In this document: piece after piece, positions 1 through 59,085 of the stretch | Position numbering within the stretch: position 1 is the stretch's first letter | How the letters are laid out: each line of letters opens with the position of its first letter | NCBI GenBank assembly: GCA_021815205.1 | Contig: JAKAHD010000005.1 | Location: forward strand, 1 to 59,085 | Length of the DNA: 59,085 nucleotides | Origin: a bacterium | GTDB taxonomy: Bacteria > Patescibacteriota > Minisyncoccia > UBA6257 > GWB1-50-10 | Reading direction: 5' to 3' | Made by a program: the position numbers and the translations under genes | The notes under the pieces: generated by a model | Databases searched by the model: none | Told to the model about the DNA's origin: nothing | What the model saw: only the letters and a program-made list of their open reading frames with translations

Positions 1-127
1 GGCGCCTGGCAGGATGTGGGTGTATTGCATACCCACACCATACCGCGCCCCTCCCCTATTTGAAAATCGTTTTGAGCATCTCATCTGACACGTCTGAGGT
101 GTCAGCGATGTATCTCATCTTTTGCAG
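1..127. repeat. Terminal inverted repeat, left copy (127 bp, perfect)
   Basis: nt 1-127 are the exact reverse complement of 58959-59085. Identity ends after CATCTTTTGCAG. Two internal hairpins are present (GTGGGT/ACCCAC, CTGACAC/GTGTCAG). Confidence 0.95.
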
Positions 128-1947
128 TTGCCGGTTACACGCGACTCTCGACCTAAAATCGCACGTTCATTTGTTGCCTTGTTTTTATACCATCCCCGTC
201 CGGCACTTTCAAAAACCTTATCGGGAAATCCTTTGGCGATTGCTTGGCAAAGAATTTCCGGGGCTGGTTTGTCCTTATTCACTTTATATCCCAATCTTTT
301 TACCTGTTCCATAAGTTGCGAATAATTTTGCCGCACCTCGCGCAAGGCCAACCAAGAAACATAATTGTCGCGACACCATTTGGAATCAAAATTTGCTCGT
401 TCGGCCTGCTCATAGACATTCACTAAGTTCAAGAGATCGGAAAGATTGGAAGTTTCAAATTGCTTTCGCGCTGCGTCCGCTTGTTCAACCTCGGCTTGCG
501 GACGATAAAACAGCCGACGACTTATGCGTATAGCCGCGACAATTGCCATTTCTCTACCGCAACCCATTTCGCAACCGCGTAGAAGCATTGTCCCTTCGCG
601 CGGGTCGCACGACAACTCCGCAAGTTTTTGTCCAAACTCCGAAAGCTTTGTTTCCTCTTCTGGATTGAGTGCGCCGAGCAAGCGGAGTTGATTTTTGGCG
701 GTTTTCCAATTTTGCTTTTCCGGTGAGTCAATCAGGCGGATTGGGTCACCTTCGCGCGAATAACCCATTGCCTTAATTTGCAAAACCACTTCCCGCAATG
801 AGGTGCGCATGATTTCCGGCTTGGTTGAAGCAGAGCGGCGATTAAATTCGTCTTGCGTTATCAAAAAGTAGCATTCGCCCGGCTGAGTGCGTCCGGCGCG
901 GCCTTGTCGTTGACGCAAAGAATCTTGCGCCGTGGAAGTTACCACCAATTTTGTTGTATCCGCCACCGGATCATACTCATTCATTCTCACCAAACCGGAA
1001 TCAATGACATAGCGCACACCGTCAATAGTCAACCCGCGCTCGGCGATGTTGGTGGAAACAATAATTTTTCTGCCAAGTTGTTCCTCAAAAATTCTGTGGC
1101 GTTCCTGCGGTGAAAGTTCGCTGTGCAAGGGCAAAATTGTTGCGCCGGTAATTTTCTGTTTCATCATCTCGTCAATAGTCGCGTTGATTTCCTGTTTGCC
1201 GGGCATAAAAATCAACACGTCGCCCCCTTGGTGTTCTTGGTGAATTGACACAGCCAGTTCAGCGGCTTTCTCTGGCATTCGTCTTGGGTCAACTCTCTCG
1301 CTGGAAAAATGGACCTCAACCGGATACGGCCTGCCCTTGACTTCAACAATCGGCGCGCCGCCAAAGTGATCGGAAAATTTTTGCGCGTTGAGTGTGGCGG
1401 ACATCAGGCCAAATTTTACTTCGCTTCCTTGATCTTGCGCCTTTTCCACGAGAGCCAAACCAATATCCGAGAGTAAGTACCGCTCGTCAAATTCATCAAA
1501 AAGTACAACCGAAGCCTGCTCCATTTTTGGATCGTCGCGAATAATGTTTTTGAAAACACCGCTGGTCATAAAGACAATCCGGGAATCCCTATCCGATTTC
1601 TTTTCCGGGCCAGTGAGATATCCAACTTCTTGACCAACCCTAACTTTCATTTCTTCTGCCACGCGTTTGGCAATTTCCACGGCCACGGCCACGCGGTTTT
1701 CCACCACAAAAATTTTCCCTCGTTCGGCGAAACCCTCGGCCCATAATGCCTGCGGCACTTGGGTTGTTTTACCGCTCCCAGTTTCGGAAACCAAAATTAA
1801 GCGGTTATTATTCCGCAGTGTCTCCACGACTTCCGGCATTTTTTCCCAAATCGGCAGTTCGCGATTGCCAATTTCGCGCTCTACTCTTTGCTCAACTGGT
1901 TTTGATTGTTCTTGCGGCGGTAACTCACCGCCCCTTTCTGACATCAT
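115..1947 (-). CDS. DEAH/HrpA-HrpB-like ATP-dependent helicase
   Basis: Motifs GSGKTTQVPQ, FDEFDER, SATL, FMPG, TNIAERGLTIDGVRYVIDSG and QRQGRAGR. The ORF is open to 1998, but the ATG-ATG at 1947 avoids overlap with the upstream gene. The last 13 nt lie in the terminal repeat. Confidence 0.85.
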   Translation of the reverse strand: MMSERGGELPPQEQSKPVEQRVEREIGNRELPIWEKMPEVVETLRNNNRLILVSETGSGKTTQVPQALWAEGFAERGKIFVVENRVAVAVEIAKRVAEEMKVRVGQEVGYLTGPEKKSDRDSRIVFMTSGVFKNIIRDDPKMEQASVVLFDEFDERYLLSDIGLALVEKAQDQGSEVKFGLMSATLNAQKFSDHFGGAPIVEVKGRPYPVEVHFSSERVDPRRMPEKAAELAVSIHQEHQGGDVLIFMPGKQEINATIDEMMKQKITGATILPLHSELSPQERHRIFEEQLGRKIIVSTNIAERGLTIDGVRYVIDSGLVRMNEYDPVADTTKLVVTSTAQDSLRQRQGRAGRTQPGECYFLITQDEFNRRSASTKPEIMRTSLREVVLQIKAMGYSREGDPIRLIDSPEKQNWKTAKNQLRLLGALNPEEETKLSEFGQKLAELSCDPREGTMLLRGCEMGCGREMAIVAAIRISRRLFYRPQAEVEQADAARKQFETSNLSDLLNLVNVYEQAERANFDSKWCRDNYVSWLALREVRQNYSQLMEQVKRLGYKVNKDKPAPEILCQAIAKGFPDKVFESAGRGWYKNKATNERAILGRESRVTGNCKR

Positions 1948-1951
1948 AAAG

Positions 1952-2647
1952 TTAAACTTCCGGTTGGGGCTTGGAAATAACATTTTCCAGATTATCATCC
2001 CAAAACATTTTTTTAGCTTCTTCTAAAACTTCCGGTTTTCCGACAATTTTACCTGTTTCGTCCCAATACTGTTGCAAATACAACCACCTCGTCATCGCGT
2101 AAAATTGCTCTTTAACTTTTTTGTATTGCTTTTTATCCTCTTTGGTTTGGTCTTTGAACACCACATATTCATCAAGCAATTCTTGGGGAAAGGTGTTTTG
2201 GAACTTCGCAAAGCCAATGTATCCTTCGGCCGGCCTGACGCTCGTTTCTATCTCTATATCGCCCTCGATTCCTTCTTTTTTAAATTCAAGCTGGTGCATT
2301 ACCGCAAATTTTTCGTTTCCCGGCGATCCAACAGGTCTCACTTTTTGAAAAGGTATAATGGAATTTATGGCGTGAGAAATTTCTCTGATTTTTTCTTCTG
2401 TTACAAATTCTTCCGGCAACAAAATTCGTAAATCAATGTCGTTGTGTCCGCGTAAAGCAGTGTTGGAATTTAAAGAACCGCCCAAATCAACAATACTGCC
2501 CTCTGGCAGCAATTCTCTTAATTTCTCGGAGTATTCATCAGCCAATTCACGCAATTCTGCTTGATACGGATTCCTCGCTCTTTCAGCAAGAGTATGCAAA
2601 TCCGGCTTTTGCTCAATTGGTGGTGTAATTTTTTCTTGGTCGCTCAT
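1952..2647 (-). CDS. Pol-beta-fold nucleotidyltransferase domain protein
   Basis: DLGGSLNSNTALRGHNDIDLRILLP fits the G-[GS]-x(9-13)-D-x-D nucleotidyltransferase signature. The rest is unassigned. Confidence 0.6.
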   Translation of the reverse strand: MSDQEKITPPIEQKPDLHTLAERARNPYQAELRELADEYSEKLRELLPEGSIVDLGGSLNSNTALRGHNDIDLRILLPEEFVTEEKIREISHAINSIIPFQKVRPVGSPGNEKFAVMHQLEFKKEGIEGDIEIETSVRPAEGYIGFAKFQNTFPQELLDEYVVFKDQTKEDKKQYKKVKEQFYAMTRWLYLQQYWDETGKIVGKPEVLEEAKKMFWDDNLENVISKPQPEV

Positions 2648-2648
2648 G

Positions 2649-3056
2649 TTAAAAATTATCCATTATATTACCCAAATCATGCACAGCAATTTTCTCCTTG
2701 ATTTCATCTGGTAGTTTCTCAATAATTTTTGTAGCGTTTGAGGACATTACATCCATTCTTATCTTATCAAATCCACGCTCAATACATCTTTCTATTGCTC
2801 GTCTCAGAATCTGTCCGCCATATCCTTGCCCTCGATGTTCTGGTACCACATACAAGTCAACGATAGTTGGTTGACCAGAATGTTGTTCTCCTTCTGGGGC
2901 GATCGTTGCTACACCAACAAGTTTTGCTTCCTTTTCCATTATCACTCCTTCATCACAACAAGAAATTCTGTCACCGGACAGCAAAATCCCCACAGCAATG
3001 TTTGGTTTTTTATGCAACCGACCAATTTTCTCAATCAAAATACTACGCGGGACCAC
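2649..3056 (-). CDS. GNAT family N-acetyltransferase
   Basis: VVPEHRGQGYGGQILRRAIE matches acetyl-CoA binding motif A. GTG start. The stop is 2 nt from the next gene. Confidence 0.75.
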   Translation of the reverse strand: MVPRSILIEKIGRLHKKPNIAVGILLSGDRISCCDEGVIMEKEAKLVGVATIAPEGEQHSGQPTIVDLYVVPEHRGQGYGGQILRRAIERCIERGFDKIRMDVMSSNATKIIEKLPDEIKEKIAVHDLGNIMDNF

Positions 3057-3083
3057 TTTGTTGGTTTCTCTATTTCACTCATA

Positions 3084-5054
3084 TTATTTTTTTCTTGTTT
3101 CCACCGCTTCGCTCACAAACATCGCGGTGGTAAAAATCGCCGGATTGTATTTTTTCTCGGCTTTGCTCCGGTCAAGATTGGTAATAATCCCAGTTTTCTC
3201 GCCGGTTGCCGTTTCCTGCACATTGCCCTCTAAAATACTCTGATACATCCCAATGATTTGAATTGGCTTATTTCGTTGAATCCGCACGCCGGTTTCAGTG
3301 TCAATGCCAGTTTCTATCAATCTTTTCCATTCTGCCGCGCCCTGCGGATTATTAGAAACGATGACCACAGCGTCCGTTCCTTCCAAAATCCTCGCGTTCT
3401 CAGCAGTGAGGCGGGTGATTTTAACGATTTTACCCCGCTCGTCTTTTTTGATTTTACCGCCGCCGATGTCGCCAATAATAAAGTCAGTTTTTTCATCTTG
3501 GGCGGCAGCCATCAGTTCCTGTTTTGCTTCTTCAGCAAGGTCAAGCGACCATGACCGCTTCATTGAACGTCTTTTTTCTGCCGCTTCTTCAAGCTTCTTT
3601 TTTGCCTCATCTAATTTTTCTTGGGATAGTTTTCCTTGCGAGAAAAGCAATTCAGCTTCTTTGGCGGTGATCTCTGCATCCAAGTACCACTGGGGCGTTG
3701 GCGCGGCCTTGTCCAAATCAAGATGAGCCACCCGAACGCCAAGATTTTTTAACGCTTCCCGAAAAATCGTGGAATAAACCGACTTGCCGGAATTGGGATC
3801 GCCGCATATTACCACTGACCGCACCTTTGAAAAATCCGGCATTTCTTTTCCCGCAAATACTTCCACCAGCTCTGCGGCGATCTTTGCGGTTTCTCTATCA
3901 TTAACCGGTAATCTGATTGTCTTAGCGTTCTTTGCCCCATACATTCTGTATTGCTCAACAAATTCTGCTCCGAAATGATGAGTGATCATTTCTTCAACCG
4001 ACGACAAATCTTCTCGCGTCCAGTGTCTGATTACCGTTACCACATCAGCCGGTTCGCGACCCATTTTAATGTCGCCGAGTTCCCGCAACACGCCGATAGC
4101 ATAAGGCGTTTTTTCGACGCCCGCATTTTCTATCGCCATTTCCATTAACTTCAACACGCCGAGTTTACTCGTTAAATCTTGGGTATCAACAATGGCAATT
4201 TGACCAAAACCGCCGGCAGTTGGGATTTCTACCCTACTCATTCGTTCGGCCTCTTGTTTGAAATAATCCCAATCCTCGGCTTTTAGTCGTCTAACCGTTT
4301 CCTCAAGCCGCGCCTGTGTTCTCTCTTCCCACGCGCGGAGTTTTTCCTGATAGTCCAACTTTTCTTCATCAGTTGGATTTTTGGAGAGTTTTGGCCGTTC
4401 ATCATCTGGATCGGGGCGCACAGCCGCGTCAAGCCCCCTTGCCAAAAACATTTCTTCGTCTGTCACCGGCAAGACCGCAGAATCGCGATCGCAAATCGCT
4501 CCAATGCGAGCGATTTTCGTTTTTTCGTTACCGAGCTTGCACGCTTCAGCAATCGAAACTTTCTTAATTAAAACAGAATCGCGAGACGTGCTGAACTGGG
4601 TTGTGCTGTGATGGTCGAGGTAAAAAGTCGAGTGTTCTACTTCTGGTAATCCTCTTTTCTGGCGGCTTTCTCTTATTCTCTCATCAAGTTGTGCGATTGC
4701 TTTTTCGGAGTTTGGCAAATCCCTAAAATCAAGCGGAATGTCTGATATCACTACCCGATCATATCCCTCGACATCTAATTCAGGTATTGTTTTTGCATAA
4801 AATGCGCCGGGGTGTGTCGCGCCTTTGCCTTCGCGAATGACGGGCGAGCCGACATAGATAACCGCTTCCGCACCCCTTTTTTCGAGATATTGAGCCGAGG
4901 AGACCGCCATACTGACTCCATGAGCATCAGGCCCGCCAATCACCAAAACTTTTTGCCCCTCGAAATTTTCCTTGTCTTCAGGGCACTCTATATCTTCCCA
5001 TCTCTCAACCTCCTTCGCTGGCGGTGTAAATGGTTCAGGGTGTTTTTCGCTCAT
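3084..5054 (-). CDS. Fusion protein: DHH-like phosphoesterase N-domain plus P-loop NTPase C-domain (Clp1/Grc3-kinase-like; tentative)
   Basis: N-terminal half has VISDIP...FYLDHHS (DHH motif). C-terminal half has Walker A VVICGDPNSGKS followed by AHLDLDKAAPTPQW. An ATG at 5054 is preceded by AAGGAG. The ORF track extends to 5090. Confidence 0.55.
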   Translation of the reverse strand: MSEKHPEPFTPPAKEVERWEDIECPEDKENFEGQKVLVIGGPDAHGVSMAVSSAQYLEKRGAEAVIYVGSPVIREGKGATHPGAFYAKTIPELDVEGYDRVVISDIPLDFRDLPNSEKAIAQLDERIRESRQKRGLPEVEHSTFYLDHHSTTQFSTSRDSVLIKKVSIAEACKLGNEKTKIARIGAICDRDSAVLPVTDEEMFLARGLDAAVRPDPDDERPKLSKNPTDEEKLDYQEKLRAWEERTQARLEETVRRLKAEDWDYFKQEAERMSRVEIPTAGGFGQIAIVDTQDLTSKLGVLKLMEMAIENAGVEKTPYAIGVLRELGDIKMGREPADVVTVIRHWTREDLSSVEEMITHHFGAEFVEQYRMYGAKNAKTIRLPVNDRETAKIAAELVEVFAGKEMPDFSKVRSVVICGDPNSGKSVYSTIFREALKNLGVRVAHLDLDKAAPTPQWYLDAEITAKEAELLFSQGKLSQEKLDEAKKKLEEAAEKRRSMKRSWSLDLAEEAKQELMAAAQDEKTDFIIGDIGGGKIKKDERGKIVKITRLTAENARILEGTDAVVIVSNNPQGAAEWKRLIETGIDTETGVRIQRNKPIQIIGMYQSILEGNVQETATGEKTGIITNLDRSKAEKKYNPAIFTTAMFVSEAVETRKK

Positions 5055-5406
5055 ATTTTTACTCCTTGATATTCCTGTTTTTCCCCTCAATCTTTTCCCC
5101 GTTTAAGAAGTACTCCCGCATATCTTAAGATTGTAGAATAGTTTTTGATAAATAAAAACTCTTGTTTTTACCTAAGAATAATGAAGCGGCAACCTCATGA
5201 TGAAGCGCCGCTCATAATCTAGATCATTTCAACAACTCCTAGTCGCATTTAAATTTTTTGCGATCCATGAAAAACCCATAAAAAATGAAGATACCCAGAA
5301 TGAATGAGGCACACAAGAACCTCACACCAGCGACAGCAAAAGAAGAACTAAGCAATCAGCTCTTCTTTCTTTTCAGTCGTGGTGATCGCGGGACACATAC
5401 AGGGAA

Positions 5407-6066
5407 TCATTGCGCGTTATTGTTCGGAGTTATCTCGAAGAAAGTTCCAGCAAAACTCTTCTTTATCTTATCGCGGAAAACAGGGTCCTCCATTTTTTGG
5501 ATATCTTCCGGTCCGAGTTCCGGACGCAACGAGTTTGCGATCCATTCATCATAAGAATCGACAATCAGTTTTTTCCCCGGAAGTAAGACTTCATTGATAT
5601 CACGGATGTTATTGATGCGCGCGAGGTGGCGGGCCTTTTCGAATGTCCATTTATCACCAAAGAAACTTGGTTTTGCTTCAGCGGGGGCACCCGTTTCTTC
5701 GCGGAGTATCCCAGTTGCTAATTCCTTGAGTGAAGAGTTTTCCGAGAGAGTAAGCTCTCTCGATCCTTCTTGCGGTTTGTCGATTTCGACGCCAAGGCGG
5801 TGTAGTTCGTCGGTAAGATCCTCGGCGGCCTCTATAGAGGGATTCAAATAGAATTCGGAAAGAAATTCAACGGTATCCTTTGGATGATAAGAAAGTTCAG
5901 TGGTTACCCCCTTCTCGACATAAAGACCCATAAGCGCCGCCAGTGCATAGGTGCGCATTTTTTTGAGCTGCGGGAGAATTCGTTCTTTGAGATATTCTCC
6001 CAGTGTTTCATCCCTCTTCTCCCGCTCCGCGGAGGCATTTTTTTCAAATATTTCCATAAAGTGCAA
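5407..6066 (-). CDS. Hypothetical protein
   Basis: A 219-aa ORF with no strong motif. It has a weak LysM-like stretch (ARINNIRDINEVLLPGKKLIV). Confidence 0.55.
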   Translation of the reverse strand: MHFMEIFEKNASAEREKRDETLGEYLKERILPQLKKMRTYALAALMGLYVEKGVTTELSYHPKDTVEFLSEFYLNPSIEAAEDLTDELHRLGVEIDKPQEGSRELTLSENSSLKELATGILREETGAPAEAKPSFFGDKWTFEKARHLARINNIRDINEVLLPGKKLIVDSYDEWIANSLRPELGPEDIQKMEDPVFRDKIKKSFAGTFFEITPNNNAQ

Positions 6067-6426
6067 TATTCACGAAATGAGCGACCTTTTCTATTCTTTA
6101 TTATAATAAAAGGCCGCATCTAGAAGCTAGATGCAGAAAGATTTACTCATGGAAAACTTTTTTACTTCATCTTTGAATGAAGTAAAATTTTTTTCCGAAG
6201 AAGATACTATAATGAGGTATCTTCGTTCCCAAGTGCTTATCGCTTCTTGGGAGAATAAAGAGTCCCCCTTTTGAATTTCCCCGACCATTATTGGTCGGGC
6301 CAATATTCCTCTACCAACATTTTCATCAAATGCTGGCAGTAGAAAATTATCCACGTACCCCTACTCCCAAAAACCGCATGAATACTGTATAGTTGAGATG
6401 CTGATTCATACAGATATGACCAATCC

Positions 6427-8097
6427 ATGCTAAAAGTTAGGGGGAAGAAAGTGCTCATTATGGGGCTTGGGACCTTGGGGGGAGGGATCGCGAGCGCGAA
6501 GTGGTTTCTCTCGCACGGCGCGAAGGTGACGGTAACGGATCTCCGCACGGAGAGGGAGCTTAAAAGTTCAATAGGAGAATTTCATCTCTCAAAAAAGAAG
6601 GTTGTTGGAAAGGGTGTTATGACGCGTCATAACACCCGCGGGAAGACGGTGCGTTTTGTGCTGGGGCGGCACAGGGCGGAGGATTTTAAGGAGAACGATA
6701 TTATTGTCGTGAATCCCGCGGTGCCGCGGGAGAGCCCGTATCTTGCAATCGCAAAAAAAGCAGGAAAGACGATCGTGAATGACGCAAAGATATTTTTCGA
6801 CGCGGTACCCAACCCGATCATTGCGGTTACGGGCACCCGCGGGAAGACGACCACCACGAACTGGATCGCGCATTTTCTGAAATCAAGACACAAAAACTCA
6901 ATCGCGGGAGGAAATTCTTCACGTGTCGCGCTTCTCTCGGTTATCGGAAAATTATCCTCCGGAGGAGGATCCGCCTTTGACGGAAAAGACAAAAAAACGC
7001 CCGTAGTTCTGGAACTTTCTTCCTGGCAGCTTGAGCTTCTCGATGAGGCGCGCAGGGGCCCGGACGTCGCGGTGATCACCAACATCTTCCCCGATCACCT
7101 GAATCGTTATACGAACGTGCGGGATTATGCTTCCGCGAAGGCGAATATTTTTTCGAGACAGACGCCATCGCAAAAACTTATTTTGAACCTTGATAATCCG
7201 TGGACGAAGTTCTTTCTCTCCAAGAGACCGAAATCGGAAAAATATTTCATTTCGTTTAAGAAACTTCCTACGGGCCGTAACGGCCTCTGCGTTCTTCCCG
7301 CCATTCCAAGCCGCCATGAGGCGATAAAGAATATGGGGATCGGCGCATCAAAAGGCGGGACGGAGAAGGTGCTATGCTATAGCATAGCACCTCAGGAAGA
7401 GATCGCGTTCGTGTATCGCGGGAAAACACGGCAAGTGTTTTCTTCAAAAATGGTGCGAAAAATAAAGACGCTGGGGGAGCATAATATGTACAACTTCCTC
7501 GCCGCCGCACTTGCCGCGCATCTTATGGGAATCTCGTGGGGAGCGATCGAGAAACGTGTGGAAACATTGCCGCAGATTCCCTTGCGGCAGGAAGTCATTC
7601 TCCGCGGAAAGAATCTCCTTGTGGTGAACGATTCGGCGGGCACGTCTCCCGACGCGACGATCGCGGCAATCCGCCGTTTCAAGAATCAAGGGAACATAAT
7701 TCTCATCACAGGCGGGACGGACAAGAATCTCGAATTTAAAGGCCTCGCGCGAGAGATACAAGAGAGCATCGCGCCGGAACACCTCTTCCTTCTGGATGGG
7801 TCGGCGACAAAGAAATTAATCTCGGAATTAAAGAGAGTTAGGTATTTCAAAAATACAAAACCCCGCCTTTTTGAGTCGTTGCAGGAAATAATGCAATCGC
7901 TACGAAATATGAATTTAGTACGAATATACGAAAACGCCGTCGTGCTGTTCTCTCCGGGGGCGGCGAGCTTCGAAAAATTCAAAAACGAATTCGATCGCGG
8001 GGAACAGTTTAATACGCTCATCAAAAGATACGGGAGTGAACTCGCAGGAGGGCTGACTTTCTTACGCTTATCGGGGTCGAAAGAGCACTGGCGGTGA
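6427..8097 (+). CDS. murD: UDP-N-acetylmuramoylalanine--D-glutamate ligase, with insertions
   Basis: VLIMGLGTLGGGIASAKWFLSHGAKVTVTD (Rossmann fold), IIAVTGTRGKTTTT (P-loop) and NIFPDHLNRY. About 100 aa longer than typical MurD. Confidence 0.85.
   Translation: MLKVRGKKVLIMGLGTLGGGIASAKWFLSHGAKVTVTDLRTERELKSSIGEFHLSKKKVVGKGVMTRHNTRGKTVRFVLGRHRAEDFKENDIIVVNPAVPRESPYLAIAKKAGKTIVNDAKIFFDAVPNPIIAVTGTRGKTTTTNWIAHFLKSRHKNSIAGGNSSRVALLSVIGKLSSGGGSAFDGKDKKTPVVLELSSWQLELLDEARRGPDVAVITNIFPDHLNRYTNVRDYASAKANIFSRQTPSQKLILNLDNPWTKFFLSKRPKSEKYFISFKKLPTGRNGLCVLPAIPSRHEAIKNMGIGASKGGTEKVLCYSIAPQEEIAFVYRGKTRQVFSSKMVRKIKTLGEHNMYNFLAAALAAHLMGISWGAIEKRVETLPQIPLRQEVILRGKNLLVVNDSAGTSPDATIAAIRRFKNQGNIILITGGTDKNLEFKGLAREIQESIAPEHLFLLDGSATKKLISELKRVRYFKNTKPRLFESLQEIMQSLRNMNLVRIYENAVVLFSPGAASFEKFKNEFDRGEQFNTLIKRYGSELAGGLTFLRLSGSKEHWR
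6612..6637. repeat. 26-nt perfect palindrome inside the murD CDS
   Basis: GGGTGTTATGACG|CGTCATAACACCC, in frame (GVMTRHNT). Confidence 0.9.
7367..7392. repeat. 26-nt perfect palindrome inside the murD CDS
   Basis: AGGTGCTATGCTA|TAGCATAGCACCT, in frame (VLCYSIAP). It shares the 18-nt core GCTATGCTATAGCATAGC with 26823-26850. Confidence 0.9.
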
Positions 8098-8127
8098 ACA
8101 TAGAACTCATCTCAAAACTCCCAAAGC

Positions 8128-8227
8128 GTCATTCTGATCCCGAATCGCACCAAAGGAGAAGCACCTTAATGACGGCATACGCTAAGAAACGGGAGATCCT
8201 TCTCTCCCTACGGGAGATCAGAATGGC
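8128..8227. repeat. GTCATTCTGATC-type palindromic mini-element
   Basis: Termini GTCATTCTGATC ... GATCAGAATGGC. Internal hairpin TCTCCCTACGGGAGA. Intergenic. Confidence 0.8.
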
Positions 8228-8248
8228 AAAATGTTTTTCAGATAGGTT

Positions 8249-8713
8249 CTAGTCCGCCGCTTTTACCTTCAGTTTCTTCATCTTGTGCCGGTTCATGCGC
8301 GGCATGCGTACGGTAAGAATGCCGTTCTTCAGGGTCGCCACGGACTCTTCGGGATCTACTTCGTGCGGAAGGATAATGGAGCGGGAAAAGGTGCCCCAAA
8401 AAAGTTCCTGGTAGAAGTAATCTTTTTCCTGAATCTGCTTCTTCCGTTCGCGCGTGCCGCGAATCGTCACGGATTCGGTTGTGATGTTCACCTCGAGATC
8501 GTTGTCATCGACGCCCGCGACGGTCGATTCTACAACAAGATAGTCCCCGTCCTCATACACATCGACCGTGAGCGTGCCTTCGCCCTCTTCCGGATTTGTT
8601 TCCGTAAGGTCCTTGTCGGTCACCTTAAGCGGTGTTGGTTCGCTCTTCACTTTTGCGAGCTCGACGAAGATATCTTTTCTTTCTTCGTGTTCCATATGTT
8701 TCAATTGTAGCAC
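8249..8713 (-). CDS. Hsp20/alpha-crystallin small heat-shock protein
   Basis: LTVDVYEDGDYLVVESTVAGV...FSRSIILPHEVDPEESVATLKNGILTVRMP is a typical ACD domain. The start could instead be the ATG at 8695. Confidence 0.85.
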   Translation of the reverse strand: MLQLKHMEHEERKDIFVELAKVKSEPTPLKVTDKDLTETNPEEGEGTLTVDVYEDGDYLVVESTVAGVDDNDLEVNITTESVTIRGTRERKKQIQEKDYFYQELFWGTFSRSIILPHEVDPEESVATLKNGILTVRMPRMNRHKMKKLKVKAAD

Positions 8714-8729
8714 ATTCCCGCGTCTCTCT

Positions 8730-9449
8730 CTATGTCTGCGAGAACGGCGGTGAATTTGAGGCCTCTGCCCTTTTCAATTTCTCGAAGTCGGTGAGAATGA
8801 TTGCCGCCGCGACGACGAGGAAAAGCGTGGGGTAGAGAATCTGGGTATCTTGAAATTGGTACATAAGGAGGTTGAAAACCGCGTGAATCGTTGTCGCAAA
8901 GAGAACTCCGAATCCCTCGCGGTGCCGCATATGCTCAAAGTGAGTCAATGCCCAGTAGTATCCCAGGGCGCCCGAAGCGAGCGCGTGCAGGAGCGTCGCG
9001 CCCACAAAGCGGAGCCCCAAAGTACTCAAGGTTGTAAGGATTCCCGAGTAGCTTGCAAGCGGAAGATTGCTCCACGTGATGAAGAAGTTTTCGACGGTTG
9101 CAAACCCCAAGGCCGCAACGATCATGTAAATCATCGCATCAATCGGTTCCTCAAATGCTCTGTCATGCCCTATCGCGAGATATGCCGCCGCAAACTTGAA
9201 CGTTTCTTCGATAAGCGCGAGGCCTATAACAATAAAGATAATGTTATTGAAGGATTCGGGGAGCGCTTTCTGGAATACTACTTGGAGCGCCAAGACCGGC
9301 ACGCTGATCAGGGCGCCGAAGAAAAACGTTTTTATGATTTCTCCTCTCGGCTCGGGATGGGTGTCTTCCCGAAGAAAAAAAATGAGCCAAATAATCGCGG
9401 GAATCGCCGCAAGTCCGAGCACTACGAGGAAATGGATGAAAGAAGGCAC
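8730..9449 (-). CDS. PrsW-family intramembrane protease
   Basis: Polytopic membrane protein with LIEETFKF (E-E-x-x-K) and a downstream HALASGALGY histidine motif. Confidence 0.7.
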   Translation of the reverse strand: MPSFIHFLVVLGLAAIPAIIWLIFFLREDTHPEPRGEIIKTFFFGALISVPVLALQVVFQKALPESFNNIIFIVIGLALIEETFKFAAAYLAIGHDRAFEEPIDAMIYMIVAALGFATVENFFITWSNLPLASYSGILTTLSTLGLRFVGATLLHALASGALGYYWALTHFEHMRHREGFGVLFATTIHAVFNLLMYQFQDTQILYPTLFLVVAAAIILTDFEKLKRAEASNSPPFSQT

Positions 9450-9497
9450 CTTCTTATTTTACCCCCTTAGAAATGAAATTTCTAACGGGGCAATCTC

Positions 9498-11732
9498 CTA
9501 CCACTCTTCGATAAGAAGGAGAGAGTTTGGTCCCTTGTGGAACTCCTGATAGATCGTTTCGGTGATAAAGGGGAGGAACGGGTGAAGCATTTTAAGGGAC
9601 TCGCGGAGCGCGTACACAAGCACCTGCTGCGTTGCCTGCTTTAATTTTTCGTCCGCGAGCTGTTGCTTCGACGCTTCGAGATATGCATCGCAGAAATCGT
9701 GCCAGAAAAAGTCGTAAAGTCCGCGGAGCGCTTTTGCGAACTGGAATGTTTCAATGTATTCTTCCGTCTGTTTTTTTGTTTTTTGCAGGGACGTCAATAT
9801 TTTTTTGTCGGCCTGCGTTTTTGGCGTTAATTTGAAATTTGAAATTTGAAATTTAGAATTCTCGGTTTGTGCAAGCACAAAACGAGCCGCATTCCAAATC
9901 TTATTGGTAAACTTCCGTCCTGCGACAACCGCCGCCTCATCCCATTTGATGTCCTGCCCGATCGCCTGCCACACAATGCCGAACCGCATGGCGTCCGCGC
10001 CGTATTGCTCGACGTAGCGTAAGGGATCAACGCCGGTCCCAAGCGATTTCGACATGCGCCGCCCGTCTTTTGCGAGTACGGTTCCGTGGATCAGGACATC
10101 CTCGAAGGGCACCTTCCCCTTGAATTCGAGCCCCGAGAAGATCATGCGCGCGACCCAGAGATTTAGAATATCCCGCGCCGTGATAAGGGTATTCCCGGGA
10201 TAATATTTTTTGACATCCGGTGCGGAAAGCCCCGCAAAGGGCCACAGGGCGGATGAAAACCATGTATCCAAGACGTCAGCCGACTGTTCCATTTCACAAT
10301 TTTTACAAAAGGGGCATATCTTCGGCTTCTCGACCGCCACCACGAATTTTGAGTCTTGAGAGCTGTTTGAAAATTGAGAATTGGAAATTGAAAATTCTTC
10401 CTGTTTGGTTTTACAGAACCAAACAGGAAGCCGGTGTCCCCACCAAATCTGCCGCGAGATCGCCCAGTCGCGAATATTTCCGAGCCAGTTGAAATAGAGC
10501 TTCTCGAAGTTTTTGGGCGTGATGCTCACCTTTTTCGTCTTGACCGCGGCAATCGCTTTCTTTGCGAGCCCGGGCATCTTCAAGAACCACTGCATCGAAG
10601 GGAGCGGTTCGATCACGTGCCCGCAACGGTAGCATTTCGAAACTCTATGGAGGTAAAACTCTTCCTTCACGAGAAGCCCGAGCGTTTTCAAATCTTCCAC
10701 CACCTTTTTTCTTGCGTCTTCCGTTTTCATGCCGGCGTATTTACCGGCATTTGCGTTCATCTTTCCCCGTTCGTCGATTACCTGCACCATAGAAAGTTTA
10801 TGCCGCACCCCGATCTCATAGTCGGTCATATCGTGTGCGGGGGTGACCTTAATGACGCCGGTTCCGAATTTCGGGTCGACCGCTTCGTCGCCTACCACAC
10901 GCACTTTCGTTTTCCGCAGCGCGGGATGCTCCAAATCGCCTTCGGTCGAGAGCGTCTCGAATTCAAGTTCTTTCCCAATGAATTTTTTGTAGCGTCTATC
11001 GCGCGGATTTACCGCGAGCGCCGTGTCGCCGAATTTTGTTTCGGGTCGCACCGTTGCGAGGATGAAGGGACCGTACGTTATATAGTACAAAGCCCCATTC
11101 TCATCCTCGTATTCGAGTTCAAGCTCCGAGAGGCTCGTGCCGCATCGGGGACACCAGTTCACGACCCGCTCGCCGCGGTAGATAAGCTTCTTATGATAGT
11201 AATGAACGAACGCATCCCGAACATCTTTCGCATACGCGGGATCCATTGTGAAACGCGTTCGCGACCAGTCGGCGGAGACGCCAATTTTGCGGAGCTGATC
11301 CAAGATTTTCCCTCCATATTCCTTCTTCCATTCCCAGACGCGCTCGATAAACTTCTCGCGCCCCAAGTCGAAGCGGGAAGTTCCTTCTTTGCGGAGCTGT
11401 TTTTCGACGACGTACTGCGTCGCGATGCCCGCATGATCCGTGCCGGGAAGCCACAGCGTTCGGAATCCGCGCATACGATGATAGCGCACCGCGATATCCT
11501 GGAACGTGTTATCCAATGCGTGCCCCATGTGCAACGTCCCCGTCACATTCGGGAGCGGCATATATACTATATAATTTTTAATTTTTAATTTTAAATTTTT
11601 ATTGACGGGTAGACCCACCCGCCGATGAGGCAGGTTATCCGGATTGAAAAAACCGGACTCTTCCCAGAGTTCGTAGGTCTTCAACTCGTGCTCTTTCGGA
11701 TCGTACGGTTTCGAAAAGTCGGCGTGGGGCAT
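9498..11732 (-). CDS. valS: Valyl-tRNA synthetase
   Basis: PNVTGTLHMGHALDNTFQDIAVRYHRMRGF..LPGTDHAGIATQ (HIGH region) and KMSKSLGT. Confidence 0.95.
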   Translation of the reverse strand: MPHADFSKPYDPKEHELKTYELWEESGFFNPDNLPHRRVGLPVNKNLKLKIKNYIVYMPLPNVTGTLHMGHALDNTFQDIAVRYHRMRGFRTLWLPGTDHAGIATQYVVEKQLRKEGTSRFDLGREKFIERVWEWKKEYGGKILDQLRKIGVSADWSRTRFTMDPAYAKDVRDAFVHYYHKKLIYRGERVVNWCPRCGTSLSELELEYEDENGALYYITYGPFILATVRPETKFGDTALAVNPRDRRYKKFIGKELEFETLSTEGDLEHPALRKTKVRVVGDEAVDPKFGTGVIKVTPAHDMTDYEIGVRHKLSMVQVIDERGKMNANAGKYAGMKTEDARKKVVEDLKTLGLLVKEEFYLHRVSKCYRCGHVIEPLPSMQWFLKMPGLAKKAIAAVKTKKVSITPKNFEKLYFNWLGNIRDWAISRQIWWGHRLPVWFCKTKQEEFSISNSQFSNSSQDSKFVVAVEKPKICPFCKNCEMEQSADVLDTWFSSALWPFAGLSAPDVKKYYPGNTLITARDILNLWVARMIFSGLEFKGKVPFEDVLIHGTVLAKDGRRMSKSLGTGVDPLRYVEQYGADAMRFGIVWQAIGQDIKWDEAAVVAGRKFTNKIWNAARFVLAQTENSKFQISNFKLTPKTQADKKILTSLQKTKKQTEEYIETFQFAKALRGLYDFFWHDFCDAYLEASKQQLADEKLKQATQQVLVYALRESLKMLHPFLPFITETIYQEFHKGPNSLLLIEEW
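9829..9856 (-). repeat. In-frame AT-rich 7-nt-period array in valS
   Basis: Plus strand is (AATTTGA)x3 plus one degenerate unit. Encodes SKFQISNFKL. Confidence 0.9.
10368..10395 (-). repeat. In-frame AT-rich 7-nt-period array in valS (imperfect)
   Basis: TGAAAAT TGAGAAT TGGAAAT TGAAAAT. Encodes FSISNSQFS. Confidence 0.8.
11573..11600 (-). repeat. In-frame AT-rich 7-nt-period array in valS
   Basis: AATTTTT AATTTTT AATTTTA AATTTTT. Encodes NLKLKIKN. Confidence 0.85.
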
Positions 11733-11771
11733 ATGAGCTGATTATCCTCTAAAAATGATGATTTTTGAATA

Positions 11772-11800
11772 TTGACTTTTCATGAATTGTGTGCTAAAAT
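11772..11800 (+). promoter_or_regulatory. Sigma-70-type promoter with extended -10
   Basis: TTGACT, 17-nt spacer, TGcTAAAAT. The ATATTGACTTTT context matches the promoters at 20064 and 25516. A 9-bp-stem hairpin (TTTCCTCGA...TCGAGGAAA) follows. Confidence 0.6.
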
Positions 11801-11905
11801 CGATACCAGAACATTAAGGGAGTTTGATTGTTTCCTCGAGGCGCGGAATGTATGTCGGCGGTTCGAGGAAATAATGAAATTTATAAACAAATATAAGGAA
11901 GCAAA

Positions 11906-12085
11906 ATGAAAACGAAAGTGTTCTTTATGGGATTATTGTTCATGTCCACAGTAGCAGGTCTTTTTCTGGGATCTGCGTTCATGGACACCCCGTCCACGTT
12001 TAATCTCGTGAGCGGGGGGATAGGGGTGCTGTCATTCATTTCTTTCTTCTTTCTTCTCTCGTGGCATCCCGAGAGAAAAAGGTAA
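11906..12085 (+). CDS. Small (59 aa) two-TM membrane protein, absent from the ORF track
   Basis: The ATG is preceded by TAAGGAAG. Translation MKTKVFFMGLLFMSTVAGLFLGSAF...GIGVLSFISFFFLLSWHPERKR is hydrophobic. Confidence 0.45.
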   Translation: MKTKVFFMGLLFMSTVAGLFLGSAFMDTPSTFNLVSGGIGVLSFISFFFLLSWHPERKR

Positions 12086-12127
12086 TTTTTGCTCGGACTT
12101 CACATTTGAGGCCCGAGCAGTATTTTT

Positions 12128-12258
12128 ATCCCGTGAGAAGCAGAAAACCCCGTGGCTTGCCACGGAGATGAACCCCCACACTAATTTAGTGTGGGGGTGA
12201 ATGCCTCGTCCCGTGGCGAACGCGGGGTTTACTACCCCGTGTGAGCTTCTCACGGGAT
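12128..12258. repeat. Nested palindromic repeat (CCCGTGAGAAGC family), long form
   Basis: ATCCCGTGAGAAGC...GCTTCTCACGGGAT encloses CCCCGTGG/CCACGG hairpins and a central CCCCCACAC-TAATTTA-GTGTGGGGG hairpin. Confidence 0.9.
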
Positions 12259-12272
12259 TTATCTCCGCCTCC

Positions 12273-12353
12273 GTCATTCTGATCTGCCGAAGGCAGAGAA
12301 GAATCTAACTCGTAACTAGAGATCCTTCTCCGCCAAAGGCGGATCAGGATGAC
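12273..12353. repeat. GTCATTCTGATC-type palindromic mini-element
   Basis: GTCATTCTGATC ... GATCAGGATGAC, with inner hairpins CTGCCGAAGGCAG and CCGCCAAAGGCGG. Confidence 0.8.
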
Positions 12354-12364
12354 GGAATGGAACG

Positions 12365-13474
12365 TTATATCCCCATGTTTCCCTGCGCGGTGATGCGCCG
12401 GTTCTTTTTGCGGAGGATGCTTATATATCCGGCGACGGCGATCATCACGGCGTTATCGGTATTGAAATCCATCGGTGGCGCGAAGAACTGCGCGCCCAGC
12501 TCATGACTTACCACCGACAGCTTATGACGAAGCTCCTTGTTTGCGGCGACGCCGCCCGAGAGGAGGATGGATCTCGCTTTGTATTCTTTCGCGGCGCGCA
12601 CAGTTTTTTTCACTAAAACATCCAATGCCGCCTCCTGGAAGCTTGCTGCCACGTTAGCAGCAAGCACTGATTTTCGCTGATCCTTAGCTGATTGCCGCTG
12701 ATAATTTTTGTCGCGGAGGTAGTACAGCACTGACGTTTTAAGGCCGGAGTAGCTGAAGTCGTAGTTTTTATCGTGGAGCATAGGACGGGGAAACTCGATT
12801 GCGTGCGGATTGCCTTTCGCGCCGAGCTTTTGGATCTCGGGTCCGCCGGGATAGGGGAGGCCGAGCATTTTTGCAACCTTATCGAATGCCTCCCCGACCG
12901 CATCGTCCCGCGTCTCGCCGAGTTTCTTCCATTTTGTGAGCGAATCAACTTTAAGGAGAATGGTGTGCCCGCCCGACACGATAAGGGCGATAGCGGGGAA
13001 AAGAGTTTTTAGTGTATAGTTTTTAGTTGTTAGTTTTTTGGAAAGGAGAAAACTGTATAAATGACCCCCTAAGTGATTTGTCCCTATGAGTTTGAGTTTT
13101 TTGTTCTGAGTTTTTAATTGTTGGTAAAGCTCTTTTGCAAATTCGATACCCGTCCAGAGTGCGGGTTCGAGGCCGGGGCCCACGGTGACGCATACTGCGT
13201 CCAATTTTAAATTTTTGATTTTTAATTTTAAATCAATGTCTGAATTCTTCAATTTTAAATTACTAAAAACTTTTTCTAGGACAACCGGAAGATTCTTCAG
13301 GTGCTCGCGCTTTGCGAGGTTCGGTACGACTCCTCCGAAAGGACGGTGTATCGGAATCTGCGAAGCGATCACACTCTTCAGGATATTGAATTGAGGTGCG
13401 CGAAGGCCACCCGACGCCTCGAGCAACGCTAATGCTGTCTCATCACAGCTCGTTTCTATAGCTAGAATTTTCAT
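12365..13474 (-). CDS. tsaD: tRNA N6-adenosine threonylcarbamoyltransferase
   Basis: MKILAIETSCDETALALL, VTVGPGLEPALWTG, SGGHT and LSGGVAANKELR. The ORF track starts at 13501, but that extension crosses a repeat hairpin. Confidence 0.9.
   Translation of the reverse strand: MKILAIETSCDETALALLEASGGLRAPQFNILKSVIASQIPIHRPFGGVVPNLAKREHLKNLPVVLEKVFSNLKLKNSDIDLKLKIKNLKLDAVCVTVGPGLEPALWTGIEFAKELYQQLKTQNKKLKLIGTNHLGGHLYSFLLSKKLTTKNYTLKTLFPAIALIVSGGHTILLKVDSLTKWKKLGETRDDAVGEAFDKVAKMLGLPYPGGPEIQKLGAKGNPHAIEFPRPMLHDKNYDFSYSGLKTSVLYYLRDKNYQRQSAKDQRKSVLAANVAASFQEAALDVLVKKTVRAAKEYKARSILLSGGVAANKELRHKLSVVSHELGAQFFAPPMDFNTDNAVMIAVAGYISILRKKNRRITAQGNMGI
13203..13230 (-). repeat. In-frame AT-rich 7-nt-period array in tsaD
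   Basis: AATTTTA AATTTTT GATTTTT AATTTTA. Part of a ~22-aa insert, SNLKLKNSDIDLKLKIKNLKLD. A further array lies at 13017-13037. Confidence 0.8.
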
Positions 13475-13493
13475 ATTTCTATTGCGGTTCTTG

Positions 13494-13525
13494 CCCCACA
13501 CTAAACCGAAAGTTTTAGTGTGGGG
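13494..13525. repeat. CCCCACAC hairpin (core module of the nested repeat family)
   Basis: CCCCACACTAAA-CCGAAAGT-TTTAGTGTGGGG. Confidence 0.8.
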
Positions 13526-13727
13526 TCATCACAACTTGTTTCAATGGCAAGAATACGCATGATGGAAGTGTAAAGTTTAAAAATCAAAATGTAAAACAGT
13601 TAAAAATGAAAAAATTTTCATTTTGCATTGCAATTTTGCACTTTAATTTTTGCACTTTGAATTAATAAAGAATAATCATGGTTGCTGGATATTGAGTATC
13701 ATATACTATATACTAGATACTAATTCC

Positions 13728-14132
13728 ATGATCCAGCTATTCTACGTGTTCAGTGATTGGGGAATTCTCGCCCTCCGTCTCGCCCTCGGCGCGATCTTCA
13801 TTGCGCACGGGTGGCCGAAGGTGAAGGACTTAAGGGGCACCGCCGAAAAGTTCGCCTCGATGGGGTTTAAGCCCGCGAAATTCTGGGCGACGCTCGTGGC
13901 ATTCCTCGAGTTTGTGGGCGGCATTGCGCTCCTCTTCGGGTTCCTCACGCAGATCCTCGCGGCGCTTTTCGCGGCGCAGTTTATTGTGATTATCCTCAAA
14001 TTGAAACGGAAGAAGGGGCTCGTGGACGGCTATGAATTTGACCTTTTGATTCTCGCGGCGCTCCTTGCGCTTCTCGCGCTCGGCGGCGGGTCCGCGAGCG
14101 CCGACTCGTTCTTCAGACTCCTCCTTTACTAG
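13728..14132 (+). CDS. DoxX family membrane protein
   Basis: LRLALGAIFIAHGWPKV plus 4 TM segments. The ATG at 13728 is preferred over the ORF-track start at 13650. Confidence 0.75.
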   Translation: MIQLFYVFSDWGILALRLALGAIFIAHGWPKVKDLRGTAEKFASMGFKPAKFWATLVAFLEFVGGIALLFGFLTQILAALFAAQFIVIILKLKRKKGLVDGYEFDLLILAALLALLALGGGSASADSFFRLLLY

Positions 14133-14157
14133 AAATAATTTTCAAATGTCGTAATGC

Positions 14158-14257
14158 GTCATTCTGATCCTGCCTGCGCAGACAGGCGGAGCGGAGAATC
14201 TACGGTGTGAGTTTAGTTTAGAAATTCTTCTCCGCCTCATCGGCGGGTCAGAATGAC
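14158..14257. repeat. GTCATTCTGATC-type palindromic mini-element
   Basis: GTCATTCTGATC ... GGGTCAGAATGAC, with an internal CTGCCTGCGCAGACAGGCGG hairpin. Confidence 0.8.
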
Positions 14258-14268
14258 AAGACAGATAC

Positions 14269-15756
14269 ATGACTCGTTTCTGGGAAATAGTGCCGGGGGC
14301 TTCCGCGTGGCTTGTACTCATCCTTCTTCTCGTGCTCTCATCGCAGGCGCCTGTCGTGGTCGTGATTTTTATCCTGCTCTATGACCTCTACTGGCTCCTA
14401 AAGCTCGTGTACCTCTTCTTCCATCTCCGGTATTCCTTCGCGAAGATGCGGGCGAATATGAAGGTGAATTGGCTGAAGAAGCTCTCTCTAGAATACGAAG
14501 GGAAGTGGGAACGGATACACCATCTCGTCGTCTTCCCGATGTACCACGAACCGCACGCGCTCGTGCGGGAAAGTTTTTTGAGTCTCGCGCAATCAAATTA
14601 TCCGAAGGATAAGTTCTTTGTAGTGCTCGCAACGGAGGCGCGGGGCGGCGAAGAAGACGCAGAAATTGCGCGGAAGATTCAAGAAGAATTCGGATCGCAG
14701 TTCAAGTCATTTTCGGTTGCCGTGCATCCGGACGGCATTCCCGGGGAGCTCAAAGGGAAGAGCGCGAACGTCACGTGGGCGGTGCGTGAAGCGGTGCGGA
14801 ATGTCGTTGATCCGTCAAGGATCCCTTACGAAGATGTCATTACCTCGGTATTCGACATCGATACGAGAACCGAGAAGGATTACTTCGGCATCTTAACCCA
14901 CACTTTCCTCTCCTCGGTGCATCCGCTCCGCGCGAGTTATCAGCCGGTACCGCTCTTCATTAATAACGTGCACGAGGCGCCGTTCTTCGCCCGGCTCGTT
15001 GGATTTTCCTCGACCTTCTGGCAACTTATGCAGGAGGCGCGCCCGGAGCAGCTCGTTACTTTCTCCTCGCACAGCATGCCGCTCCGCGCTGTGATTGATA
15101 TCGGCTACTGGGATACCGGCATCGTCTCCGAGGACTCGAGAATTTTTTTCCAGTGTCTCGTACACTATAACGGCGACTGGCGCACCGAGCCGCTCATCTA
15201 CCCGATTTATATGGATGCAATCGAGGGGAAGACCTTTGGAGAAGCGACGAAGAGCCTGTATAAACAGCAGCGACGATGGGCGTGGGGTACGGAGAACTTC
15301 GCGTACCTCATGCGCGATTTTCGGGCCAACAAAAACATTCCGTTCAAGACAAAACTCTTCTGGTCATGGACGCTCTTCGATGGGTTCTTCTCATGGGCGA
15401 CGAGCTCCTTTATTATCTTTCTTTTCGGCTGGCTTCCGAATCTTATCGGGGGAAGGGAGTTCACGACTTCGGTGCTTTCGTATAATCTTCCGCGTCTCAC
15501 GGGGTGGATGCTGAATATCGGCTCGATCGGCATCATCGTGTCCGCATTCTTCTCGCTCATTCTTCTCGCGCCCAAAATGAAGGGACTCGCGAAACGGCAC
15601 TACGCGCTCTATCTCCTTCAGTGGATCTTCACGCCGCTCATTTTTGTAATCTTCAGTTCGATTCCCGCGCTCGACGCGCAGACGCGCCTCATGCTCGGCG
15701 GCAAGTTCCGTCTCGGGTACTGGAAGACGCCAAAACTCGGAAAACAAGAAGGATAA
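14269..15756 (+). CDS. Membrane-bound family-2 glycosyltransferase
   Basis: VVFPMYHEP, VFDIDT (DxD-like) and QQRRWAWG (QxxRW), with N- and C-terminal TM segments. Confidence 0.7.
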   Translation: MTRFWEIVPGASAWLVLILLLVLSSQAPVVVVIFILLYDLYWLLKLVYLFFHLRYSFAKMRANMKVNWLKKLSLEYEGKWERIHHLVVFPMYHEPHALVRESFLSLAQSNYPKDKFFVVLATEARGGEEDAEIARKIQEEFGSQFKSFSVAVHPDGIPGELKGKSANVTWAVREAVRNVVDPSRIPYEDVITSVFDIDTRTEKDYFGILTHTFLSSVHPLRASYQPVPLFINNVHEAPFFARLVGFSSTFWQLMQEARPEQLVTFSSHSMPLRAVIDIGYWDTGIVSEDSRIFFQCLVHYNGDWRTEPLIYPIYMDAIEGKTFGEATKSLYKQQRRWAWGTENFAYLMRDFRANKNIPFKTKLFWSWTLFDGFFSWATSSFIIFLFGWLPNLIGGREFTTSVLSYNLPRLTGWMLNIGSIGIIVSAFFSLILLAPKMKGLAKRHYALYLLQWIFTPLIFVIFSSIPALDAQTRLMLGGKFRLGYWKTPKLGKQEG

Positions 15757-15776
15757 TTGCGGTATACTAAGAAGCC

Positions 15777-16322
15777 ATGCAGGAATACGTAACCGACGCG
15801 ATCGTGCTCGCAACCTTCCCGCGGGGCGAGGCGGACCGCGTTGCGGATCTCTACACCAAAGATCTTGGAAGGATCGAGGCGCGAATGATCGGCGGAAGGA
15901 AACCGCTTTCGAAACTCGCGCCGCATCTTGATGTACTCGGGTTTGCGACCGTGCGGCTCGTTGAGAAGAACCAATTCACGCTTGTTGACGCAATGAGCGC
16001 CCCGCTCACGCCGAAATCGCGCGCGCCCGAACGTTTCGAAAAAATGCTCGAGATCGCATCACTTGTGCGGGCGCTTGCCCCCAAGGGCATTCGGGACGAA
16101 CGTCTCTGGGAGACGCTGCGGCGCGCGCAGACGGAAGGCGAACTTCGCGCCCTATCCGAGATTTTGGAGATTTTGGGATATAATGCAAGGCACGCATCGT
16201 GCGAAACCTGCGGTGAAACGCCGGTTGGATATTTTTTTCTCCCAACGCACGAATTTTTTTGCGCACGCTGCGGTTCAAAACTCCCCGAGAGTGAGGTAGT
16301 ATTATTGGAAGAGGTACAATAG
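15777..16322 (+). CDS. recO: DNA repair protein RecO (short form)
   Basis: N-terminal OB-like AIVLATFPRGEADRVADLYTKDLGRIEA, and a C-terminal CxxC...CxxC zinc motif (CETCG...CARCG). Confidence 0.7.
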   Translation: MQEYVTDAIVLATFPRGEADRVADLYTKDLGRIEARMIGGRKPLSKLAPHLDVLGFATVRLVEKNQFTLVDAMSAPLTPKSRAPERFEKMLEIASLVRALAPKGIRDERLWETLRRAQTEGELRALSEILEILGYNARHASCETCGETPVGYFFLPTHEFFCARCGSKLPESEVVLLEEVQ

Positions 16323-16324
16323 GT

Positions 16325-18226
16325 ATGACGCTTGAAGATATCGAAAAAAGAATAGCGGCGTTCAAGAAAGAGCGGTCGCCGAGAAGATCGAGAAAGAGAA
16401 GAGAGCACAATGAAACATTCCCGGTATTCCGCGGAAGGGAAGCGGCGCCGGAGGCGGACTATACTCCCATTATGCCGAGACGCGAGAAAAAGAATAATGA
16501 CGATTCGCCCCGGTGGCTCCGGCGAACGCTCCTTATCGGCACAAGCATCGGGCTTATCGTGATCGCATTGGGTGCGCTCTTTATCTTTACATACCTGAGC
16601 GAACCGCGCGGCGTGAGCGTTGACATCTACGCACCGAAGGATGTAACACGCGGCACGCCGTTCGAGGTTTCAGTGAACGTGACGAATAATGCCAATATGC
16701 CCCTCCAGAACGGGAGTATCACACTGAACCTTCCGGACGGGCTTGTTGCGTTGCATGCCTCCGATCCGAGTATCGTAAGCGAGAAGCTCGGCGGCGTGAA
16801 AAATGGGAGTCTTACGAAACGGACCTATACGCTTGTGCCGGTGGGGTCCGTGGGAGCGAGCAAGAGAATCACCGTCGTCTTCGCCTATGAAGTGGGCGCT
16901 GGATCGCGATTTGAGACCGACGCGAACCAAGATGTGACGGTGCATGATGCAGCAATCCGGATTACGGCGAAAACGCCGAACCAAGTTCTCGCCGGATCGA
17001 CATTTTCCTTCAACCTCTCGTATGCGAACGTCTCCGATTCCGATATTCAAAACGCATCACTCGAAGTCGACTACCCGAACGGCTTCAAGTTCGACTCCGC
17101 GTCGGTTGAGCCGTCCTCGTTCACGAATTACTGGAGCTTGGGAACGCTTGCCGCGCACTCGACGAGCACGATCACGATCACAGGGCGTTTCAGCGGCGCC
17201 TCACAATCGGGAATTTCGATTCCGGTCAAGGTTTCGACGACTATCGATGGGAAGGGCTACACAATTGCGGACGACACCGTGCAGATCACGCCTTCACCCT
17301 CACCCTTAGGACTCACAATCTTAATCAATGGACAGGAAGGGTATGTGGCGCGTATCGGCGACACGCTTCAGTACGCAGTGCGTTACCAAAATCTCAGCGG
17401 CATTGCGCTCTCGGATCTCACAATTCGTGTCATGCTTACGGGTGAGCTTCTCAACTTCTCGTCGCTCCATACGAACGGCGTGTACTCACCTTCGTCGCAG
17501 ACGATCACATGGTCTTCGGCGAACATGCCCGCGCTCGCGCTTGTCGGACCCGGGGGATCGGGCGAGGTTACTATTACCATCGGCCTAAAGAACCAGTTCA
17601 ATCTTCAGCGGTTGAACGACAAGAACTACTACGTGCGCTCGAACGTGCAGGCGAGTTCGCCTTCGGTGCCGTACTACCTCTCTTCGTCAAAGACGTCCGC
17701 GGAGGTGATCACCGACACGAAGGTCTCGGGCGCGATCTCGGTCGCGGCGCGCGCGTATTATCGCGACGCCTTGAGCCAGATCGCGAATGCGGGAAATCTT
17801 CCTCCCAAAGTGGGCCAGCCGACGCAGTTTACGATACACTGGCTCCTCTCGGATTATGCAAACGATACGAATACTATCAAAGTGAGCGCTCCACTCCCCG
17901 CAGGCGTGAGGTGGACGGGCGTCGTGAAATCGAACGGTGACACAAGCCCGCAGTACGACGCATCCTCAAACTCGGTCGTGTGGAGCATCTCGAAGATGAC
18001 GGCGAATCGCGGCGTGTTGACCGGCCCACTTGAGGCGGTCTTCCAGATTGAGGCGATGCCCGACGCGAGCGAAGCCGGCTCGTACGAGACGATTCTCGAA
18101 AAAACCCAAGTAACCGCGACTGACAGTTTTACGGGAGCAACGCTCACCAGTTCGGCGGATCCCCTCACAACCGCCCTGCCCTTGGACGACACGGTAAGTC
18201 CGGCACAGGGAATAGTAGTTCAGTAG
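16325..18226 (+). CDS. Membrane-anchored surface protein with repeated beta-rich domains
   Basis: One N-terminal TM (LLIGTSIGLIVIALGALFIF), then about 550 aa rich in T/S/V/N with recurring patterns such as ...ITITG..., ...VTITIGL... No catalytic motif. Confidence 0.6.
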   Translation: MTLEDIEKRIAAFKKERSPRRSRKRREHNETFPVFRGREAAPEADYTPIMPRREKKNNDDSPRWLRRTLLIGTSIGLIVIALGALFIFTYLSEPRGVSVDIYAPKDVTRGTPFEVSVNVTNNANMPLQNGSITLNLPDGLVALHASDPSIVSEKLGGVKNGSLTKRTYTLVPVGSVGASKRITVVFAYEVGAGSRFETDANQDVTVHDAAIRITAKTPNQVLAGSTFSFNLSYANVSDSDIQNASLEVDYPNGFKFDSASVEPSSFTNYWSLGTLAAHSTSTITITGRFSGASQSGISIPVKVSTTIDGKGYTIADDTVQITPSPSPLGLTILINGQEGYVARIGDTLQYAVRYQNLSGIALSDLTIRVMLTGELLNFSSLHTNGVYSPSSQTITWSSANMPALALVGPGGSGEVTITIGLKNQFNLQRLNDKNYYVRSNVQASSPSVPYYLSSSKTSAEVITDTKVSGAISVAARAYYRDALSQIANAGNLPPKVGQPTQFTIHWLLSDYANDTNTIKVSAPLPAGVRWTGVVKSNGDTSPQYDASSNSVVWSISKMTANRGVLTGPLEAVFQIEAMPDASEAGSYETILEKTQVTATDSFTGATLTSSADPLTTALPLDDTVSPAQGIVVQ

Positions 18227-18277
18227 AAGCAGACCACGCCACAAGAAACGCAGAAGAACGCAGAAACGCGGTCTGCG

Positions 18278-18446
18278 TATACCCCTCACATAAGTATTTA
18301 TACCATGAGAAGCTCACATGGGGGTAGGAAACCCCGCGTTCGCCACGGGATGAGGCATTCACCCCCCACGAAATGAGTGTGGGGGTTCATCCCCGTGGCA
18401 CGCCACGAGGTTTCCTGCTTCTCACGGGATTTATGTGAGGGGTATA
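18278..18446. repeat. Nested palindromic repeat (CCCGTGAGAAGC family), inverted orientation, with an extra outer arm
   Basis: The core 18303-18430 aligns to the reverse complement of 12128-12258, with substitutions. The outer arms are TATACCCCTCACATAA / TTATGTGAGGGGTATA. Confidence 0.85.
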
Positions 18447-18541
18447 TCTGCGTGCATTTCAGCGCCCGCCCGACCGAATGACGGTCATTCGGGCAGGTTA
18501 TCTGCTTCTATTTCTATAAAAAATACGCTATTCTAAATCTC

Positions 18542-19939
18542 ATGGATTCATTCGAAAAAATCGCGAGCTTGGCGAAGAGAAGGGGCTTTGTGTACCCTGG
18601 CTCCGAGATTTACGGCGGGCTTGCGGGTACGTGGGATTACGGTCCATTAGGCGTTGAACTGAAGAGAAATCTCAAGAACGAATTTTGGCGCTCGATGGTG
18701 CAGCTCCATGAGAATATCGTGGGGCTCGATGCCGCGATCGTTATGCACCCGAAGGTGTGGGAAGCGTCGGGGCATCTGGAATCCTTCTCCGACCCGCTCG
18801 TCGAGTGCAAGAAGTGCCACAGCCGATTTCGTACGGACGAAATCGGAATTTCCAATTTCCAATTTCCAATTTCCAAAGAGATAAAATGCGCGAAATGCGG
18901 GGCAAGCGACTGGACGGAGCCGAAGCGGTTCAACCTGATGGTCGAGACCTATCTCGGCGTAGTTGAAGGGGAAAAGACAAAGACGTATCTCCGCGGCGAG
19001 ATCACGCAGGGTGTGCACGTGAATTTCAAAAATGTGATGGATTCAACGCGGGTGAAGCTGCCGTTCGGTGTGGCACAGATCGGGAAAGCATTTCGGAATG
19101 AAATTACACCCGGAGGATTTACATTTCGTTCCCGCGAATTCGAACAAATGGAGCTTCAGTACTACGTCCGCCCCGACCTCAAGCAATCGATGGAAACGTT
19201 CGAATACTGGAAGAAAGAGCGGATGGACTGGTATGTTTCGCTCGGCATGAAAAAGGAAAATTTGCGGTTCAAAGAACACGCAAAAGACGAGCTCGCCCAT
19301 TATGCGTTGGCCGCGTTCGACATCGAATATAGCACGGAGGGCGAGTGGAAAGAAATGGAAGGCGTCCATCATCGCGGCGACTGGGATCTGAAGCGACATC
19401 AGGAATTCTCGAAAGAAGACATGACCTACTTCGACGAGGAAACGAAGGAACGGTATCTTCCTTATATTATTGAAACATCCGGAGGGGTGGACAGAGCCGC
19501 ACTTTTTTTCTTAATTGATGCATACACCGAGGAAAAAATTCCAAATTCCAAATTCCAAATTCCAAATAATTCCGAAATACAAAATTCAAATAACGAAAAC
19601 GGAACTCCGGATGCGAGGATCGTATTGAAACTCCATCCGCGCCTTGCGCCATACAAGGTTGCCGTTTTTCCACTTTTAGCTAACAAACCGGAGCTCGTCA
19701 AGGTAGCTAAAAAAATCAACGACGATTTGAAAAAAGATTTTATGGTCGCGTGGGACGATCGCGGCAATATCGGCAAACGCTACCGCGCGCAGGACGAAGC
19801 GGGTACGCCCTTCTGCATCACGGTTGATTTCGACAGCTTGGAGAATAACGATGTTACTATCCGCAACCGCGACACGATGCAACAAGAGCGCGTGAAAATT
19901 GCGGACCTTAAAGCGTATCTCGCGGAAAAGCTCGAATAA
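18542..19939 (+). CDS. glyQS: Glycyl-tRNA synthetase (class II, dimeric type)
   Basis: RRGFVYPGSEIYGGLAGTWDYGPLGVELKRN, FRNEITPGGFTFRSREFEQMELQYY and IETSGGVDR. Confidence 0.95.
   Translation: MDSFEKIASLAKRRGFVYPGSEIYGGLAGTWDYGPLGVELKRNLKNEFWRSMVQLHENIVGLDAAIVMHPKVWEASGHLESFSDPLVECKKCHSRFRTDEIGISNFQFPISKEIKCAKCGASDWTEPKRFNLMVETYLGVVEGEKTKTYLRGEITQGVHVNFKNVMDSTRVKLPFGVAQIGKAFRNEITPGGFTFRSREFEQMELQYYVRPDLKQSMETFEYWKKERMDWYVSLGMKKENLRFKEHAKDELAHYALAAFDIEYSTEGEWKEMEGVHHRGDWDLKRHQEFSKEDMTYFDEETKERYLPYIIETSGGVDRAALFFLIDAYTEEKIPNSKFQIPNNSEIQNSNNENGTPDARIVLKLHPRLAPYKVAVFPLLANKPELVKVAKKINDDLKKDFMVAWDDRGNIGKRYRAQDEAGTPFCITVDFDSLENNDVTIRNRDTMQQERVKIADLKAYLAEKLE
18847..18874 (+). repeat. In-frame AT-rich 7-nt array in glyQS
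   Basis: (AATTTCC)x4. Encodes ISNFQFPIS. Confidence 0.95.
19536..19595 (+). repeat. In-frame AT-rich 7-nt array in glyQS with a degenerate tail
   Basis: (AAATTCC)x4, then AAATAATTCCGAAATACAAAATTCAAATAAC. Encodes IPNSKFQIPNNSEIQNSNN. Confidence 0.95.
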
Positions 19940-19946
19940 CCCCCTT

Positions 19947-19998
19947 CTATCGAAGTTCAACTTCACTATTTCGAAATAGCGAGGTTGAACTTCGATAG
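19947..19998 (+). terminator. Long hairpin after glyQS
   Basis: CTATCGAAGTTCAAC...GTTGAACTTCGATAG (15-bp stem). Its arms recur separately at 26976 and 28128. Confidence 0.6.
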
Positions 19999-20063
19999 AG
20001 CCCCTTAGAATACCAGTAAAATAAGGGGCTTTGAACCCTCGCATGCGAAGGTATGCGGGGATA

Positions 20064-20093
20064 TTGACTTTTTGTTAGCACCTGTGGTATAAT
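20064..20093 (+). promoter_or_regulatory. Sigma-70-type promoter with extended -10 (cassette copy 1)
   Basis: TTGACT (20064-20069), 18-nt spacer, TGgTATAAT (20085-20093). Identical to 25516-25545. Confidence 0.7.
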
Positions 20094-20099
20094 AGAGCC

Positions 20100-20396
20100 A
20101 GTAAATTACCAACCAGGTACTGGACAGTTCTTCTTCTTAATCTGGTTACTCGCCGAGATTGGTACCGTAGGTGCTTATTTCAGCGAGTAACCGGATACGT
20201 ATGGTTACTCGAAATTGAATGAGGTCGGGAGAGCATTAGAATGGCGCCTGACCGATTGAAAAAAGTCATCGAGCTCCACCAAGAGCTCGACTCAATGATC
20301 TTCAGCCCATAAATAACTGAAACGGCTGGAGAGGAGATTTTAGTAATCATATTGTCCGCTTCCACGGACGCAAAACATATGGGAAGGAGAATTAAA
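20100..20396 (+). ncRNA. ~295-nt structured leader / candidate cis-regulatory RNA, copy 1
   Basis: Identical to copy 2 over 213 nt plus 75 nt. Stems: CCAGTA/TACTGG, TCTGGTTACTCGC/GCGAGTAACCGGA (13 bp), GGTCGGG/CCTGACC, TCGAGCTC/GAGCTCGA, CAGCC/GGCTG, GTCCG/CGGAC. Ends at RBS GGAAGGAG. Confidence 0.5.
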
Positions 20397-20831
20397 ATGA
20401 AAGTTGTAGAAAATTCGATCGGAACGCGTCGTGCGTTCACGATCACCGTCGGGACCCAAGAAGGGTACGGCGACTCCGCAAAAAAACACACGCTTGCGGA
20501 GGTCGTTGGTGCGGCAAAAAGCTGGATGATGCAGAAAGCCGCATCCGGCAAGTCGTTTGTCACCGGTTTTTTCACCTCTGGCGAAGTTGTCTACGCCTGG
20601 CCGGAGGGAGAGGGAAAGGCAGGCGGCGGCAGTGAGCCGAACGCTACTTTCCAAGGAGAGGTTACGCCTCTCTACGGTGCTCACCTCACCGATGAAGAGG
20701 TGAAGGTTTTGTTAAATGATCTCGCATCTCACCTCGGTGAGAAGCTGGGTCAAACTCGCGTGTACGTAAGGTACCGCGAGGAGGTCTGGATTCTCCAGGC
20801 GGAGGATCAGACCACGCCAACAGGAAATTAA
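20397..20831 (+). CDS. Hypothetical protein P1 (144 aa)
   Basis: RBS GGAAGGAG lies 7 nt upstream of the ATG. No recognisable motif. The ORF track starts earlier (20352), inside the leader. Confidence 0.6.
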   Translation: MKVVENSIGTRRAFTITVGTQEGYGDSAKKHTLAEVVGAAKSWMMQKAASGKSFVTGFFTSGEVVYAWPEGEGKAGGGSEPNATFQGEVTPLYGAHLTDEEVKVLLNDLASHLGEKLGQTRVYVRYREEVWILQAEDQTTPTGN

Positions 20832-20884
20832 TAAAAACGAGGTGTGATTTTATATCACACCTCAAAATTTAAGGAGGTGTCGAA

Positions 20885-22093
20885 ATGAAAGTTTTAGTAT
20901 TTGATCCTTTTGTTTCCGTTCGGGAAACAGGAGGGTGTACGTTCGAGCCGGATATGGGCTGGTGGACGCAAATAAACGATCCAACCCAAGAAAAGCTTGG
21001 ACGTGCATTAGTTGATTCTCGGGACGCCCTCTACATCCCGACGCTTCAAAAGACGGGTGAGCCGGTTGATGTGGCAATTGTTGAGTTCTTTAAGCAGCAA
21101 GCCGCTCAAATTGGGTTATCTGATCTGGTGTGTGCAAGCGGAATGTGGGTGCTTTCGACGACAGGGGATGTTCAAACCGAAACTATCTGGATCGCGCGCG
21201 GAAAGTGCAGTGATCTGGGTAGGATGAGGAAAGTTGCTCATAATATAAAAAATTTCGCGAATCAGGACTGTGTCGCCTGGGAAGAAAAAGGCGAGATGCA
21301 GTTTACCGGTTCGGAAAAGGAGGAAAAAATGGAAAGAATTTGGATTGTGCCGCGGAATGATCTTGAAGCGGTTGAAATAATAAATTTGCTTCATGATGCC
21401 GGCGAGATGGTTATTGTTTCATCTCAACCGTGGGGAGCAAGTTGGGAAAAGCTTGAGGACTCCGTTGCCCAGGAAGTTGAAAAACTTTTAGCGCAACATC
21501 CCCAAGCCAAGGTAATCGGGGTTGAATTTGCCGGCACGGCTCGTTGGAACGGGAGAACGATCGATCATCATTTTTACAGTGATGCTGATCGTTCGAGCGA
21601 GAAGTCCTCGATTGAACAAATTGCAGAGGAACTTGGTGTTCCGCTCAACAGGTATCAACAACTTGTCGCGATAAATGACAAGTGGTGGATACCGGGGCTT
21701 CAAAAAGCGGGCGCAACAAAAGGAGAAGTTGAAACCATAAGAATCTCCGATCGTTGCGCGCAAGGGATTACCCCGGACGAAGAAGCGCAGGCAGTCCGGG
21801 ATATTCAAGCGGCCGAATGGCACGGGAGAAAGTGTGTTGTAATATGCAGAAAACACACCTCGTGTTACACCGACCGTCTGTTCGGTACCTACGACGAGCT
21901 GATCGTCGCCGCACCCGATAAGTGGATTTACTTCGGTTCACGGCACCATGAAGTTAACAAGCTGATTCATGATGCGAACCTTGGAAATCCGCGCGATTGG
22001 GTAGGCGGCAGCAAAGAGTCCGGATTTGCTGGATTTATATCTCCCAGTCCGGATGCCCAGAAAAAGATTTCGGATTTTTTCTGGAAAAGTTAA
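20885..22093 (+). CDS. Hypothetical protein P2 (402 aa) with an IDHH motif
   Basis: RBS AAGGAGG. The C-terminal half has KVIGVEFAG...GRTIDHHFY, reminiscent of DHH motif III. Otherwise unassigned. Confidence 0.6.
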   Translation: MKVLVFDPFVSVRETGGCTFEPDMGWWTQINDPTQEKLGRALVDSRDALYIPTLQKTGEPVDVAIVEFFKQQAAQIGLSDLVCASGMWVLSTTGDVQTETIWIARGKCSDLGRMRKVAHNIKNFANQDCVAWEEKGEMQFTGSEKEEKMERIWIVPRNDLEAVEIINLLHDAGEMVIVSSQPWGASWEKLEDSVAQEVEKLLAQHPQAKVIGVEFAGTARWNGRTIDHHFYSDADRSSEKSSIEQIAEELGVPLNRYQQLVAINDKWWIPGLQKAGATKGEVETIRISDRCAQGITPDEEAQAVRDIQAAEWHGRKCVVICRKHTSCYTDRLFGTYDELIVAAPDKWIYFGSRHHEVNKLIHDANLGNPRDWVGGSKESGFAGFISPSPDAQKKISDFFWKS

Positions 22094-22108
22094 TAATTAT
22101 TTCGAGTT

Positions 22109-22137
22109 AGGGAGGACTCATTTATAAAAACCTCCCT
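22109..22137 (+). terminator. Hairpin after P2
   Basis: AGGGAGG-15 nt-CCTCCCT, followed by CTGTTTTCG. Confidence 0.5.
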
Positions 22138-22269
22138 CTGTTTTCGCCAAAGGCGAACTGATGAGTTTTCCGATCTGATATATCGGCAAAACGAAACAGA
22201 TAACAATTACATTCCGCTATATGCGGACCGGTCCAGCGGAACTGGAAACATTTAAAGAAAGGAGTGTCT

Positions 22270-23181
22270 ATGTGGGCACCGTTAGCAAGGTTCTTTAAGA
22301 ATTTATTTTCCCCAAAAACCCCTCCCCCTCTCAAAAAAGAAAAAAGTGAGGGTGAGAAGAAAGTTCATTTTCTTTTGCCGGAGACGGCTGAGGAATATGA
22401 AAATTTCGTTCAGCAAGAGCGAGAAAAAATTTTTGCTCAGCAGAATAAAGGGAAAGAAATGGCTCGCCAGTTCTTAGAAGAGTCAAAGAAGGAGTTCGAA
22501 AGCAACTCCAGAAAAGAGGAAAGCCTTAAAGACAGGATTAAAGAAGAAAAAGATCCTGCCGAAAAAGAGATTTTAGAAAGATGGCTCGCAAGAGTTATTT
22601 CCGCTAATGTCTCGGCAAGTTCCTATATAAAGGAACTTGAAGAGGAGATAAAAAATCAACCCGCAGTTGAGGTTGATGAAAAGAAATTGGGAGAAAAAGA
22701 GAAGTCTCTTCGGAGACAAGAGCTCCAAAAGATAGTTTCGAATGGAGCTGTAGCAGGGAGGTCATATTCATTTCCTGTAGTTCAAGAAGAAAGGCTTCTC
22801 GTCCTATATCGTGAAAAATTCTTTTTGGTTGTAGTAGAATATCAACCAATTAAAGAAAGCAAGGTTGATATTTGTACAAAGTGTGGCTCGGAAAAACTTT
22901 TGAGCCATCAGTATGGGATGGGAGGAGCGTGTTATTCTGACTTTTGTCCAAAATGCAGTCCACAAACCATGGTGGATAAAAGTTGGAACAGAACAATATG
23001 TGGGAAAGCAACCTATTCGGTCACTGTCGGATATGAAAAAACCGGGTATGTTGTTTGGGGAACCGATTCTCTGAAACAATTCAGAGACGACGAACTTCGT
23101 GTCGTTTCTGAATACAATAAAACGGGGAAGATTGAAGAGGGGAAAATATTTTCCTCCGGCCACCATGATAAGCCGTGGTAA
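22270..23181 (+). CDS. Hypothetical protein P3: K/E-rich coiled-coil N-half, Cys-rich zinc-ribbon-like C-half
   Basis: AAAGGAG lies 5 nt upstream of the ATG at 22270. CTKCGSEK...CYSDFCPKCSPQ. The ORF track starts at GTG 22264. Confidence 0.6.
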   Translation: MWAPLARFFKNLFSPKTPPPLKKEKSEGEKKVHFLLPETAEEYENFVQQEREKIFAQQNKGKEMARQFLEESKKEFESNSRKEESLKDRIKEEKDPAEKEILERWLARVISANVSASSYIKELEEEIKNQPAVEVDEKKLGEKEKSLRRQELQKIVSNGAVAGRSYSFPVVQEERLLVLYREKFFLVVVEYQPIKESKVDICTKCGSEKLLSHQYGMGGACYSDFCPKCSPQTMVDKSWNRTICGKATYSVTVGYEKTGYVVWGTDSLKQFRDDELRVVSEYNKTGKIEEGKIFSSGHHDKPW

Positions 23182-23208
23182 GCCAGTTTAGTAAAAATTA
23201 TTTTTATA

Positions 23209-23248
23209 CCCGGGAACGAGTAACATCGTTTCCCGGGTCAATTTTTTA
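23209..23248. terminator. Shared cassette terminator, copy 1 (also serves the convergent minus-strand gene)
   Basis: CCCGGGAA-13 nt-TTCCCGGG plus a T-run. About 43 bp are shared with 26762-26806. Confidence 0.7.
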
Positions 23249-25321
23249 TAGGTTCTGTTTTACTTCCGCGAGGTATTCTGGGAATCGAGAATCAATGTCT
23301 TCAAACGACTCGCCGCAATATTGTTTCATCAACGTCTTTTCTTCGTTGCGGCGATTCTCTATTTCGGAGATAATCTGTTTGAATTCAGCATCAACCTCTC
23401 CATTTTCCCGCATCTTTTGAATATTTTTTTGGATGACTTCCTTTTTCTTTAGAAATTGTTCCGCCGCATTCCTATCAAACGCAAAGCGTTCTTGTTCAAC
23501 TTTTTCGTCCGCTATGACATATTCCACCGTGTCCCACGACCCTTGCCGCTCTCCGCTTACCTGGGCGCCTCGTCTCCATCCGTCGCCTCCGAGTGTGCTA
23601 CTGTAGCGTATCATGCCATAGTGAGTGGTTTTATTCTCTTTGTAGAGAATGGATCCGGTTTTAAGGTCGAGGATAGTTGTAACATCCGATTCGAATCCGG
23701 AGGTATAACCCCGATTTGCCGTTCCTACATCTCTTCTCTTGTTTTGATATATAACATACCGATCGGCAATAATTTCAGACGGTTTTTCTTTTGCATACTC
23801 CTCTCTGTCAGTTTTTTGATTTTGAGCAACCCATTTTATATATTGTTCGTTATTCTTCTCGGCTTTTTCCGCGGCGCGACCCCGCATTTCCTTATCCACT
23901 TCATTCCATAGGATTTCAGCCCGATCTTTTTCTACCAAATTAATTACGGAATCCTTTTGTATTTGAATAATAGGCGCCTTCTCGGGGACCGAAACGGTTT
24001 CGATCGGAATATGATATCCTCCAGTGAACAGCCTTTGTGTGGCGGTGGTGACGAGAGAAACATACTTCTTGTCCATGAATTCTTTGATACGCCCCTCGAG
24101 TTTTTGCTGGAAGTCGGGTGTCATTACTTTTTGCATCAATGCTTCCACGATTTCCCGGTTCTTGCCGCCCCGAAGTTTATTGGCTGTTTCTACGAATGGC
24201 AGAACGATGCCATTCCCGATATCATCCGCATACTGACCCCGTTCCTTTTCATTAAGGATCTCGAGGCCGGTGAAATTTACACGAAATCCAAACACACTTT
24301 TAAGCTCCGGGTGCCCCAGTACTATTTGAGAAGCGTCATGATACCAACCGGGTTGATATTCTTCTGAAACGGCATCAAGAAATTTTTCTGCATTGATTGT
24401 TACTGAAGGATCTTGTAAAAGGAGCGAATACACATTTACTAAGTGCAGGGGATACCCGGAGTCGTCTCTCCTTGTTATTTCTTTTGAGAATTCTACATTC
24501 TTCTTAAGAACAAACGAATCGGAGTTAAGGGGCGTATATTCTCTTTCCAATTCTTTTAGGTCGTCTATAGAATGCAATAGTAATCCATCTTTAGTAACCT
24601 TGACTGTATCCGGGAATTTAATAGGCAATTCTTTTTGTACCGCATCCTCAAAGATTACTTCATAGTATGCGTTAAAATTTTCTCCATCCCCCTCTTTTAT
24701 GACAGGTTTTATAAGAACCGTTTCTTCTGTGTGGTATGGTGTGTTAATGGTAAACGTAAACCTTCCCTCCCCAAAAATCTCGGGACGTGTCTGGGAAACG
24801 ATTTCTTTTTTGATCATCGCCTCTATTTTTGGAGCGACAAACTCCGCGGATTTTTCGGCAAGAATGCGCTTGGCGTCTTCGGAAAAACACCATTTCTTGC
24901 TCGCAAGTCCTTTCTCACCGCGTTTCGTTGAGAGGGACATAACACTCTCATTGTGTTCAATTTTTGTTTCTATTTCGTTCGCCTGGGCTACACGTCTGCG
25001 ACGATCACTGGCCTCTCTGAGCGCATAATCGGATATGTGGAAGAAAATCCGGTCTTTTGAAGAGGGCTCCTTTAAAAAACCAAACCCTCTTTCTTTGTTA
25101 AATCGTTCAATAGTATAAGGTCCAGTGGCATCGGGGTACGCACTTTTGAGATTGATTTCTTTTTCCGCTTCGCTATGAAGCTTGGCGTCTTCTTCTTCGA
25201 TAAGCGACGTATCAAAACGAACTATTTCATGGACACTCTCGCGAGCATCGTTTTCATTAAAATCCTCCTCTTTATTCTCTTCTGGCATCCCCGTTACGGA
25301 ATCGAGTTTTCCCATATCCAT
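23246..25321 (-). CDS. Hypothetical 691-aa protein P4 with a cold-shock-like N-terminal segment
   Basis: YTIERFNKERGFGFLKEPSSKDRIFFHISD resembles the CSD RNP motifs. The remaining ~570 aa have no recognisable motif. Confidence 0.6.
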   Translation of the reverse strand: MDMGKLDSVTGMPEENKEEDFNENDARESVHEIVRFDTSLIEEEDAKLHSEAEKEINLKSAYPDATGPYTIERFNKERGFGFLKEPSSKDRIFFHISDYALREASDRRRRVAQANEIETKIEHNESVMSLSTKRGEKGLASKKWCFSEDAKRILAEKSAEFVAPKIEAMIKKEIVSQTRPEIFGEGRFTFTINTPYHTEETVLIKPVIKEGDGENFNAYYEVIFEDAVQKELPIKFPDTVKVTKDGLLLHSIDDLKELEREYTPLNSDSFVLKKNVEFSKEITRRDDSGYPLHLVNVYSLLLQDPSVTINAEKFLDAVSEEYQPGWYHDASQIVLGHPELKSVFGFRVNFTGLEILNEKERGQYADDIGNGIVLPFVETANKLRGGKNREIVEALMQKVMTPDFQQKLEGRIKEFMDKKYVSLVTTATQRLFTGGYHIPIETVSVPEKAPIIQIQKDSVINLVEKDRAEILWNEVDKEMRGRAAEKAEKNNEQYIKWVAQNQKTDREEYAKEKPSEIIADRYVIYQNKRRDVGTANRGYTSGFESDVTTILDLKTGSILYKENKTTHYGMIRYSSTLGGDGWRRGAQVSGERQGSWDTVEYVIADEKVEQERFAFDRNAAEQFLKKKEVIQKNIQKMRENGEVDAEFKQIISEIENRRNEEKTLMKQYCGESFEDIDSRFPEYLAEVKQNL

Positions 25322-25515
25322 ATTCTAGTTTTTTCAGAATTTCTGCACAAGGAATGAAGTAGTTATATTTGTGGTGAGAAAAAATAGGGGAAACTTTACC
25401 GCTTCGGCGGGGTAAGGTATGATTCGCTCATGGAAAAAATAAAACGAGTATTTCGACGTCCGACATCGGAAGATTAGTCAAAAATCCGCATTTCATGTGG
25501 GTTTTTAGCAATATA

Positions 25516-25545
25516 TTGACTTTTTGTTAGCACCTGTGGTATAAT
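25516..25545 (+). promoter_or_regulatory. Sigma-70-type promoter with extended -10 (cassette copy 2)
   Basis: Identical to 20064-20093. Confidence 0.7.
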
Positions 25546-25551
25546 AGAGCC

Positions 25552-25844
25552 AGTAAATTACCAACCAGGTACTGGACAGTTCTTCTTCTTAATCTGGTTA
25601 CTCGCCGAGATTGGTACCGTAGGTGCTTATTTCAGCGAGTAACCGGATACGTATGGTTACTCGAAATTGAATGAGGTCGGGAGAGCATTAGAATGGCGCC
25701 TGACCGATTGAAAAAAGTCATCGAGTCCGCTGTGGCTCGACTCAATGATCTTCAGCCCATAAATAACTGAAACGGCTGGAGAGGAGATTTTAGTAATCAT
25801 ATTGTCCGCTCCCACGGACGAAAAATATTTGGGAAGGAGAATAA
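25552..25844 (+). ncRNA. ~293-nt structured leader, copy 2
   Basis: Same as copy 1, except the tip of one hairpin is replaced (25726-25735, TCCGCTGTGG, versus 20274-20285, CTCCACCAAGAG). One T/C change lies in a hairpin loop, and small indels lie near the RBS. Confidence 0.5.
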
Positions 25845-26756
25845 ATGAAACTTTGGTCGTTCGAATTTTCACGACGATCGTCTTTACCTCTTGATCTTTT
25901 TATCAAGAGAAAAGACGGTAGGGAAGTTCCCATTAGCACAGAAAGGATTATCCTTTCTGTGCAGTGGAAGAGGGGAGAGGAAGAAATCACTCAAATTTTT
26001 GTTAATTTGGAGGGAGTTGAGGTTAATTATGATGAGTATCTTGTTGAGAGAAACTCACCTACAGAACACAACCAGCTCCATCCTTGGCATAAGGATAGCG
26101 GAGAGAGTATGTGGAATCTCCGCGCCGAAATATTTAATTACTCAACTTCGAGAGAGGAAGTTGAGCATATTCAAGAGAAAGTGATAAAAACCCTTACCCC
26201 ACCTCTTTATATAGGTGCCGGCGGTGAAAACGGCACGCTCCATATCTTAAGACGGTATGAGGGCATGATATTCCACCACCGGGGTGATATTGTCTCGAAG
26301 GAGATTGAGAAACTAGCCCAACAGGCAGTTAAGGCCTTCGCAGATCAATATCACTTTGATATCGCGAAAGCGATATCAAACATTTTCTTTGATGGCCAAG
26401 AGGAAGGAACACTTCTGTACATCAAGGAGAAAGAGATCGAGCAAAAATTCCTTTTGCTCGATGTCGAGAACGCTATAAAAAAGGCCATAGACGAGAAAAA
26501 GATAGTATGGCCCGATTTTAGCGATTGGGAGGGGGATTCATTTCCTCATATCCACTTTGATGTGGATGTGAAAGGAAAAATTTATCATGGGAAACTTTCC
26601 TATGACGATGGATACGTTTCTACCGTCATAGGGAGTGTTCCAAACAACCCCCTCGTTGGATTTCTTTCCGCGGAAGAGGGGGACGAGGCCCAGTTTGAAG
26701 GTCCAATTAAAGACTGGACCTACATGCAGGGCCCGTCATTCGAATATAATTTTTAG
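25845..26756 (+). CDS. Hypothetical protein P5 (303 aa)
   Basis: RBS GGAAGGAG. No recognisable motif. Unrelated to P1. Confidence 0.6.
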   Translation: MKLWSFEFSRRSSLPLDLFIKRKDGREVPISTERIILSVQWKRGEEEITQIFVNLEGVEVNYDEYLVERNSPTEHNQLHPWHKDSGESMWNLRAEIFNYSTSREEVEHIQEKVIKTLTPPLYIGAGGENGTLHILRRYEGMIFHHRGDIVSKEIEKLAQQAVKAFADQYHFDIAKAISNIFFDGQEEGTLLYIKEKEIEQKFLLLDVENAIKKAIDEKKIVWPDFSDWEGDSFPHIHFDVDVKGKIYHGKLSYDDGYVSTVIGSVPNNPLVGFLSAEEGDEAQFEGPIKDWTYMQGPSFEYNF

Positions 26757-26763
26757 GTAAAAA

Positions 26764-26805
26764 CCCGGGAACGAGTAACATCGTCTCCCGGGTACATTAT
26801 TTTAT
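26764..26805 (+). terminator. Shared cassette terminator, copy 2
   Basis: CCCGGGA-15 nt-TCCCGGG plus a T-rich tail. Confidence 0.65.
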
Positions 26806-26822
26806 AAACACACAGCACACCA

Positions 26823-26850
26823 AGACCGCTATGCTATAGCATAGCGGTCT
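26823..26850. terminator. 28-nt perfect palindrome plus T-run
   Basis: AGACCGCTATGCTA|TAGCATAGCGGTCT followed by ATTTTTAT. Its core is shared with the murD palindrome at 7367. Confidence 0.7.
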
Positions 26851-27053
26851 ATTTTTATCCGCCTTCGCAGAAGATCATAGGTGTAAACCCGTGAATGAAT
26901 GCGAGGCGGCAATAGGGATAAATTGCTCCGTTTATCTTCCTTCGGGTTCAGCGGAGAAATTGAGGTAATGTCCTCCTATCGAAGTTCAACTTCACTACCT
27001 ACCCACATTAAGGGGTTCGCATAAGTCCAAAAATCGTGGTATAATGGGGCAAG

Positions 27054-27314
27054 ATGACAATTCAGGCGTTTATAAAAAAAAGACCGTATCTCGTCTGGCA
27101 TACGAAAAATTACACCCGTCTTTCCGAAGAGGCCGTCGTGGAAGCGACACTGAACTACGGAGATTTTGACGATGTGAAGCAATTAATTGAAATACTCGGG
27201 ATCAAGAAAGTGGCTGCGATTTTCAGGCGGCACACAAGCTCCCGGAAGATGAGAACCAATTATCCGCCGAAGCTACAACATTATTTCCACCTTTATTTTC
27301 ACGCGCATGCATAA
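27054..27314 (+). CDS. Small protein, putative partner/antitoxin of the downstream AbiEii-like gene
   Basis: 86 aa. Overlaps the next gene by 8 nt (ATGCATAA). A TGGTATAAT -10 element lies about 15 nt upstream. Confidence 0.5.
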   Translation: MTIQAFIKKRPYLVWHTKNYTRLSEEAVVEATLNYGDFDDVKQLIEILGIKKVAAIFRRHTSSRKMRTNYPPKLQHYFHLYFHAHA

Positions 27315-27918
27315 GGAAGTTCTTACGCCCGCGCAGATTGCCCTTCTGCCGCTTGTGAAAAAATTCTCCTCCCATTTCGGGCTGGCGGGCGGCACCGCGA
27401 TTGCATTGCACATCGGGCATCGCGAGTCGGTTGATTTTAATCTCTTTGCGCTCAAGGAGTTCAGGAACTTCGAGGCGAGAAAAAAGATAGTGTCGTTCGG
27501 AAAGATCCAGCGCACGGTTACCGACGAGAAAGACCAGTTTACGGTGGTTGTAAGGGGAGTACGCCTCACGTTGCTTCATTATCCTTTTCCCGTGCGTTTC
27601 CCGGAACGATTTGAGAGCGTTATCAGGATACCCGATCTTCTAACGCTTGCGGCGATGAAAGCGTACGCGCTGGGACGGCGCGCCAAGTGGAAAGATTATG
27701 TTGATCTCTATTATATCGCAACGCGGTACGGCAGTCTTACCCCGATTATAAAAAAGGCGAAAGCGATATTCAAAACCGAATTCAACGAGAAGAATTTCCG
27801 CGTGCAGCTCGCATACTTTAAGGATATTGATTACAGCGAGAAGGTTATATATATGAAAGGATTCGCCGTTCCGGATGCCGCAATACGGAAAGAGCTCACT
27901 CGCTTGAGCATTGAGTAG
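27307..27918 (+). CDS. AbiEii/DUF1814-like nucleotidyltransferase (type IV TA toxin family)
   Basis: GLAGGTAIALHIGHRESVDFNLF and MKAYALGRRAKWKDYVDLYYI match family hallmarks recalled from memory. Confidence 0.65.
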   Translation: MHKEVLTPAQIALLPLVKKFSSHFGLAGGTAIALHIGHRESVDFNLFALKEFRNFEARKKIVSFGKIQRTVTDEKDQFTVVVRGVRLTLLHYPFPVRFPERFESVIRIPDLLTLAAMKAYALGRRAKWKDYVDLYYIATRYGSLTPIIKKAKAIFKTEFNEKNFRVQLAYFKDIDYSEKVIYMKGFAVPDAAIRKELTRLSIE

Positions 27919-28168
27919 CGATGCGATACAAGAAACATCCTTCGCTTTGATGGTCGGTCAGGTGGAGTTTCCATAAGGCGCCGAGGTTCAACCTCGGCAT
28001 TTTAGAGTTCAAGAAATGCAGGTAAACCCGACGCCATAAGCTTATGTCTGTGGCTTTTTTATTACGAAGAAATACTTTTCCTTTTTATCTACAGTGGATT
28101 AGGGTTGAAATGATATTTAGTTTTCTGAGTGAAGTTGAACCTCACTTAGGGGAGTTATTGCACGTAAG

Positions 28169-29473
28169 ATGACAAGAATCCGGGGGTGCGGTATGATGCT
28201 CCCTATGGAGAAAGTAACGCGCGTAAAGTTGAAGAACGAGCTTCGGGTGATCCTTGTGCCGCAGGCGGGGAGCTTTGCGACGACCGTGATGGTGATGGTC
28301 GAGGCGGGTTCAAAGTACGAGACGCGGGAGAAGAACGGCATCTCGCACTTTTTGGAACACATGTGCTTCAAGGGTACGACAAAGCGCCCGCGCCCGATTG
28401 ATATCGCCTCCGAGCTCGATGCTTTAGGCGCGCAGTACAACGCCTTCACGGGCCAGGAATTTACCGCGTACTATGCGAAGGTGAAACGCGAGCATTTCGG
28501 CGACGCATTGAACGTTGTCTCCGATTTATATTTGAATCCGGTTTTCGACCCCACGGAGATCGAAAAAGAAAAGGGAGTGATTATTGAGGAGCTCAACATG
28601 TACGAGGACACGCCGGCGCGGCGCGTAGGGGAGCTCTTTATGGAACTTGTTTACGGCGATCAGCCCGCAGGATGGAATATTGGAGGAAAAAAAGAAGTGA
28701 TTAAGAAAATTACACGAAACGATTTTTTGGAATACCGCGCGCAACACTATCTCCCGCAAGCGACGATCGTGGTCGTTGCGGGCGGCTTCAATCCGAAAGG
28801 CGCCATCCGGGCGATCGAGAGACATTTTTCGGTGCTCCCGAACGGCACGAAGGGCGTGAAGGTGAGGGTGAAAGAATCGCAAAAGAAACCGCAAGAACTC
28901 GTGCACTTCAAGGAGTCCGACCAGACGCATCTCGTCTTGGGCTTCAGGGCATGCGATGCGCACGACGAGCGGCGGTTCGCGCTCGAGGTTCTGGCGGAGA
29001 TCTTGGGCGGCGGGATGAGCTCACGGCTTTTTCAGAGTATTCGCGAAGGGCTCGGCGCCGCGTACTATGTGCGCGCGGACACGGATCTCTACACCGATCA
29101 CGGACTCTTTATGATGGCGGCGGGCGCAGAGCACTCGAAGCTGGAGCTTGTGATCAAAACCGCGCTCAAAGAATTCTCAAAAATGAAGGAAGAAAAAGTG
29201 AGCGCCGCGGATTTGAAGAAAGCGAAGGAACATCTCCTAGGGAATCTTTTCTTATCGCTCGAGACCTCTGACGAACTCGCGAATTATTATGCGCTCGAGG
29301 AGGTGATGGGCATGAAGCTCTCGACGCCCGAGGCGCTCGCGCGGAGGATCCAGGCCGTTACGGCGGATGAGGTGCGGCATGCGGCGCGGGCATTCTTCAA
29401 GAATGACCGTCTGAACCTCTCAATTATAGGGCCGTTTCGGAAGAAGAGCTTTCTTGATATACTGAGGGTGTAA
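28169..29473 (+). CDS. M16 (pitrilysin/insulinase) family zinc peptidase
   Basis: GISHFLEHMCFKGT (HxxEH). The start could be one of the internal ATGs near 28193. Confidence 0.85.
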   Translation: MTRIRGCGMMLPMEKVTRVKLKNELRVILVPQAGSFATTVMVMVEAGSKYETREKNGISHFLEHMCFKGTTKRPRPIDIASELDALGAQYNAFTGQEFTAYYAKVKREHFGDALNVVSDLYLNPVFDPTEIEKEKGVIIEELNMYEDTPARRVGELFMELVYGDQPAGWNIGGKKEVIKKITRNDFLEYRAQHYLPQATIVVVAGGFNPKGAIRAIERHFSVLPNGTKGVKVRVKESQKKPQELVHFKESDQTHLVLGFRACDAHDERRFALEVLAEILGGGMSSRLFQSIREGLGAAYYVRADTDLYTDHGLFMMAAGAEHSKLELVIKTALKEFSKMKEEKVSAADLKKAKEHLLGNLFLSLETSDELANYYALEEVMGMKLSTPEALARRIQAVTADEVRHAARAFFKNDRLNLSIIGPFRKKSFLDILRV

Positions 29474-30501
29474 TGGAAAATCCTTCCACGCGACACATTG
29501 AAATCAGTTGGCTTACGCTATGGCGCATATTTATCTTCGTCGCGTTGATTGCGCTTCTTTACTTTGCCCGAAACGCGTTCGCGGTGTTTTTTCTTGGCGT
29601 CGTGATTTCCCTTGGTATCGAGCCGTTTGTCGCGTTTCTCTCGGCAAAACTGCGCATTAAGCGCCTCGTTGCGGTGCTCGCGGCGCTCCTTCTCGTCGTT
29701 GCGGGTATTGGGCTCGCGGCGTACCTTATTATTCCCGTATTGCTTCGGGAAGTGAGCGGTTTCATCGCGCACTTCACTCAGACGATTTCCCTTATTCCAG
29801 GGCTCTCGATCCCTTCCTTTAATCTTCAAAACACCCCGTTCAATCTCAATCAGATGTGGAGTGTAATAGGGGCGGGGGGATCACTCTCAAATTTCATAAT
29901 GAGCTTTTTGGGAGGAATTATCCTCTTCTTCGGGGCGATCGTGATTACGCTCTATCTTTCGATCGAGAGAGAAGGAACCGAAAAAATGTTTCGCATTGCG
30001 CTTCCCGCGGCGTACGAACGCCCCGTACTCGCCGTTTTCGAGGGGTTCAAAAAGAAAATGCGCCGATGGCTCGGGACGCAGGTGGTTTTAAGCGCCTTTA
30101 TTGGCATTGCGGTGGGCTTAGGCATGTGGCTTATCGGCGTCCGCTACCCGCTCGTTTTGGGGGTCTTAGCGGCGCTCTTGGAAGTCGTGCCGATTATTGG
30201 TCCGATCGTCACGGGGGCGGTTGCGTTTCTCGTTGCTGCATCCGATTCCTTGATTCTCGCGGTCTATGCCGTCATCTTTTTCTTCGTGCTCCAGCAATTT
30301 GAGAATCACGTACTCGTCCCGGTTGTGATGGGAAAGAGCATGCGGGTGCATCCGGTTGTGGTGGTAGTCTCGCTCCTTGCGGGAGGAGAAGTCGCGGGGT
30401 TCATTGGTATTATTCTCTCGGTGCCCGTTGCCGTCCTTGTGCAAGAGATATTCGATCATATTGCGGCACGAAAAGGGAGGAGTTCGACGCTTGAGTTATA
30501 A
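29473..30501 (+). CDS. AI-2E (PerM/UPF0118) family transporter
   Basis: 8 TM segments. LEVVPIIGPIVTGAVAFLVA and QQFENHVLVPVVMGKS. Confidence 0.8.
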   Translation: MENPSTRHIEISWLTLWRIFIFVALIALLYFARNAFAVFFLGVVISLGIEPFVAFLSAKLRIKRLVAVLAALLLVVAGIGLAAYLIIPVLLREVSGFIAHFTQTISLIPGLSIPSFNLQNTPFNLNQMWSVIGAGGSLSNFIMSFLGGIILFFGAIVITLYLSIEREGTEKMFRIALPAAYERPVLAVFEGFKKKMRRWLGTQVVLSAFIGIAVGLGMWLIGVRYPLVLGVLAALLEVVPIIGPIVTGAVAFLVAASDSLILAVYAVIFFFVLQQFENHVLVPVVMGKSMRVHPVVVVVSLLAGGEVAGFIGIILSVPVAVLVQEIFDHIAARKGRSSTLEL

Positions 30502-30523
30502 GCTTATCTTGGAAGCCAGCATT

Positions 30524-30594
30524 GTCATCCTGAACGAAGTGAAGGATCTGATCCGTGAAGAGATTCTTCTCTCCCATAGGGAGAGAAGAATGAC
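30524..30594. repeat. GTCATYCTGA-type palindromic mini-element (short form)
   Basis: GTCATCCTGAAC ... AGAAGAATGAC, with hairpin TTCTCTCCCATAGGGAGAGAA. Confidence 0.7.
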
Positions 30595-30612
30595 AATATG
30601 CGTTTGTAAATC

Positions 30613-32070
30613 ATGAACAAGAAGAGATTTTACATTACAACAACCTTGCCATACGTGAACGCGGCGCCGCACGTCGGTTTCGCGCTCGAGATCGTGCAGG
30701 CGGACGCGATCGCGCGGTATCACAGGGAGCTCCTCGGCGAGGAGGTGTTTTTTAATACAGGCACCGATGAGCATGGGCTCAAGATTTACCAGAAGGCAAT
30801 CGAGGAAGGAAAAGACCCACAGGCGTACACGGACGAGTATGCGGCGAAATTCGATCATCTGAAGCAAGCGCTGAATCTGAGTTACGACAATTTCATCCGC
30901 ACCACCGATTCGTACCATGTCGCCGCGGCGCAGGAGTTCTGGAAGCGGTGCGCCGCGCACGGCGACATCGAGAAAAAAATCTATAAGACGAAATACTGCG
31001 TAGGATGCGAACTTGAGAAGACCGACTCGGAGCTCGAAGACGGGCGATGTTCCATCCATCCGAACATGGATATCCAGACAGTGGAAGAGGAAAATTATTT
31101 TTTCAAGTTTTCGAACTCCCAAAGTGCATTACTCGAATTGTATGCGAGGAACCCCGATTTTGTAATCCCGCCGTCCCGCCTCGGAGAGATACGGAAGTTC
31201 ATTGAAGGGGGAATCCAGGACTTCAGCGTCTCGCGCTTGAAGCGCAAGATGCCGTGGGGCGTGCCGGTGCCCGGCGATCCGGAGCATGTGATGTATGTAT
31301 GGTTCGACGCGCTCGTAAATTACGTTTCGGCGCTCGGATGGCCTGAAGACACAAAAAAATTCGAAGCATTCTGGGGAACGAAGGAGCTTCCGAACGCGAT
31401 TCAAATTGCGGGGAAAGACAACCTGCGCCAGCAGTCCGCTATGTGGCAGGCAATGCTCATTTCGGCGGGCCTTCCGCCGTCAAGACATATTCTTATTCAT
31501 GGATTTATCATAAGCGGCGGACAGAAGATGTCGAAGAGCTTGGGAAATGTCATCGATCCCTTCGAGATCGTGGAGCGCTATGGGACCGATGCGTTGCGCT
31601 ACTATCTGCTCCGGGAAGTACCGACATTCGAAGATGGCGACTTCACCATCGAGCGATTTGCCGAGGCCTACCGCGCGAACCTTGTAAACGGGCTCGGGAA
31701 CTCGGTGAGCAGAATTGTGAAGATGGCGGTCTTAAGCGGCGTAGACACGATGTATGAAGCGGATTTCGCGCACGACCCCGCGTTTGCCGCGTTTAAAGAA
31801 TATATGGACCGTTTCGAACTCAAGAAGGCGGCGGATGGAATCTGGGAGCGGATAGGGAATCTTGACAAGAAAATCGACGAGACGAAGCCATTTAAATTAG
31901 TAAGGGAGAATCCGGGAGCCGCAAAAAAGATTTTACGCGAGCTTATTGAAGAAATATGGAAGATTGATTATATGTTGAAATCCTTTCTGCCCGAAACAAG
32001 CAAAAAAATCGAAGCGATTTTGAAACATCCCGAAACAATCGTGCCGCTCTTTCCGAGAATCGATGCATAG
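30613..32070 (+). CDS. metG: Methionyl-tRNA synthetase (short form)
   Basis: FYITTTLPYVNAAPHVGFALE (HIGH-type), a CxxC...C zinc knuckle, and KMSKSLGN. Confidence 0.95.
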   Translation: MNKKRFYITTTLPYVNAAPHVGFALEIVQADAIARYHRELLGEEVFFNTGTDEHGLKIYQKAIEEGKDPQAYTDEYAAKFDHLKQALNLSYDNFIRTTDSYHVAAAQEFWKRCAAHGDIEKKIYKTKYCVGCELEKTDSELEDGRCSIHPNMDIQTVEEENYFFKFSNSQSALLELYARNPDFVIPPSRLGEIRKFIEGGIQDFSVSRLKRKMPWGVPVPGDPEHVMYVWFDALVNYVSALGWPEDTKKFEAFWGTKELPNAIQIAGKDNLRQQSAMWQAMLISAGLPPSRHILIHGFIISGGQKMSKSLGNVIDPFEIVERYGTDALRYYLLREVPTFEDGDFTIERFAEAYRANLVNGLGNSVSRIVKMAVLSGVDTMYEADFAHDPAFAAFKEYMDRFELKKAADGIWERIGNLDKKIDETKPFKLVRENPGAAKKILRELIEEIWKIDYMLKSFLPETSKKIEAILKHPETIVPLFPRIDA

Positions 32071-32124
32071 GAAAAATGAAAGACGAGAATAGTGTTCCCG
32101 TCTTTTAATTTTTGAATGGAGGCG

Positions 32125-32760
32125 TCATCGATTTTTGATGACGATTTTCTGAATCTCCTGAAATGAGGAGATTTTTTGTTTTCCTCCGTAGTTGGGTTTC
32201 GCGGCCGCGATCTGGCGGAAAGAATGGTACCCGCCGCAGATGCCGATCGTTTTCACGCCGGCACGATTTCCCGCGAGGATGTCGTTGGAGGTGTCGGCGA
32301 CGAATACGGTTTCATCCGGTGATACTCCGTATCGGTTCATGAGATCGAGAATGCTCTTTGTTTTATTTTTTGAGCTTACTATTTCATCAACCCGTATTCC
32401 TTTGCGCCGCAACATCTTTTCGATTGTGCGGACGTTATTAAAACTCAAGACAACCGTTTTTATATCGAGCGGTCTGCATACCGCGAAGAACATTACTACA
32501 TCGAACGGAATGAGGAACTCTTTTATATGCTCGCGCACGTATTCTCGCTCCATTTTCCGTATCATTTTTTGGGAGAAAGAGATTTTATATTTTTTATAGA
32601 ATCTCTCCACCCCGTATCTCGTAATATCATGCATGAATTTGGAAAGTGGCGGAGGTTCTTTGCTGTCTTCGTGAAATATTTTTTGTATGAAACTATGGTA
32701 GATTTTCTGGCTGCGAACAATTGTTCCATCATGGTCCGAAATAAAAAGTTTAATACCCAT
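32125..32760 (-). CDS. HAD-superfamily hydrolase
   Basis: LFISDHDGTIV (DxDGT) and VFVADTSNDILAGNRAGVKTIG. Confidence 0.75.
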   Translation of the reverse strand: MGIKLFISDHDGTIVRSQKIYHSFIQKIFHEDSKEPPPLSKFMHDITRYGVERFYKKYKISFSQKMIRKMEREYVREHIKEFLIPFDVVMFFAVCRPLDIKTVVLSFNNVRTIEKMLRRKGIRVDEIVSSKNKTKSILDLMNRYGVSPDETVFVADTSNDILAGNRAGVKTIGICGGYHSFRQIAAAKPNYGGKQKISSFQEIQKIVIKNR

Positions 32761-32812
32761 AACAACCCTCTCTTCTTGTCTTATTGATATTGATTTTTAA
32801 AATAACGGTTTT

Positions 32813-32882
32813 ATCCCGTGAGAAGCAGAAAACCCCGTGGCGAACGCGGGGTTTACCACCCCGTATGGGCTTCTCACGGGAT
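32813..32882. repeat. Nested palindromic repeat (CCCGTGAGAAGC family), short form
   Basis: Equals the long form at 12128 minus the segment between its two CCCGTGG repeats. Confidence 0.85.
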
Positions 32883-32919
32883 TTATATTACGGAAATTTC
32901 GTGTATACTGCAAGTAATT

Positions 32920-33846
32920 ATGTCCACAGATCTGAAGTTTTTCGACGCGCATACCCATACGAACCTCGCGGCGTTCAGAGATGATTACCGGGAGGCGGTA
33001 GGGAGAATGCTCGACGCGGGCGGCGGGCTTATCAATGTCGGAACCCAGAAAGATACATCTCGCCGCGCGGTCGAGATCGCGCATGAATTCTCCTCCGAGG
33101 GCGGAGATGCACCGGTTTTCGCGGCCGTCGGTTTGCATCCGATCCACACAAGCGCCTCGTTTCACGACGAAGAAGAGCTTGGCCCCCCCTTCGCTCCTGC
33201 GGTCGGAGCTACGGGGGGCAAAGAGCGGCGAAACAGCTTCATGAGTAGAAGCGAAATATTCGACCACGAGTACTACAAAAAACTCGCCCTCGACCCGAAG
33301 GTGGTGGGGATTGGAGAATGCGGCCTCGACTACTACCGAATAGAGAATAACGAATTAGGAATTAGGGAAAAACAAATTGCGGCATTTGAGGAACAGATAA
33401 AATTGGCGCACGAGGTCCAAAAACCGCTCATGATTCACTGCAGGAAGGCGTTCAACGATCTCATCGATATTATAATTCATAATTCCAAGTTCCTGATTCA
33501 AGATAATCCGGGCATCATCCATTTTTTTACCGGTACAAAAGAGGATGCGGCAAAACTGCTGGAACTCGGATTCTCATTCACGTTCGGCGGCGTCGTGACC
33601 TTCCCGCCTAGGGCGGGCAAGCGCGAAGGGGATTACGATGAAGTGATAAAATTCTTGCCGCTTGACCGCATCTTGAGTGAGACGGATGCGCCATACGTCG
33701 CGCCGGTGCCCTATCGCGGGAAACGCAACGAGCCCATGTATGTACAAGAGGTAGTAAAAAAACTCGCCGAACTGAAAGAGATCTCCGAAGAGGAGATGAG
33801 GAGCATCACTGTGAAAAACACGAAGAGAGTCTTCGGGCTTGCGTAA
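32920..33846 (+). CDS. TatD-family metal-dependent hydrolase
   Basis: FFDAHTHTN, GECGLDY, MIHCR and ETDAPY. The ORF-track N-terminus (32818) is a translation of the repeat. Confidence 0.85.
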   Translation: MSTDLKFFDAHTHTNLAAFRDDYREAVGRMLDAGGGLINVGTQKDTSRRAVEIAHEFSSEGGDAPVFAAVGLHPIHTSASFHDEEELGPPFAPAVGATGGKERRNSFMSRSEIFDHEYYKKLALDPKVVGIGECGLDYYRIENNELGIREKQIAAFEEQIKLAHEVQKPLMIHCRKAFNDLIDIIIHNSKFLIQDNPGIIHFFTGTKEDAAKLLELGFSFTFGGVVTFPPRAGKREGDYDEVIKFLPLDRILSETDAPYVAPVPYRGKRNEPMYVQEVVKKLAELKEISEEEMRSITVKNTKRVFGLA

Positions 33847-33848
33847 GG

Positions 33849-33888
33849 TTTACTAACCTACGTGACGATCGTCACGTAGGTTAGTAAA
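33849..33888. repeat. 40-nt perfect palindrome
   Basis: TTTACTAACCTACGTGACGA|TCGTCACGTAGGTTAGTAAA. Confidence 0.9.
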
Positions 33889-33897
33889 GAGGTCAAA

Positions 33898-33933
33898 TAC
33901 CAAATTATAACGCCATGGCGTTATAATTTGGTA
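33898..33933. repeat. 36-nt perfect palindrome
   Basis: TACCAAATTATAACGCCA|TGGCGTTATAATTTGGTA. Confidence 0.9.
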
Positions 33934-33989
33934 GAGAATGGCGTTTTGAACGTCGTTCCTTTTTAGGGTACTATAAATCAATACAAAAC

Positions 33990-36776
33990 ATGCAGAAGTA
34001 CAATTTTTCGGCTATAGAAAAGAAATGGCAGAGGATGTGGAAGAAGAAGAAAATCTACGAGCCTGATCTCAAAAAAGCAAAGAAACCGTTCTACAATCTC
34101 ATGATGTTTCCGTACCCTTCGGCCGAGGGGCTCCATGTGGGGAATATGTACGCCTTCACAGGAAGCGATATCTACGGCCGGTTCAAACGTATGCAGGGGT
34201 ACGACGTCTTCGAGCCGATTGGTCTCGACGGGTTTGGCATCCATTCTGAGAACTACGCCTTAAAGCTCGGCGCGCACCCATTGGCGCAATCGAAAGTTTC
34301 CGAGAAGCGATTCTATAAACAACTTGAGATGGTGGGGAACGGGTTTGCGTGGAATGAGCGGCTTGAGACCTATGATCCCGGATACTACAAATGGACGCAG
34401 TGGCTCTTCGTACAAATGTGGAAACACGGGCTCGCCTACCGCAAAAAGCAGGCGGTGAACTGGTGCCCGAGTTGCAAAACCGTGCTTGCGGACGAGCAGG
34501 TCATCACAAAATCAAAAATCAAAAATCAAAGTTCAAAATTACAAAACGGAACACGCGAAGAGATGATAAGCGTCTGCGAACGGTGCGAGACGACGGTTAT
34601 AAAAAAAGAGCTCGAGCAGTGGTTTTTCAGGATCACGAAGTATGCGGAGCGGCTGCTTGAGAATCTGGAGAAAATCGACTGGTCCGAGAAGGTGAAAATT
34701 GCGCAAAGGAACTGGATCGGTCGGAGTATCGGAGCGGAAATCGAGTTTCCGCTCCGATACTCCGCGCAGAATGACGCGGAATTGACGCGGAAGAACGCGG
34801 AAATCAATCGGTTGGTGGGTCAGCGTAATTCAGCGTCCAGTCAGCGAGATTCCGCGACTTTGACATCAGTCAAAGTATTCACCACAAGGCCCGACACCCT
34901 GTTCGGGGCGACATATCTTGTGCTCGCGCCGGAACATGCCGCAATTTCAAATTTCAAATTTCAAATTTCAAATTACGACGAAGTTGAGAAATATATCGCG
35001 ACCGCGAAGAAGAAATCGGACGAAGAGCGAATAGAGAACAAAGAAAAGACCGGCGTTGAACTCAAGGGAGTGAAAGCGGTAAACCCCGCGAATAAGGAGG
35101 AGCTCCCGATCTTCGTCGCGGACTATGTGCTCTCGGGATACGGCACGGGCGCGATTATGGCGGTACCCAGCCATGATTCAAGAGATTTTGATTTTGCCAG
35201 GAAATTCAAATTACCCATACGTGAGGTGGTGATTCCGGATGCGTCAAATTCCAAATTCCAAATTCCAAATGTCCAAATAAATCCCAATAACCAAAATTCA
35301 AAAACAGCAGAGTTCTACGAGGGTGATGGAGTTTTAATAAACTCCGGAAAGTTTGACGGAATGGATTCGGAGAAGGCGAAGTGGGAGATCACGAAATTCG
35401 TGGGGGGAAAGCGCACGACACAATTTCGCCTCCGCGACTGGCTCATTTCCCGCCAGCGCTATTGGGGTCCGCCGATACCCATCATATACTGCCGTACATG
35501 CTGGGAATTATCAATTTCCAATTTCCAATTTCCAAATAATTCCGACCAATCAAACGAACGAGAAAGAAAACTTGAATACGGGGTGCACTACACGGTACTT
35601 GATGGGAAGGAATACATGATCCACCCTGTTCCTGAAGAGGACTTGCCAGTCATACTTCCAATGGTTGATGATTTTCGCCCGCAAGGGAAGGGCGAATCGC
35701 CGCTTGCGTCGGTCAGGGAATTCTATGAAACAAAGTGCCCTGTGTGCGGCGGCGCGGCACGCCGCGAAACCGATGTTTCCGACACCTTCCTCGACTCCGC
35801 ATGGTACTATATCGGTTTTCTCGCGAAAACCTCCAATTTTAAATTTGAAATTTTAAATTTGAAATTCAGGGACATCGCAGAGCGATGGCTCCCTGTTAGC
35901 ATGTACATCGGCGGCGCCGAGCACTCGGTGCTCCATCTCCTCTATGTCCGCTTTATTGCACTCGCGCTCCGTGATATGCAGCTCCTCGATTTCCCCTCCG
36001 CAACCGGTGAGCCCTTTCCGAAGTTCCGCGCGCACGGACTCCTGATCAAGGATGGCATGAAGATGTCGAAATCGAAGGGGAATGTGGTGAACCCCGACGA
36101 ATACATCAAGAAGTTCGGTGCGGACGCCTTCCGTATGTACCTCATGTTCCTCGCGCCTTTCGAACAAGGCGGCGATTTCCGCGAGCAGGGAATCTTAGGC
36201 ATCGAACGGTTCCTCACGCGTGTGCGGAAACTCGTCGAGGCGTCGCTCGACAAGAAAAAGCCGATGCGTCCCGAATCGAAATCAGCCGCACCGCATAAGA
36301 CACCCGACAACTTCAAAAGCGCCATTCACCGGACCATAAAGAAGGTGACGGAGGATATTGAAACCCTTCATTACAACACGGCGGTGAGCGCGCTTATGAT
36401 TCTTTTGAATGAAGCGGAAGCGCAGGCAGAGACGATTCATCTGCCGCGGTACTTCTATGAGGTCTTCTTGAAACTCCTCGCGCCCTTCGCGCCATACCTC
36501 GCGGAGGAGCTTTGGAGTAGAATGGGAGAGAAGAGATCGATTCATCGCGCGGCGTGGCCGACCTATAACCCGAAGATGCTCGTTGCAGAAACCTTCCCGC
36601 TTGTGGTGCAGGTAAGCGGCAAGTACAAGGCGACCGTGGATGCTCCCCGCGATATCGGTGAAGCAGAGGCCCGCGCGCTTGCGCTTCGAAATCCCGCAGT
36701 GGCAAAAGCGATCGGCGAGACGAAGCCAAAAAGGATTATTTTTGTGAAGAACCGCATTATTAACTTCGCGCTCTAG
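33990..36776 (+). CDS. leuS: Leucyl-tRNA synthetase, with at least six low-complexity insertions
   Basis: PYPSAEGLHVGNMYAFTGSDIYGRF (HIGH region), VFTTRPDTLFGATYLVLAPEH, and KMSKSKGN. Confidence 0.95.
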   Translation: MQKYNFSAIEKKWQRMWKKKKIYEPDLKKAKKPFYNLMMFPYPSAEGLHVGNMYAFTGSDIYGRFKRMQGYDVFEPIGLDGFGIHSENYALKLGAHPLAQSKVSEKRFYKQLEMVGNGFAWNERLETYDPGYYKWTQWLFVQMWKHGLAYRKKQAVNWCPSCKTVLADEQVITKSKIKNQSSKLQNGTREEMISVCERCETTVIKKELEQWFFRITKYAERLLENLEKIDWSEKVKIAQRNWIGRSIGAEIEFPLRYSAQNDAELTRKNAEINRLVGQRNSASSQRDSATLTSVKVFTTRPDTLFGATYLVLAPEHAAISNFKFQISNYDEVEKYIATAKKKSDEERIENKEKTGVELKGVKAVNPANKEELPIFVADYVLSGYGTGAIMAVPSHDSRDFDFARKFKLPIREVVIPDASNSKFQIPNVQINPNNQNSKTAEFYEGDGVLINSGKFDGMDSEKAKWEITKFVGGKRTTQFRLRDWLISRQRYWGPPIPIIYCRTCWELSISNFQFPNNSDQSNERERKLEYGVHYTVLDGKEYMIHPVPEEDLPVILPMVDDFRPQGKGESPLASVREFYETKCPVCGGAARRETDVSDTFLDSAWYYIGFLAKTSNFKFEILNLKFRDIAERWLPVSMYIGGAEHSVLHLLYVRFIALALRDMQLLDFPSATGEPFPKFRAHGLLIKDGMKMSKSKGNVVNPDEYIKKFGADAFRMYLMFLAPFEQGGDFREQGILGIERFLTRVRKLVEASLDKKKPMRPESKSAAPHKTPDNFKSAIHRTIKKVTEDIETLHYNTAVSALMILLNEAEAQAETIHLPRYFYEVFLKLLAPFAPYLAEELWSRMGEKRSIHRAAWPTYNPKMLVAETFPLVVQVSGKYKATVDAPRDIGEAEARALALRNPAVAKAIGETKPKRIIFVKNRIINFAL
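34506..34547 (+). repeat. In-frame AT-rich 7-nt array in leuS
   Basis: ACAAAAT CAAAAAT CAAAAAT CAAAGTT CAAAATT ACAAAAC. Encodes KSKIKNQSSKLQN. Confidence 0.9.
34762..34858 (+). repeat. In-frame GC-richer insert (ACGCGGAA / CAGCGAGATTCCGCG family) in leuS
   Basis: GAATGACGCGGAATTGACGCGGAAGAACGCGGAAA...TTCAGCGTCCAGTCAGCGAGATTCCGCG. Encodes NDAELTRKNAEINRLVGQRNSASSQRDSA. Confidence 0.85.
34943..34974 (+). repeat. In-frame AT-rich 7-nt array in leuS
   Basis: (AATTTCA)x4 plus AATT. Encodes ISNFKFQISN. Confidence 0.95.
35246..35303 (+). repeat. In-frame AT-rich 7-nt array in leuS with a degenerate tail
   Basis: (AAATTCC)x3, then AAATGTCCAAATAAATCCCAATAACCAAAATTCAAAAAC. Encodes NSKFQIPNVQINPNNQNSK. 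Confidence 0.9.
35513..35543 (+). repeat. In-frame AT-rich 7-nt array in leuS
   Basis: (AATTTCC)x3, then AAATAATTCC. The tail CCAAATAATTCCGA is also found in the glyQS array at 19562. Confidence 0.9.
35835..35866 (+). repeat. In-frame AT-rich 14-nt (2x7) array in leuS
   Basis: (AATTTTAAATTTGA)x2 plus AATT. Encodes NFKFEILNLKF. Confidence 0.9.
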
Positions 36777-36782
36777 AAAAGT

Positions 36783-37739
36783 ATGAAAAACGTTCTTGTA
36801 ATTATTGTCCTCATCATTGTTGTGATCGCAATCTATAACGTGTTCATGTACATGAAGCAGGGCGTGAGTTTTGGCGGCGGGGGAGTAAGTTCGCTTTTCA
36901 AATTGCCATACAATATTCCGAAAGGATATCAGGGATCAATCTCGTCTTCGCCCGCAACTGCGGGGATTACTTCCACGCCTCCGCCATCGGTGAGAAATAA
37001 TTCGGGGAACGGAAGTGCGCAGAACAATACTCCCACCCCCGATCAGCCGAAGATTACGCCGCCTACCGGATTCACAATAGATCAAATTTCCCCGTATTAC
37101 GAGCAGGTAAGCATAAATGGTGTGTCGCCCGCATGGTCCTGGACCGCGGTCGGCCAGTTCTCGCTCCGGGTAGATAGCTCGCTTAAGAAGGGAGTTGATA
37201 TCACGGGGTGGCGCGTGAGATCGAACAGGGGAGAGGTCCTTGTGCCGCAGGCGGTGCAGAACTACGATCCGTCGGGACTCTCACTTTCCGGTGATGTCGT
37301 GCTCGCGCCCGGAGCGTATGCGGTGTTCTATAGTTCCGCGAGTCCTCTTGGATTGAACCTCCGTATGAACAAGTGCATCGGATACCTCAATACCACCTAC
37401 CAGTTCAATCCTTCACTCCCCTCGTATTGTCCGAACGCATACGATCGGTCGGAGATTGCGACGTTTTCGGGGCAGTGCCAAAATCTTATCTTCTCGCTCG
37501 GCGGGTGCAGTGTACCAAGCGCGGCGCAACTGAACAGCGTATCACGCGAGGCGGCGTGTATGGACTACTTGAACCGCTTCAACTACACGGGATGCTATCG
37601 AAAACACCTGAACGACGCGGATTTTTTCTCGAATGAGTGGAGAATATGGATTGGAAGCCCCCTCCCGCTTGATGCGAGCCACGACCGATTGCTTCTTTTT
37701 GATAAGAATGGATTACTGGTTGATCAGTATATCTACTAA
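36783..37739 (+). CDS. Membrane-anchored secreted protein, possible lamin-tail-like (LTD) domain
   Basis: N-terminal TM (VLVIIVLIIVVIAIYNVF), an S/T/P-rich linker, then DITGWRVRSNRGEVLVP...VLAPGAYAVFYS and Cys pairs. Confidence 0.5.
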   Translation: MKNVLVIIVLIIVVIAIYNVFMYMKQGVSFGGGGVSSLFKLPYNIPKGYQGSISSSPATAGITSTPPPSVRNNSGNGSAQNNTPTPDQPKITPPTGFTIDQISPYYEQVSINGVSPAWSWTAVGQFSLRVDSSLKKGVDITGWRVRSNRGEVLVPQAVQNYDPSGLSLSGDVVLAPGAYAVFYSSASPLGLNLRMNKCIGYLNTTYQFNPSLPSYCPNAYDRSEIATFSGQCQNLIFSLGGCSVPSAAQLNSVSREAACMDYLNRFNYTGCYRKHLNDADFFSNEWRIWIGSPLPLDASHDRLLLFDKNGLLVDQYIY

Positions 37740-37847
37740 CGCACGAATGCGACACGAATTCCCAGGAATTTCACGAATACGCGAGCAATACGCTATCCGT
37801 TCGGCGTATTTATGATATTGGTGAGCTATTCGTGCCGCATCGGCGCG

Positions 37848-38900
37848 TTACTTCCTCTCCGCAAGCACCGCTTTCGTCTCGAATATCTTCTTATTTCTCA
37901 TCACGGAGAGCGTTACCGTATCTCCTACTTCGCAGTCCTCAAGAAGATCCTGGAGCGTCATCGAAGTCGTGATTCTTTTCCCGTTCCATGTGAGGATTAT
38001 ATCGTGCTCCTTAATGCCCGCGTGATCGGCGGGGCTTTGAGGAATCACCGCCGTATCGAACGAGTGCTCTTTCGTTACGAACGCCCCATACTCGGAGGGG
38101 ATTTTCATTTTTTCCGCGATGTCGCGATTCAAGGTGAGATAACGGACACCGAAGAGAGGTCGGAGAATCTTTCCATGTTCCACAAGATCCCTAATATCAT
38201 GCTCTGCCGCCTTGATGGGAATCGCGAAGCTGATATTCTGCGCGCCGACCACAACCGCGGCATTAATACCCACCGCTCTTCCGAAAATATCAACGAGCGG
38301 GCCTCCCGAGTTCCCGGGATTGATCGCCGCATCCGTTTGAATAAGTCCGCGCAACTCCTGGGAAGCGGAACCTTCTCCCGTTTTTGCTTGCACCGCGCGC
38401 GAGAGGCCGGAGACGATGCCGACCGAGACGGTATTTTTGAAAAGGCCGAGGGCGTTCCCGAATGCGAGCACGGTCTGCCCGAGTTCCAGCGCATCCGAAT
38501 CGCCCAAGGAAAGCGAAGGAAGCGATGTGTTTGCTTTGATCTTCAGGATTGCGACATCGTTCAAGGGATCGCGCGCCACAACCTCCGCGTCGTAGGCGGC
38601 GTCATCGCTTGTCACCACGGAGTAGGAAACACCCGGTTCGTTCACTACGTGTTTGTTAGTGAGAATAATTCCTTTAGGATTCACAATGAACCCGGACCCG
38701 CCGCCCACCTGCACCATGCCGTGCGCATTAATCTTTTCGGGAGGGATCGCGAGCTCCACTTTCTTGCCCTTTTGACGCTCGAGTTTCGGGATCTCCTTCT
38801 TCAGGTCTTCCACATTCTTGAGGAGCACGATCGAAACGACGGTCGGCATAACCTTGCGTATGGTAGTGATGGTTTTCGAACGTTCTTTTTGCAGATGCAT
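37848..38900 (-). CDS. HtrA/DegP-like serine protease with PDZ domain
   Basis: GSGFIVNPKGIILTNKHVV (His), D in DVAILKI, and GNSGGPLVD (Ser). A C-terminal PDZ-like region is present. Confidence 0.85.
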   Translation of the reverse strand: MHLQKERSKTITTIRKVMPTVVSIVLLKNVEDLKKEIPKLERQKGKKVELAIPPEKINAHGMVQVGGGSGFIVNPKGIILTNKHVVNEPGVSYSVVTSDDAAYDAEVVARDPLNDVAILKIKANTSLPSLSLGDSDALELGQTVLAFGNALGLFKNTVSVGIVSGLSRAVQAKTGEGSASQELRGLIQTDAAINPGNSGGPLVDIFGRAVGINAAVVVGAQNISFAIPIKAAEHDIRDLVEHGKILRPLFGVRYLTLNRDIAEKMKIPSEYGAFVTKEHSFDTAVIPQSPADHAGIKEHDIILTWNGKRITTSMTLQDLLEDCEVGDTVTLSVMRNKKIFETKAVLAERK

Positions 38901-39239
38901 GTATATGCATATTGTAGCAGAGAAACGAAAACGCCGCCCTGTGTGCGAGGCGCGGCGCCATCATCAATGAAAATCCGCCCCTCAAGCGAGGGACGGATCA
39001 GAGAAGACTATTTCTTCTTTTTTTTCTTGCCACCCTTTTTCTTCGGGGCCGCCTTCCTTTTCTTTGCCATTTTTTTGAGCGCGCTACGCTTTATTTTTAG
39101 GAAGAGACGTTGGGTCGTCGACCATCGATCTCGTCAATTCCCCCTACACTCTTATTATAGAGAAAAAATTTTTTGAAATCTGTGGATAACTTAATAAGAA
39201 ACTTCGCAGCGCATAATTCGCCCGAAAAGTTTCTACAAA

Positions 39240-39608
39240 CTAAGATTCGCCGAAGAGATGGTAGTGGTGTACAAGCGCGAGATAGATCCCTGCAAGCGCG
39301 AAAAATCCGAACATACCCGCCGCGATGGCGTATCTCGATCCAATCCTCGGGGCAAGATAGGCGACGAGTGCCATATAGGGAACCCACGAGACGATCGTGC
39401 CGATTAAAACGAACCATGCGTGCTGGCCCACGGCGGCGCCCCCGCGGGTCTCTCCAATGAAGAAGTAAGCAACGAGCGTGAAAACCGGCATAAGTGTTGC
39501 AAACCCAGAAAGGAGCCGGGAGCCGTTCTCCTCAAGCGCGACAATAAGCACCGTAAAGATGCCGCCCGTGAGGAAATAGACGAGATAACTTTTGATATGG
39601 ATCCACAT
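39240..39608 (-). CDS. Small 4-TM membrane protein (GlpM/DUF3147-like; tentative)
   Basis: 122 aa, strongly hydrophobic, with no catalytic motif. Confidence 0.5.
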   Translation of the reverse strand: MWIHIKSYLVYFLTGGIFTVLIVALEENGSRLLSGFATLMPVFTLVAYFFIGETRGGAAVGQHAWFVLIGTIVSWVPYMALVAYLAPRIGSRYAIAAGMFGFFALAGIYLALVHHYHLFGES

Positions 39609-39655
39609 ACATTCATTATAGAAAATTCAGGGGGAAGTGCTATGATAAAAGAATT

Positions 39656-40123
39656 ATGGATGCCGTTGCCATCGTGATCGCAAAATACTTTTACCTCGTC
39701 GTACTCGCCTTGGCCGCGGTTTACTTTTTCCTCCAGCCGGGGAGGATAAAGAAAGCGATGGTGATCTGCGGGGTGATTATTGCGCCGCTTGCATATCTCA
39801 TTGCAAAGAGTGCGGGGCACTTCTATGATAATGCCCGTCCGTTCGTTGTGGGTCACTTCACGCCGCTCATCGCGCACGCGGCTGACAACGGCTTTCCGTC
39901 GGATCACGTGCTCCTTACGGCCGCCGTCGCGATGATCGTCTTCTTCTTCAATAAGAAATGGAGCGCCGTACTCTTCGTGCTCGCGGCACTGATCGGCTGG
40001 GCAAGAGTCTATAGCGGCATCCATCATGTGACGGATGTTGTGGGAAGTATTGCAATCGCGCTTCTTGCGGGAGGCGTGTACCGTCTCCTCGCCAAAAAAT
40101 TCGGCTGGGAGGTGAAGGGATAG
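39656..40123 (+). CDS. PAP2-family phosphatase (undecaprenyl-diphosphatase-like)
   Basis: YDNARPF, FPSDH and RVYSGIHHVTDV match the three PAP2 motifs. Confidence 0.8.
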   Translation: MDAVAIVIAKYFYLVVLALAAVYFFLQPGRIKKAMVICGVIIAPLAYLIAKSAGHFYDNARPFVVGHFTPLIAHAADNGFPSDHVLLTAAVAMIVFFFNKKWSAVLFVLAALIGWARVYSGIHHVTDVVGSIAIALLAGGVYRLLAKKFGWEVKG

Positions 40124-40164
40124 GAATCTTTCCTTCGCGAGCGCAAAATAGAATTAAATTTTTG

Positions 40165-40251
40165 CGGAGGGTACAGGATTTGAACCTGTGAGGGGATTGC
40201 TCCCCAAGTGCATTTCGAGTGCACCGCACTAGACCACTATGCGAACCCTCC
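40165..40251 (-). tRNA. tRNA-Ser (CGA)
   Basis: Hand-folded. Acceptor GGAGGGT/ACCCTCC, anticodon loop CTCGAAA, long variable arm TTGGGGAGCAATCCCCTC, T-arm ACAGG-TTCAAAT-CCTGT. No encoded CCA. Confidence 0.85.
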
Positions 40252-40301
40252 AGAAACTGACGATGTATAACCTATCAATTTTCTCTCAAAACATCAACCA
40301 G

Positions 40302-40373
40302 TGCCCTCGCGAGGAATCGAACCTCGATCAGCTCATTAGGAGAGAGCGATTCTATCCGTTGAACTACGAGGGC
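40302..40373 (-). tRNA. tRNA-Arg (CCT)
   Basis: Acceptor GCCCTCG/CGAGGGC, anticodon loop CTCCTAA, T-arm CGAGG-TTCGATT-CCTCG. One U-U at 31:39. Confidence 0.8.
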
Positions 40374-40442
40374 GAGGCTATTTAGTTATAAATGAAAACC
40401 GCTTGTCTCGCAACGCACCTCCTGATATATTAGGATACGCGG

Positions 40443-40514
40443 GCGCCCTTAGCTCAGTGGTAGAGCGCGTCGTTGACATCGACGAGGCCGGAAGTCCGAT
40501 CCTTCCAGGGCGCA
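40443..40514 (+). tRNA. tRNA-Val (GAC)
   Basis: Acceptor GCGCCCT/AGGGCGC, D-arm GCTC-AGTGGTA-GAGC, anticodon loop TTGACAT. Confidence 0.85.
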
Positions 40515-42139
40515 CTAGAAATCTTGAAAATGCCTGGGCCTATAGTATAGCGGTAGAACGCCTCCATGGCATGGAGGAGGTCGGGGTTCGACTCCCCGTA
40601 GGTCCACCAACAGGAATTTTGCAAATTTTTTGAGCCAGACGGAAGGATTGCCTCGCGGCTTCGCCGCTCGGCAGGGGCGCGTCCCGCAAGGCGGGACGCG
40701 GCAAAATCCCACGGCTCGCCAAACAAAACGGAAACGGATTTGTCCAAAAGTAAGGGGTTCGTTCCAATCTTTTGGACAAATGCCTTGATTTCAGGAAAAC
40801 TGTCGCTCGCCGACAGTTTTTCGGCTTTATTCGCGTCTAAAATCCACGCCCGCAAGGGTTGGAGCCAATTCTTTCCCGTTCGTCCAAAATCCTCTAAATC
40901 GTTCGCAAGAGAAACTTTTTGCTTCAACAATTCCTCTTTTTTCAGCAGATAGTTTTCTTTGGGAATATCGCCGTCAATGTAGGCGGAAACAAGCTTGTCC
41001 AGTTTCTCTTGTGTCTCCGCTAATTTTGATTTTAGATTTTGGACGAACGATTGTGATGAGTGGACATTTTCTCTTTGCCATTCATCTACTTGCTTCAACA
41101 TTTTTTCTGTCCACTCATCGCAAAGAGCAACGCTTTGGAGCCGTGCCTTCAGTTGCGCGGCAAGGTCTTTTTCTTGGAGATATTTTTGCGAGCAAACACC
41201 TTTCTTTTTGGTGCAACGATAATAGCGATATATCCCGCCGCATTTGCCGCGCGAAAATTGCGCCGTGATCGCCGAGCCGCACTCGCCACAGTTCAAAAGT
41301 CCGGTAAATGGAAAATCATGGCGTTGTTTGCTCTTGCGGGGTTTGGCACGGCGCAATAAGACATTCTGCACGGCTTCAAAAAGCGTTGCGGAAAGAATTG
41401 GCTCAAAGCGTCCTTCGTGATATTCACCCTTATGCTTCACCAAACCTAAATATGCTTGATTAGTAAGCATTCGTGATATGGACGCTTTGGCAAGTGGCGT
41501 TCGGTGTCGTGTTTCCAAACCAAGTTCAGCCAAAAACTCCGCCATAGTTTCCAGTGTATGCGTCCCTTTGGCGTATTCCTCAAACGCGCGAACGATGACT
41601 TTTGAAAGTGTTGGGTGCGGTTCAATCGTGCGCGTTTTCGGATTGTTGACATAGCCAAAGGGCGCTTTGGTCAGCCATTCGCCACGGCGGAGTTTTTGGC
41701 GGATACCGCGATTGATATTTTCAACGAGGTTATCCGAGTAATATTTGGATTGACCGAACGCCACTTGCAACATAAACAACCCTTGCGGCGTGGGCTCAAA
41801 CCAAAATGTCGGAAAGCGCAAAGAAACAATCTTTTGAGTATCCACGAGATAAATGACTTTGCCGCCGTCCACCGAATTACGCGCCAACCTGTCGGGGTGC
41901 CACGCAAGTATACCTACACCGTCCATTTTCTCAATCTCGGAAATCATGGCGGCAAACATTTCTCGTCCGGGTTTCTTTGCGCTTTTCGCCTCGGTAAATT
42001 CTGCAAGAATTTCAAGATTTTCTCTGCGCGCGTATTCTCGCAATTCAAAAAGCTGTGCCTCGATGGACATTATTTGGTGGTCGTCATCTTCCGTTGATTT
42101 GCGAGCGTAGAGAAAATATTTTGGTTTGAGCATATTCAT
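40454..42139 (-). CDS. Large serine recombinase 1
   Basis: KYFLYARKSTEDD (catalytic Ser), HPDRLARN, a recombinase domain, zinc ribbon CGECGS...CTKKKGVC, and a coiled coil. The conserved part ends near 40740. The ORF then reads through IR-A and antisense tRNA-Ala and tRNA-Val before reaching a stop. Confidence 0.9.
   Translation of the reverse strand: MNMLKPKYFLYARKSTEDDDHQIMSIEAQLFELREYARRENLEILAEFTEAKSAKKPGREMFAAMISEIEKMDGVGILAWHPDRLARNSVDGGKVIYLVDTQKIVSLRFPTFWFEPTPQGLFMLQVAFGQSKYYSDNLVENINRGIRQKLRRGEWLTKAPFGYVNNPKTRTIEPHPTLSKVIVRAFEEYAKGTHTLETMAEFLAELGLETRHRTPLAKASISRMLTNQAYLGLVKHKGEYHEGRFEPILSATLFEAVQNVLLRRAKPRKSKQRHDFPFTGLLNCGECGSAITAQFSRGKCGGIYRYYRCTKKKGVCSQKYLQEKDLAAQLKARLQSVALCDEWTEKMLKQVDEWQRENVHSSQSFVQNLKSKLAETQEKLDKLVSAYIDGDIPKENYLLKKEELLKQKVSLANDLEDFGRTGKNWLQPLRAWILDANKAEKLSASDSFPEIKAFVQKIGTNPLLLDKSVSVLFGEPWDFAASRLAGRAPAERRSREAILPSGSKNLQNSCWWTYGESNPDLLHAMEAFYRYTIGPGIFKISSAPWKDRTSGLVDVNDALYH
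40536..40609 (+). tRNA. tRNA-Ala (GGC), with encoded CCA
   Basis: Acceptor GGGCCTA/TAGGTCC with G3:U70, anticodon loop ATGGCAT, T-arm CGGGG-TTCGACT-CCCCG. The last 6 nt (CCACCA) belong to IR-A. Confidence 0.9.
40604..40735. repeat. IR-A (132 bp)
   Basis: Reverse complement of 42162-42293 with 2 mismatches. Contains hairpin GCGCGTCCCGC-AA-GGCGGGACGCG. Confidence 0.95.
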
Positions 42140-42161
42140 ATTGTTTTAGACGCGAATAAAT

Positions 42162-42293
42162 GTTTCCGTTTCGTTTGGCGAGCCGTGGGATTTTGTCGCG
42201 TCCCGCCTTGCGGGACGCGCCCCTGCCGAGCGGCGAAGCCGCGAGGCAATCCTTCCGTCTGGCTCAAAAAATTTGCAAAATTCCTGTTGGTGG
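42162..42293. repeat. IR-A' (132 bp)
   Basis: Reverse complement of 40604-40735. Overlaps IR-B by GTGG. Confidence 0.95.
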
Positions 42294-42443
42294 GATATTC
42301 TGAATGTAGCGCGAACCCATTTTGAACGAAATTGCTGACGCAATTTCGCCAAGTCCCAGAAACCCGCTCGGGCGTGGCGGAAGGAGGGGGTTGGGGGGAG
42401 GAATTCCGCCGCGCCCTCGCTTTCGGAAATTTCAAAACGGCGC
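42290..42443. repeat. IR-B (154 bp)
   Basis: Exact reverse complement of 43813-43966. Contains the G-run GGAGGGGGTTGGGGGGAGG. Confidence 0.95.
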
Positions 42444-42455
42444 CGAATCAATTTT

Positions 42456-43799
42456 ATGGAACTCTCTGCTTTATTTTTTATTTTATACATAGCGATTGTG
42501 GTAGTTATCGGTATCGTTTCCTCTAGAAAAGAAACCGAGGACGATTTCATGATTGCCGAACGAAAGGTTCAGGGCGTTCAGGTGGCGGCCACCATGAGCG
42601 CCGGTTTTTTTGATGGTGCAACTTTGTCAATTTATCTTGCATATATTTATCTCTATGGTTTTTCGGCAATCTGGCTTTTTGTTGGTATTGCACTCGGATT
42701 TTTGCTGGTAAGGAAATATGCTCATAAAATCAAACAGAAAGCCGACGAACTGAAAGTGTATTCCATGCCGGAATACTTTTTCAGAATTTTGGGAAAGAAA
42801 AATGGCCTCATGTTTTCTTTCTTTTTGGTGCTCCAATTTTTTCTTTTGCTCATCGTCAATTTGATAATTAGCGGCAAAGTTTTGGCGGCCATTTTTCCTG
42901 TCCCATATTTTCTAGCGGTCATAATTGGCGGAGTAATCGTTTTGACATACTTGTTGCTTGCTGGATTCAAAGCAGTAGTGCGAACAGATTTTTTCCAAAT
43001 GATCATCATGTTCATCATGACTTTTTCAGTCGCAATATTTCTTTTTGGCAAGACCAACATCCCCGTTTCAGAATTTAATCTTGGTACTTTGGGAATTGGC
43101 AATATCATCGGCTTTCTCATTCTCGCGGGCTTTGGAATTATGGTTGCGCCAGATTTGTGGCAGAGAATTTTTGCAACAAAAGACGAGCAGAATTTGAAGC
43201 GCGGACTTACATATTCAGCTTTGATATTGCCAATTCTTGGAATAGTCATTAGCGTTGTTGGTCTTGCCACAAAAACAGCATTTCCAAATATTGTGCCGGA
43301 AGACGCTTTGGTAACTGGCTTCTCACATCTGCTTCCTTTCGGACTAAAAGAGTTTGGCATGGTTTTACTGTATGCGGTTGCGCTTTCGTCTTCCGACACG
43401 GTTACTTTCGTTGTTTCATCCATTTTTACCCGCGACCTCAAAAACTATTCTCAAAGGTATAGCGAGGAATCAATGAAAAAACTTACTCGTTTTTTCATGA
43501 TTGTTTTTATCGCACTTGCTTCGCTCATCGCCATTTTTTACCAAAACATTTTGGCACTTGGTTTTTCGCTCGCAAGTTTGAACCTCGCTCTATTCCCAAT
43601 AGTTTTTGGGTCGCTCTATTGGAAGCTGAAACAACGAGCAGTTTTTTGGAGTTTGGTTTTTGGATTTGTGAGCATTCTCGTTTTGTTTGTCACTAACCAA
43701 CTCAATCCTCAAAACGCGGTTGTCTCACTTCCGGTCGTCTTGTTCTCGTTGCTCATATTCCAAAAACTATTTAGAATGGAGCCTGCGGCTACTGCTTGA
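42456..43799 (+). CDS. Sodium:solute symporter (SSS) family transporter
   Basis: About 12 TM segments. The N-terminus, ...GIVSSRKETEDDFMIAERKV...AATMSAGFF, is typical of SSF proteins. The start lies 12 nt after IR-B, and the stop 13 nt before IR-B'. Confidence 0.75.
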   Translation: MELSALFFILYIAIVVVIGIVSSRKETEDDFMIAERKVQGVQVAATMSAGFFDGATLSIYLAYIYLYGFSAIWLFVGIALGFLLVRKYAHKIKQKADELKVYSMPEYFFRILGKKNGLMFSFFLVLQFFLLLIVNLIISGKVLAAIFPVPYFLAVIIGGVIVLTYLLLAGFKAVVRTDFFQMIIMFIMTFSVAIFLFGKTNIPVSEFNLGTLGIGNIIGFLILAGFGIMVAPDLWQRIFATKDEQNLKRGLTYSALILPILGIVISVVGLATKTAFPNIVPEDALVTGFSHLLPFGLKEFGMVLLYAVALSSSDTVTFVVSSIFTRDLKNYSQRYSEESMKKLTRFFMIVFIALASLIAIFYQNILALGFSLASLNLALFPIVFGSLYWKLKQRAVFWSLVFGFVSILVLFVTNQLNPQNAVVSLPVVLFSLLIFQKLFRMEPAATA

Positions 43800-43812
43800 T
43801 TTTCAAGGAACT

Positions 43813-43966
43813 GCGCCGTTTTGAAATTTCCGAAAGCGAGGGCGCGGCGGAATTCCTCCCCCCAACCCCCTCCTTCCGCCACGCCCGAGCGGGTTTCTGG
43901 GACTTGGCGAAATTGCGTCAGCAATTTCGTTCAAAATGGGTTCGCGCTACATTCAGAATATCCCAC
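43813..43966. repeat. IR-B' (154 bp)
   Basis: Exact reverse complement of 42290-42443. Confidence 0.95.
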
Positions 43967-43967
43967 A

Positions 43968-43998
43968 GGGGAAGGATGGCGGAGAGGTCTAACGCACC
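43968..43998 (+). pseudogene. 5' fragment of a class II (Leu/Ser-type) tRNA
   Basis: GGGGAAGGATGGCGGAGAGGTCTAACGCACC has acceptor-strand plus D-arm features. It breaks off before the anticodon loop. Confidence 0.45.
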
Positions 43999-44013
43999 TT
44001 TTTAATATAGAGC

Positions 44014-44103
44014 GGTGGGGTGGCCGAGTGGTTTAAGGCGGTAGTCTTGAAAACTGCTGTGCCCGAAAGGGCACCGTGAGTTCGAATCTCACCCCCACCG
44101 CCA
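44014..44103 (+). tRNA. tRNA-Ser (TGA), with encoded CCA
   Basis: Acceptor GGTGGGG/CCCCACC, anticodon loop CTTGAAA, variable arm TGTGCCCGAAAGGGCACC, T-arm GTGAG-TTCGAAT-CTCAC. The last 8 nt belong to IR-C. Confidence 0.9.
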
Positions 44104-45597
44104 AAATTGAAAATCGGAATTGGAAGCCGAGATGGGGTCGCGCCGCAGGCGCGACACAAACGCATTCCCGCCAAAAATTCCCGAATCCAAAAGGTTTTTC
44201 CACGCTCCGCGTGGCTCAAAAAGTACGGTTCGATCCTTAATTTGAAAGTTCGAACCGACTTTTTTGAACAAATGAAGTTTTTCTTCATTTGTTCCCTCGT
44301 TTGCCAATTCCATATTGTATTTCAAAAACTTTTCGGTAAGTTCGAACCGATTATTCGCTTTTTGCTCAAAAGCCGATAATTTCTCTTTGAGAAGCTGTTT
44401 TGAGGCAACCAGCGCACTCTTGGCGTCACGATATTCTTCTAGCGAAAGTGCGCTCTCCAAATACGCATTCATCAGCTTCTCAATTTTGGAATCTAAAAGA
44501 GAAATTTCGGCTTTCGTAGAGTCTGCAAAAAGCGTAGAGGATTGGGCTTCACTCAATATATCTTTTCTATTTTCCGCTAACATCCAAGAAGCCCAATCGT
44601 CTGGCAAAGAAACTTTTTTGATTTCCTTTTGTATTTCGGAAGTGATGATTTCTTCGCGAGTATATTTTTGAGTACAAGGATTTTTCCGTTTGGTACATCG
44701 CAAATAGTTATGACCTTTTTGCGTTTCGGTGGTGATAAAGCAACCGCACTCGCCACAACGGAAAAATCCGCGATACAAAAATGGTTTCAAACCTCGCGAC
44801 TTCGGCTTAGATTTTCTCATCATCACTTCCTGAACGGAATCAAAAAGTTTCTTTGAAATAATCGGTTCGTGCTTGCCCTCAAAAATCTCTCCGTTATACC
44901 GCATTAGACCCGTGTAAATAGGATTTTTGAGAAGTTTTTGATAATTCGACACCGCAAGTTCCTTTCCGCTTTTTCGCTTCAATCCAAGCGCGTTAAATTT
45001 GTCGCGGAGTTCTCGCAAAGTGAAGTTTCCAGTGGAATATGCCTCAAATGTCTTTTTGATAAGAGGCGCGATATTCTCATCAGGCACGATTTGTTTGTTT
45101 TTGTTCACATAGCCAAGGGGCGACATTTGAGGCCATATTCCGTCCTTCACTTTGTTTCTATGTCCGCGCTTGATATTTTCACTTAGGTTGTCCACATAAT
45201 ACTTGGATTGCGAAAAAGCGATTGAAAGCATGAACTTGCCTTGCGGTGTCGGATCAAACCAAAAAGTTGGGAATTTCATTTCTGAAATTACGCCAGTATC
45301 AACGAGGTAGATGATTTTTCCGCCATCTACCGAGTTGCGAGCAAGTCTATCGGGATGCCACGCCAAAATACCAGTGGCTTCGCCTTTTTCCATTCTTTCC
45401 AACATCTCACCAAACACGGGGCGACCTGGTATTTTGGCGGTCTGCTTCTCGACAAAGACATCTATCACTTCCAGTTGTTCTTTCAACGCGAGTTCCTTTA
45501 ACTCCGAAAGTTGGTCAGAAATACTGCGGACTTGCCGGTCTTTGTCGTCCGTAGATTTGCGAGTATAGATGAAAAACTTTTTGGTTTGATTATTCAT
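44089..45597 (-). CDS. Large serine recombinase 2
   Basis: KFFIYTRKSTDD, HPDRLARN, zinc ribbon CGECGC...CTKRKNPC, and a coiled coil. Homologous to recombinase 1. The ATG at 45597 is preferred over the ORF-track start at 45714, which lies in IR-C'. The last ~40 codons lie in IR-C. Confidence 0.9.
   Translation of the reverse strand: MNNQTKKFFIYTRKSTDDKDRQVRSISDQLSELKELALKEQLEVIDVFVEKQTAKIPGRPVFGEMLERMEKGEATGILAWHPDRLARNSVDGGKIIYLVDTGVISEMKFPTFWFDPTPQGKFMLSIAFSQSKYYVDNLSENIKRGHRNKVKDGIWPQMSPLGYVNKNKQIVPDENIAPLIKKTFEAYSTGNFTLRELRDKFNALGLKRKSGKELAVSNYQKLLKNPIYTGLMRYNGEIFEGKHEPIISKKLFDSVQEVMMRKSKPKSRGLKPFLYRGFFRCGECGCFITTETQKGHNYLRCTKRKNPCTQKYTREEIITSEIQKEIKKVSLPDDWASWMLAENRKDILSEAQSSTLFADSTKAEISLLDSKIEKLMNAYLESALSLEEYRDAKSALVASKQLLKEKLSAFEQKANNRFELTEKFLKYNMELANEGTNEEKLHLFKKVGSNFQIKDRTVLFEPRGAWKNLLDSGIFGGNAFVSRLRRDPISASNSDFQFWRWG
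44096..44217. repeat. IR-C (122 bp)
   Basis: Reverse complement of 45617-45738 with 1 mismatch. Contains hairpin GGTCGCGCC-GCA-GGCGCGAC. Confidence 0.95.
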
Positions 45598-45616
45598 AAT
45601 TGTATTGGCAAACGAG

Positions 45617-45738
45617 GAGCCACGCGGAGCGTGGAAAAACCTTTTGGATGCGGGAATTTTTGGCGGGAATGCGTTTGTGTCGCGCCTGCGGCGCGACCCC
45701 ATCTCGGCTTCCAATTCCGATTTTCAATTTTGGCGGTG
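45617..45738. repeat. IR-C' (122 bp)
   Basis: Reverse complement of 44096-44217. Overlaps IR-D by CGGTG. Confidence 0.95.
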
Positions 45739-45946
45739 TGTATTGGACGAAGTTCGAATGTATTTCGGACAAAATCCGCAGGATTTTGACGAATGACACT
45801 TGCGCCTCGGCCGCGCTCGACAAGCTCGCGCGGGGCAAAACCCAAAAATTTCCTATCATTTTTATTAGCGGCTCCCCCCACACCCCCCGCCGCAAAGCGG
45901 AACATTTGAAAGGAAGGAAATTTTTGGGTTTGCCGCCGCCACTTCA
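45734..45946. repeat. IR-D (213 bp)
   Basis: Exact reverse complement of 52348-52560. Confidence 0.95.
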
Positions 45947-45976
45947 ATTTCAACATACTTGTAATATATCACATTA

Positions 45977-46006
45977 TTGTTATACAACACAATAATTTGC
46001 TACAAT
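45977..46006 (+). promoter_or_regulatory. Putative promoter of the element-2 cargo operon
   Basis: TTGTTA, 18 nt, TGcTACAAT (extended -10). Confidence 0.45.
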
Positions 46007-46018
46007 ACATCTGTGAAT

Positions 46019-46225
46019 ATGAAAACCCCAACATCAAGACTTGGCAAAAACATCAAACGCATACGCGAGCAAAAGGAAATGAGCCAAGGCGACATTTGCC
46101 GCGCGGTCGGGCTTGATCGTGCCCAAATGAGCAATATTGAAGCGGGCAAAGGCAATCCCACGCTTGCCACGATCGAAAAAATCGCTCAAGCGTTGGGAGT
46201 AACAAGCGACGAGCTTTTGAAATAG
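46019..46225 (+). CDS. XRE-family helix-turn-helix regulator
   Basis: LGKNIKRIREQKEMSQGDICRAVGLDRAQMSNIEAGKGNPTLATIEKIAQALGV is a canonical HTH_3. Confidence 0.8.
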   Translation: MKTPTSRLGKNIKRIREQKEMSQGDICRAVGLDRAQMSNIEAGKGNPTLATIEKIAQALGVTSDELLK

Positions 46226-46227
46226 TT

Positions 46228-46950
46228 ATGGCAAAACAACAAACAAACAATCAATTTAGAAAAATCAGAGTTTATATCCGTTTTTTCGGATTGCCATTAC
46301 TGCTTGTGATAGTGGCAATTGTTGGTTGGTTTTTTACACCAAATGACCTTAGTAATTTCAAAAGCACATTGGTTGGTACTCTGCTCAGTATCGGAATAAC
46401 ACTTGCCGCCGCCGAGGGTTTCAGAAAACTGGCTGAATACAAACGAGTAAAGAAAACTTTTGGTTTGTTAAAGCTGGTTACCATTCCCTATCTTAAGAAT
46501 CAGTCGGAGAATCTTGAAGCTACAATGAAACAATACAACGACATCTGTTCTATTGAGCAGTCGGTCCTGTTTTTCGCGCAGTGCTCCCAGTTAGACAAAA
46601 TTGCGACAAACTTTGATAAAAGCTGGCTACAACTTATGTATTCGCAAGATTTCCTAGACGCAGTGAATAGCGATGACCATTTTAACAAAATAGCGAATGC
46701 TATTTTCGAAGTTTTGCTTTTTATCAAACAGCTATCTTCACAATCAGCAAATGCTCAAATCAACCTCCATAATGATTTTTCAAAACTAACGAAGGAGCAA
46801 CAAGAGGAATTTATCAATCGTGCCAAACAAATGCGGGACGGATTGAAAGAAAATATTGAGAAGTTGTCAAAATACACGGGAAAATTGGACGAGGAGATAT
46901 TAAAGTCTCTGAATGCGACAGGGACAAATTATTCGGAGTTTGATAGATAA
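46228..46950 (+). CDS. Hypothetical 2-TM membrane protein
   Basis: Two N-terminal TM helices, then a ~160-aa soluble domain with no recognisable motif. Confidence 0.55.
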   Translation: MAKQQTNNQFRKIRVYIRFFGLPLLLVIVAIVGWFFTPNDLSNFKSTLVGTLLSIGITLAAAEGFRKLAEYKRVKKTFGLLKLVTIPYLKNQSENLEATMKQYNDICSIEQSVLFFAQCSQLDKIATNFDKSWLQLMYSQDFLDAVNSDDHFNKIANAIFEVLLFIKQLSSQSANAQINLHNDFSKLTKEQQEEFINRAKQMRDGLKENIEKLSKYTGKLDEEILKSLNATGTNYSEFDR

Positions 46951-46954
46951 TTCT

Positions 46955-48658
46955 ATGACCGAAAAAGATTTACAAAAGAAAGTAGTGGAGCTGGAAGCTC
47001 AAATCAGGAAACTCAAGAAAAGCAATCTCGGGCTGGTTTTTGAGGACAAAACGGAAGACGTTGTTGAGCAATCAAAAGTCAAAGTTCCTGTTTTGAAAGA
47101 AGTCGTCAAAAACCGCCTTGATTTGAGCGAGGAGTATCCGAATAACTTGATGATAGAGGGAGACAATTACCTTGCACTTTCGGTTCTTAACTATACACAC
47201 AAAAAGAGCATTGACCTCATCTACATTGATCCGCCGTACAACACTGGCGCAAAAAATTGGAAGTACAACAATGACTATGTAGATAAGGACGATGAATACC
47301 GACACAGCAAGTGGCTTTCGTTTATGCGTCATCGCCTTAATCTTGCGAAAAACTTGTTGAGAGATGATGGTGTGTTAATTTGCGCGATTGACGACAATGA
47401 ACAGGCACACTTGGGCGTTCTTTTTGAACAAATGTTTCCCGCGTATGATCAATATCCGATTGTAATAATTCACAATCCAGGTGGTACACAGGGAAATAAC
47501 TTTCACTTTACACACGAATACGCAATATTTTTGGTACCAAAGAATAAGACACTGATTGGTCTGCAAGATAGAACTGATAACCCGGATGTGAGACCGTTGC
47601 GCGATGTTTCAACAGGAAATCACTTGCGGGAAGATGCAAAAAACTGTTTTTATCCAATTTTTGTTAAAAACGGAAAGATAATTGGTTTCGGTGATGTAAG
47701 TCCAGACTCTTTCCATCCGAAATCAGCAAATGTGGTACGCAGAGATGGAGTGACTGAGATTTATCCGATAGACCCAAGTGGTAATGAAAGAAAGTGGGTG
47801 TTTGCTCGACAGACGGTGGAGAGTATAAAAGACGAATTGGCGGTGATAGAAAACAGAAGTAGAAAGATCATTGACATTGTTAGAACAAAAACAATGTTTA
47901 ACTATAAGACTGTTTGGACAGACGGCAAGTATAACGCCAATATTTTTGGAACAAAACTTTTGCGCGAGATTTTGCCAAATTGCGATTTTGATTTTCCAAA
48001 GTCACTTTATACAGTTTATGACTGCCTCTTTGCGGTTGTCGGTCAGCGTCCACACGCAAATGTTTTGGACTTTTTCGCTGGGTCTGGCACAACCGGACAC
48101 GCCGTTTTGGAAATGAACAAAATTGACGGCGGCACTCGCAAGTTTATTCTTTGCACAAACAACGAAAACAACAATGGCGGAAACGGCGGGATTGCCGAAT
48201 CGGTTTGCTATCCGCGAATAAAGGCAGTCATTAACGGATACAAGAACAAAAAGAGCAAAAAAGTCGCTGGTATTCCGAGCAATCTTTTTTACTACCAAAC
48301 GGATCTCGTGGACATTGAGCAAATCCACAAGGTACCGGACGAGGCGAAAATACGCATTACTTACCAAGCGGGAGAAATGATCGCCGTCCGAGAGGACGCA
48401 CTCAACGAAGTTGAAAAAAATGACTGGTGGCAGATTTTTGAGGGGAAGGACAAACTCGTGGCGATTTACTTCAAGGAAGACAAAGCAAAACTAGCGGAGC
48501 TCATTGCCAAATTGGAAAAGAAAAATCTGCCGACGGCTTTGTATATTTTCAGTTGGGGCAAGAACGAATACAAAGGCGAATATTCCAGTGTGAATATCAG
48601 AGTCGAGGATATTCCGGAGCCGATTATCGAAGTTTATAAAGAACTCAACCGAGTATAA
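46955..48658 (+). CDS. Type III-like (beta-class) N6/N4 DNA methyltransferase (Mod)
   Basis: DLIYIDPPYNTG (motif IV) precedes LDFFAGSGTTGHAV (motif I). The ATG lies 4 nt after the upstream stop. Confidence 0.85.
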   Translation: MTEKDLQKKVVELEAQIRKLKKSNLGLVFEDKTEDVVEQSKVKVPVLKEVVKNRLDLSEEYPNNLMIEGDNYLALSVLNYTHKKSIDLIYIDPPYNTGAKNWKYNNDYVDKDDEYRHSKWLSFMRHRLNLAKNLLRDDGVLICAIDDNEQAHLGVLFEQMFPAYDQYPIVIIHNPGGTQGNNFHFTHEYAIFLVPKNKTLIGLQDRTDNPDVRPLRDVSTGNHLREDAKNCFYPIFVKNGKIIGFGDVSPDSFHPKSANVVRRDGVTEIYPIDPSGNERKWVFARQTVESIKDELAVIENRSRKIIDIVRTKTMFNYKTVWTDGKYNANIFGTKLLREILPNCDFDFPKSLYTVYDCLFAVVGQRPHANVLDFFAGSGTTGHAVLEMNKIDGGTRKFILCTNNENNNGGNGGIAESVCYPRIKAVINGYKNKKSKKVAGIPSNLFYYQTDLVDIEQIHKVPDEAKIRITYQAGEMIAVREDALNEVEKNDWWQIFEGKDKLVAIYFKEDKAKLAELIAKLEKKNLPTALYIFSWGKNEYKGEYSSVNIRVEDIPEPIIEVYKELNRV

Positions 48659-48662
48659 AACT

Positions 48663-50951
48663 ATGTTTGCGCTAAAACCATTTCAAGAAACAGTAATATC
48701 ACAGCTCAAAGATCAGTTTTTGAGTTTGTGGAAATTGCCAAATCAAAATATCCCGCTCGTTTTCAAATCACCCACCGGAAGCGGTAAGACAATAATGTTG
48801 GCGCAATTTTTGCGCGACATCGTGAGCGACCCGCGTTTTGCGGGCAATGATGTGGCATTTGTATGGTTCTCATTCAGTGAGGATTCCTACGAACAGAGCA
48901 AGAAAAAACTTTTTGACTACTACGGCGGAGCAAGCGAGCTTGATTTGATTGACCTCAATGATCTGTCGCGCGAGAAGCTACGCCAAAACGATGTCTTTTT
49001 CATAAACTGGCAGAAAATCAAAGGCAAAAGTAAAGACAGCCGAAAATTGCGTCGCGAAAATGAGCAGGGTTTGACTTTTGATAATTTCATCAACGAAACG
49101 CACGAAGCGGGACGCAAAATTGTCGTAATTATTGACGAGGAACATATCGGAAGCGACACCGACCTTGCGCTGGAAGTGGTGGAAGGGCTTATCAAGCCGA
49201 AAATCACGCTCCGCGTGTCGGCAACGCCGAAATACATCCCTACCCGCGCCGATACCGCCGGATATGTTGAGGTCAAGCGAAATGAAGTTGTTGAGGCGGG
49301 GTTGATCAAAGAGAAAATCGTTTTCCAAACAGAGGAAGATTTAGAGCAGAAAGCCGTCAAGAAACTTGACCAAGACGAAATGCTTTTGGAGCTTGCCTAT
49401 AATAAACGGCTAGAGTTGATTGAGCTGTACAAAAAGCTCGGCGTTGAAGTCAATCCGCTTGTTTTGATTCAACTCCCGAACGACGATCAAGCGACAAAGG
49501 AAACTGGTGATACGAACAAGCAAACGATTGTGCTTGAGTACCTAAAACGCAAAGGTGTGAAAAGCGACGAGATCGCCGTTTGGCTCTCCAAAGAAAAGGA
49601 AAATCTTGAGGACTTGGAAAAGAGCAACTCGCCGGTTTCATTCCTCTTGTTCAAGCAAGCCGCTGCAACCGGCTGGGATTGTCCGCGCGCGGGTGTTTTG
49701 GTAATGTTCCGCGAAATTAAGAATCCAACTTTTGCGATACAAACAGTCGGGCGCATTTTGCGTATGCCGTTCGGATCGCATTTTGCTCATCCAGAACTTA
49801 ATCTTGGCTATCTTTACACCAACTACAAACGCAACGAGGTTTTGGCGGAGTACGCCAAGTCCAAAACCGAAAATCGTCCCGCAATCAATGGCAGTTATCG
49901 CAAAAAGAATGTTGAGCCACTAAAGCTGGAATCCGTCTTTATGATGCGCGCGGACTATAACGACTTGGGCGATTCTTTCCAAATGACATTCAAGCAAGTA
50001 GCGGACAAAAAACTGGACACCAAGAAACTCAATCTAAAACCGAAAGTGACAAACGGCTTGATTGTCGGCGTGGAAATTGACGACTACGACAATTTCACCA
50101 AAGAGCTGTTTGAGGAGGGTGGAAGTTATGACGAAGAAATGTCCCGCCACGACCTTGAGCGGCTGTATAACTTACTGTGCTTTAAAATTGTCGCCAAGCA
50201 AACCGACGAAAACCGCAAATTCGCGCCGGAGCGTTCTTGGGGCAAACTCAAGACCGCGCTGAACATTTATCTTATGGAGAAACTCAAGATTTCCCGCGCT
50301 GACGCTTACAAAATTATTGTGAATGATTTGGTAAGCGAGGCAGGCGCGCTTGCGCCAGTTATTGGCGATGCGCTTTTGGCTTATCGTCCACTCCGCGAGC
50401 AGGAAGTAAATAAGAAAGCGGCACGCGCAAAGCGCGTAGAGCATATTGAAATACCACGCGAGGCGTTATTTTTCACCGACCAATATGAGGAGCTGAATGT
50501 TAAGAAGGCCGCAATGGAGCCGTTTTGGTTTGAAAAAATCCCTGCTGGATTGTTTGGAGGTACGAACAATGAAAGAAAATTTATTGACTTCCTCGAATCT
50601 CCAAAAAATAAAAGTATCATTTGGTGGCATAAAAACGGCGACACCGGAAGCGAACATTTTTCAATTTCCTTTTACAATCCCGACGAGAACAAGGAAAAAC
50701 TTTTTTATCCCGACTGGATCGTAAAGACGAAAAACGGTGTTTTGATTGTTGATACAAAAGCCGGAATTACTGCCGAAAGCAACGACACGAAATACAAAGC
50801 GGAAGCTCTGCAGGCATGGCTCAAAGGCAGGAAAGGTTTTGACGGCGGCATTGCCGTTCAAGACGGACCAAACGGCTGGAAAATAAATCGCAATGCCAAA
50901 TACTCGCACGATTCATCGCTCAAAGGCTGGGATGTCCTTGATTTGAAATAG
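48663..50951 (+). CDS. Type III restriction enzyme Res-like helicase-nuclease
   Basis: FKSPTGSGKT, VVIIDEEH, RVSATP, and a C-terminal PD-(D/E)xK-like FYPDWIV...IVDTKAG. Confidence 0.8.
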   Translation: MFALKPFQETVISQLKDQFLSLWKLPNQNIPLVFKSPTGSGKTIMLAQFLRDIVSDPRFAGNDVAFVWFSFSEDSYEQSKKKLFDYYGGASELDLIDLNDLSREKLRQNDVFFINWQKIKGKSKDSRKLRRENEQGLTFDNFINETHEAGRKIVVIIDEEHIGSDTDLALEVVEGLIKPKITLRVSATPKYIPTRADTAGYVEVKRNEVVEAGLIKEKIVFQTEEDLEQKAVKKLDQDEMLLELAYNKRLELIELYKKLGVEVNPLVLIQLPNDDQATKETGDTNKQTIVLEYLKRKGVKSDEIAVWLSKEKENLEDLEKSNSPVSFLLFKQAAATGWDCPRAGVLVMFREIKNPTFAIQTVGRILRMPFGSHFAHPELNLGYLYTNYKRNEVLAEYAKSKTENRPAINGSYRKKNVEPLKLESVFMMRADYNDLGDSFQMTFKQVADKKLDTKKLNLKPKVTNGLIVGVEIDDYDNFTKELFEEGGSYDEEMSRHDLERLYNLLCFKIVAKQTDENRKFAPERSWGKLKTALNIYLMEKLKISRADAYKIIVNDLVSEAGALAPVIGDALLAYRPLREQEVNKKAARAKRVEHIEIPREALFFTDQYEELNVKKAAMEPFWFEKIPAGLFGGTNNERKFIDFLESPKNKSIIWWHKNGDTGSEHFSISFYNPDENKEKLFYPDWIVKTKNGVLIVDTKAGITAESNDTKYKAEALQAWLKGRKGFDGGIAVQDGPNGWKINRNAKYSHDSSLKGWDVLDLK

Positions 50952-50953
50952 TT

Positions 50954-52054
50954 ATGAATATTTCTTGGATAAAAAATTTGATAGAGAAAATAAATATTTC
51001 ATTTTCTTCAAAGAAGATAAATTCTCCTTCAGTCAAGATAAAAAATGAGACCGAAAACAGGATTGATAAAGCAATTATTTATCAAGGATTATCATATTCT
51101 GATGCTAAAGATTTAGTTGAATCAGTAATTGACCAGAAGTTAATGGTTTTTAAAAATGAGGCGAAACTTGAATATGAAAATCGAGCCAATGAGTTTGGTA
51201 GCCTTTTAAAAGAAAAGCTATCAGGCCTCCCCGAAGAAGAAATTGCAAAACTAAAAGACCCCGATACTCAACTTGCTTTATTAGAAGCTGCGACAATAAG
51301 TGGTAGAAAGCAAAATAAGGATTTGCGAGGAGTTTTGGCCGATTTAGTAATTCACAGAATTAAAAATGACCAGACAGGAAAAGAGGAATTGAAAAATATA
51401 GTTTACAACGAGGCCATATCAACAATAGGGAAAATAACATCTGATCAGCTGAAAATTATTACCCTATGTTATCTGTTGAGATATGTTTCTTTTTTAAACA
51501 TAAATTCTTGGGAGGCGTTTCAGGACTATTTTTCGAAAAACATTTCACCATTTATTGATTTCAATAATTCTGATTCACAATTTCAACATATTGAATACGC
51601 TGGGTGTGGAAGTATAGGTATAGGTTCATGGAGTTTAGATAAAATCTATCAACTCGAATATGCTTTTTTGTTTCAAAATGACATAACAGAGCAGGAAATC
51701 ACAGAATTAGGGATTGATGATGAGTTAAAAAACAAGTTTATTGGAAAAAAAGAGAGTGGCGGTTTCATAATTCGATTGAGAAACAAACAAGCTCTTGAAA
51801 AGTATCTTGACGATCAAAATACGGAAACAGAAACAAAAAAGAAAATAGTAGATTTATATGAGCGTAAAATAAAATCTACTGGCGATGTAAGAAAGGAGGT
51901 TGAAGAAAAAATTGATATCGGAAAGAAAGTTTTTGAGGTATGGGAAAAGAATTTGAAGCACTTAAATTTGACTTCTGTGGGGATCGCTATCGGAGCTACA
52001 TATTTTGAGCAGATAACTGGAGAAAAGATTGATATAAATATCTGGATAAATTAA
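50954..52054 (+). CDS. Hypothetical 366-aa protein co-transcribed with mod/res
   Basis: Starts 2 nt after the res stop. AT-rich, with no recognisable motif. Confidence 0.55.
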   Translation: MNISWIKNLIEKINISFSSKKINSPSVKIKNETENRIDKAIIYQGLSYSDAKDLVESVIDQKLMVFKNEAKLEYENRANEFGSLLKEKLSGLPEEEIAKLKDPDTQLALLEAATISGRKQNKDLRGVLADLVIHRIKNDQTGKEELKNIVYNEAISTIGKITSDQLKIITLCYLLRYVSFLNINSWEAFQDYFSKNISPFIDFNNSDSQFQHIEYAGCGSIGIGSWSLDKIYQLEYAFLFQNDITEQEITELGIDDELKNKFIGKKESGGFIIRLRNKQALEKYLDDQNTETETKKKIVDLYERKIKSTGDVRKEVEEKIDIGKKVFEVWEKNLKHLNLTSVGIAIGATYFEQITGEKIDINIWIN

Positions 52055-52347
52055 GGGAGCTGCCCGCGTCAGCGGGTGGGCTTGTGCGCGCACTGGGCGG
52101 GTGGGGCAAGCACAAGAGCTACCACGAACACCGCCGAAGCTACGGAGCGAACACGAAGCAAGCACCGAGCAGGCATCGCGAGCGAAGCGAGCGGCCAGTG
52201 CGAGGTGCTTGCGAAGTATGAGCGGACTACCGAACTACCACCAAACGCGGGGATGGGAGCGCCTCGGGCCGACGCAAACGACGGAGAAAAGGCGGGCGTA
52301 AAACTGGCAAAAATGCTAAACTATACCTATAAGCCTTTTTGGAGGAG
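52055..52347. other. GC-rich (~60% by eye) non-coding block inside AT-rich element 2
   Basis: Several stems are present: CCCGC/GCGGG, GCTTGTGC/GCACAAG-GC, and GCAAGCACC...GGTGCTTGC (9 bp). The GAAGC/GAGCG motif recurs. No convincing ORF. Confidence 0.5.
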
Positions 52348-52560
52348 TGAAGTGGCGGCGGCAAACCCAAAAATTTCCTTCCTTTCAAATGTTCCGCTTT
52401 GCGGCGGGGGGTGTGGGGGGAGCCGCTAATAAAAATGATAGGAAATTTTTGGGTTTTGCCCCGCGCGAGCTTGTCGAGCGCGGCCGAGGCGCAAGTGTCA
52501 TTCGTCAAAATCCTGCGGATTTTGTCCGAAATACATTCGAACTTCGTCCAATACACACCG
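52348..52560. repeat. IR-D' (213 bp)
   Basis: Exact reverse complement of 45734-45946. Confidence 0.95.
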
Positions 52561-52616
52561 CTCTATATTAAAACTTGTCATGCCGAAGGCATCTTCCCTT
52601 CCGTAAAATAAAATCT

Positions 52617-53498
52617 ATGGACACAAAAGGGCTCTATCGCGCACAAGGACGGAAGGAGCACACGGAGCACATCGTGTACGCGGCGCTCGCGCGGAAAGAA
52701 AAGAAGCCGGAGAACAAGGCGTCGCTCGAGAAGCTCTCGGCGCAGGAAAAGTCCCACTACGAATTTTGGAAGTCGCTTGTGGGGGAGGAGTTGCCGCCGC
52801 ACCGCTTCGCCGTGTTTTGGATACCGCTCCTCCGGAGCGTCTTGGGCGTCACGTTCGTGACAAAACTCCTCGAGTCGCACGAAAAGAATTCAATCGCGAC
52901 ATATGAACGTATCCTGCCTATGATGCCCGACTCGCAGAGAGAGCGGTTGAAGGAAATCATAGAAGATGAGCGGTCGCATGAACGTGCGCTTCTCGGGGAA
53001 CTCAAAGAGAAGCGGATCTCGTATATTGGTTTCATTGCGCTCGGACTTGCGGACGCGATCGTGGAGATCACGGGCGTGCACGCGGGATTCCTCGGGGTTA
53101 CGGGCTCGACCTTGATCGCCGGTATCTCGGGGATTATCGTGGGATTCTCCGCCGCGATCTCGATGGGTTCCGCGGCGTATATCCAAGCAAAACAGGATCC
53201 AGAAAAATCGGTAATCGTTTCCGCGCTTACAACCGGGTTTTCCTACTTCTTCTCCGTCGTACTGCTCGCGCTTCCTTATTTTTTAATACGAAGCATGATG
53301 ACCGCGTTTGTACTCTCGGTCGTAGTCGGGATCGCGCTCCTTGCAGCATTCACCTTTTACGGCGCGGTGGTTTTCGAGAAGAAGTTCCTCCGCGACTTCG
53401 GAGAGTCGGCGGGGCTCATGCTCTTCACAGCTGTCGCGACCTACATTCTCGGTATCGTGGTGGGGGACACCTTCCATCTTGGCGCTTCGAACTTCTAA
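52617..53498 (+). CDS. VIT1/CCC1-family iron/manganese transporter with ferritin-like N-domain
   Basis: ExxH pairs (EKSHYEFW, ERSHERAL), then GLADAIVEITGV...AAISMGSAAYIQ and TM helices. Confidence 0.7.
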   Translation: MDTKGLYRAQGRKEHTEHIVYAALARKEKKPENKASLEKLSAQEKSHYEFWKSLVGEELPPHRFAVFWIPLLRSVLGVTFVTKLLESHEKNSIATYERILPMMPDSQRERLKEIIEDERSHERALLGELKEKRISYIGFIALGLADAIVEITGVHAGFLGVTGSTLIAGISGIIVGFSAAISMGSAAYIQAKQDPEKSVIVSALTTGFSYFFSVVLLALPYFLIRSMMTAFVLSVVVGIALLAAFTFYGAVVFEKKFLRDFGESAGLMLFTAVATYILGIVVGDTFHLGASNF

Positions 53499-53543
53499 TT
53501 TGAGAAACTTTTTAAGGTAAGTATCGTTATCACTTATAAGAAT

Positions 53544-55310
53544 ATGCGACACAAGAAACGAACAACTGTTCGGAGAATTATTGCGCTTCTCAAGGACCGC
53601 AAAAAGACGGTCGTTTTCTTATGCACGCTTGTGGTTATTGCTCAGGGCGCGAATATCGCGGTTCCCTTCATCTCGAGGATTTTAATCGATGCGCTTATGA
53701 ACTTCCTTAAGGCCGGGGGGCCGCTCCCGTGGAACGTGCTTATGTATTCCGCGCTCGGCATTCTCATCGCAACATTTGTCTCAAGCGGGTTGCAGTCGAG
53801 TTACAATTACCATCTCTTCAAGTTCGTCACGAAGACGGAAGACGAAATGCGGAACGCGGCATTTGAAAAGTACCTGCAGCTCCACGCACTCTTCCATCAT
53901 GGCGCCTCGAGCGGCCAGATCATCGGCCGCATCGAACGCGGCGGTACGGCAATCTACGCGATCCTGAACGATATCGCGGGGCAGAACCTTCTGCCGCCGC
54001 TCGTGATATTCGTGGGCACCTTCGCGGCACTGCTCTCTGTGAACGTTTGGATCGCGATCGCGGTCGTGGTGCCGTTTCCCATTTACTTTCTTCTTACGAG
54101 AAAACTTGCAAATCGGATTTACGAGATCGAACAGCGCGCGAACGATGCGTTCGAAGATGTGTCGAGAGAACTCTATGACGTCGCGGGAAACGTGCTCACG
54201 GTGAAAAAGTTCTCGCAGGAGGATATCGAAACGAAGCACGAGAAGCGCCTCATGGATAAGGCGCGAGATATCCAGTACAGCGCCGAACGGCTGTGGGCCT
54301 TGATCGAAAACGTGCAGACAGCGGTTGCAACATTCGGCCGCGTAGGGGTTTTGATCTTAAGTGCGTGGTTTGTTTTGAATGGGACGGCGACGATCGGCGA
54401 GTTCGTGCTCTTCATTACCCTGCAGAACATGGCATATCAGCCGCTCTCCCAGCTCTCCATTATTTTCCCGCGGTATCGAAGAAACGCGACGCGCGTGGAG
54501 CGGCTCTTCGCGATCTTGGATGAGCCGATTGCGGTGAAAGATAAGCCAGGGGCGCATGCGCTTCCGCCTCTCGAGCAGCGGATCGAATTCAAGGATGTAT
54601 GGTTTGGGTACCGGAAGGATGGGCAGTGGGCATTAAAAAACGTAAATCTCGTAATTCCCGCGAAGAAAACAGTCGCGCTGGTGGGGCGGTCAGGAAGCGG
54701 CAAGACAACGTTTATTAATATGCTTCTCCGTTCGTTTGATCCCCAGAAGGGAAGTATCCTGATTGACGGAATCGACATTCGCGAAGTAACACAGGAAAGT
54801 CTGCGCCGGCAAATCGCCGTAGTACCGCAGGAAGTTGATCTCTTCTCGCGGACGATCGCGGAGAATATCTCCTACGGGCGCCCGAACGTGACGAGAGAGC
54901 AGATTGAGAACGCGGCGAAGACGGCGCTCGCGCACGACTTCATCCTGAATCTCGAGAAAGGATATGACACGATCGTGGGGGAGCGCGGAATCAAGCTCTC
55001 GGGCGGAGAACGCCAGAGAATTGGCATCGCGAGAGCGGTGCTCCGCGATCCGAGGATTTTGATTTTGGACGAGGCGACAAGCCACCTCGATACTGAAAGC
55101 GAGCGGCTCATCTCGAAAGCGACGGACGCGCTCGTGAAAGACCGCACCTCGATTATTATCGCGCACCGCTTGTCCACGATCCTCCATGCGGATACAATTG
55201 TGGTCTTTACAAACAACGAGATCGAAGCAACGGGGACGCACAAGGAACTCCTCGAGAAAAGCCCGACCTATGAGCGGCTCTATCATCTGCAGTTTGAGGA
55301 TAGTGTATAG
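53544..55310 (+). CDS. ABC exporter, fused permease/ATPase (MsbA-like)
   Basis: 6 TM segments, then GRSGSGKTT, LSGGERQRIGIARAVL, ILILDEATSHLD. Confidence 0.9.
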   Translation: MRHKKRTTVRRIIALLKDRKKTVVFLCTLVVIAQGANIAVPFISRILIDALMNFLKAGGPLPWNVLMYSALGILIATFVSSGLQSSYNYHLFKFVTKTEDEMRNAAFEKYLQLHALFHHGASSGQIIGRIERGGTAIYAILNDIAGQNLLPPLVIFVGTFAALLSVNVWIAIAVVVPFPIYFLLTRKLANRIYEIEQRANDAFEDVSRELYDVAGNVLTVKKFSQEDIETKHEKRLMDKARDIQYSAERLWALIENVQTAVATFGRVGVLILSAWFVLNGTATIGEFVLFITLQNMAYQPLSQLSIIFPRYRRNATRVERLFAILDEPIAVKDKPGAHALPPLEQRIEFKDVWFGYRKDGQWALKNVNLVIPAKKTVALVGRSGSGKTTFINMLLRSFDPQKGSILIDGIDIREVTQESLRRQIAVVPQEVDLFSRTIAENISYGRPNVTREQIENAAKTALAHDFILNLEKGYDTIVGERGIKLSGGERQRIGIARAVLRDPRILILDEATSHLDTESERLISKATDALVKDRTSIIIAHRLSTILHADTIVVFTNNEIEATGTHKELLEKSPTYERLYHLQFEDSV

Positions 55311-55327
55311 CGTGGTATCCTGAATGT

Positions 55328-55607
55328 ATGGACGAGGAACGATTTCGAGATCTCGAAAGAGAAGTCGGCGATCAAAGAACGGAACACTCGCGTCGAGGCC
55401 GACAAGGTCTGGGAGACGAATCTTCTCAGAATTCTTTTAGTGACGATTATTACGTATATCATAGTCGCCCTCGTATTCTTTATTATTGGTGTGTCGAATT
55501 TCCTTTTGAGCGCGCTTATCCCGACCGTGGGGTATTTTCTCTCTACGCGGTCCCTGCGGGTGGTAAAGAAGTGGTGGATAAAAAATGTTTGGAAAGAAAA
55601 TAAATGA
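55328..55607 (+). pseudogene. Small membrane protein gene with an apparent +1 frameshift
   Basis: The ATG frame gives MDEERFRDLEREVGD. The adjacent frame gives ...AIKERNTRVEADKVWETNLLRILLVTIITYIIVALVFFIIGVSNFLLSALIPTVGYFLSTRSLRVVKKWWIKNVWKENK*, which is clearly TM-like. The frames join if one G in GTCGGCG (~55365-55371) is removed. Confidence 0.4.
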
Positions 55608-56143
55608 CTTCCTCCCGAAAAGTAAAACCGTTTCGTATCACGCAATTCGGGAATCAGATTCTGCGAAAAAAACAGAAAAGGATTTCTGATGCTACGTTGC
55701 GTGCGAAACCCTTCCGTGAACTCGTAAAAAAGATGTTCTCTACCCTGCACCATGCGCAGGGCGTGGGGCTCGCGGCGCCGCAGATAGGGAAGGATATGGC
55801 GCTTGCCGTGATCGAGATTAAAAAAACGAAGTTGCGGCCAAATGCGGCGCCGCTCACAAAAACCGTGATCGTGAACCCGAAGATCATTTCATACTCCCGC
55901 GTGGCGGAGTACGACTGGGAAGGATGCTTGAGTCTCAAAAACGTGCGCGGGCTCGTGCCGCGGGCGAAAGAGATCACGGTGGAATACAAGGATTGTTCGG
56001 GAAAGAAGACCGTAAAAAAACTCAAGGGATTTCAGGCGCGTGTGTTCCAGCACGAGATTGATCACCTGAACGGCGTGCTCTTCGTGGACCGTATGGACGA
56101 CATGCGCACCTTGATTACAAAAGAAGAACTCAAGAAACGATAG
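55604..56143 (+). CDS. def: Peptide deformylase
   Basis: GVGLAAPQIG, EGCLS, QHEIDHLNG. Confidence 0.9.
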   Translation: MTSSRKVKPFRITQFGNQILRKKQKRISDATLRAKPFRELVKKMFSTLHHAQGVGLAAPQIGKDMALAVIEIKKTKLRPNAAPLTKTVIVNPKIISYSRVAEYDWEGCLSLKNVRGLVPRAKEITVEYKDCSGKKTVKKLKGFQARVFQHEIDHLNGVLFVDRMDDMRTLITKEELKKR

Positions 56144-56209
56144 ATAAAAAACCCGACTCAAATCGAGATGTTTGGTTCTGTACTCGCTCGCTTCCACTTG
56201 TAAAAAATC

Positions 56210-56297
56210 TGGTGCCTGGGGTGGGAATCGAACCCACACGAGGAAACTCCTCACGACATTTTAAGTGTCGGCTGTCTACCAGTTTCAGCACCCAGGC
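56210..56297 (-). tRNA. tRNA-Leu (TAA), with encoded CCA
   Basis: Acceptor GCCTGGG/CCCAGGC, anticodon stem-loop CGACA-CTTAAAA-TGTCG, long variable arm, T-arm GTGGG-TTCGATT-CCCAC. Confidence 0.9.
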
Positions 56298-56313
56298 GTT
56301 GTTTCTGTTTTTG

Positions 56314-56434
56314 AGGCCGTGGCGGGAATCTCATACCTATGGTAGATCTCCCGAAGGGAGAGAACCCACGTATAAGGGTTTTGTCTCTCTTCGGGGGATC
56401 TCCCGAAGGGAGACAGACCTCCGCCCCTGAGGCC
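56314..56434 (-). pseudogene. tRNA-Cys-like copy with two hairpin inserts and a replaced 5' third
   Basis: Removing 56331-56361 (T-loop, between C56 and G57) and 56384-56413 (anticodon, between G34 and C35) restores GGTCTGCAAAACCCTTATACGTGGGTTCGATTCCCGCCACGGCCT. That sequence is identical to the intact gene. Confidence 0.7.
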
Positions 56435-56516
56435 TAGACCGGAGTTGAACCGGTGAATAGTGGTTTTGTCATGCCTACGGTAGATCCCCCGTAGGGGGAC
56501 AGACCACTTGAGGCCG
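56431..56516 (-). pseudogene. Degenerate tRNA-like copy with a 31-nt anticodon insert
   Basis: GGCCTCAAGTGGTCTG [insert 56469-56499] CAAAACCAC TATTC ACCGG-TTCAACT-CCGGT CTAGGCC. The D-arm is missing. Confidence 0.55.
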
Positions 56517-56582
56517 TGGCGGGAATCGAACCCACGTATAAGGGTTTTGCAGACCCTTGCCTTACCACTTGGCTACACGGCC
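56511..56582 (-). tRNA. tRNA-Cys (GCA)
   Basis: Acceptor GGCCGTG/CACGGCC, anticodon stem-loop AGGGT-CTGCAAA-ACCCT, T-arm GTGGG-TTCGATT-CCCGC. Confidence 0.85.
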
Positions 56583-56821
56583 TTATATTTCTCTTTTAAC
56601 ATCTCCTTCTGTTGTCCAGTTTTGTAAAATAACTCAGCTCTTACCGCCTCTCGCCTTGTCTGATATTCGATCGAATCGAGTAATTTCCATGGGCGATATC
56701 CTTTCGTCGATTTTACCTTTCCGGAGTTATGTTTTGCAACCCGCACCTTAACATTCTCTGTGCTCCCTACGTAGATATCTCCATTTTTTAAGCTCTTCAG
56801 AAAGTATACAAAGTACGTCAT
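56573..56821 (-). CDS. GIY-YIG domain protein (82 aa)
   Basis: YFVYFLKSLKNGDIYVGSTENVKVRVAKHNSGKVKSTKGYRPWKL. The stop codon lies inside the first 10 nt of tRNA-Cys. No obvious RBS. Confidence 0.75.
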   Translation of the reverse strand: MTYFVYFLKSLKNGDIYVGSTENVKVRVAKHNSGKVKSTKGYRPWKLLDSIEYQTRREAVRAELFYKTGQQKEMLKEKYKAV

Positions 56822-56897
56822 GGTGGTTTTGTCATGCCTGCGGCAGATCCCCCGTAGGGGGACAGACCCCTCCCTTAACCACTTGGGTATGGCGCCA
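56822..56897 (-). pseudogene. tRNA 5' half (Cys-like) with a 31-nt anticodon insert, truncated by the GIY-YIG gene
   Basis: GGCGCCA TA CCCAAGTGGTTAAGGGA G GGGTCTG [insert 56832-56862] CAAAACCACC, then the ATG of the GIY-YIG gene. No matching 3' acceptor strand was found. Confidence 0.6.
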
Positions 56898-57194
56898 TTA
56901 CGCTCCTCCCTTGGAAACTATTTCAAACTTGAGGCGGGGCATCGGTTTTACGTTCAGCTTCTTCAAGAGCTCATGCTCAAGCTCCCGCTTCCGTACTTCC
57001 ACTATTGTATATGCTTCGAGTTCTTTTTCAAATGGGATGATGCCGAGCTTCACGCGTGCCTCCTCGAACTTCTCGTCCACGGCAACATCGAGAATGGTGA
57101 CGAGCGCGCCGTTGAAATTGAATTCACGCACAAAAAGCCTGCTCAGTTCCTCCTGAATCACACTTGCCATTTTGAGATTTCGGAACGGACGCAT
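56898..57194 (-). CDS. rbfA: Ribosome-binding factor A
   Basis: NLKMASVIQEELSRLFVRE...VTILDVAVDEKFEEARV is a typical RbfA N-terminus. Located downstream of infB. Confidence 0.8.
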   Translation of the reverse strand: MRPFRNLKMASVIQEELSRLFVREFNFNGALVTILDVAVDEKFEEARVKLGIIPFEKELEAYTIVEVRKRELEHELLKKLNVKPMPRLKFEIVSKGGA

Positions 57195-57218
57195 GTAAGA
57201 TTGTCTCGAAATTAATAG

Positions 57219-57333
57219 AGCGGAACCAGCGCATTGAAAAAGTGGGTAGGACTTACCCCCACACCTACCCTGTAGGCGTGGGGGCTTGGCCTAGCGGCCC
57301 GGAGCGCACCCAAAAGTGTGCGCTGGTTCCGCT
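57219..57333 (-). repeat. 115-nt hairpin element between infB and rbfA
   Basis: 15-bp perfect outer stem, AGCGGAACCAGCGCA / TGCGCTGGTTCCGCT. Inner stems are GGGTAG/CTACCC and CCCCCAC/GTGGGGG, the same core motif as the nested repeat family. Confidence 0.8.
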
Positions 57334-57353
57334 TCGGCATTTTCAAAGAAACT

Positions 57354-58895
57354 TTAGTCATCATCAGAAAATAAAAGGAAGTTCCCCGGCTTGATCGGAT
57401 CGTTTGTTTGCACAAGGAGCCCCACCTCCGTATCGGTGTCCGCGGATTGGATATCTTTCCTTTGAGATTGGAGGTTCACAATCTTTCCCTCGCCGATCTG
57501 TTTCTCATCCTGCCAGATTTCGAACGGTTCCTGATTCTTTATCGGCCCCAAGACCACGCGCCCTCCCACGACGCGTTCTTTTCCCTTCGCTTCGCCGAAG
57601 ACCGCGAGGATCTCGATGCGGCGGATTTCTTTCGGGATAAGCTTTTTCGCGTAATCCTGAATTTTTTTCCCGAGTTCGTAAATGATGGGGGAGTCGATCA
57701 CAAGCGTATGCTGCGATTTCGCGATATTTTCGGCGGCTTTGTCGACCTTCGTTTTGAAGCCGACGATGAGAGCGCGGGTGCTGCCCGCGAGTTTTACGTC
57801 GCGCTCCGTGATGTTCCCGACGCTTACGTCGATGAAGCGGGGCGCGGCGGGGAGCTTCAGGTGTTCGATCGTCGTTTTCAGGGCTTCGAGGGATGCCATC
57901 TCGTCCGCTTTCAGGATGAGCCGGATCGCATTCTCGGCGGGAGCTTCTTCGCTCGATCCATTCTCTTTTTTCGATTCGTGTTTTGAATTCCTCAAAAACG
58001 CTTCGATGTCCGCCTCGGTTCCGGCACAGAATTCTTCCCCGACTTGGGGGAGCGCTTCGAAACCGATAATCAAGGCCGGCGCGCTCGGCACGAGTGAATT
58101 TACGGTTGTGCCGGAATGATCTTCGAGGAACTTTATCTTCCCTTTCGCGCTCCGTGTTGCGATAAGCGCGCCACGCGCAAGCGTTCCGTTCTTCAAGATA
58201 GCGCCCGCGGTGATGCCCCGCCGCGGATCGAGGCGGCTCGTAAGAATTACGCCCGCCGCGGGCGCCTGCGGGTCGTAGGTAAGTTCTTCAACTTCCGCCA
58301 CGAGCAGAACGAGATCCATAAGATCGTCTACGCCCTCGCCGGTCTTCGCGGAAATCTGCTGCCATGAAATGTTGCCGCCTTCGCCTTCAAGGGCAACGCC
58401 TGCCGCCTTAAGATCGCGCTTCGCCCGCTCGATATCGGCGTTGTTTTTATCAATCTTATTGATCGCAACAACGAAAGGTGTCTTGGAATCGAGGATTGCC
58501 TGGAGCGCTTCCTTCGTCTGCGGCTTCACGCCGTCGTCCGCCGCAACAACGAGGATGGCGATATCCGCGACCTGCGCGCCGTAGGCGCGCATATTCGAGA
58601 ACGCCTCGTGTCCGGGCGTATCAATGAAAGTAATTTTTCTGCCGTTTGCAGAAGAATTATTTTCCGCGGAAGACCGCTGGCTGGACGCGGAATCTCGCTG
58701 AATTTTTTCCGCGTTTTCCCGCGTAACGTCCGCCTCATTCCGCGGCGGCCACACGATTTCGTACGCGCCGATCGCCTGCGTGATGCCGCCCGCCTCGCGG
58801 GAGGCAACCGCCGTCTTCTGGATATAATCAAGAAGCGTGGTCTTTCCGTGGTCCACGTGTCCCATAACAACAATGATAGGAGGACGTTTCTGCAT
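57354..58895 (-). CDS. infB: Translation initiation factor IF-2 (short N-terminus), with an insert in the G-domain
   Basis: RPPIIVVMGHVDHGKTTLLD, DTPGHEAF, NKID. A ~40-aa low-complexity insert lies between G1 and DTPGH. Confidence 0.95.
   Translation of the reverse strand: MQKRPPIIVVMGHVDHGKTTLLDYIQKTAVASREAGGITQAIGAYEIVWPPRNEADVTRENAEKIQRDSASSQRSSAENNSSANGRKITFIDTPGHEAFSNMRAYGAQVADIAILVVAADDGVKPQTKEALQAILDSKTPFVVAINKIDKNNADIERAKRDLKAAGVALEGEGGNISWQQISAKTGEGVDDLMDLVLLVAEVEELTYDPQAPAAGVILTSRLDPRRGITAGAILKNGTLARGALIATRSAKGKIKFLEDHSGTTVNSLVPSAPALIIGFEALPQVGEEFCAGTEADIEAFLRNSKHESKKENGSSEEAPAENAIRLILKADEMASLEALKTTIEHLKLPAAPRFIDVSVGNITERDVKLAGSTRALIVGFKTKVDKAAENIAKSQHTLVIDSPIIYELGKKIQDYAKKLIPKEIRRIEILAVFGEAKGKERVVGGRVVLGPIKNQEPFEIWQDEKQIGEGKIVNLQSQRKDIQSADTDTEVGLLVQTNDPIKPGNFLLFSDDD
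58640..58748 (-). repeat. In-frame GC-richer insert (ACGCGGAA / CAGCGAGATTCCGCG family) in infB
   Basis: Coding strand is GAATGAGGCGGACGTTACGCGGGAAAACGCGGAAAAAATTCAGCGAGATTCCGCGTCCAGCCAGCGGTCTTCCGCGG. Encodes NEADVTRENAEKIQRDSASSQRSSAEN. Confidence 0.85.
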
Positions 58896-58958
58896 AACAC
58901 CTGTAAAAATACCAGATAAGGACTATAAAAACAAGCTTTTGTAAAGTTTTTACAAACC

Positions 58959-59085
58959 CTGCAAAAGATGAGATACATCGCTGACACCTCAGACGTGTCA
59001 GATGAGATGCTCAAAACGATTTTCAAATAGGGGAGGGGCGCGGTATGGTGTGGGTATGCAATACACCCACATCCTGCCAGGCGCC
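58959..59085. repeat. Terminal inverted repeat, right copy (127 bp, perfect)
   Basis: Exact reverse complement of nt 1-127. Confidence 0.95.

Follow-up and report, generated by a model that had tools for sequence, protein, structure and literature searches.

Several described systems resemble parts of the locus analysed here. In long 5′ UTRs under anti-SD control, such as the SAM-III/SMK box and the fold-back leaders of hok and tisB, an upstream complement locks the RBS and the default state is off. Integrons combine a constant 5′ expression module (the Pc promoter and attI) with unrelated, swappable attC cassettes and a conserved imperfect 3′ hairpin. Gene 0.3 of phage T3/T7, a SAM lyase gene in T3, lies behind strong host-type promoters and a long early leader containing an RNase III hairpin, and SAM-I riboswitches usually turn genes off at high SAM. 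In SAM-AMP immune-signal systems, NrN and a lyase are, according to published descriptions, alternative SAM-AMP-degrading enzymes. Our locus, an island inserted at the glyS 3′ end, lies within 59,085 nucleotides of DNA (the window) from a bacterium probably of the Patescibacteria (candidate phyla radiation), and we judge it slightly better than an even bet (about 0.55) that its repeated element, R, is a portable promoter plus translation-silencing leader framing exchangeable accessory genes.

R occurs as two direct repeats in the same orientation, R1 and R2 (Table 1), and the genes behind them, P1-P2-P3 and P5, are unrelated. The first-pass annotation had described repeats of about 335 bp with exact matches of 213 and then 75 nt, and both sequence comparison and BLAST bear this out: positions 20061-20273 and 25513-25725 are 100% identical over 213 nt, the 75-nt stretch covers 20286-20360, identity between 20285-20395 and 25735-25845 is 95%, and the BLAST alignment reaches 96.5% over 340 nt (20061-20400 versus 25513-25848), with no further match to R elsewhere in the 59-kb window. 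Reading both copies also confirmed that their sole substantial difference is the tip of one hairpin, CTCCACCAAGAG in R1 and TCCGCTGTGG in R2, on a preserved basal TCGAG/CTCGA stem; the others are a loop base (20361, T/C), three bases within 20371-20379 and a 2-nt indel between RBS and ATG. Hairpin tip, loop and single-stranded linker account for all differences, and the helices are spared. The strong extended -10 promoter claimed for each copy is likewise there as a prediction: by its sequence it is of the near-consensus extended -10 sigma-70 type, matching the consensus at 11 of 12 positions in both copies, and the pattern TTGAC-N16-19-TATAAT is found in the 59 kb at just these two sites (0.09 expected). 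We infer that transcription begins there. The whole island is bracketed by two copies of a 47-nt glyS-end repeat, both finishing AEKL(E/R)-stop in the glyS frame. The window also contains dispersed hairpin repeats of families D8, D10, D12, I6 and I7, and its end is a perfect inverted repeat of 127 nt, possibly the mark of an assembler.

Table 1. Features of the island and its edges, in window coordinates
Feature	Position	Strand	Basis or remark
glyS last 15 nt and left arm of downstream hairpin, copy 1 of 47-nt direct repeat	19922-19968	+	family D11, 77% identical to 26951-26997
Module R1 (promoter and ~300-nt leader before P1)	20061-20396	+	repeat match; fold z -8.8
R1 promoter: TTGACT, 18-nt spacer with TG, TATAAT	20064-20093	+	11/12 consensus, extended -10
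Anti-SD UUCUUCUUCUU, 5′ strand of long-range closing helix	20128-20138	+	pairing probability 0.91-1.00 with 20381-20391
Long hairpin, ~24 bp, nearly perfect, directly 3′ of anti-SD	20142-20194	+	MFE and centroid folds
Sub-motif AAAUUGAAUGAGGUC-hairpin-GACCGAUUGAA	20213-20262	+	conserved flanks in R1/R2, L002 family, L068
Tip-variable hairpin, stem preserved	20269-20290 (R1, 8 bp); 25721-25740 (R2, 7 bp)	+	folds of both copies
Small hairpin GUCCG-CUUCCA-CGGAC, 11 nt 5′ of RBS	20354-20369	+	predicted fold
P1 RBS GGGAAGGAGAA, sequestered (predicted)	20381-20391	+	mean unpaired probability 0.002
P1, 144 aa, SAM lyase / SAM-AMP lyase-like (PII) fold	20397-20831	+	AF2 pLDDT 93.5; Foldseek
P2, 402 aa, NrN-type DHH phosphodiesterase domain (residues 147-384)	20885-22093	+	PADLOC DHH_CorA 1.3e-30
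P3, 303 aa, K/E-rich N-terminal half, C-terminal Cys4 zinc-ribbon-like segment	22270-23181	+	ORF list; L166 gene call
Terminator T1, 12-bp GC-rich hairpin, one bulge, U-runs on both strands	23208-23247	.	common to P3 (+) and P4 (-)
P4, 691 aa, near-orphan, N-terminal cold-shock-like domain	23246-25321	-	Pfam CSD E 2.4e-5, below curated cut-off
Module R2 before P5	25513-25844	+	promoter 25516-25545 (TTGACT, 18 nt with TG, TATAAT), anti-SD 25580-25590, RBS 25831-25841
P5, 303 aa	25845-26756	+	one known homologue, P0049, 55% identity (BLASTP)
Terminator T2	26763-26802	+	90% identical to T1
glyS-end repeat copy 2, displaced remnant, island right edge	26951-26997	+	family D11

The leader is predicted to fold very stably, with an MFE of -119.2 kcal/mol in R1 and -115.2 kcal/mol in R2 (z-scores -8.8 and -7.3; none of 100 shuffles equally stable), and where the first-pass annotation had counted at least six stems, at least eight helices are predicted. 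The RBS is 99.8% paired with the anti-SD about 250 nt upstream, no leader shuffle out of 150 has as low an unpaired probability, and forcing the RBS open would cost 11.2 kcal/mol in the predicted fold. A pairing of CATAT with ATATG before the RBS, also proposed, had to be given up: it is absent from the MFE fold and is not kept, because copy 2 reads ATTTG. The view that the leader fits no recognised RNA class agrees with an Rfam scan, which gave no family even at E ≤ 10 and no S-box match. What stands of the broader claim, a cis-regulatory RNA, is a leader with strong structure that acts in cis and hides the RBS, as judged from folds and pairing probabilities; its riboswitch or attenuator part gains no support, there being no Rfam match and no intrinsic terminator within the leader or between R and the gene, and no plausible refolding that would release the RBS was found. 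On the modelled structure, the leader would repress translation in vivo. Like the SAM-III/SMK box, hok and tisB, R has an upstream complement that would lock the RBS, and the cargo here is plausibly harmful if freely made (P1 is SAM-lyase-like, and a related leader in L068 precedes a small hydrophobic protein). Unlike them, it gives no sequence or model match, its locking helix bridges some 250 nt with about seven other helices inside, and it has no known antisense RNA, processing site or ligand.

Among the genes behind R, P1 matches 6zm9 in Foldseek (E 2.7e-6, TM 0.66/0.72) and also the SAM-AMP lyase 9gad, and in the PDB its family profile finds SAM lyase and SAM-AMP lyase chains and no others (E 0.025-0.06); it resembles enzymes that break down SAM or the immune signal SAM-AMP, a candidate activity. 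P2 matches NrN (9lq9, E 2e-21) and has its DHH motif within TIDHHF, the N-terminal 146 residues lying outside the NrN-type domain with no assignment. P3 gives a weak S27ae-type zinc-ribbon match and nothing else, P4 has three clear relatives among 1.8 billion representatives, and the AF2 model of P5 (pLDDT 58.6) is too poor for use. The corrected start of P1 is 20397 and that of P3 probably the ATG at 22270. With their predicted fold and domain, P1 and P2 are plausibly cargo needing tight control. Both have counterparts in SAM-AMP immune-signal systems, the lyase fold and the NrN domain; unlike in those systems, the two predicted functions share one operon here, and no cas or CorA gene is among the genes called on L042, an identical strain. 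R1-P1 is also reminiscent of T3/T7 gene 0.3, with its strong sigma-70-type promoter and long leader with a near-perfect duplex of about 24 bp ahead of a SAM-lyase-fold gene, but the context is non-phage, with no PHROG matches for the island proteins and no relatives found in IMG/VR.

The two units were said to end in the same terminator; both do end in related hairpin terminators, which are 90% identical over the 40 nt compared (four differences) and not exact copies. Constant 5′ module, unrelated swappable cargo and conserved imperfect 3′ hairpin together recall an integron. However, every unit here brings a promoter of its own, a GC-rich terminator of 31 nt with a U-run takes the place of a 57-141-nt attC at the 3′ end, and no domain of any sort, hence no integrase, was picked up in the island proteins P1-P5; unlike in an integron, cargo exchange is best explained by homologous recombination.

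Related genomes contain comparable arrangements. L002 and L068 have promoter and leader 82-88% identical and both flanks in common, with different cargo at the same locus (L002 has a P1 homologue there, and L068 a small hydrophobic ORF), and their leader alignment holds three compensatory pairs and none broken by substitution. In 1.1 Mb of sequence searched, UGAAUGAGG and CCGAUUG around a hairpin occurred in R1/R2, the L002 family and L068 and nowhere else, the flanks invariant and the apex variable. In L012, an 80-nt leader module, RBS and ATG included, precedes three successive, different genes; leader modules are likewise repeated before successive different genes in L010 and L007, and in L010 palindromic modules recur in several intergenic regions. 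Of 27 loci with P1 homologues, about 20 show unusual structure in the region upstream of the gene. In L040, the leader of the P5 orthologue has 333 nt and the same layout, with a hairpin at the same place as 20142-20194 and a UACUC/GAGUA core in both, and the gene is followed by a closely similar hairpin, ACCCGGGGCGAGAAATCGTTTCCGGGT plus a U-run (judged by eye). Counting against the portable-silencing reading, RBS sequestration is strong in the window and L001, unlike in L040 (unpaired 0.52) and L002 (0.42), and similarity over the entire leader to those of P1 and P5 orthologues stays below significance (z 0.2-3.0). Of the leader's parts, the small hairpin with the RBS alone is significantly similar to other sequence (L027 1891-1930, z 9.4). 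A search with nhmmer recovered the identical strain, a 38-nt piece in L027 and no other full-leader copy.

The notion of an exchangeable cassette gains support from this differing cargo in L002/L068 and from two further sequences. L042 lacks 5,452 bp, reading glyS, leader, P5 with flanks 100% identical over about 17 kb; the missing DNA comprises the 3′ part of the leader, P1-P4 and the second promoter. L166 corresponds to window 20133-25653, the unique segment with exactly 141 nt of the repeat at either end. Contig L043 begins exactly 141 nt ahead of the first copy-specific base. The 5.45-kb deletion predicted in the first-pass annotation likewise has support, but an assembler path gives the same pattern, as any assembler could obtain all three contigs from a 213-nt exact repeat, and a true deletion variant is not proven. 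At the repeat, either recombination or assembly can branch, and we infer that the presence/absence is a genuine population variant. Should the tandem in the window itself be an assembly path, the chromosome would read glyS-R-P5, as L042 was assembled, and the 5.45-kb segment with one R would exist apart from that stretch, as a circle or at another location. The exact repeat exceeds the k-mers used, MEGAHIT contigs end exactly 141 nt into it, P1 and P5 contigs are found in the same samples, and the inverted repeat at the window end fits an assembler signature. We nevertheless regard this as rather unlikely, as no gene for replication, an integrase or a transposase can be recognised in the segment, at least one assembler bridges both junctions, and P1-P2 are chromosomal in the related L001. 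It touches the arrangement alone and leaves the nature of R unaffected. The duplication might also be a regulation-free by-product of recent recombination (unequal crossing-over, gene conversion or single-crossover integration of a 5.45-kb circle), with a constitutive promoter and a leader serving as stable 5′ UTR or insulator. The perfect 213 nt set against 8 mismatches and 4 indels in the 3′ 127 nt, and the diverged terminators, do look like a recent conversion tract over an older duplication, and the missing full-leader homologues fit as well; the extreme fold stability, the specific RBS pairing, the sparing of helices by copy-specific changes and the independent recurrence of leader sharing in L002/L068, L012, L010 and L007 make it unlikely.

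The least unlikely alternative is a metabolite riboswitch of a new class, most plausibly for SAM or a derivative (SAM-AMP, MTA, SAH), which on binding at the multi-helix junction would either open the anti-SD/SD helix or lock it. The large, very stable, multi-junction fold, the predicted control at the RBS, the invariant flanks and variable apex of the sub-motif, the nature of P1 and P2, and the two tandem SAM-I aptamers before the P1 homologue of L023 would all suit such a switch. Yet Rfam is empty, no competing fold was found within reach, leader sequence diverges fast between lineages, unlike typical aptamers, and neither P5 behind the same leader nor the small hydrophobic ORF behind a related one has a known SAM link. 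It seems very improbable that R belongs to the small mobile or dispersed repeats of MITE or REP type, or that it is a stand-alone non-coding RNA gene lying before genes by chance. The other hairpin families of the window and the palindromic modules of L010 give such a reading some footing, but R has two copies only in 59 kb, in the same orientation and both spanning promoter exactly to RBS and ATG, with neither terminal inverted repeats nor target duplications, and R and gene are not separated by a terminator.

If R is a portable silencing module, its promoter and multi-hairpin 5′ UTR would form one expression-control unit in which UUCUUCUUCUU, about 30 nt from the transcript 5′ end, pairs with the RBS 250 nt downstream, closes the whole domain and by default holds translation off. 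R and the matching hairpin terminator would frame both units in a variable island. Because 213 of their bases are identical, the copies could act as recombination partners, and gain or loss of the 5,452 bp between them would change the gene behind the glyS-proximal promoter. Candidate triggers relieving the block may be a SAM-related ligand, a double-strand RNase cutting the long hairpin, or an RNA-binding protein such as P4.

In L023, a perfect consensus promoter is followed by the tandem SAM-I (S-box, RF00162) aptamers and then, with no sizeable ORF between, the P1 homologue. The window leader differs in having no S-box match and no terminator-type expression platform. Because of these aptamers, at least one member of the P1 family appears to be under SAM control, and the arrangement means that this gene family can come under RNA-based metabolite control. 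Being switched off at high SAM would be unexpected for a SAM-consuming enzyme.

The two copies of the module, R1 before P1 and R2 before P5, are the direct repeats that the first-pass annotation had described. Self-comparison of the window gave 213 nt without a difference (20061-20273 versus 25513-25725) and 95% identity between 20285-20395 and 25735-25845; BLAST aligned the copies over 340 nt at 96.5% identity and found no third one in the window. The divergence is about 10% across the last 127 nt, against zero across the first 213 nt. On reading the sequences, we find a swapped hairpin tip (CTCCACCAAGAG in R1 versus TCCGCTGTGG in R2) with its enclosing TCGAG/CTCGA stem retained, a different loop base at 20361, three base differences in the linker 5' of the ribosome-binding site and a 2-nt indel between that site and the ATG. 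R is predicted to carry a sigma-70-type extended -10 promoter: TTGACT and TATAAT, with an 18-nt spacer containing TG, match the consensus at 11 of 12 positions and lie within the 16-18 nt spacing of this class, and the pattern TTGAC-N16-19-TATAAT occurs at two sites in the 59 kb, both of them R promoters, where 0.09 would be expected. The putative hairpin terminators of the two units, T1 and T2, are 90% identical; by eye, a 12-bp stem is followed by CAATTTTTTAT in T1, and the same stem by ACATTATTTTAT, a weaker U-run, in T2. A simple terminator scan listed neither of them and did list a second strong hairpin terminator after T2.

From its likely start, about 7 nt past the -10 element, to the ATG, the leader is about 300 nt long. 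Its predicted folding energy is -119.2 kcal/mol in copy 1 and -115.2 kcal/mol in copy 2, compared with a shuffle mean of about -76 (z of -8.8 and -7.3, respectively), and no shuffle was equally stable. In the predicted fold, the ribosome-binding site is held by the closing helix and is 99.8% paired in the ensemble (unpaired probability 0.002 in R1 and 0.0015 in R2), while the start codon is largely unpaired; opening the site by force would cost a predicted 11.2 kcal/mol. None of 150 dinucleotide shuffles had such low site accessibility, and 2.7% of them fell below 0.05. With site pairing well beyond chance, the modelled leader is of the SD-sequestering translational type. Of the earlier proposal of a cis-regulatory RNA, riboswitch or attenuator-like, the strongly structured cis-acting leader stands and the attenuator part is not supported: the terminator scan found no plus-strand hairpin with a U-run within the leader, which would point any control to translation or stability rather than to premature termination, and two mutually exclusive folds of similar energy, the mark of a riboswitch or attenuator, were not found in it. 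The sole evident alternative for an expression platform was CGAGUAACC paired with a downstream GGUUACUCG; the GGUUACUCG / CGAGUAACC / GGUUACUCG triple was rejected as a switch, the alternative fold being 15.4 kcal/mol worse and leaving the ribosome-binding site still closed. The CATAT/ATATG pairing proposed earlier is absent from the MFE fold and disrupted in copy 2. The earlier lack of a match to an RNA class was borne out: Rfam 15 returned only tRNAs across the whole window at gathering score, and on 19950-20450 at E <= 10 it gave spurious miRNA and LhrC matches far under threshold and no relevant family.

The deletion predicted from recombination between the copies, with the leader joined to P5 and 5.45 kb lost, has its junction in contig L042 of another assembly (GCA_027460785.1, 35.5 kb). 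This contig matches the window at 100% identity on either side of R and has the order GlyRS, R, P5; along window 12393-20402, its sole differences are the 8 mismatches and 4 indels that separate R2 from R1. Other contigs end inside R: L166 (MEGAHIT k141; five samples) equals window 20133-25653, in which the unique segment is flanked on either side by exactly 141 nt of the 213-nt repeat, L043 starts exactly 141 nt ahead of the first R2-specific base, and Logan contigs start 31-32 nt ahead of the copy-specific bases. All the assembly graphs thus branch at R. P1 contigs and P5 contigs co-occur in sample SRR13299515. The contig data fit a tandem arrangement, a segment-free chromosome with a 5,452-bp circle carrying one R, or a mixed population; under any of the three, R is the homology tract where the segment joins. 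The identical centre, compared with the roughly 10% divergence of the 3' part and of the terminators, suggests a recent exchange or conversion overlying an older duplication.

The framed layout calls for comparison with integrons. Searches with Pfam, NCBIfam and PHROGs, covering the five island proteins P1-P5, found no recombinase domain of the IntI tyrosine type and no other integrase. Whereas integron attC sites are 57-141 nt long and have an R''-L''/L'-R' organization with extrahelical bases, the 3' elements of the island are 31-nt hairpins with a U-run, and no GTTRRRY core, as expected of attC, was found on reading them.

The glyS-to-M16 stretch itself is an insertion in the window, as GlyRS directly adjoins the M16 peptidase gene in L001, a related genome whose P1 is 84% identical and whose P1-P2 genes are located elsewhere. 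At both island edges lies a direct repeat of 47 nt (77% identity) derived from the 3' end of glyS; it resembles a duplicated attachment site, though P1-P5 include no recognizable integrase. As a guide to which of its copies is original, the intergenic region of L001 is too diverged. The G+C content of P3, P4 and P5 is 40-43%, against 50-55% in the flanks, and the tetranucleotide distance between island and flanks is unexceptional. The neighbours of the island are housekeeping genes and an AbiE pair.

Features of the island and its surroundings, of the predicted leader fold (R1 coordinates) and of the SAM-I aptamers in contig L023
Feature	Position	Strand	Remark
glyS	18542-19939		
glyS-end direct repeat	19922-19968; 26951-26997		island edges
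R1	20061-20396		before P1
5' hairpin			first element of predicted leader fold
Closing helix, 13-14 bp	20128-20138 with 20381-20391	+	UUCUUCUUCUU paired with ribosome-binding site GGGAAGGAGAA; predicted fold
Near-perfect hairpin, ~24 bp	20142-20194	+	directly beside closing helix; predicted fold
17-bp helix			closes four-hairpin junction; predicted fold
Small hairpin			11 nt upstream of ribosome-binding site; predicted fold
P1	20397-20831		
P2	20885-22093		
P3	22270-23181		
T1	23208-23247		after P3
P4	23246-25321	-	
R2	25513-25844		before P5
P5	25845-26756		
T2	26763-26802		after P5
Second terminator	26823-26850		after T2
AbiE toxin-antitoxin pair	27054-27918		right island edge, past displaced glyS-end repeat; toxin Pfam AbiEii (nucleotidyltransferase), 8.6e-12
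M16 peptidase gene	28169-29473		
7-nt unit runs	9818-9860; 18831-18877; 19534-19566; 34932-34975; 35237-35277; 35504-35554; 35817-35885; 47968-48000		
GC-rich hairpin element	12124-12262; 18321-18430; 32809-32900		
SAM-I aptamer, first	L023 2448-2575		45.4 bits
SAM-I aptamer, second	L023 2676-2805		41.4 bits

The cargo is best understood for P1 and P2. By Foldseek, the model of P1 (pLDDT 93.5) hits 6zm9, 9lqd and 9gad; it is closest in structure to phage SAM lyase (6zm9, E 2.7e-6, TM 0.66/0.72) and to the SAM-AMP lyase that belongs to a CorA type III CRISPR system of Clostridium botulinum. In the PDB, a profile of the P1 family (38 members) finds SAM lyase and SAM-AMP lyase chains and no others, at E 0.025-0.06. 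The invariant E80 of the family aligns at most one residue from the GEE stretch of the C. botulinum lyase, which by our own residue count, with the tag allowed for, contains the catalytic E71 (named in PMC12255297). P1 is thus modelled as a putative enzyme with the SAM lyase / SAM-AMP lyase fold (PII-like, ferredoxin-like). Residues 147-384 of P2 match the NrN structure 9lq9 (8-238 of 260) at E 2e-21, PADLOC assigns DHH_CorA at 1.3e-30, and the DHH motif is present in the sequence; P2 is predicted to contain an NrN domain, the DHH phosphodiesterase of CorA type III CRISPR. In CorA-associated type III-B systems, SAM-AMP is degraded by either of two alternative enzymes, NrN or the lyase (PMC10600005, PMC12255297). 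A phage lyase is a candidate anti-CRISPR. Here, the lyase type and the NrN type stand together in one operon, and a CorA type III CRISPR locus, with cas10/cmr and CorA nearby, is not seen: no cas or CorA gene is among the genes called on L042. An operon of this kind without CRISPR neighbours may serve counter-defence, or may have a role related to SAM, which the pair of SAM-I aptamers in L023 could help define.

The remaining proteins are less informative. The C-terminus of P3 is zinc-ribbon-like; P4, with a weak cold-shock domain, has hardly any relatives, no close homologue among them and too few distant ones for an alignment to build a model; P5 has one homologue, and its model (pLDDT 58.6) is not usable. 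P1, P3 and P5 are mutually unrelated, and no similarity that would betray hidden paralogy was found for P1 versus P5 or P3 versus P5. Homologues of P1 are named in their sources as proteins of Pacebacteria and Nomurabacteria; judged from these names, and with housekeeping genes as neighbours, the window probably belongs to a Patescibacteria (CPR) genome. Some of them adjoin Csx3-domain proteins and bpMoxR AAA+ / VWA pairs (L169:2063-3948, L005:1911-4734, L168:5930-6933); Csx3 is a CRISPR-associated family of ring nucleases. The 402-aa Csx3-domain protein beside the homologue in L169 was considered as a P2 relative and is unrelated. At three P1-homologue loci (L010, L012, L168), a TrmB-family regulator lies divergently upstream.

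Relatives of the leader were sought among loci fetched from other assemblies. P1 has 47 homologues, and about 35 loci carrying them were fetched; the 250 nt upstream show unusual structure at about 20 of 27 loci (z of -3 to -11.7), with sequences varying by lineage. The search for further leader copies that had been recommended, done with blastn and nhmmer against 170 fetched loci, found no homologue of the whole leader outside the identical strain, only a 38-nt piece in L027. The latter, at 1891-1930, is the sole significant similarity to R (z 9.4); it comprises the small hairpin and ribosome-binding site and sits 5' of a short ORF, itself upstream of a P1 homologue. A conserved family of whole leaders, suggested by MAFFT, was dropped, as local-alignment permutation tests of R against L001, L002, L040 and L010 were not significant (z 0.2-3.1). 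At a smaller scale, UGAAUGAGG and CCGAUUG around a variable-apex hairpin are common to three lineages, those of R, the L002 family and L068, and occur nowhere else in the 1.1 Mb of sequence compared; in this sub-motif, the long hairpin of the window could not be aligned with the short ones by MAFFT.

In L040, the leader of the P5 orthologue is 333 nt long and contains a pyrimidine stretch followed by a long hairpin at the same place as in R; this hairpin has the same UACUC/GAGUA core and 8 double changes, and the terminator of the gene, ACCCGGGGCGAGAAATCGTTTCCGGGT, is clearly related to T1 and T2. Given this layout and the related terminator, R, P5 and the terminator look like an old unit. In the same contig, the gene of a 1,419-aa repeat protein, at a distance of 2 kb from the P5 orthologue, has an rve-type transposase gene on either side; the two transposase genes are identical (3385-3684 and 8626-8925, an exact repeat of 300 nt), and the arrangement resembles a composite transposon. 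The promoter and initial-transcript pattern common to the window, L001, L002 and L040 was found in at least 119 stretches of a genome collection, L068 among them; since the matches listed are largely from Clostridia-type MAGs and about a third have leaders of 21-22 nt, this pattern is that of a generic strong promoter. In IMG/VR, neither the 3' hairpin pattern nor the P1 profile found a match.

Apparent leader sharing among unrelated accessory genes recurs around the P1 family. L002 and L068 have in common a TatD flank, the promoter and leader (82-88% identical) and a LeuRS flank, and their similarity breaks at the start codon: between leader and 3' flank, L002 carries a P1 homologue and a KH-domain protein (1.6 kb) and L068 a 68-aa hydrophobic ORF (0.3 kb). 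Their leader alignment contains three compensatory pairs and none disrupted by substitution. In L012, an 80-nt module comprising the ribosome-binding site, the ATG and the first codons stands before three successive different genes with 76-84% identity, and leader modules are likewise repeated before different genes in L010 and L007. Such shared leaders in several genomes suggest a general wiring of accessory genes in these small genomes.

At L023:2378-3335, a P1 homologue stands behind two tandem SAM-I aptamers, themselves downstream of a promoter that fits the consensus perfectly (TTGACA-17-TATAAT with TG); from the aptamer matches, at least one member of the family appears to be controlled by a metabolite-sensing RNA. 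A hairpin and U-run can be made out by eye after each aptamer, neither of which a consensus scan listed; about 480 nt of further structured leader with hairpins separate the aptamers from the P1 homologue, and the sole ORF of at least 60 aa in between is a doubtful one of 61 aa starting with TTG. SAM-I switches usually turn genes off at high SAM. An off-type switch before a putative SAM-consuming enzyme is odd; the P1 family may thus have SAM-AMP as its substrate, or its link to SAM may be a different one. Ribozyme-like elements were also seen near P1 homologues: L010:6230-6294, part of the long leader of a gene that lies two genes past a P1 homologue, matches the hammerhead type III ribozyme (41.4 bits, E 1e-5, where the gathering score is 48.5 and thus not reached), and in L025/L026 a CUGAUGAG...CGAAA core, found by eye and not reported by Rfam, lies just upstream of the P1 homologue.

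The best-supported reading is that R is a portable promoter with a translation-silencing leader, that R and the terminator frame exchangeable accessory genes and that the copies act as recombination partners. How the lock might be released is conjecture: a SAM-related ligand could do it, as could cleavage of the long duplex or a protein that binds single-stranded RNA, for instance the cold-shock-domain protein P4, attaching to the pyrimidine stretch. A riboswitch would be a less likely reading. We consider it rather unlikely that R belongs to a fast-evolving modular leader family of Patescibacteria that senses a signal, a SAM-derived metabolite or an infection cue, frees the locked site and has been moved with its matching terminator between accessory or counter-defence genes; if it did, exchangeable cargo such as the SAM-AMP lyase and NrN pair would come under the joint control of a single RNA switch. 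Were the leader instead a mere stable UTR and the L042 variant a mere assembly path, R would be an ordinary repeat.

To our knowledge, experimental study of gene regulation in the candidate phyla radiation is scarce, and R provides a concrete, testable candidate regulatory RNA, with a consensus promoter and a 300-nt leader hiding the ribosome-binding site. This leader is reused before unrelated accessory genes and lies at a recombination breakpoint, and its cargo, which combines a lyase-like protein with an NrN domain in a single operon away from CRISPR genes, ties it to the newly described SAM-AMP immune signal.

The window contains other repeats. Runs of a 7-nt unit (AATTTCC or AAATTTG, either strand) are scattered over it; two lie within glyS and code for FQFPISNFQ-like inserts, three units preserving the reading frame. 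A dispersed GC-rich hairpin element (CCCGTGGCGAACGCGGGG...) of 50-70 nt, 90-100% identical and present in both orientations, has one copy directly upstream of glyS and looks like a REP- or MITE-like intergenic repeat. The ends of the window form a perfect 127-nt inverted terminal repeat (1-127 and 58959-59085); as 127 is a common maximum k-mer in SPAdes-type assemblers, this may be a signature of assembly, not biology. Finally, a chain of perfect or near-perfect inverted repeats extends over 40604-52561 (132 nt at 40604/42162, 154 nt at 42290/43813, 122 nt at 44096/45617 and 214 nt at 45733/52348), enclosing ORFs of 447-561 aa and a 6.4-kb block beside tRNA genes; these may represent segments that are invertible or resemble insertion sequences, or else assembly paths that the repeats induced.

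What the first reader, a model, noticed from the sequence alone, without database searches (positions are those of the whole stretch)
34506..35866. AT-rich arrays with a 7-nt period inserted in frame inside essential, conserved genes (valS, tsaD, glyQS, leuS)
At least 11 arrays of units such as AATTTCA, AATTTCC, AAATTCC, AAAATCA and AATTTTT lie inside coding sequence. They are at leuS 34506, 34943, 35246, 35513 and 35835; glyQS 18847 and 19536; valS 9829, 10368 and 11573; and tsaD 13203 (plus 13017). On the coding strand they always read in the same A-to-T sense and never create a stop. They yield 7-aa periodic peptides such as ISNFKFQ, ISNFQFP and NSKFQIP. These peptides interrupt otherwise highly conserved aaRS/TsaD sequence, and the arrays are far more AT-rich than their host genes. 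Two arrays in different genes (19562 and 35533) share the same 14-nt tail, CCAAATAATTCCGA. That argues for a common inserted sequence family rather than independent local slippage. A 7-nt microsatellite in an essential gene is notable: gain or loss of one unit would frameshift the gene, and only changes of three units keep the frame.
Basis: partly seen in the sequence, partly recalled or inferred. Interest (0 to 1): 0.7.

Follow-up and report, generated by a model that had tools for sequence, protein, structure and literature searches.

The report
Seven-base repeats inside essential bacterial genes
Short runs of a repeated 7-base unit sit in frame inside essential enzymes of this ultra-small (Patescibacteria/CPR) bacterium, apparently copied from neighbouring codons rather than inserted; the same happens across the phylum, and they still mutate, since another assembly of the same strain has lost one unit and so broken the reading frame of leuS.

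Summary
The window holds 9 strong period-7 arrays (12 counting degenerate ones), against 0.005 expected and none at periods 4-6 or 8-12. All lie in leuS, valS, glyQS and tsaD, in frame and stop-free.

The 'common inserted family' reading is not supported. In 80 LeuRS loci, period-7 arrays number 83, against 5 or fewer for any other period. They occur only in Patescibacteria and use dozens of different units. In LeuRS they cluster at about 10 hot-spot loops.

Unit sequence tracks the site, not the genome, because arrays copy adjacent conserved codons. At two hot spots they overwrite sequence without changing loop length. Perfect inverted copies of flanking conserved codons also sit at loop borders. 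Orientation is mostly forced by stop avoidance. Copy number peaks at 4-5.

Best explanation: local slippage or template switching with a 7-nt register, filtered by selection. An independent assembly of the same clone differs over 15.3 kb only by one AATTTCA unit in leuS, which frameshifts the gene.

Why the step is 7 nt, why LeuRS loops are so dense, and how the frameshift allele is tolerated remain open. I found no published description.

The parts
34943..34974 (+). leuS hot spot S3: AATTTCA x4.6, peptide AISNFKFQISN. Same loop length as in array-less orthologues. Polymorphic: 3.6 copies in an independent assembly, which frameshifts leuS.
34503..34538 (+). leuS hot spot S1: ATCAAAA x5.0 (86% matches), peptide ITKSKIKNQSSK. 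Lies in a ~20-aa insertion between the two Cys pairs of the zinc knuckle.
   Evidence: AF2 pLDDT <50 at residues 179-185
35245..35278 (+). leuS hot spot S4: CAAATTC x4.7, peptide SNSKFQIPNVQI. Lies in a long variable loop of the editing domain. Some relatives carry a whole Nudix domain inserted in this enzyme (position read by eye).
   Evidence: pLDDT <50 at residues 420-439
35512..35545 (+). leuS hot spot S5: CAATTTC x3.4 plus the tail CCAAATAATTCCGA shared with glyQS; peptide SISNFQFPNNSD. Lies inside a ~40-aa insertion.
   Evidence: pLDDT <50 at residues 513-526
35835..35866 (+). leuS hot spot S6: AATTTTAAATTTGA (14-nt super-unit of a 7-nt period) x2.3, peptide NFKFEILNLKF. It is the reverse-type unit, with G-to-T changes that avoid an in-frame TGA.
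34722..34764 (+). leuS hot spot S2: perfect 19-nt inverted repeat with a 5-nt loop. The left arm is conserved codons (RSIGAEI); the right arm is the first codons of the variable loop (FPLRYS). Read as a templated inverted copy.
34765..34856 (+). leuS S2b insertion (~36 aa). Built from 21-nt-spaced direct repeats, with ACGCGGAA and TCAGCG motifs recurring every 10-11 nt.
18847..18876 (+). glyQS: AATTTCC x4.3 (100% matches), peptide GISNFQFPIS. No net insertion relative to the GlyRS structure 8u2q.
19536..19593 (+). glyQS: AAATTCC x4.6 followed by degenerate units, peptide KIPNSKFQIPNNSEIQNSNN. A 16-aa insertion relative to the GlyRS structure 8u2q.
9829..9860 (-). valS: AAATTTC x3.7 on the coding strand, peptide ENSKFQISNFKL. 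About 5 extra residues relative to T. thermophilus ValRS (1GAX).
10367..10430 (-). valS: 7-nt array TTTTCAA x4.3 (10367-10396, peptide FSISNSQFSNS), directly next to a perfect 14-nt inverted repeat (10397-10430, encoding LPVWFCKTKQEE). Together they form a ~12-aa insertion.
11572..11601 (-). valS: AAAATTA x4.3 on the coding strand, peptide KNLKLKIKN. Lies inside a 15-aa N-terminal insertion.
13203..13233 (-). tsaD: TAAAATT x4.4, peptide LKLKIKNLKL. Lies inside a 13-aa insertion relative to the TsaD structure 6nak.
13004..13038 (-). tsaD: degenerate AAAAACT x5 (78% matches), peptide KKLTTKNYTLKT. About 8 extra residues relative to 6nak.
12660..12705 (-). tsaD: ATCAGCG motif x4 at a 10-11-nt period, peptide QRQSAKDQRKSV. 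A 12-aa insertion; the same motif and period occur in the leuS S2b insertion.

Best explanation
The arrays are translated, in-frame heptanucleotide microsatellites. Each has about 4-5 copies of a 7-nt unit, roughly 30 nt, encoding a peptide of about 10 aa with a 7-aa period. They fill the length-tolerant surface loops of housekeeping enzymes in a Patescibacteria (CPR) genome.

They are not a mobile insert. They arise in place by local templated copying:
- slipped-strand or template-switch synthesis with a 7-nt register, seeded from neighbouring resident codons;
- the same loops also receive perfect inverted ('snap-back') copies of adjacent conserved codons.

Selection then filters the products:
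- only stop-free units and orientations survive, which gives the order A-run, T-run, then C;
- only net length changes divisible by 3 survive, and the smallest all-repeat step is 3 units (21 nt), which gives 4.x copies;
- only tolerant loops survive.

Shown:
- the period-7 excess across the phylum;
- hot-spot recurrence and rapid turnover between close relatives;
- seeding from local codons;
- the stop filter;
- a live one-unit polymorphism that frameshifts leuS.

Inferred:
- that replication or repair slippage is the mechanism;
- the '+3 units' origin of the 4-5-copy peak;
- that the encoded peptides are largely neutral loop filler.

Unknown: why the step is 7 nt.
For: - Period 7 is unique. 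The window has 9 arrays against 0 at other periods and 0.005 in shuffles. The 80 LeuRS loci (1.17 Mb) have 83 arrays against 5 or fewer at any other period from 4 to 12. None occur in the roughly 12 non-CPR outgroup loci.
- Units are diverse. Unit similarity tracks site (p=0.0005), not genome (p=0.26).
- 89 arrays in 57 CPR LeuRS genes fall into about 10 hot spots.
- Seeding: by my count from the table, 17 of 20 S3 arrays encode the I-x-N motif, which is also conserved in array-less orthologues.
- Relatives 80-84% identical, with near-identical flanks, have entirely different sequence and length at the array sites.
- 80 of 113 coding units would contain a stop if reversed. Among the 27 units that are free either way, orientation is balanced (15 A>T against 10 T>A). 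Orientation follows the coding strand in the minus-strand genes valS and tsaD.
- Coding arrays peak at 4.0-5.0 copies (74 of 113). Intergenic arrays spread from 2.9 to 15.7 copies.
- Perfect inverted repeats (arm at least 11 nt) in LeuRS ORFs number 13, against 0-1 in codon shuffles. They sit at loop borders, with one arm in conserved codons. The window has two such cases.
- Assembly L081 equals the window over 15.3 kb with 0 mismatches, except for one AATTTCA unit missing in leuS. The other eleven arrays are identical wherever the further contigs of the same clone (L082-L089, L091-L095) cover them.
- The AF2 model gives low confidence at S1, S4, S5 and S6.
- Heptamer SSR excess in bacteria, and a polymerase-slippage hypothesis for it, are on record, as summarised in PMC4679880 and PMC4692102.
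Against: - Period-7 density in LeuRS (0.585/kb) is 7 times that of the rest of the same loci (0.081/kb). By my rough estimate it also exceeds the density in intergenic DNA. A purely neutral mutation-plus-tolerance model does not obviously predict this.
- At S2 and S3, which hold 40 of the 89 arrays, loop length is unchanged. Simple expansion is therefore not enough; compensating deletions or conversion-like overwriting are needed.
- A one-step gain of three units is inferred, not observed. Indels between close relatives come in many sizes.
- Inverted-repeat arms at S5 differ in sequence between three genomes yet pair perfectly within each. That could instead indicate selected hairpins.
- A frameshifted leuS allele that was assembled as the consensus, with the same contig recorded in two samples, is hard to reconcile with a purely deleterious slippage product.
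- The origin of the 7-nt step is unexplained.
Confidence: 0.62

Rival explanations
1. The arrays are adaptive. They make hypervariable, fast-evolving surface loops on aminoacyl-tRNA synthetases and other core enzymes, or they act as contingency loci that switch or tune expression. On this view selection, not mere tolerance, keeps arrays at these loops.
For: - LeuRS loops are 7 times denser in arrays than the rest of the same loci, and by my estimate denser than intergenic DNA.
- The same ~10 loops carry arrays across the phylum.
- The sites are hypervariable between close relatives.
- A one-unit OFF allele exists in nature.
- In neuO, heptad number tunes enzyme activity (PMC3046976).
Against: - Hosts are diverse: aaRSs, TsaD, RlmN, TatD, M16 peptidase, FolD, RecO, TopA and others. 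No common function is apparent.
- Units have no shared sequence.
- Arrays are short (4-5 copies), unlike contingency loci.
- Switching off a presumably single-copy, essential aaRS has no obvious benefit.
- None of the 80 GTDB representative loci has a frameshifted LeuRS.
Confidence: 0.17
2. The arrays act at the RNA or translation level. AAATTTC units are canonical X_XXY_YYZ slippery heptamers, so arrays might support -1 ribosomal frameshifting that rescues or regulates out-of-frame alleles. Alternatively, heptamer repeats could bind cold-shock-type proteins, one protein per 7 nt.
For: - In the 3.6-copy allele an in-phase A_AAT_TTC is present. A -1 shift there would give a 926-aa LeuRS lacking only 'KF'.
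- CspB binds heptamer direct repeats (PMC4679880).
Against: - Most units across the phylum (AAATCCG, AGGTGTC, AGCTTCG and others) are not slippery.
- No downstream stimulatory structure was looked for, and none stood out.
- In-frame alleles dominate.
- There is no expression data.
Confidence: 0.06
3. This is the first reader's reading: a family of short AT-rich sequences inserted from a common source into several genes.
For: - Related AAWTTYC units occur in four genes of the window.
- glyQS and leuS share a 14-16-nt tail.
Against: - Units differ widely between sites and genomes.
- Unit similarity tracks the site, not the genome.
- Arrays include resident conserved codons, and at two hot spots loop length is unchanged.
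- No terminal repeats or target duplications were noticed.
- AAWTTYC-type units are simply the commonest stop-free A/T-rich units across the phylum.
Confidence: 0.04
4. The arrays are assembly or polishing artefacts, or the host genes are pseudogenes.
For: One assembly carries a frameshifted leuS.
Against: - Identical arrays were recovered in NCBI, ENA and Logan assemblies from at least 5 runs.
- Arrays occur at orthologous sites in dozens of MAGs from unrelated studies.
- The arrays (about 32 nt) are far shorter than the reads and than the assembler's k of 141.
- The ORFs are full length and align end to end with solved structures.
Confidence: 0.01

Closest known systems
neuO poly-psi VNTR of E. 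coli K1 prophage CUS-3 (heptanucleotide AAGACTC in the 5' coding region; PMC3046976)
   Same: - A 7-nt unit tandemly repeated inside an ORF and translated through all three frames into a 7-aa periodic peptide (RLKTQDS).
- The gene is in frame only when the unit number changes by multiples of three; single-unit slippage gives a frameshift.
- The encoded stretch is disordered.
- The unit has a similar style: A-rich and ending in C.
   Different: - neuO is a single accessory gene with 2-93 copies right after the start codon, and it acts as a genuine high-frequency phase switch.
- Here the arrays have 4-5 copies, lie in internal loops of many essential housekeeping genes, use many different units, and occur phylum-wide.
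Excess of heptanucleotide SSRs in bacterial genomes (Mrazek et al. 2007, as summarised in PMC4679880 and PMC4692102); Xanthomonas/Nostoc GGGNATC repeats, cyanobacterial heptamer repeats (known to me as STRR), Beggiatoaceae TAACTGA repeats
   Same: - Period 7 stands out among SSR unit sizes.
- About four units are preferred in Xanthomonas and Nostoc.
- A polymerase-slippage origin with a 7-nt contact length has been proposed.
   Different: - Those repeats are one or a few specific units per genome, mostly intergenic, and depleted in coding sequence.
- Non-triplet units are reported to be the least likely inside genes.
- Here the units are highly diverse and, in the sampled loci, densest inside an essential gene (leuS).
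Low-complexity inserts in Plasmodium housekeeping proteins, and tandem repeats in Borg elements that create disordered regions (PMC9879509)
   Same: - Lineage-specific repetitive stretches arise by DNA-level repeat dynamics.
- They are tolerated in loops of conserved proteins and evolve fast.
   Different: - Plasmodium inserts follow extreme genomic AT bias and are built from codon-level (triplet) repeats (from my own knowledge). As I recall, Borg repeat units inside ORFs are multiples of 3 nt (PMC9879509; only its abstract was seen here).
- Here the genome is 48% GC and the unit is 7 nt.
Template-switch or quasi-palindrome mutagenesis in E. coli, and templated insertions of polymerase-theta-type end joining (from my own knowledge, not tested here)
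   Same: Nearby sequence is copied in direct (tandem) and inverted (snap-back) orientation. The result is perfect short duplications and hairpins next to their templates.
   Different: - No enzyme has been identified in this lineage.
- Those processes have no known 7-nt register.

Membership tests
Simple sequence repeat (microsatellite) with a 7-nt unit | Head-to-tail copies of a short unit, far above chance expectation | tested here: met
   TRF and my own scan give 9-12 arrays in the window, against 0.005 in shuffles and none at other periods.
Simple sequence repeat (microsatellite) with a 7-nt unit | Copy number varies by whole units between individuals (slippage) | tested here: met
   L081 has exactly one AATTTCA unit fewer, with 0 other differences in 15.3 kb. 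The other arrays are invariant in the contigs available.
Phase-variable contingency locus (neuO poly-psi type) | Non-triplet repeat inside the ORF, so that unit changes switch the reading frame | tested here: met
   The unit is 7 nt, and the one-unit variant splits leuS into ORFs of 345 and 568 aa.
Phase-variable contingency locus (neuO poly-psi type) | Long, highly unstable tract with ON and OFF alleles both common | tested here: inconclusive
   Arrays have only 3.4-5 copies. One OFF contig was seen (recorded in 2 samples) against several ON contigs. None of the 80 representative LeuRS loci is frameshifted. No read-level frequencies are available.
Phase-variable contingency locus (neuO poly-psi type) | Sits in accessory surface, virulence or restriction-modification genes, usually near the 5' end | tested here: not met
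   The hosts are essential aaRSs, TsaD and similar genes, and the arrays lie in internal loops.
Mobile short insert (MITE-like element or common inserted family) | Copies share a conserved sequence with defined ends | tested here: not met
   There are dozens of unrelated units. Similarity tracks site, not genome. Only one 14-16-nt tail is shared, by two arrays.
Mobile short insert (MITE-like element or common inserted family) | Filled sites are longer than empty sites by the element's length | tested here: not met
   At S2 and S3, loops with and without arrays have the same length (10 and 16 aa). At S1, S4 and S5 the loops are longer, but by varying amounts.
G-quadruplex-type, STRR or TAACTGA heptamer repeats of Xanthomonas, cyanobacteria and Beggiatoaceae | One specific consensus unit per genome, mainly intergenic | tested here: not met
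   Units are diverse and mostly A/T-rich. 113 of 128 scored arrays are coding.
Programmed -1 ribosomal frameshift site | X_XXY_YYZ heptamer in the zero frame | tested here: met
   A_AAT_TTC is in phase in the leuS S3 array, in both alleles. Most units in other genomes do not fit the pattern.
Programmed -1 ribosomal frameshift site | A downstream stimulatory structure, and two protein products | not testable with these tools
   No expression or proteomic data are available, and a stimulatory structure was not examined.
Intrinsically disordered or low-complexity loop insert in a conserved enzyme | Located in surface loops outside the conserved core, with a low-confidence or disordered prediction | tested here: inconclusive
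   AF2 gives pLDDT <50 at S1, S2b, S4 and S5 and about 50-58 at S6. S3 is confident (88), and the overall model is only moderate (mean 73).

The most novel reading that the evidence does not exclude
The loops are not passive junk. On this reading, Patescibacteria have an active 7-nt-register templated-copying process that preferentially rewrites specific surface loops of aminoacyl-tRNA synthetases and other core enzymes, a built-in loop diversifier. Out-of-frame intermediates such as the 3.6-copy leuS allele would be tolerated because the repeat itself is a slippery heptamer that allows -1 ribosomal frameshifting, or because of polyploidy. An essential gene could then pass through frameshifted states.
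Probability: 0.1. Interest if true: 0.9.

Novelty: new variant of a known kind. Interest (0 to 1): 0.7.

Why it matters
Non-triplet microsatellites are expected to be purged from essential coding sequence. In the sampled Patescibacteria loci they are instead several-fold denser inside an essential gene (leuS) than in the surrounding DNA, at the same loops, and they are still mutating.

If this holds up, it would:
- show that one unusual mutational process (a 7-nt register plus inverted templated copies) shapes protein surface loops in a very large group of bacteria;
- give a tractable system for the long-noted but unexplained excess of heptamer repeats in bacteria;
- raise the question of how a clonal population carries a frameshifted leuS allele (recoding, polyploidy or very high switching);
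- explain many odd 'ISNFKFQ'-type low-complexity stretches and split gene calls in CPR genome annotations.

Tried and rejected
- tRNA-enzyme specificity. All four hosts in the window bind tRNA. I rejected this as an exclusive rule because relatives carry arrays in TatD, M16 peptidase, FolD, RecO, TopA, a HAD hydrolase, glycosyltransferases, an integrase and others, while the window's MetRS has none. The aaRS enrichment is quantitative only.
- Genome-specific templating or inter-array gene conversion. Unit similarity is not associated with the genome (p=0.26).
- Coiled-coil heptads. Several of the encoded peptides contain proline and do not fit an a/d hydrophobic pattern (sequence inspection).
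- Replication-strand asymmetry. Array orientation follows the coding strand in the minus-strand genes valS and tsaD.
- Clean 7-aa quanta in indels between close relatives. Indel sizes are heterogeneous.
- More alleles of the leuS array in JGI metagenomes. No match was found.
- Literature. Eight full-text searches found nothing on heptanucleotide coding repeats in CPR/Patescibacteria.
- Rfam. Only tRNAs were found in the window; there is no T-box or other element at the arrays.
- Frameshifted LeuRS in other genomes. None among the 80 loci.


Full report
**1. The observation.**
- Under one scoring rule the window (59 kb, 48% GC) has 9 arrays at period 7 and none at periods 4-6 or 8-12.
- Shuffling within 40-nt blocks, which preserves local composition, gives 0.005 arrays on average.
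- Including degenerate cases there are 12 arrays, all inside four ORFs: leuS 33990-36776 (+), glyQS 18542-19939 (+), valS 9498-11732 (-) and tsaD 12365-13501 (-).
- All four ORFs are full length and align end to end with solved LeuRS, GlyRS, ValRS and TsaD structures.
- About 35 other genes in the window have no strong array. These include MetRS, IF-2, a Mur ligase, helicases and transporters. Only weak two-copy traces occur in TatD and near the start of DoxX.
- The arrays have 0-29% GC. The 14-nt tail shared by glyQS and leuS is real.

**2. The organism, and how widespread the arrays are.**
The closest LeuRS homologues (65% identity or less, apart from the same strain) are from Patescibacteria/CPR: Paceibacteria, and Jorgensenbacteria- and Liptonbacteria-like MAGs.
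- In 80 LeuRS loci from GTDB species representatives (1.17 Mb), period-7 arrays number 83. Every other period from 4 to 12 has 5 or fewer.
- They occur in Paceibacteria and in Microgenomates (Levy-, Davies- and Gottesmanbacteria).
- They are absent from the roughly 12 non-CPR outgroup loci, which include Dehalococcoidia, Thermoflexus, Dormibacteria, Gemmatimonadales and Carboxydothermus.
- The units are very diverse: AATTTCC, AATTTTC, AAATCTC, AAGAATC, AAATCCG, AGGTGTC, AGGGGTC, AGCTTCG and others.
- What stays constant is the 7-nt step, not a particular sequence.

**3. Hot spots and turnover.**
- Mapping 89 arrays from 57 CPR LeuRS genes onto window coordinates gives about 10 hot spots. They lie near residues 173-178, 255-259, 269-278, 323-326, 424, 511-521, 612-621, 751-760, 815-821, 848 and 885. 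The window's five leuS arrays occupy five of these.
- Period-7 density is 0.585/kb in LeuRS against 0.081/kb in the rest of the same loci. Other periods show no such enrichment.
- Outside LeuRS, 21 of 60 arrays are intergenic.
- Coding hosts include ArgRS (three genomes), GlyRS, IleRS, MetRS, TsaD, RlmN, TatD (four), M16 peptidase (two), FolD, RecO, TopA, a HAD hydrolase, a metallo-beta-lactamase-fold protein, a glycosyltransferase, an integrase, a transposase and hypothetical proteins. Synthetases are enriched but are not the only hosts.
- LeuRS proteins 80-84% identical overall, with nearly identical flanks, have completely different sequence and length at the array sites. The loops therefore turn over much faster than the rest of the protein.

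**4. The arrays are made in place, not inserted.**
- Unit similarity is associated with the site (permutation p=0.0005) and not with the genome (p=0.26).
- The reason is visible at site S3 (window residues 318-329). By my count from the table, 17 of 20 arrays there encode I-x-N, a motif also conserved in array-less orthologues (consensus xIxNxxEV).
  - A 7-nt unit that must read ATH-nnn-AAY across the period has the form ATHnnnA.
  - All the S3 units fit this form: ATTTCAA, ATCTCAA, ATTCAAA, ATTAGGA, ATCAAGA and so on.
  - The arrays are therefore copies of resident codons.
  - This also explains why the identical peptide ISNFKFQIS appears in LeuRS proteins only about 60% identical to the window's.
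- Loop-length comparison shows two patterns.
  - At S1, S4 and S5, arrays come with net insertions. The same holds for glyQS 19536, both tsaD arrays and all three valS arrays when compared with PDB homologues.
  - At S2 and S3, which hold 40 of the 89 arrays, loops with and without arrays have the same length (10 and 16 aa). There the periodic sequence has overwritten earlier sequence.

**5. A second templated signature.**
- The window's leuS carries a perfect 19-nt inverted repeat with a 5-nt loop (34722-34764). Its left arm is conserved codons (RSIGAEI) and its right arm starts variable loop S2.
- valS carries a perfect 14-nt inverted repeat (10397-10430) directly next to the 10367 array.
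- Across the 57 LeuRS ORFs, perfect inverted repeats with arms of at least 11 nt and loops of at most 12 nt number 13. Codon shuffles give 0-1.
- They sit at loop borders: S2, the start of S5 in three genomes, and the end of S6 in three genomes. One arm lies in conserved codons and the other in the loop.
- The arms differ in sequence between genomes but pair perfectly within each genome.
- Direct 7-nt tandem copies together with inverted copies of adjacent sequence are what local template switching (slippage and snap-back synthesis) produces. This is an inference drawn from the pattern.

**6. The selection filter.**
- In a 7-nt repeat the ribosome reads all three frames of the unit every 21 nt. 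A unit is therefore viable only if it is stop-free in every frame when read cyclically.
- With A-runs and T-runs, T followed by A gives TAA and TTGAA gives TGA. The only viable order is A-run, T-run, then C, which is exactly AAATTTC, AATTTCC and AAATTCC.
- Of 113 coding arrays, 80 have a reverse complement that contains a stop.
- Among the 27 units viable in both orientations, orientation is balanced (A>T in 15, T>A in 10).
- Orientation follows the coding strand in the minus-strand genes.
- The leuS 35835 array is the reverse-type unit, rescued by alternate G-to-T changes.
- Coding arrays peak sharply at 4.0-5.0 copies (74 of 113), with few at 5.5-7 and a small group at 7-8.5. Intergenic arrays range from 2.9 to 15.7 copies, with 8 of 15 above 5.
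- I read the peak as a resident seed (one unit plus a few bases) plus the smallest in-frame all-repeat gain, three units or 21 nt. This is an inference. A preference for about four units is also reported for intergenic heptamers in Xanthomonas and Nostoc (PMC4692102), and indels between close relatives are not only multiples of 7 aa.

**7. The arrays are still mutable.**
- Protein P0004, a 568-aa 'short' LeuRS, led to contig ERZ27237554:k141_900668 (L081, 15,286 nt). The same contig is recorded in two samples.
- It is identical to window 25585-40877 with zero mismatches and a single gap: one AATTTCA unit fewer in the S3 array (3.6 against 4.6 copies).
- There leuS is frameshifted (...ISNFKFQITTKLRNISRPRRRNRTKSE*) and is called as two ORFs of 345 and 568 aa.
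- NCBI GCA_027423515.1 carries the in-frame allele. Logan contigs from four sequencing runs cover S4-S6 and are identical to the window.
- All valS, tsaD and glyQS arrays are identical in seven further contigs.
- In an otherwise SNP-free clone, the only difference found in unique sequence is a one-unit change in a 7-nt array.
- An array of 32 nt is far shorter than the reads and than the assembler's k of 141, so an assembly collapse is unlikely. Read frequencies could not be examined.
- In the 3.6-copy allele an in-phase A_AAT_TTC (the X_XXY_YYZ form) is present. A -1 shift there would yield a 926-aa LeuRS lacking only 'KF'. This is only a possibility.
- None of the 80 representative loci has a frameshifted LeuRS.

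**8. Structure.**
An AlphaFold2 model of the window's LeuRS (mean pLDDT 73) has pLDDT below 50 at 179-185 (S1), 279-290 (S2b), 420-439 (S4) and 513-526 (S5). It gives about 50-58 over 611-630 (S6). S3 is modelled confidently (88) as helix-turn. This fits mostly flexible loops, but the model is only moderate.

**9. Comparison with what is known.**
- The nearest described case is the neuO poly-psi VNTR. It is a heptanucleotide (AAGACTC) repeat in an ORF, translated into RLKTQDS heptads, in frame only when the unit count is a multiple of three, and disordered (PMC3046976). It differs in being a single accessory gene with up to 93 copies next to the start codon, acting as a phase switch.
- An excess of heptamer SSRs in bacteria, and the idea that 7 nt reflects a polymerase contact length, are on record (Mrazek 2007 as summarised in PMC4679880; PMC4692102). 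Those repeats are mostly intergenic, use one or a few units per genome, and are depleted in coding sequence.
- Plasmodium low-complexity inserts and Borg tandem repeats (PMC9879509) are similar in outcome but, from my own knowledge and recall, are built on triplet-compatible units.
- Eight full-text searches found no description of heptanucleotide coding repeats in CPR/Patescibacteria.

**10. Verdict.**
- The 'inserted family' interpretation is replaced by in-place, 7-nt-register templated copying under a translational filter. Confidence is about 0.6.
- An adaptive reading cannot be excluded. The very high density in LeuRS loops, the length-neutral overwriting and the assembled frameshift allele all leave room for it.
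- Novelty: a new variant of a known kind (coding heptanucleotide SSRs), notable for its phylum-wide scale and its location in essential genes.

Noticed in passing
window 34722-34764 (leuS) and 10397-10430 (valS): Perfect 19-nt and 14-nt inverted repeats lie inside coding sequence at the borders of variable loops. One arm is conserved codons and the other is loop codons. The same pattern recurs in LeuRS of other CPR genomes (13 observed against 0-1 expected). The arms differ between genomes but pair perfectly within each.
   Followed up: yes
window 34765-34856 (leuS) and 12660-12705 (tsaD, minus strand): A second kind of in-frame repetitive insert. The motif TCAGCG (ATCAGCG) recurs 3-4 times every 10-11 nt in both genes. 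In leuS it follows ACGCGGAA repeats and 21-nt-spaced direct repeats. It encodes QR.SA-type peptides. Four matches were found against 0.23 expected.
   Followed up: partly
window 20133-20402 and 25585-25850; island about 20.2-25.6 kb: Roughly 270-nt direct repeats (95.6% identical, each containing a 57-nt hairpin element) flank a 5.4-kb block of hypothetical genes. The block is absent from other assemblies of the same strain (L082, L085), where glyQS is followed directly by the 303-aa gene. This is a presence/absence polymorphism within the clone.
   Followed up: partly
window 40165-45714 and 45830-52464: Two large serine recombinases (40454-42139 and 44089-45714) sit next to tRNA genes (40165-40606 and 44014-44100). 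About 110-nt elements at 45830-45939 and 52355-52464, mutually inverted, bracket a DNA methylase, a ResIII helicase and hypothetical genes. This looks like an integrated mobile island carrying a restriction-modification-like system.
   Followed up: no
window 33849-33888 and 33898-33933 (upstream of leuS); 19946-19999 (after glyQS): A 40-nt palindrome and a perfect 36-nt palindrome containing TATAAT lie between tatD and leuS. A 27-nt-arm hairpin follows the glyQS stop codon. They may be operator, promoter or terminator elements.
   Followed up: no
window 6612-6637, 7367-7392 (Mur-ligase gene) and 26823-26850: Perfect 26-28-nt palindromes, two of them inside a coding sequence. Two share the core GCTATGCTA/TAGCATAGC.
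   Followed up: no
LeuRS homologues P0001, P0003, P0006, P0017, P0021, P0038, P0042 and others: Many CPR LeuRS proteins (about 950-1230 aa) carry whole extra domains: Nudix PF00293, alpha/beta-hydrolase PF00561/PF12697/PF06821, or Ham1 PF01725. In P0001 and P0003 the Nudix-containing insert appears, by eye, to sit in the editing-domain loop that holds the window's 35245 array.
   Followed up: partly
window 35133-35138: Logan contigs from four independent sequencing runs all start at this point inside leuS, within the conserved ADYVLSGYGTGAIMAVP codons. One possible cause is a 31-mer shared with related species in the same samples.
   Followed up: no
window 13616-13663 and 13701-13722 (tsaD-doxX spacer and start of the DoxX ORF); 33352-33366 (tatD): Further short periodic tracts: a 14-nt period TTTAATTTTGCAC x3.5, ATATACT x3.1, and GAATTAG x2.1. 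TatD orthologues in four other CPR genomes carry full 7-nt arrays.
   Followed up: partly

What the first reader, a model, noticed from the sequence alone, without database searches (positions are those of the whole stretch)
34762..34858. A second, GC-richer in-frame insert family shared by leuS and the G-domain of infB
leuS 34762-34858 and infB 58640-58748 (minus strand) carry related sequence built from GAATGASGCGGA..ACGCGGRAARAACGCGGAAA and CAGCGAGATTCCGCG / TCCAGYCAGCG modules. Both are translated in the same frame. leuS gives NDAELTRKNAEINRLVGQRNSASSQRDSA, and infB gives NEADVTRENAEKIQRDSASSQRSSAEN. In IF-2 the ~40-aa insert lies between the P-loop (GHVDHGKT) and DTPGH, which is the switch I region of the GTPase. 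In LeuRS it lies just before the VFTTRPDTLFGAT editing-domain motif. A related non-coding stretch (AAGAAACGCAGAAGAACGCAGAAACGCGG) is at 18246-18274. The same nucleotide element therefore occurs in frame in two unrelated essential proteins.
Basis: partly seen in the sequence, partly recalled or inferred. Interest (0 to 1): 0.6.

Follow-up and report, generated by a model that had tools for sequence, protein, structure and literature searches.

The report
Selfish hairpin repeat inside essential genes
A short palindromic DNA repeat scattered through this very small bacterial genome sits in frame inside several essential protein genes and inside the 16S rRNA and RNase P RNA genes, and it looks like the gutted remnant of a nuclease-carrying mobile cassette.

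Summary
A covariance model built only from three copies in RNA genes elsewhere in the genome finds exactly two significant places in the 59 kb window, leuS 34764-34857 and infB 58664-58745 (E about 1e-11; next best E 0.7).

The unit is an 82-94 nt imperfect palindrome. It has four CGC[G/A]GA modules at about 11 nt spacing, then four complementary T[C/T]NGCG modules, and folds as one long hairpin.

At E<1e-3 it occurs at 21 places in the 735 kb genome:
- 4 in frame in proteins (LeuRS, IF2, GatA, RecG);
- 3 in structured RNAs (16S helix 6, RNase P RNA twice);
- 14 outside long ORFs.

Same-genus relatives lack the leuS, infB, gatA and 16S copies. More distant relatives carry them at the same sites.

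All 11 PDDEXK_3/GxxExxY nuclease ORFs examined are bracketed by the same kind of inverted module arrays. Such cassettes sit in frame in LepA here, and in RecG, LeuRS and GatB of other Parcubacteria. One LeuRS carries the full cassette exactly where this genome has only the two arms.

Best reading: an ORF-less derivative of a selfish, IVS/RPE-like cassette, translated as a surface loop. The mobility mechanism is inferred, not shown.

The parts
34764..34857 (+). Core palindromic element (4 left-arm CGC[G/A]GAA modules, 18-nt loop, 4 right-arm T[C/T][C/A]GCG modules) in frame in leuS
   Evidence: R2 leave-out model 64.8 bits, E 5.7e-12. R1 83.7 bits. Folds as one hairpin, -34.5 kcal/mol, z -2.4. 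Alignment A3.
34749..34874 (+). LeuRS linker between catalytic core and CP1 editing domain that holds the insert (42 aa; same-genus G003 has 10 aa here)
   Evidence: Alignment A5. Pfam: tRNA-synt_1 ends at aa 236 and the editing domain starts at aa 292. P0073 LeuRS has a full PDDEXK_3 cassette between the same two arms.
58664..58745 (-). Core palindromic element in frame in infB (IF2 G domain)
   Evidence: R2 63.1 bits (+) and 56.6 bits (-), E 1e-11 to 4e-10. R1 84.3 bits. Hairpin -37.2 kcal/mol, z -3.3.
58638..58751 (-). IF2 residues 49-86, the segment extra to same-genus orthologues (38 aa against 4)
   Evidence: Alignment A4. In the AF2 model residues 54-82 have pLDDT <50 and lie between strands 42-49 and 86-92.
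18224..18510 (.). Intergenic 287-nt composite palindrome of the CGCAGA/TCTGCG sister subfamily. Its first three bases, TAG, are the stop codon of ORF 16325-18226.
   Evidence: Sequence and inverted repeats I1, I6. The same termini flank the PDDEXK_3 ORFs at C8:8276-8614 and C8:14338-14675. ORF end.
33990..36776 (+). leuS (host gene, 928 aa)
   Evidence: Pfam tRNA-synt_1, tRNA-synt_1_2, Anticodon_1.
57354..58895 (-). infB (host gene, 513 aa)
   Evidence: Pfam GTP_EFTU, IF-2, EF-G_D2.

Best explanation
The leuS and infB segments are ORF-less copies ('solo arms') of a family of selfish palindromic cassettes.

The full cassette is a PDDEXK_3/GxxExxY nuclease ORF lying in the loop of a long hairpin. 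The two arms of that hairpin are inverted arrays of 6-7 nt modules (CGCGGA...TCCGCG here; CGCAGA/TCTGCG, CGCTGA/TCAGCG and TACGAA/TTCGTA in sister copies).

Cassettes and their gutted derivatives settle where an added hairpin or loop is tolerated:
- helix tips of structured RNAs (16S helix 6, RNase P RNA);
- gene ends;
- in one open frame, surface loops of conserved proteins.

In leuS and infB the element is transcribed and translated with the host. It adds a hydrophilic, probably disordered loop of about 33 aa, at the hinge before the LeuRS editing domain and at the beta2-beta3 turn of the IF2 G domain. It is most likely a tolerated passenger.

Shown: the family, its hairpin architecture, its places, insertion relative to close orthologues, the bracketing of nuclease ORFs by the arms, and a full cassette at the very leuS site in another genome.

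Inferred: that the nuclease drives spread (homing-like break and repair, or cutting of hairpin/cruciform DNA), that the short forms arose by loss of the ORF, and that the inserts are translated rather than removed.
For: (1) Family and structure.
- R1 finds 21 distinct places at E<1e-3 in the own genome. The leave-out model R2 recovers both window copies.
- All six seed copies fold as one hairpin of four short helices. z is -9.1, -9.9 and -7.8 for the RNA-gene copies and -2.4, -3.3 and -5.3 for the coding copies.
- On 61 model-fitted matches (both strands of about 31 places), 89.9% of cells pair against 83.4% in shuffles, and 18 of 26 pairs show changes on both sides against 8.9 (0 of 500 shuffles reach either). 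Slid controls pair 22-44%.

(2) Places.
- 16S rRNA helix 6.
- RNase P RNA twice.
- In frame in LeuRS, IF2, GatA and RecG.

(3) Insertion relative to relatives.
- Same-genus G001-G003 lack the infB insert.
- G003 lacks the leuS insert; G002 has only a short AT-rich insert there.
- G002 and G003 lack the gatA insert.
- G001 has a 32-nt helix 6 in 16S.
- There is no R1 hit in G001-G003.
- G009 has R1-type copies at the same sites in infB, leuS and gatA. G016 has them in gatA and 16S V1.

(4) Link to the nuclease.
- All 5 PF13366 loci of this genome lie between inverted module arrays, as do 6 of 6 free-standing copies examined in relatives.
- Two copies on C8 share nearly identical flanks, and one of them is broken.
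- LepA here carries a complete PDDEXK_3 domain (E 2e-32) between NDAE-type and DSA-type arm peptides.
- G009 and G021 RecG carry the full cassette where this genome's RecG has only the arms.
- P0073 LeuRS reads ...KNAE[PDDEXK_3]RRNSASSQRESATLTSVKVFTTRPDT where this LeuRS reads ...KNAE[INRLVG]QRNSASSQRDSATLTSVKVFTTRPDT. That is 37 of 39 residues identical at the right junction, although the two proteins are 47-49% identical overall.
- The E...D...ExK residues are invariant in 14 of 14 copies, in-frame ones included.

(5) Generality.
- 23 of 114 PF13366 matches in 301 genomes of the class lie in open frames of 500 aa or more.
- Of the best 120 longer proteins holding the domain, 114 are EF4/LepA-type, 4 GatB and 2 LeuRS.

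(6) Translation.
- The 16S copy has TAA where the leuS and infB copies read TCC in the used frame.
- In leuS the other two forward frames hit TGA inside the left arm (read).
Against: - No mobility event, target-site duplication or cleavage site was seen. The filled and empty infB and 16S sites show no clear duplication.
- Occupancy of the same site in distant relatives, with absence in congeners, fits old insertion plus repeated clean loss as well as it fits homing.
- The LeuRS site also holds unrelated domains in other lineages: a Nudix-like domain and an alpha/beta-hydrolase-like domain. It is therefore a generally permissive site, which weakens any claim of targeting.
- The co-occurrence of element and nuclease is loose. 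4 of 5 R1-positive genomes have PF13366, but G022 does not, and 6 of 26 R1-negative genomes have it. Kin are not independent, and R1 models only one module type.
- No IF2 with a full cassette was found. None appears among the 120 listed proteins. In five genomes with in-frame PF13366, IF2 lies elsewhere.
- PDDEXK_3 has no tested function (table entry 'Unknown' in PMC3424549, passages read). Its fold matches are generic.
- Two weak Y1_Tnp-like ORFs exist in the genome and could be another mobiliser.
- 'Intergenic' was judged from ORF lists, not from a gene caller.
- R1/R2 E-values are rough, because the calibration was shortened.
Confidence: 0.75

Rival explanations
1. The hairpin is a working RNA signal that has been recruited. 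It would be a shared binding or processing site (RNase III or a hairpin-binding protein) that ties together the expression or decay of translation-apparatus transcripts (16S, RNase P, leuS, infB, lepA, gatA). The peptide would be a by-product.
For: - Six of the seven genic hosts belong to translation.
- RNase III is encoded in the genome.
- Intergenic copies abut stop codons of upstream genes, which looks terminator- or stabiliser-like: window 18224; ligA, flippase and tgt.
Against: - Congeners lack all the copies checked, so none is needed for the host function.
- Coding copies fold much less well than RNA-gene copies: z -2.4 and -3.3 against -8 to -10. The leuS copy has G-A mismatches in three modules. 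This is decay or avoidance, not maintenance.
- Conserved essential genes are also the usual homes of homing elements.
- RecG and a glycosyltransferase are hosts too.
Confidence: 0.08
2. The inserts are adaptive protein loops. They would be lineage-specific expansion segments selected for a new contact of IF2 and LeuRS, and the DNA palindrome would be incidental.
For: The frame is kept and stop-free in all in-frame copies. Other lineages have different inserts at the same two sites.
Against: - The same unit sits in non-coding RNA genes and between genes.
- The peptide is low-complexity and is modelled with pLDDT <50.
- The sequences at one site differ completely between relatives.
- The inserts are absent in congeners.
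Confidence: 0.07
3. The element is cut out of the RNA (an IVS- or intron-like element), so the insert never reaches the protein.
For: The architecture equals that of rRNA intervening sequences: a long terminal stem, sometimes with an ORF in the loop. Short uncharacterised insertions under 200 bp are common in CPR rRNA genes (PMC11270868, section 5 read). RNase III is present.
Against: - Every coding copy is a multiple of three and stop-free in the host frame, while the 16S copy carries a stop in that frame.
- No bacterial system is known that religates mRNA after removal of a hairpin (general knowledge).
- PDDEXK_3 domains embedded in LepA and RecG keep their catalytic residues in the host frame.
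Confidence: 0.06
4. The likeness is convergent. On this view these are independent low-complexity linkers born by slippage of a common CG-rich word.
For: CGCGGAA-type words are about 4 times over-represented genome-wide. Pairwise blastn between the two inserts is weak.
Against: - Full-length matches to a model that never saw them score E about 1e-11, and nothing else in 59 kb scores above E 0.7.
- The order of four plus four modules and the loop position are shared.
- The 16S and RNase P copies are 77% identical over 126 nt (E 1e-21).
Confidence: 0.03

Closest known systems
Rickettsia palindromic elements (RPE; Ogata et al. 2000, 2002, as summarised in the MITE review PMC10969869; passages read)
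   Same: Both are short palindromic repeats dispersed in a reduced genome. Many copies are inserted in frame in unrelated housekeeping genes and translated as extra peptide segments compatible with the host fold.
   Different: - The host phylum differs (the Parcubacteria/Paceibacterota group of the CPR, judged from the names of the nearest LepA homologues).
- The unit is shorter (82-94 nt against about 150 bp) and has an internal 11-nt module periodicity.
- There are copies in 16S rRNA and RNase P RNA.
- It is linked to an ORF-bearing form (PDDEXK_3), whereas no autonomous partner is given for RPEs in the passages read.
- Sequence relatedness to RPEs was not tested.
Ribosomal RNA intervening sequences (IVS), e.g. 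the Coxiella 23S helix-45 IVS with its S23p ORF (PMC4990558, abstract in the search listing), and short non-intron insertions in CPR rRNA genes (PMC11270868, section 5 read)
   Same: Both are long terminal stems placed on a helix tip of an rRNA. They exist with or without a small ORF in the loop, are patchy among relatives, and are regarded as selfish.
   Different: - Here the ORF is PDDEXK_3/GxxExxY. The 23S_rRNA_IVP family is also present in this genome but with AT-rich arms.
- The same unit also sits in frame in protein genes, which the texts read do not describe.
- Excision by RNase III was not testable here.
REP elements with their RAYT transposases (REPtrons) and MITEs (PMC3733652 and PMC3184786, search listings only; PMC10969869, passages read)
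   Same: Dispersed palindromic repeats accompany a protein gene that is itself bracketed by inverted copies of the repeat. ORF-less copies outnumber ORF-bearing ones.
   Different: - The bracketed gene is a PD-(D/E)XK nuclease, not a Y1/HUH transposase or a DDE transposase.
- No target-site duplications were seen.
- Copies lie inside genes in frame.
Inteins and homing endonuclease genes
   Same: Both are nuclease-coding inserts at conserved sites of essential genes (LepA, RecG, LeuRS, GatB), at the same site in distant lineages and missing in close ones.
   Different: Pfam finds no Hint/splicing domain in the host proteins. The insert therefore probably stays in the mature protein. Homing activity is untested.

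Membership tests
Rickettsia palindromic elements (RPE) | Palindromic repeat dispersed in many copies in one genome | tested here: met
   21 places at E<1e-3. Hairpin folds.
Rickettsia palindromic elements (RPE) | In-frame insertion in unrelated protein genes, absent from orthologues | tested here: met
   LeuRS, IF2, GatA and RecG carry it. It is absent in congeners.
Rickettsia palindromic elements (RPE) | Sequence homology to an RPE family consensus | not tested
Rfam gave no match at these places.
MITE | Terminal inverted repeats | tested here: met
   The whole unit is an inverted repeat. The sister subfamily has termini TAGAAGCAGA/TCTGCTTCTA.
MITE | Target-site duplication | tested here: inconclusive
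   None is evident at the filled against empty infB and 16S sites. The flanks have diverged.
MITE | Derived from an insertion sequence with a transposase sharing the same ends | tested here: not met
   The ORF that shares the ends is PDDEXK_3, which is not a known transposase. Two weak Y1_Tnp-like ORFs lie elsewhere, with no R1 copy nearby.
rRNA intervening sequence (IVS) | Extended stem replacing the tip of an rRNA helix, variable among relatives | tested here: met
   16S helix 6 is 125 nt here against 32 nt in G001. G002 and G003 have other inserts there, and G016 has the same element.
rRNA intervening sequence (IVS) | Excised from the precursor by RNase III, leaving a fragmented rRNA | not testable with these tools
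   The RNA contigs laid on the gene came from other organisms' 16S. An RNase III gene is present.
Intein | Hint-type splicing domain flanking the nuclease | tested here: not met
   Pfam finds only PDDEXK_3 plus host domains in the LepA of this genome, G009 RecG, P0073 LeuRS and the G025 glycosyltransferase.
GxxExxY / PDDEXK_3 (TIGR04256, PF13366), for the ORF of the full cassette | Profile match above the curated cut-off with the E, D and ExK residues | tested here: met
   PF13366 E 2e-32. TIGR04256 121 bits against a cut-off of 35. E50, D89, E99 and K101 are invariant in 14 of 14 copies.

The most novel reading that the evidence does not exclude
GxxExxY/PDDEXK_3 proteins, a widespread family without known function, are the engines of a so far undescribed class of mobile cassettes. 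Each is a nuclease ORF in the loop of a modular hairpin whose repeat modules co-vary with the nuclease. These cassettes home into conserved sites of essential protein and RNA genes of Parcubacteria and stay in the mature product without any splicing. They decay into the short translated hairpins seen in leuS and infB. A parallel system may exist for the 23S_rRNA_IVP family with AT-rich arms.
Probability: 0.4. Interest if true: 0.85.

Novelty: new variant of a known kind. Interest (0 to 1): 0.72.

Why it matters
- It shows that the odd low-complexity segments that pepper proteins of these ultra-small bacteria are, at least in part, copies of selfish hairpin DNA. The same element also expands their rRNA and RNase P RNA. 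One process would then explain both the 'insertions in rRNA genes' and the 'insertions in proteins' of this radiation.
- It gives a concrete, testable job to an uncharacterised nuclease family (TIGR04256/PF13366).
- It supplies natural pairs of filled and empty sites in IF2, LeuRS, GatA, RecG and LepA. These can be used to test how much foreign sequence these enzymes tolerate.
- It matters for annotation and phylogenomics. Such inserts inflate alignments of marker genes, push RNase P RNA below Rfam's threshold, and make EF4 be named 'GxxExxY protein' in public records.

Tried and rejected
- **RNA evidence.** One search for runs and one laying of 1 DNA and 3 RNA runs on the 16S gene. The RNA contigs were overwhelmingly other organisms' 16S. 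The 'joints' that skip 1025-1151 carry other helix-6 sequences between the sides. The result says nothing about excision or expression in this organism. The hairpin bin had no cover in DNA run X1 either.
- **Viral carriage.** A loose three-module pattern hit 63 IMG/VR stretches. Only 1 of the 63 matched R1 (37.8 bits), and that one is intergenic in a high-GC contig unlike this genome. Not pursued.
- **Genome-contig scan with the P0073 junction.** The 80 loci kept were mostly ordinary LeuRS picked up by the KVFTTRPD word. No DNA copy of a full cassette in leuS was obtained. The two longer hits I translated hold Nudix-like and hydrolase-like inserts.
- **Full cassette in IF2.** In five genomes with in-frame PF13366, IF2 lies elsewhere. 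Not found in those searched.
- **Nuclease function.** No PDB relative by sequence, no PADLOC family, and only generic PD-(D/E)XK fold matches (best Cas4-like SSO0001, E 8e-4, TM 0.48; Hjc at E 0.02).
- **Co-orientation of genic copies with their host.** Dropped, because R2 scores the infB copy slightly better on the antisense strand.
- **Whether the C8 cluster of nuclease/IVP genes lies in a 23S rRNA gene.** No Rfam match there.
- **Literature.** Seven full-text searches found no paper describing in-frame palindromic elements in CPR proteins or a role for GxxExxY/PF13366. Those four names together occur in only 5 papers. Supplementary tables of PMC11270868, which list IS-encoded domains, could not be seen and may mention PDDEXK_3.
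Full report
**1. The observation.**
The hosts are LeuRS (928 aa) and IF2 (513 aa) by Pfam.

Taken pairwise, the two inserts share only a 16-nt exact word. The short word AACGCGGAAA is not enriched in the window (14 matches against 11 expected). What makes the likeness real is the whole unit. A blastn of the genome against itself led from the two inserts to copies in other contigs. Six copies align end to end with 72% mean column identity.

As a test that does not use the two window copies, I built a covariance model (R2) from three copies in RNA genes only. I ran it over the window with all filters off. It returns leuS 34764-34857 (64.8 bits, E 5.7e-12) and infB 58664-58745 (63.1 and 56.6 bits on the two strands). 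Nothing else scores above 14.7 bits, E 0.71.

**2. Anatomy.**
The unit is 82-94 nt long. It has four CGC[G/A]GA[A/C] modules about 11 nt apart, a short loop, and four T[C/T][C/A]GCG modules in mirror order.

Every copy folds as a single long hairpin of four short G+C-rich helices separated by internal loops. For the 16S and RNase P copies z is -9.1, -9.9 and -7.8. For leuS, infB and gatA z is -2.4, -3.3 and -5.3.

On an alignment of 61 model-fitted matches, 89.9% of cells pair (83.4% in shuffles; 22-44% when the partner is slid). 18 of 26 pairs show changes on both sides (8.9 in shuffles; 0 of 500 shuffles reach it). That alignment is fitted to the model and counts both strands of about 31 places, so it leans towards the structure.

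In the RNA genes the unit carries an extra 15-bp outer stem with compensating changes between copies (sequences, folds).

**3. Census in the genome.**
The genome is 735 kb in 12 contigs at about 50% G+C. Model R1 (six seeds) finds 21 distinct places at E<1e-3.

- **Three lie in structured RNA genes.**
  - One is helix 6 (V1) of the 16S rRNA gene (Rfam SSU 1218 bits).
  - Two lie in an RNA that matches bacterial RNase P class A only weakly (31.7 bits; gathering score 100). It carries the GGAGGAAAGUC, ACAGAAUCCCGCUUA and P18-like motifs. The two elements account for the long unmatched stretches.
- **Four lie in frame in proteins.**
  - LeuRS and IF2.
  - GatA (...HISRTHADLTRKYAENDERIPRDSANPR...).
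  - RecG, between the DEQH and SAT helicase motifs.
- **The other 14 lie outside long ORFs.** This judgement rests on ORF lists, without a gene caller. One lies 3 nt before the 16S gene.

Several intergenic copies start at or next to the stop codon of the upstream gene. It belongs to a sister subfamily, and its first three bases are the stop codon of ORF 16325-18226.

**4. Insertions relative to orthologues.**

- **IF2.** The three same-genus genomes (87-88% identical in the flanks) read AYEIV-YKEE-KITFIDTPGH where this genome has 38 residues. G005, G009 and G023 have other inserts at the same point, and three further genomes have none.
- **LeuRS.** G003 and G008 have no insert. G002 has a short AT-rich one. 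G009 has an R1-type one. G005 and G022 have a hydrolase-like domain of about 180 aa at the same point.
- **GatA.** G002 and G003 lack the insert. G009 and G016 have it.
- **16S helix 6.** The length is 32 nt in G001, 73 nt (an AT-rich palindrome) in G003, 174 nt in G002 and about 429 nt in G009. In G016 it holds the same element as here.
- **Spread of the model.** R1 matches 5 of 31 genomes, this one included: G009, G016, G021 and G022, and none of the three congeners (completeness 87-95%). The G009 matches include its infB, leuS and gatA sites.

These are insertions with a true nucleotide relationship. The patchy pattern needs either several gains or several clean losses. Either way the element moves.

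**5. The link to a nuclease.**
One blastn hit fell in LepA (EF4). There the G domain is split by a complete PDDEXK_3 domain (PF13366 E 2e-32; TIGR04256 GxxExxY 121 bits). The domain is preceded by ...QNDTRNDAES and followed by ...IPRDSASLPRPSA, which are left-arm and right-arm modules in the same frame as in leuS.

The genome has five PF13366 loci. All five lie between inverted arrays of short modules, but of different types:

| Locus | Module type (left / right arm) |
|---|---|
| LepA | CGCAGA and CGCGGA / TCCGCG |
| C8:8276 | CGCAGA / TCTGCG |
| C8:14338 (broken) | CGCAGA / TCTGCG |
| C8:47510 | CGCTGA / TCAGCG |
| C8:19852 | TACGAA / TTCGTA |

C8:8276 and C8:14338 share almost the same flanks. 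Six of six free-standing copies examined in relatives are likewise spanned by inverted repeats of 13-75 nt, 330-550 nt apart.

In relatives the cassette sits in frame in several hosts:

- in RecG of G009 and G021, at the very site where this genome's RecG has only the arms;
- in LepA of G009, at the same site as here;
- in a glycosyltransferase of G025.

Most telling for the finding is a public LeuRS (P0073). It has the full cassette at the leuS site. The left arm ends ...KNAE and the right arm begins RRNSASSQRESATLTSVKVFTTRPDT. This genome reads ...KNAE-INRLVG-QRNSASSQRDSATLTSVKVFTTRPDT. That is 37 of 39 identical at the right junction, though the two LeuRS are only 47-49% identical overall. 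The leuS insert thus equals that cassette without its ORF. A second LeuRS (P0110) and four GatB proteins carry the domain too.

The E, D and ExK residues are invariant in 14 of 14 copies, the in-frame ones included. The domain models confidently (pLDDT 88.9) but matches only generic PD-(D/E)XK folds.

**6. How general.**
In 301 genomes of the class, 67 have the domain. By my count of the table, 23 of 114 matched stretches lie in open frames of 500 aa or more.

Among longer proteins in the large protein collection, 236 of 480 candidates match at E<=1e-10. Of the 120 listed, 114 carry GTP_EFTU (EF4/LepA type), 4 carry GatB domains and 2 carry LeuRS domains. Where a source names the organism, it is nearly always a Parcubacteria-group lineage: Paceibacterota, Liptonbacteria, Yanofskybacteria, Sungbacteria, Kaiserbacteria, Moranbacteria or Taylorbacteria. 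This is also my only basis for placing the genome.

**7. What the inserts do to the proteins.**
In an AlphaFold model of the IF2 G domain (10-sequence alignment, mean pLDDT 64), residues 54-82 score below 50 and lie between strands 42-49 and 86-92. The insert therefore sits at the turn after switch I and before DTPGH, not in switch I itself. LepA is hit at the homologous turn.

In LeuRS the insert lies between the end of the catalytic-core match (aa 236) and the start of the editing domain (aa 292). Other lineages hold whole extra domains at this point, so it is a generally permissive site.

Only one forward frame of the unit is free of stops. The 16S copy has TAA where both coding copies read TCC. 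This fits translation and selection against stops.

**8. Mechanism, with its status.**

*Shown:* the family, the architecture, the places, insertion relative to relatives, the bracketing of nuclease ORFs, and full and gutted forms at the same sites.

*Inferred:*
- the nuclease mobilises the cassette, either by homing-like break repair at conserved sites or by cutting hairpin or cruciform DNA formed by the arms;
- short forms arise by loss of the ORF;
- coding copies are tolerated passengers whose hairpins decay, which would explain their weaker z-scores, perhaps because RNase III (present) would cut a perfect stem.

*Against:*
- there are no target-site duplications;
- the co-occurrence of R1 and PF13366 across genomes is loose;
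- no IF2 with a full cassette was found;
- the same pattern could come from old insertions with repeated loss;
- two weak Y1_Tnp-like ORFs are an alternative mobiliser.

**9. Comparison with what is known.**
The closest described case is the Rickettsia palindromic element family. These are dispersed palindromes, often in frame in housekeeping genes (review PMC10969869, passages read).

The RNA-gene copies resemble rRNA intervening sequences. Tsurumaki et al. note many short, uncharacterised, ORF-less insertions in CPR rRNA genes and suggest that IVS-type elements occur there (PMC11270868, section 5 read).

The ORF-between-inverted-repeats layout recalls REP/RAYT units. Nuclease inserts at conserved sites recall inteins, but no splicing domain is present.

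PDDEXK_3 is listed with unknown function (PMC3424549, passages read). Seven literature searches found no account of this element, of in-frame cassettes in CPR proteins, or of a role for GxxExxY proteins. Supplementary tables were closed.

**10. Verdict.**
The finding is real and larger than reported. I file it as a new variant of a known kind: selfish palindromic DNA translated inside genes. It carries an unreported and testable link to a nuclease family of unknown function.

Noticed in passing
window 34940-34975 and other leuS segments (LeuRS ...ISNFKFQISNY......SNSKFQIPNVQINPNNQNSK......SISNFQFPNN......TSNFKFEILNLKF...); G000:C8:5165-5470, 9479-9790, 13353-13640, 45535-45810: The AT-rich in-frame insert family (AAATTTCAAATTT-type modules) seems to have its own ORF-bearing form. 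The genome has four 23S_rRNA_IVP (PF05635) genes. At least three of them are spanned by AT-rich inverted arrays of AATTTGAAATTT/AAATTAAAAATT type, and the fourth only by 11-13-nt arms. Same-genus 16S helix 6 inserts in G002 and G003 use such AT-rich modules.
   Followed up: partly
LeuRS site at window 34749-34874; loci L154:1501-2223, L158:1501-2295, L074, L070: The hinge before the LeuRS editing domain holds whole foreign domains in other CPR lineages. One is a Nudix-like domain (L154, a Paceibacterota record). Another is an alpha/beta-hydrolase-like domain of about 180 aa (G005, G022 and L158, a Saccharibacteria record).
   Followed up: partly
G000:C12:52868-53435 (L002:2868-3435, minus strand): The RNase P RNA gene scores only 31.7 bits against Rfam's gathering score of 100, because two palindromic elements interrupt it. 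One follows the GGAGGAAAGUCGGGAC motif and one lies in the P15-P17 region. Standard annotation would miss the gene.
   Followed up: partly
G000:C1:31457-33588 (L001:958-3089): The 16S rRNA gene spans 2132 nt for a 1533-position model. It therefore holds about 600 nt of insertions besides the 125-nt helix-6 hairpin. A further R1-type copy lies directly upstream (C1:31365-31454), and two lie downstream (C1:34651, 34804).
   Followed up: no
window 18224-18226; L015:1501; L020:1501-1510; L026:1530-1531: Intergenic copies begin at or overlap the stop codon of the upstream gene (ORF 16325-18226, ligA, a flippase-like gene, tgt). They may supply stop codons or act as terminators.
   Followed up: no
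G000:C8:5000-50600: Contig C8 holds a cluster of four of the five PDDEXK_3 loci, all four 23S_rRNA_IVP genes and eight of the 21 R1 places, interleaved with ordinary genes. No rRNA gene was found in the two stretches scanned (C8:3000-17000 and 44000-52000).
   Followed up: partly
G000:C1:6335-6556 and 7081-7302: Two neighbouring ORFs (open frames of 263 and 241 aa) match the Y1 transposase family weakly (31.5 and 29 bits; cut-off 23). No R1 copy lies nearby.
   Followed up: no
L035:1501-1995 (G023 IF2); L093 (G009 LepA): Other relatives fill the same IF2 and LepA sites with tandem peptide repeats (PSTSSGQA x4 in G023 IF2; SPQLSAS x4 after the nuclease in G009 LepA). This hints at further repeat families at these hot spots.
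   Followed up: no
LepA of this genome, L003:2-1885 (minus), residues about 350-365: A second short insert of right-arm type (...DQRASAQNQRVSA...) lies at the junction of the G domain and domain II of LepA. RecG also has a possible half copy (...NHADITRTYAD...) in its wedge domain.
   Followed up: no
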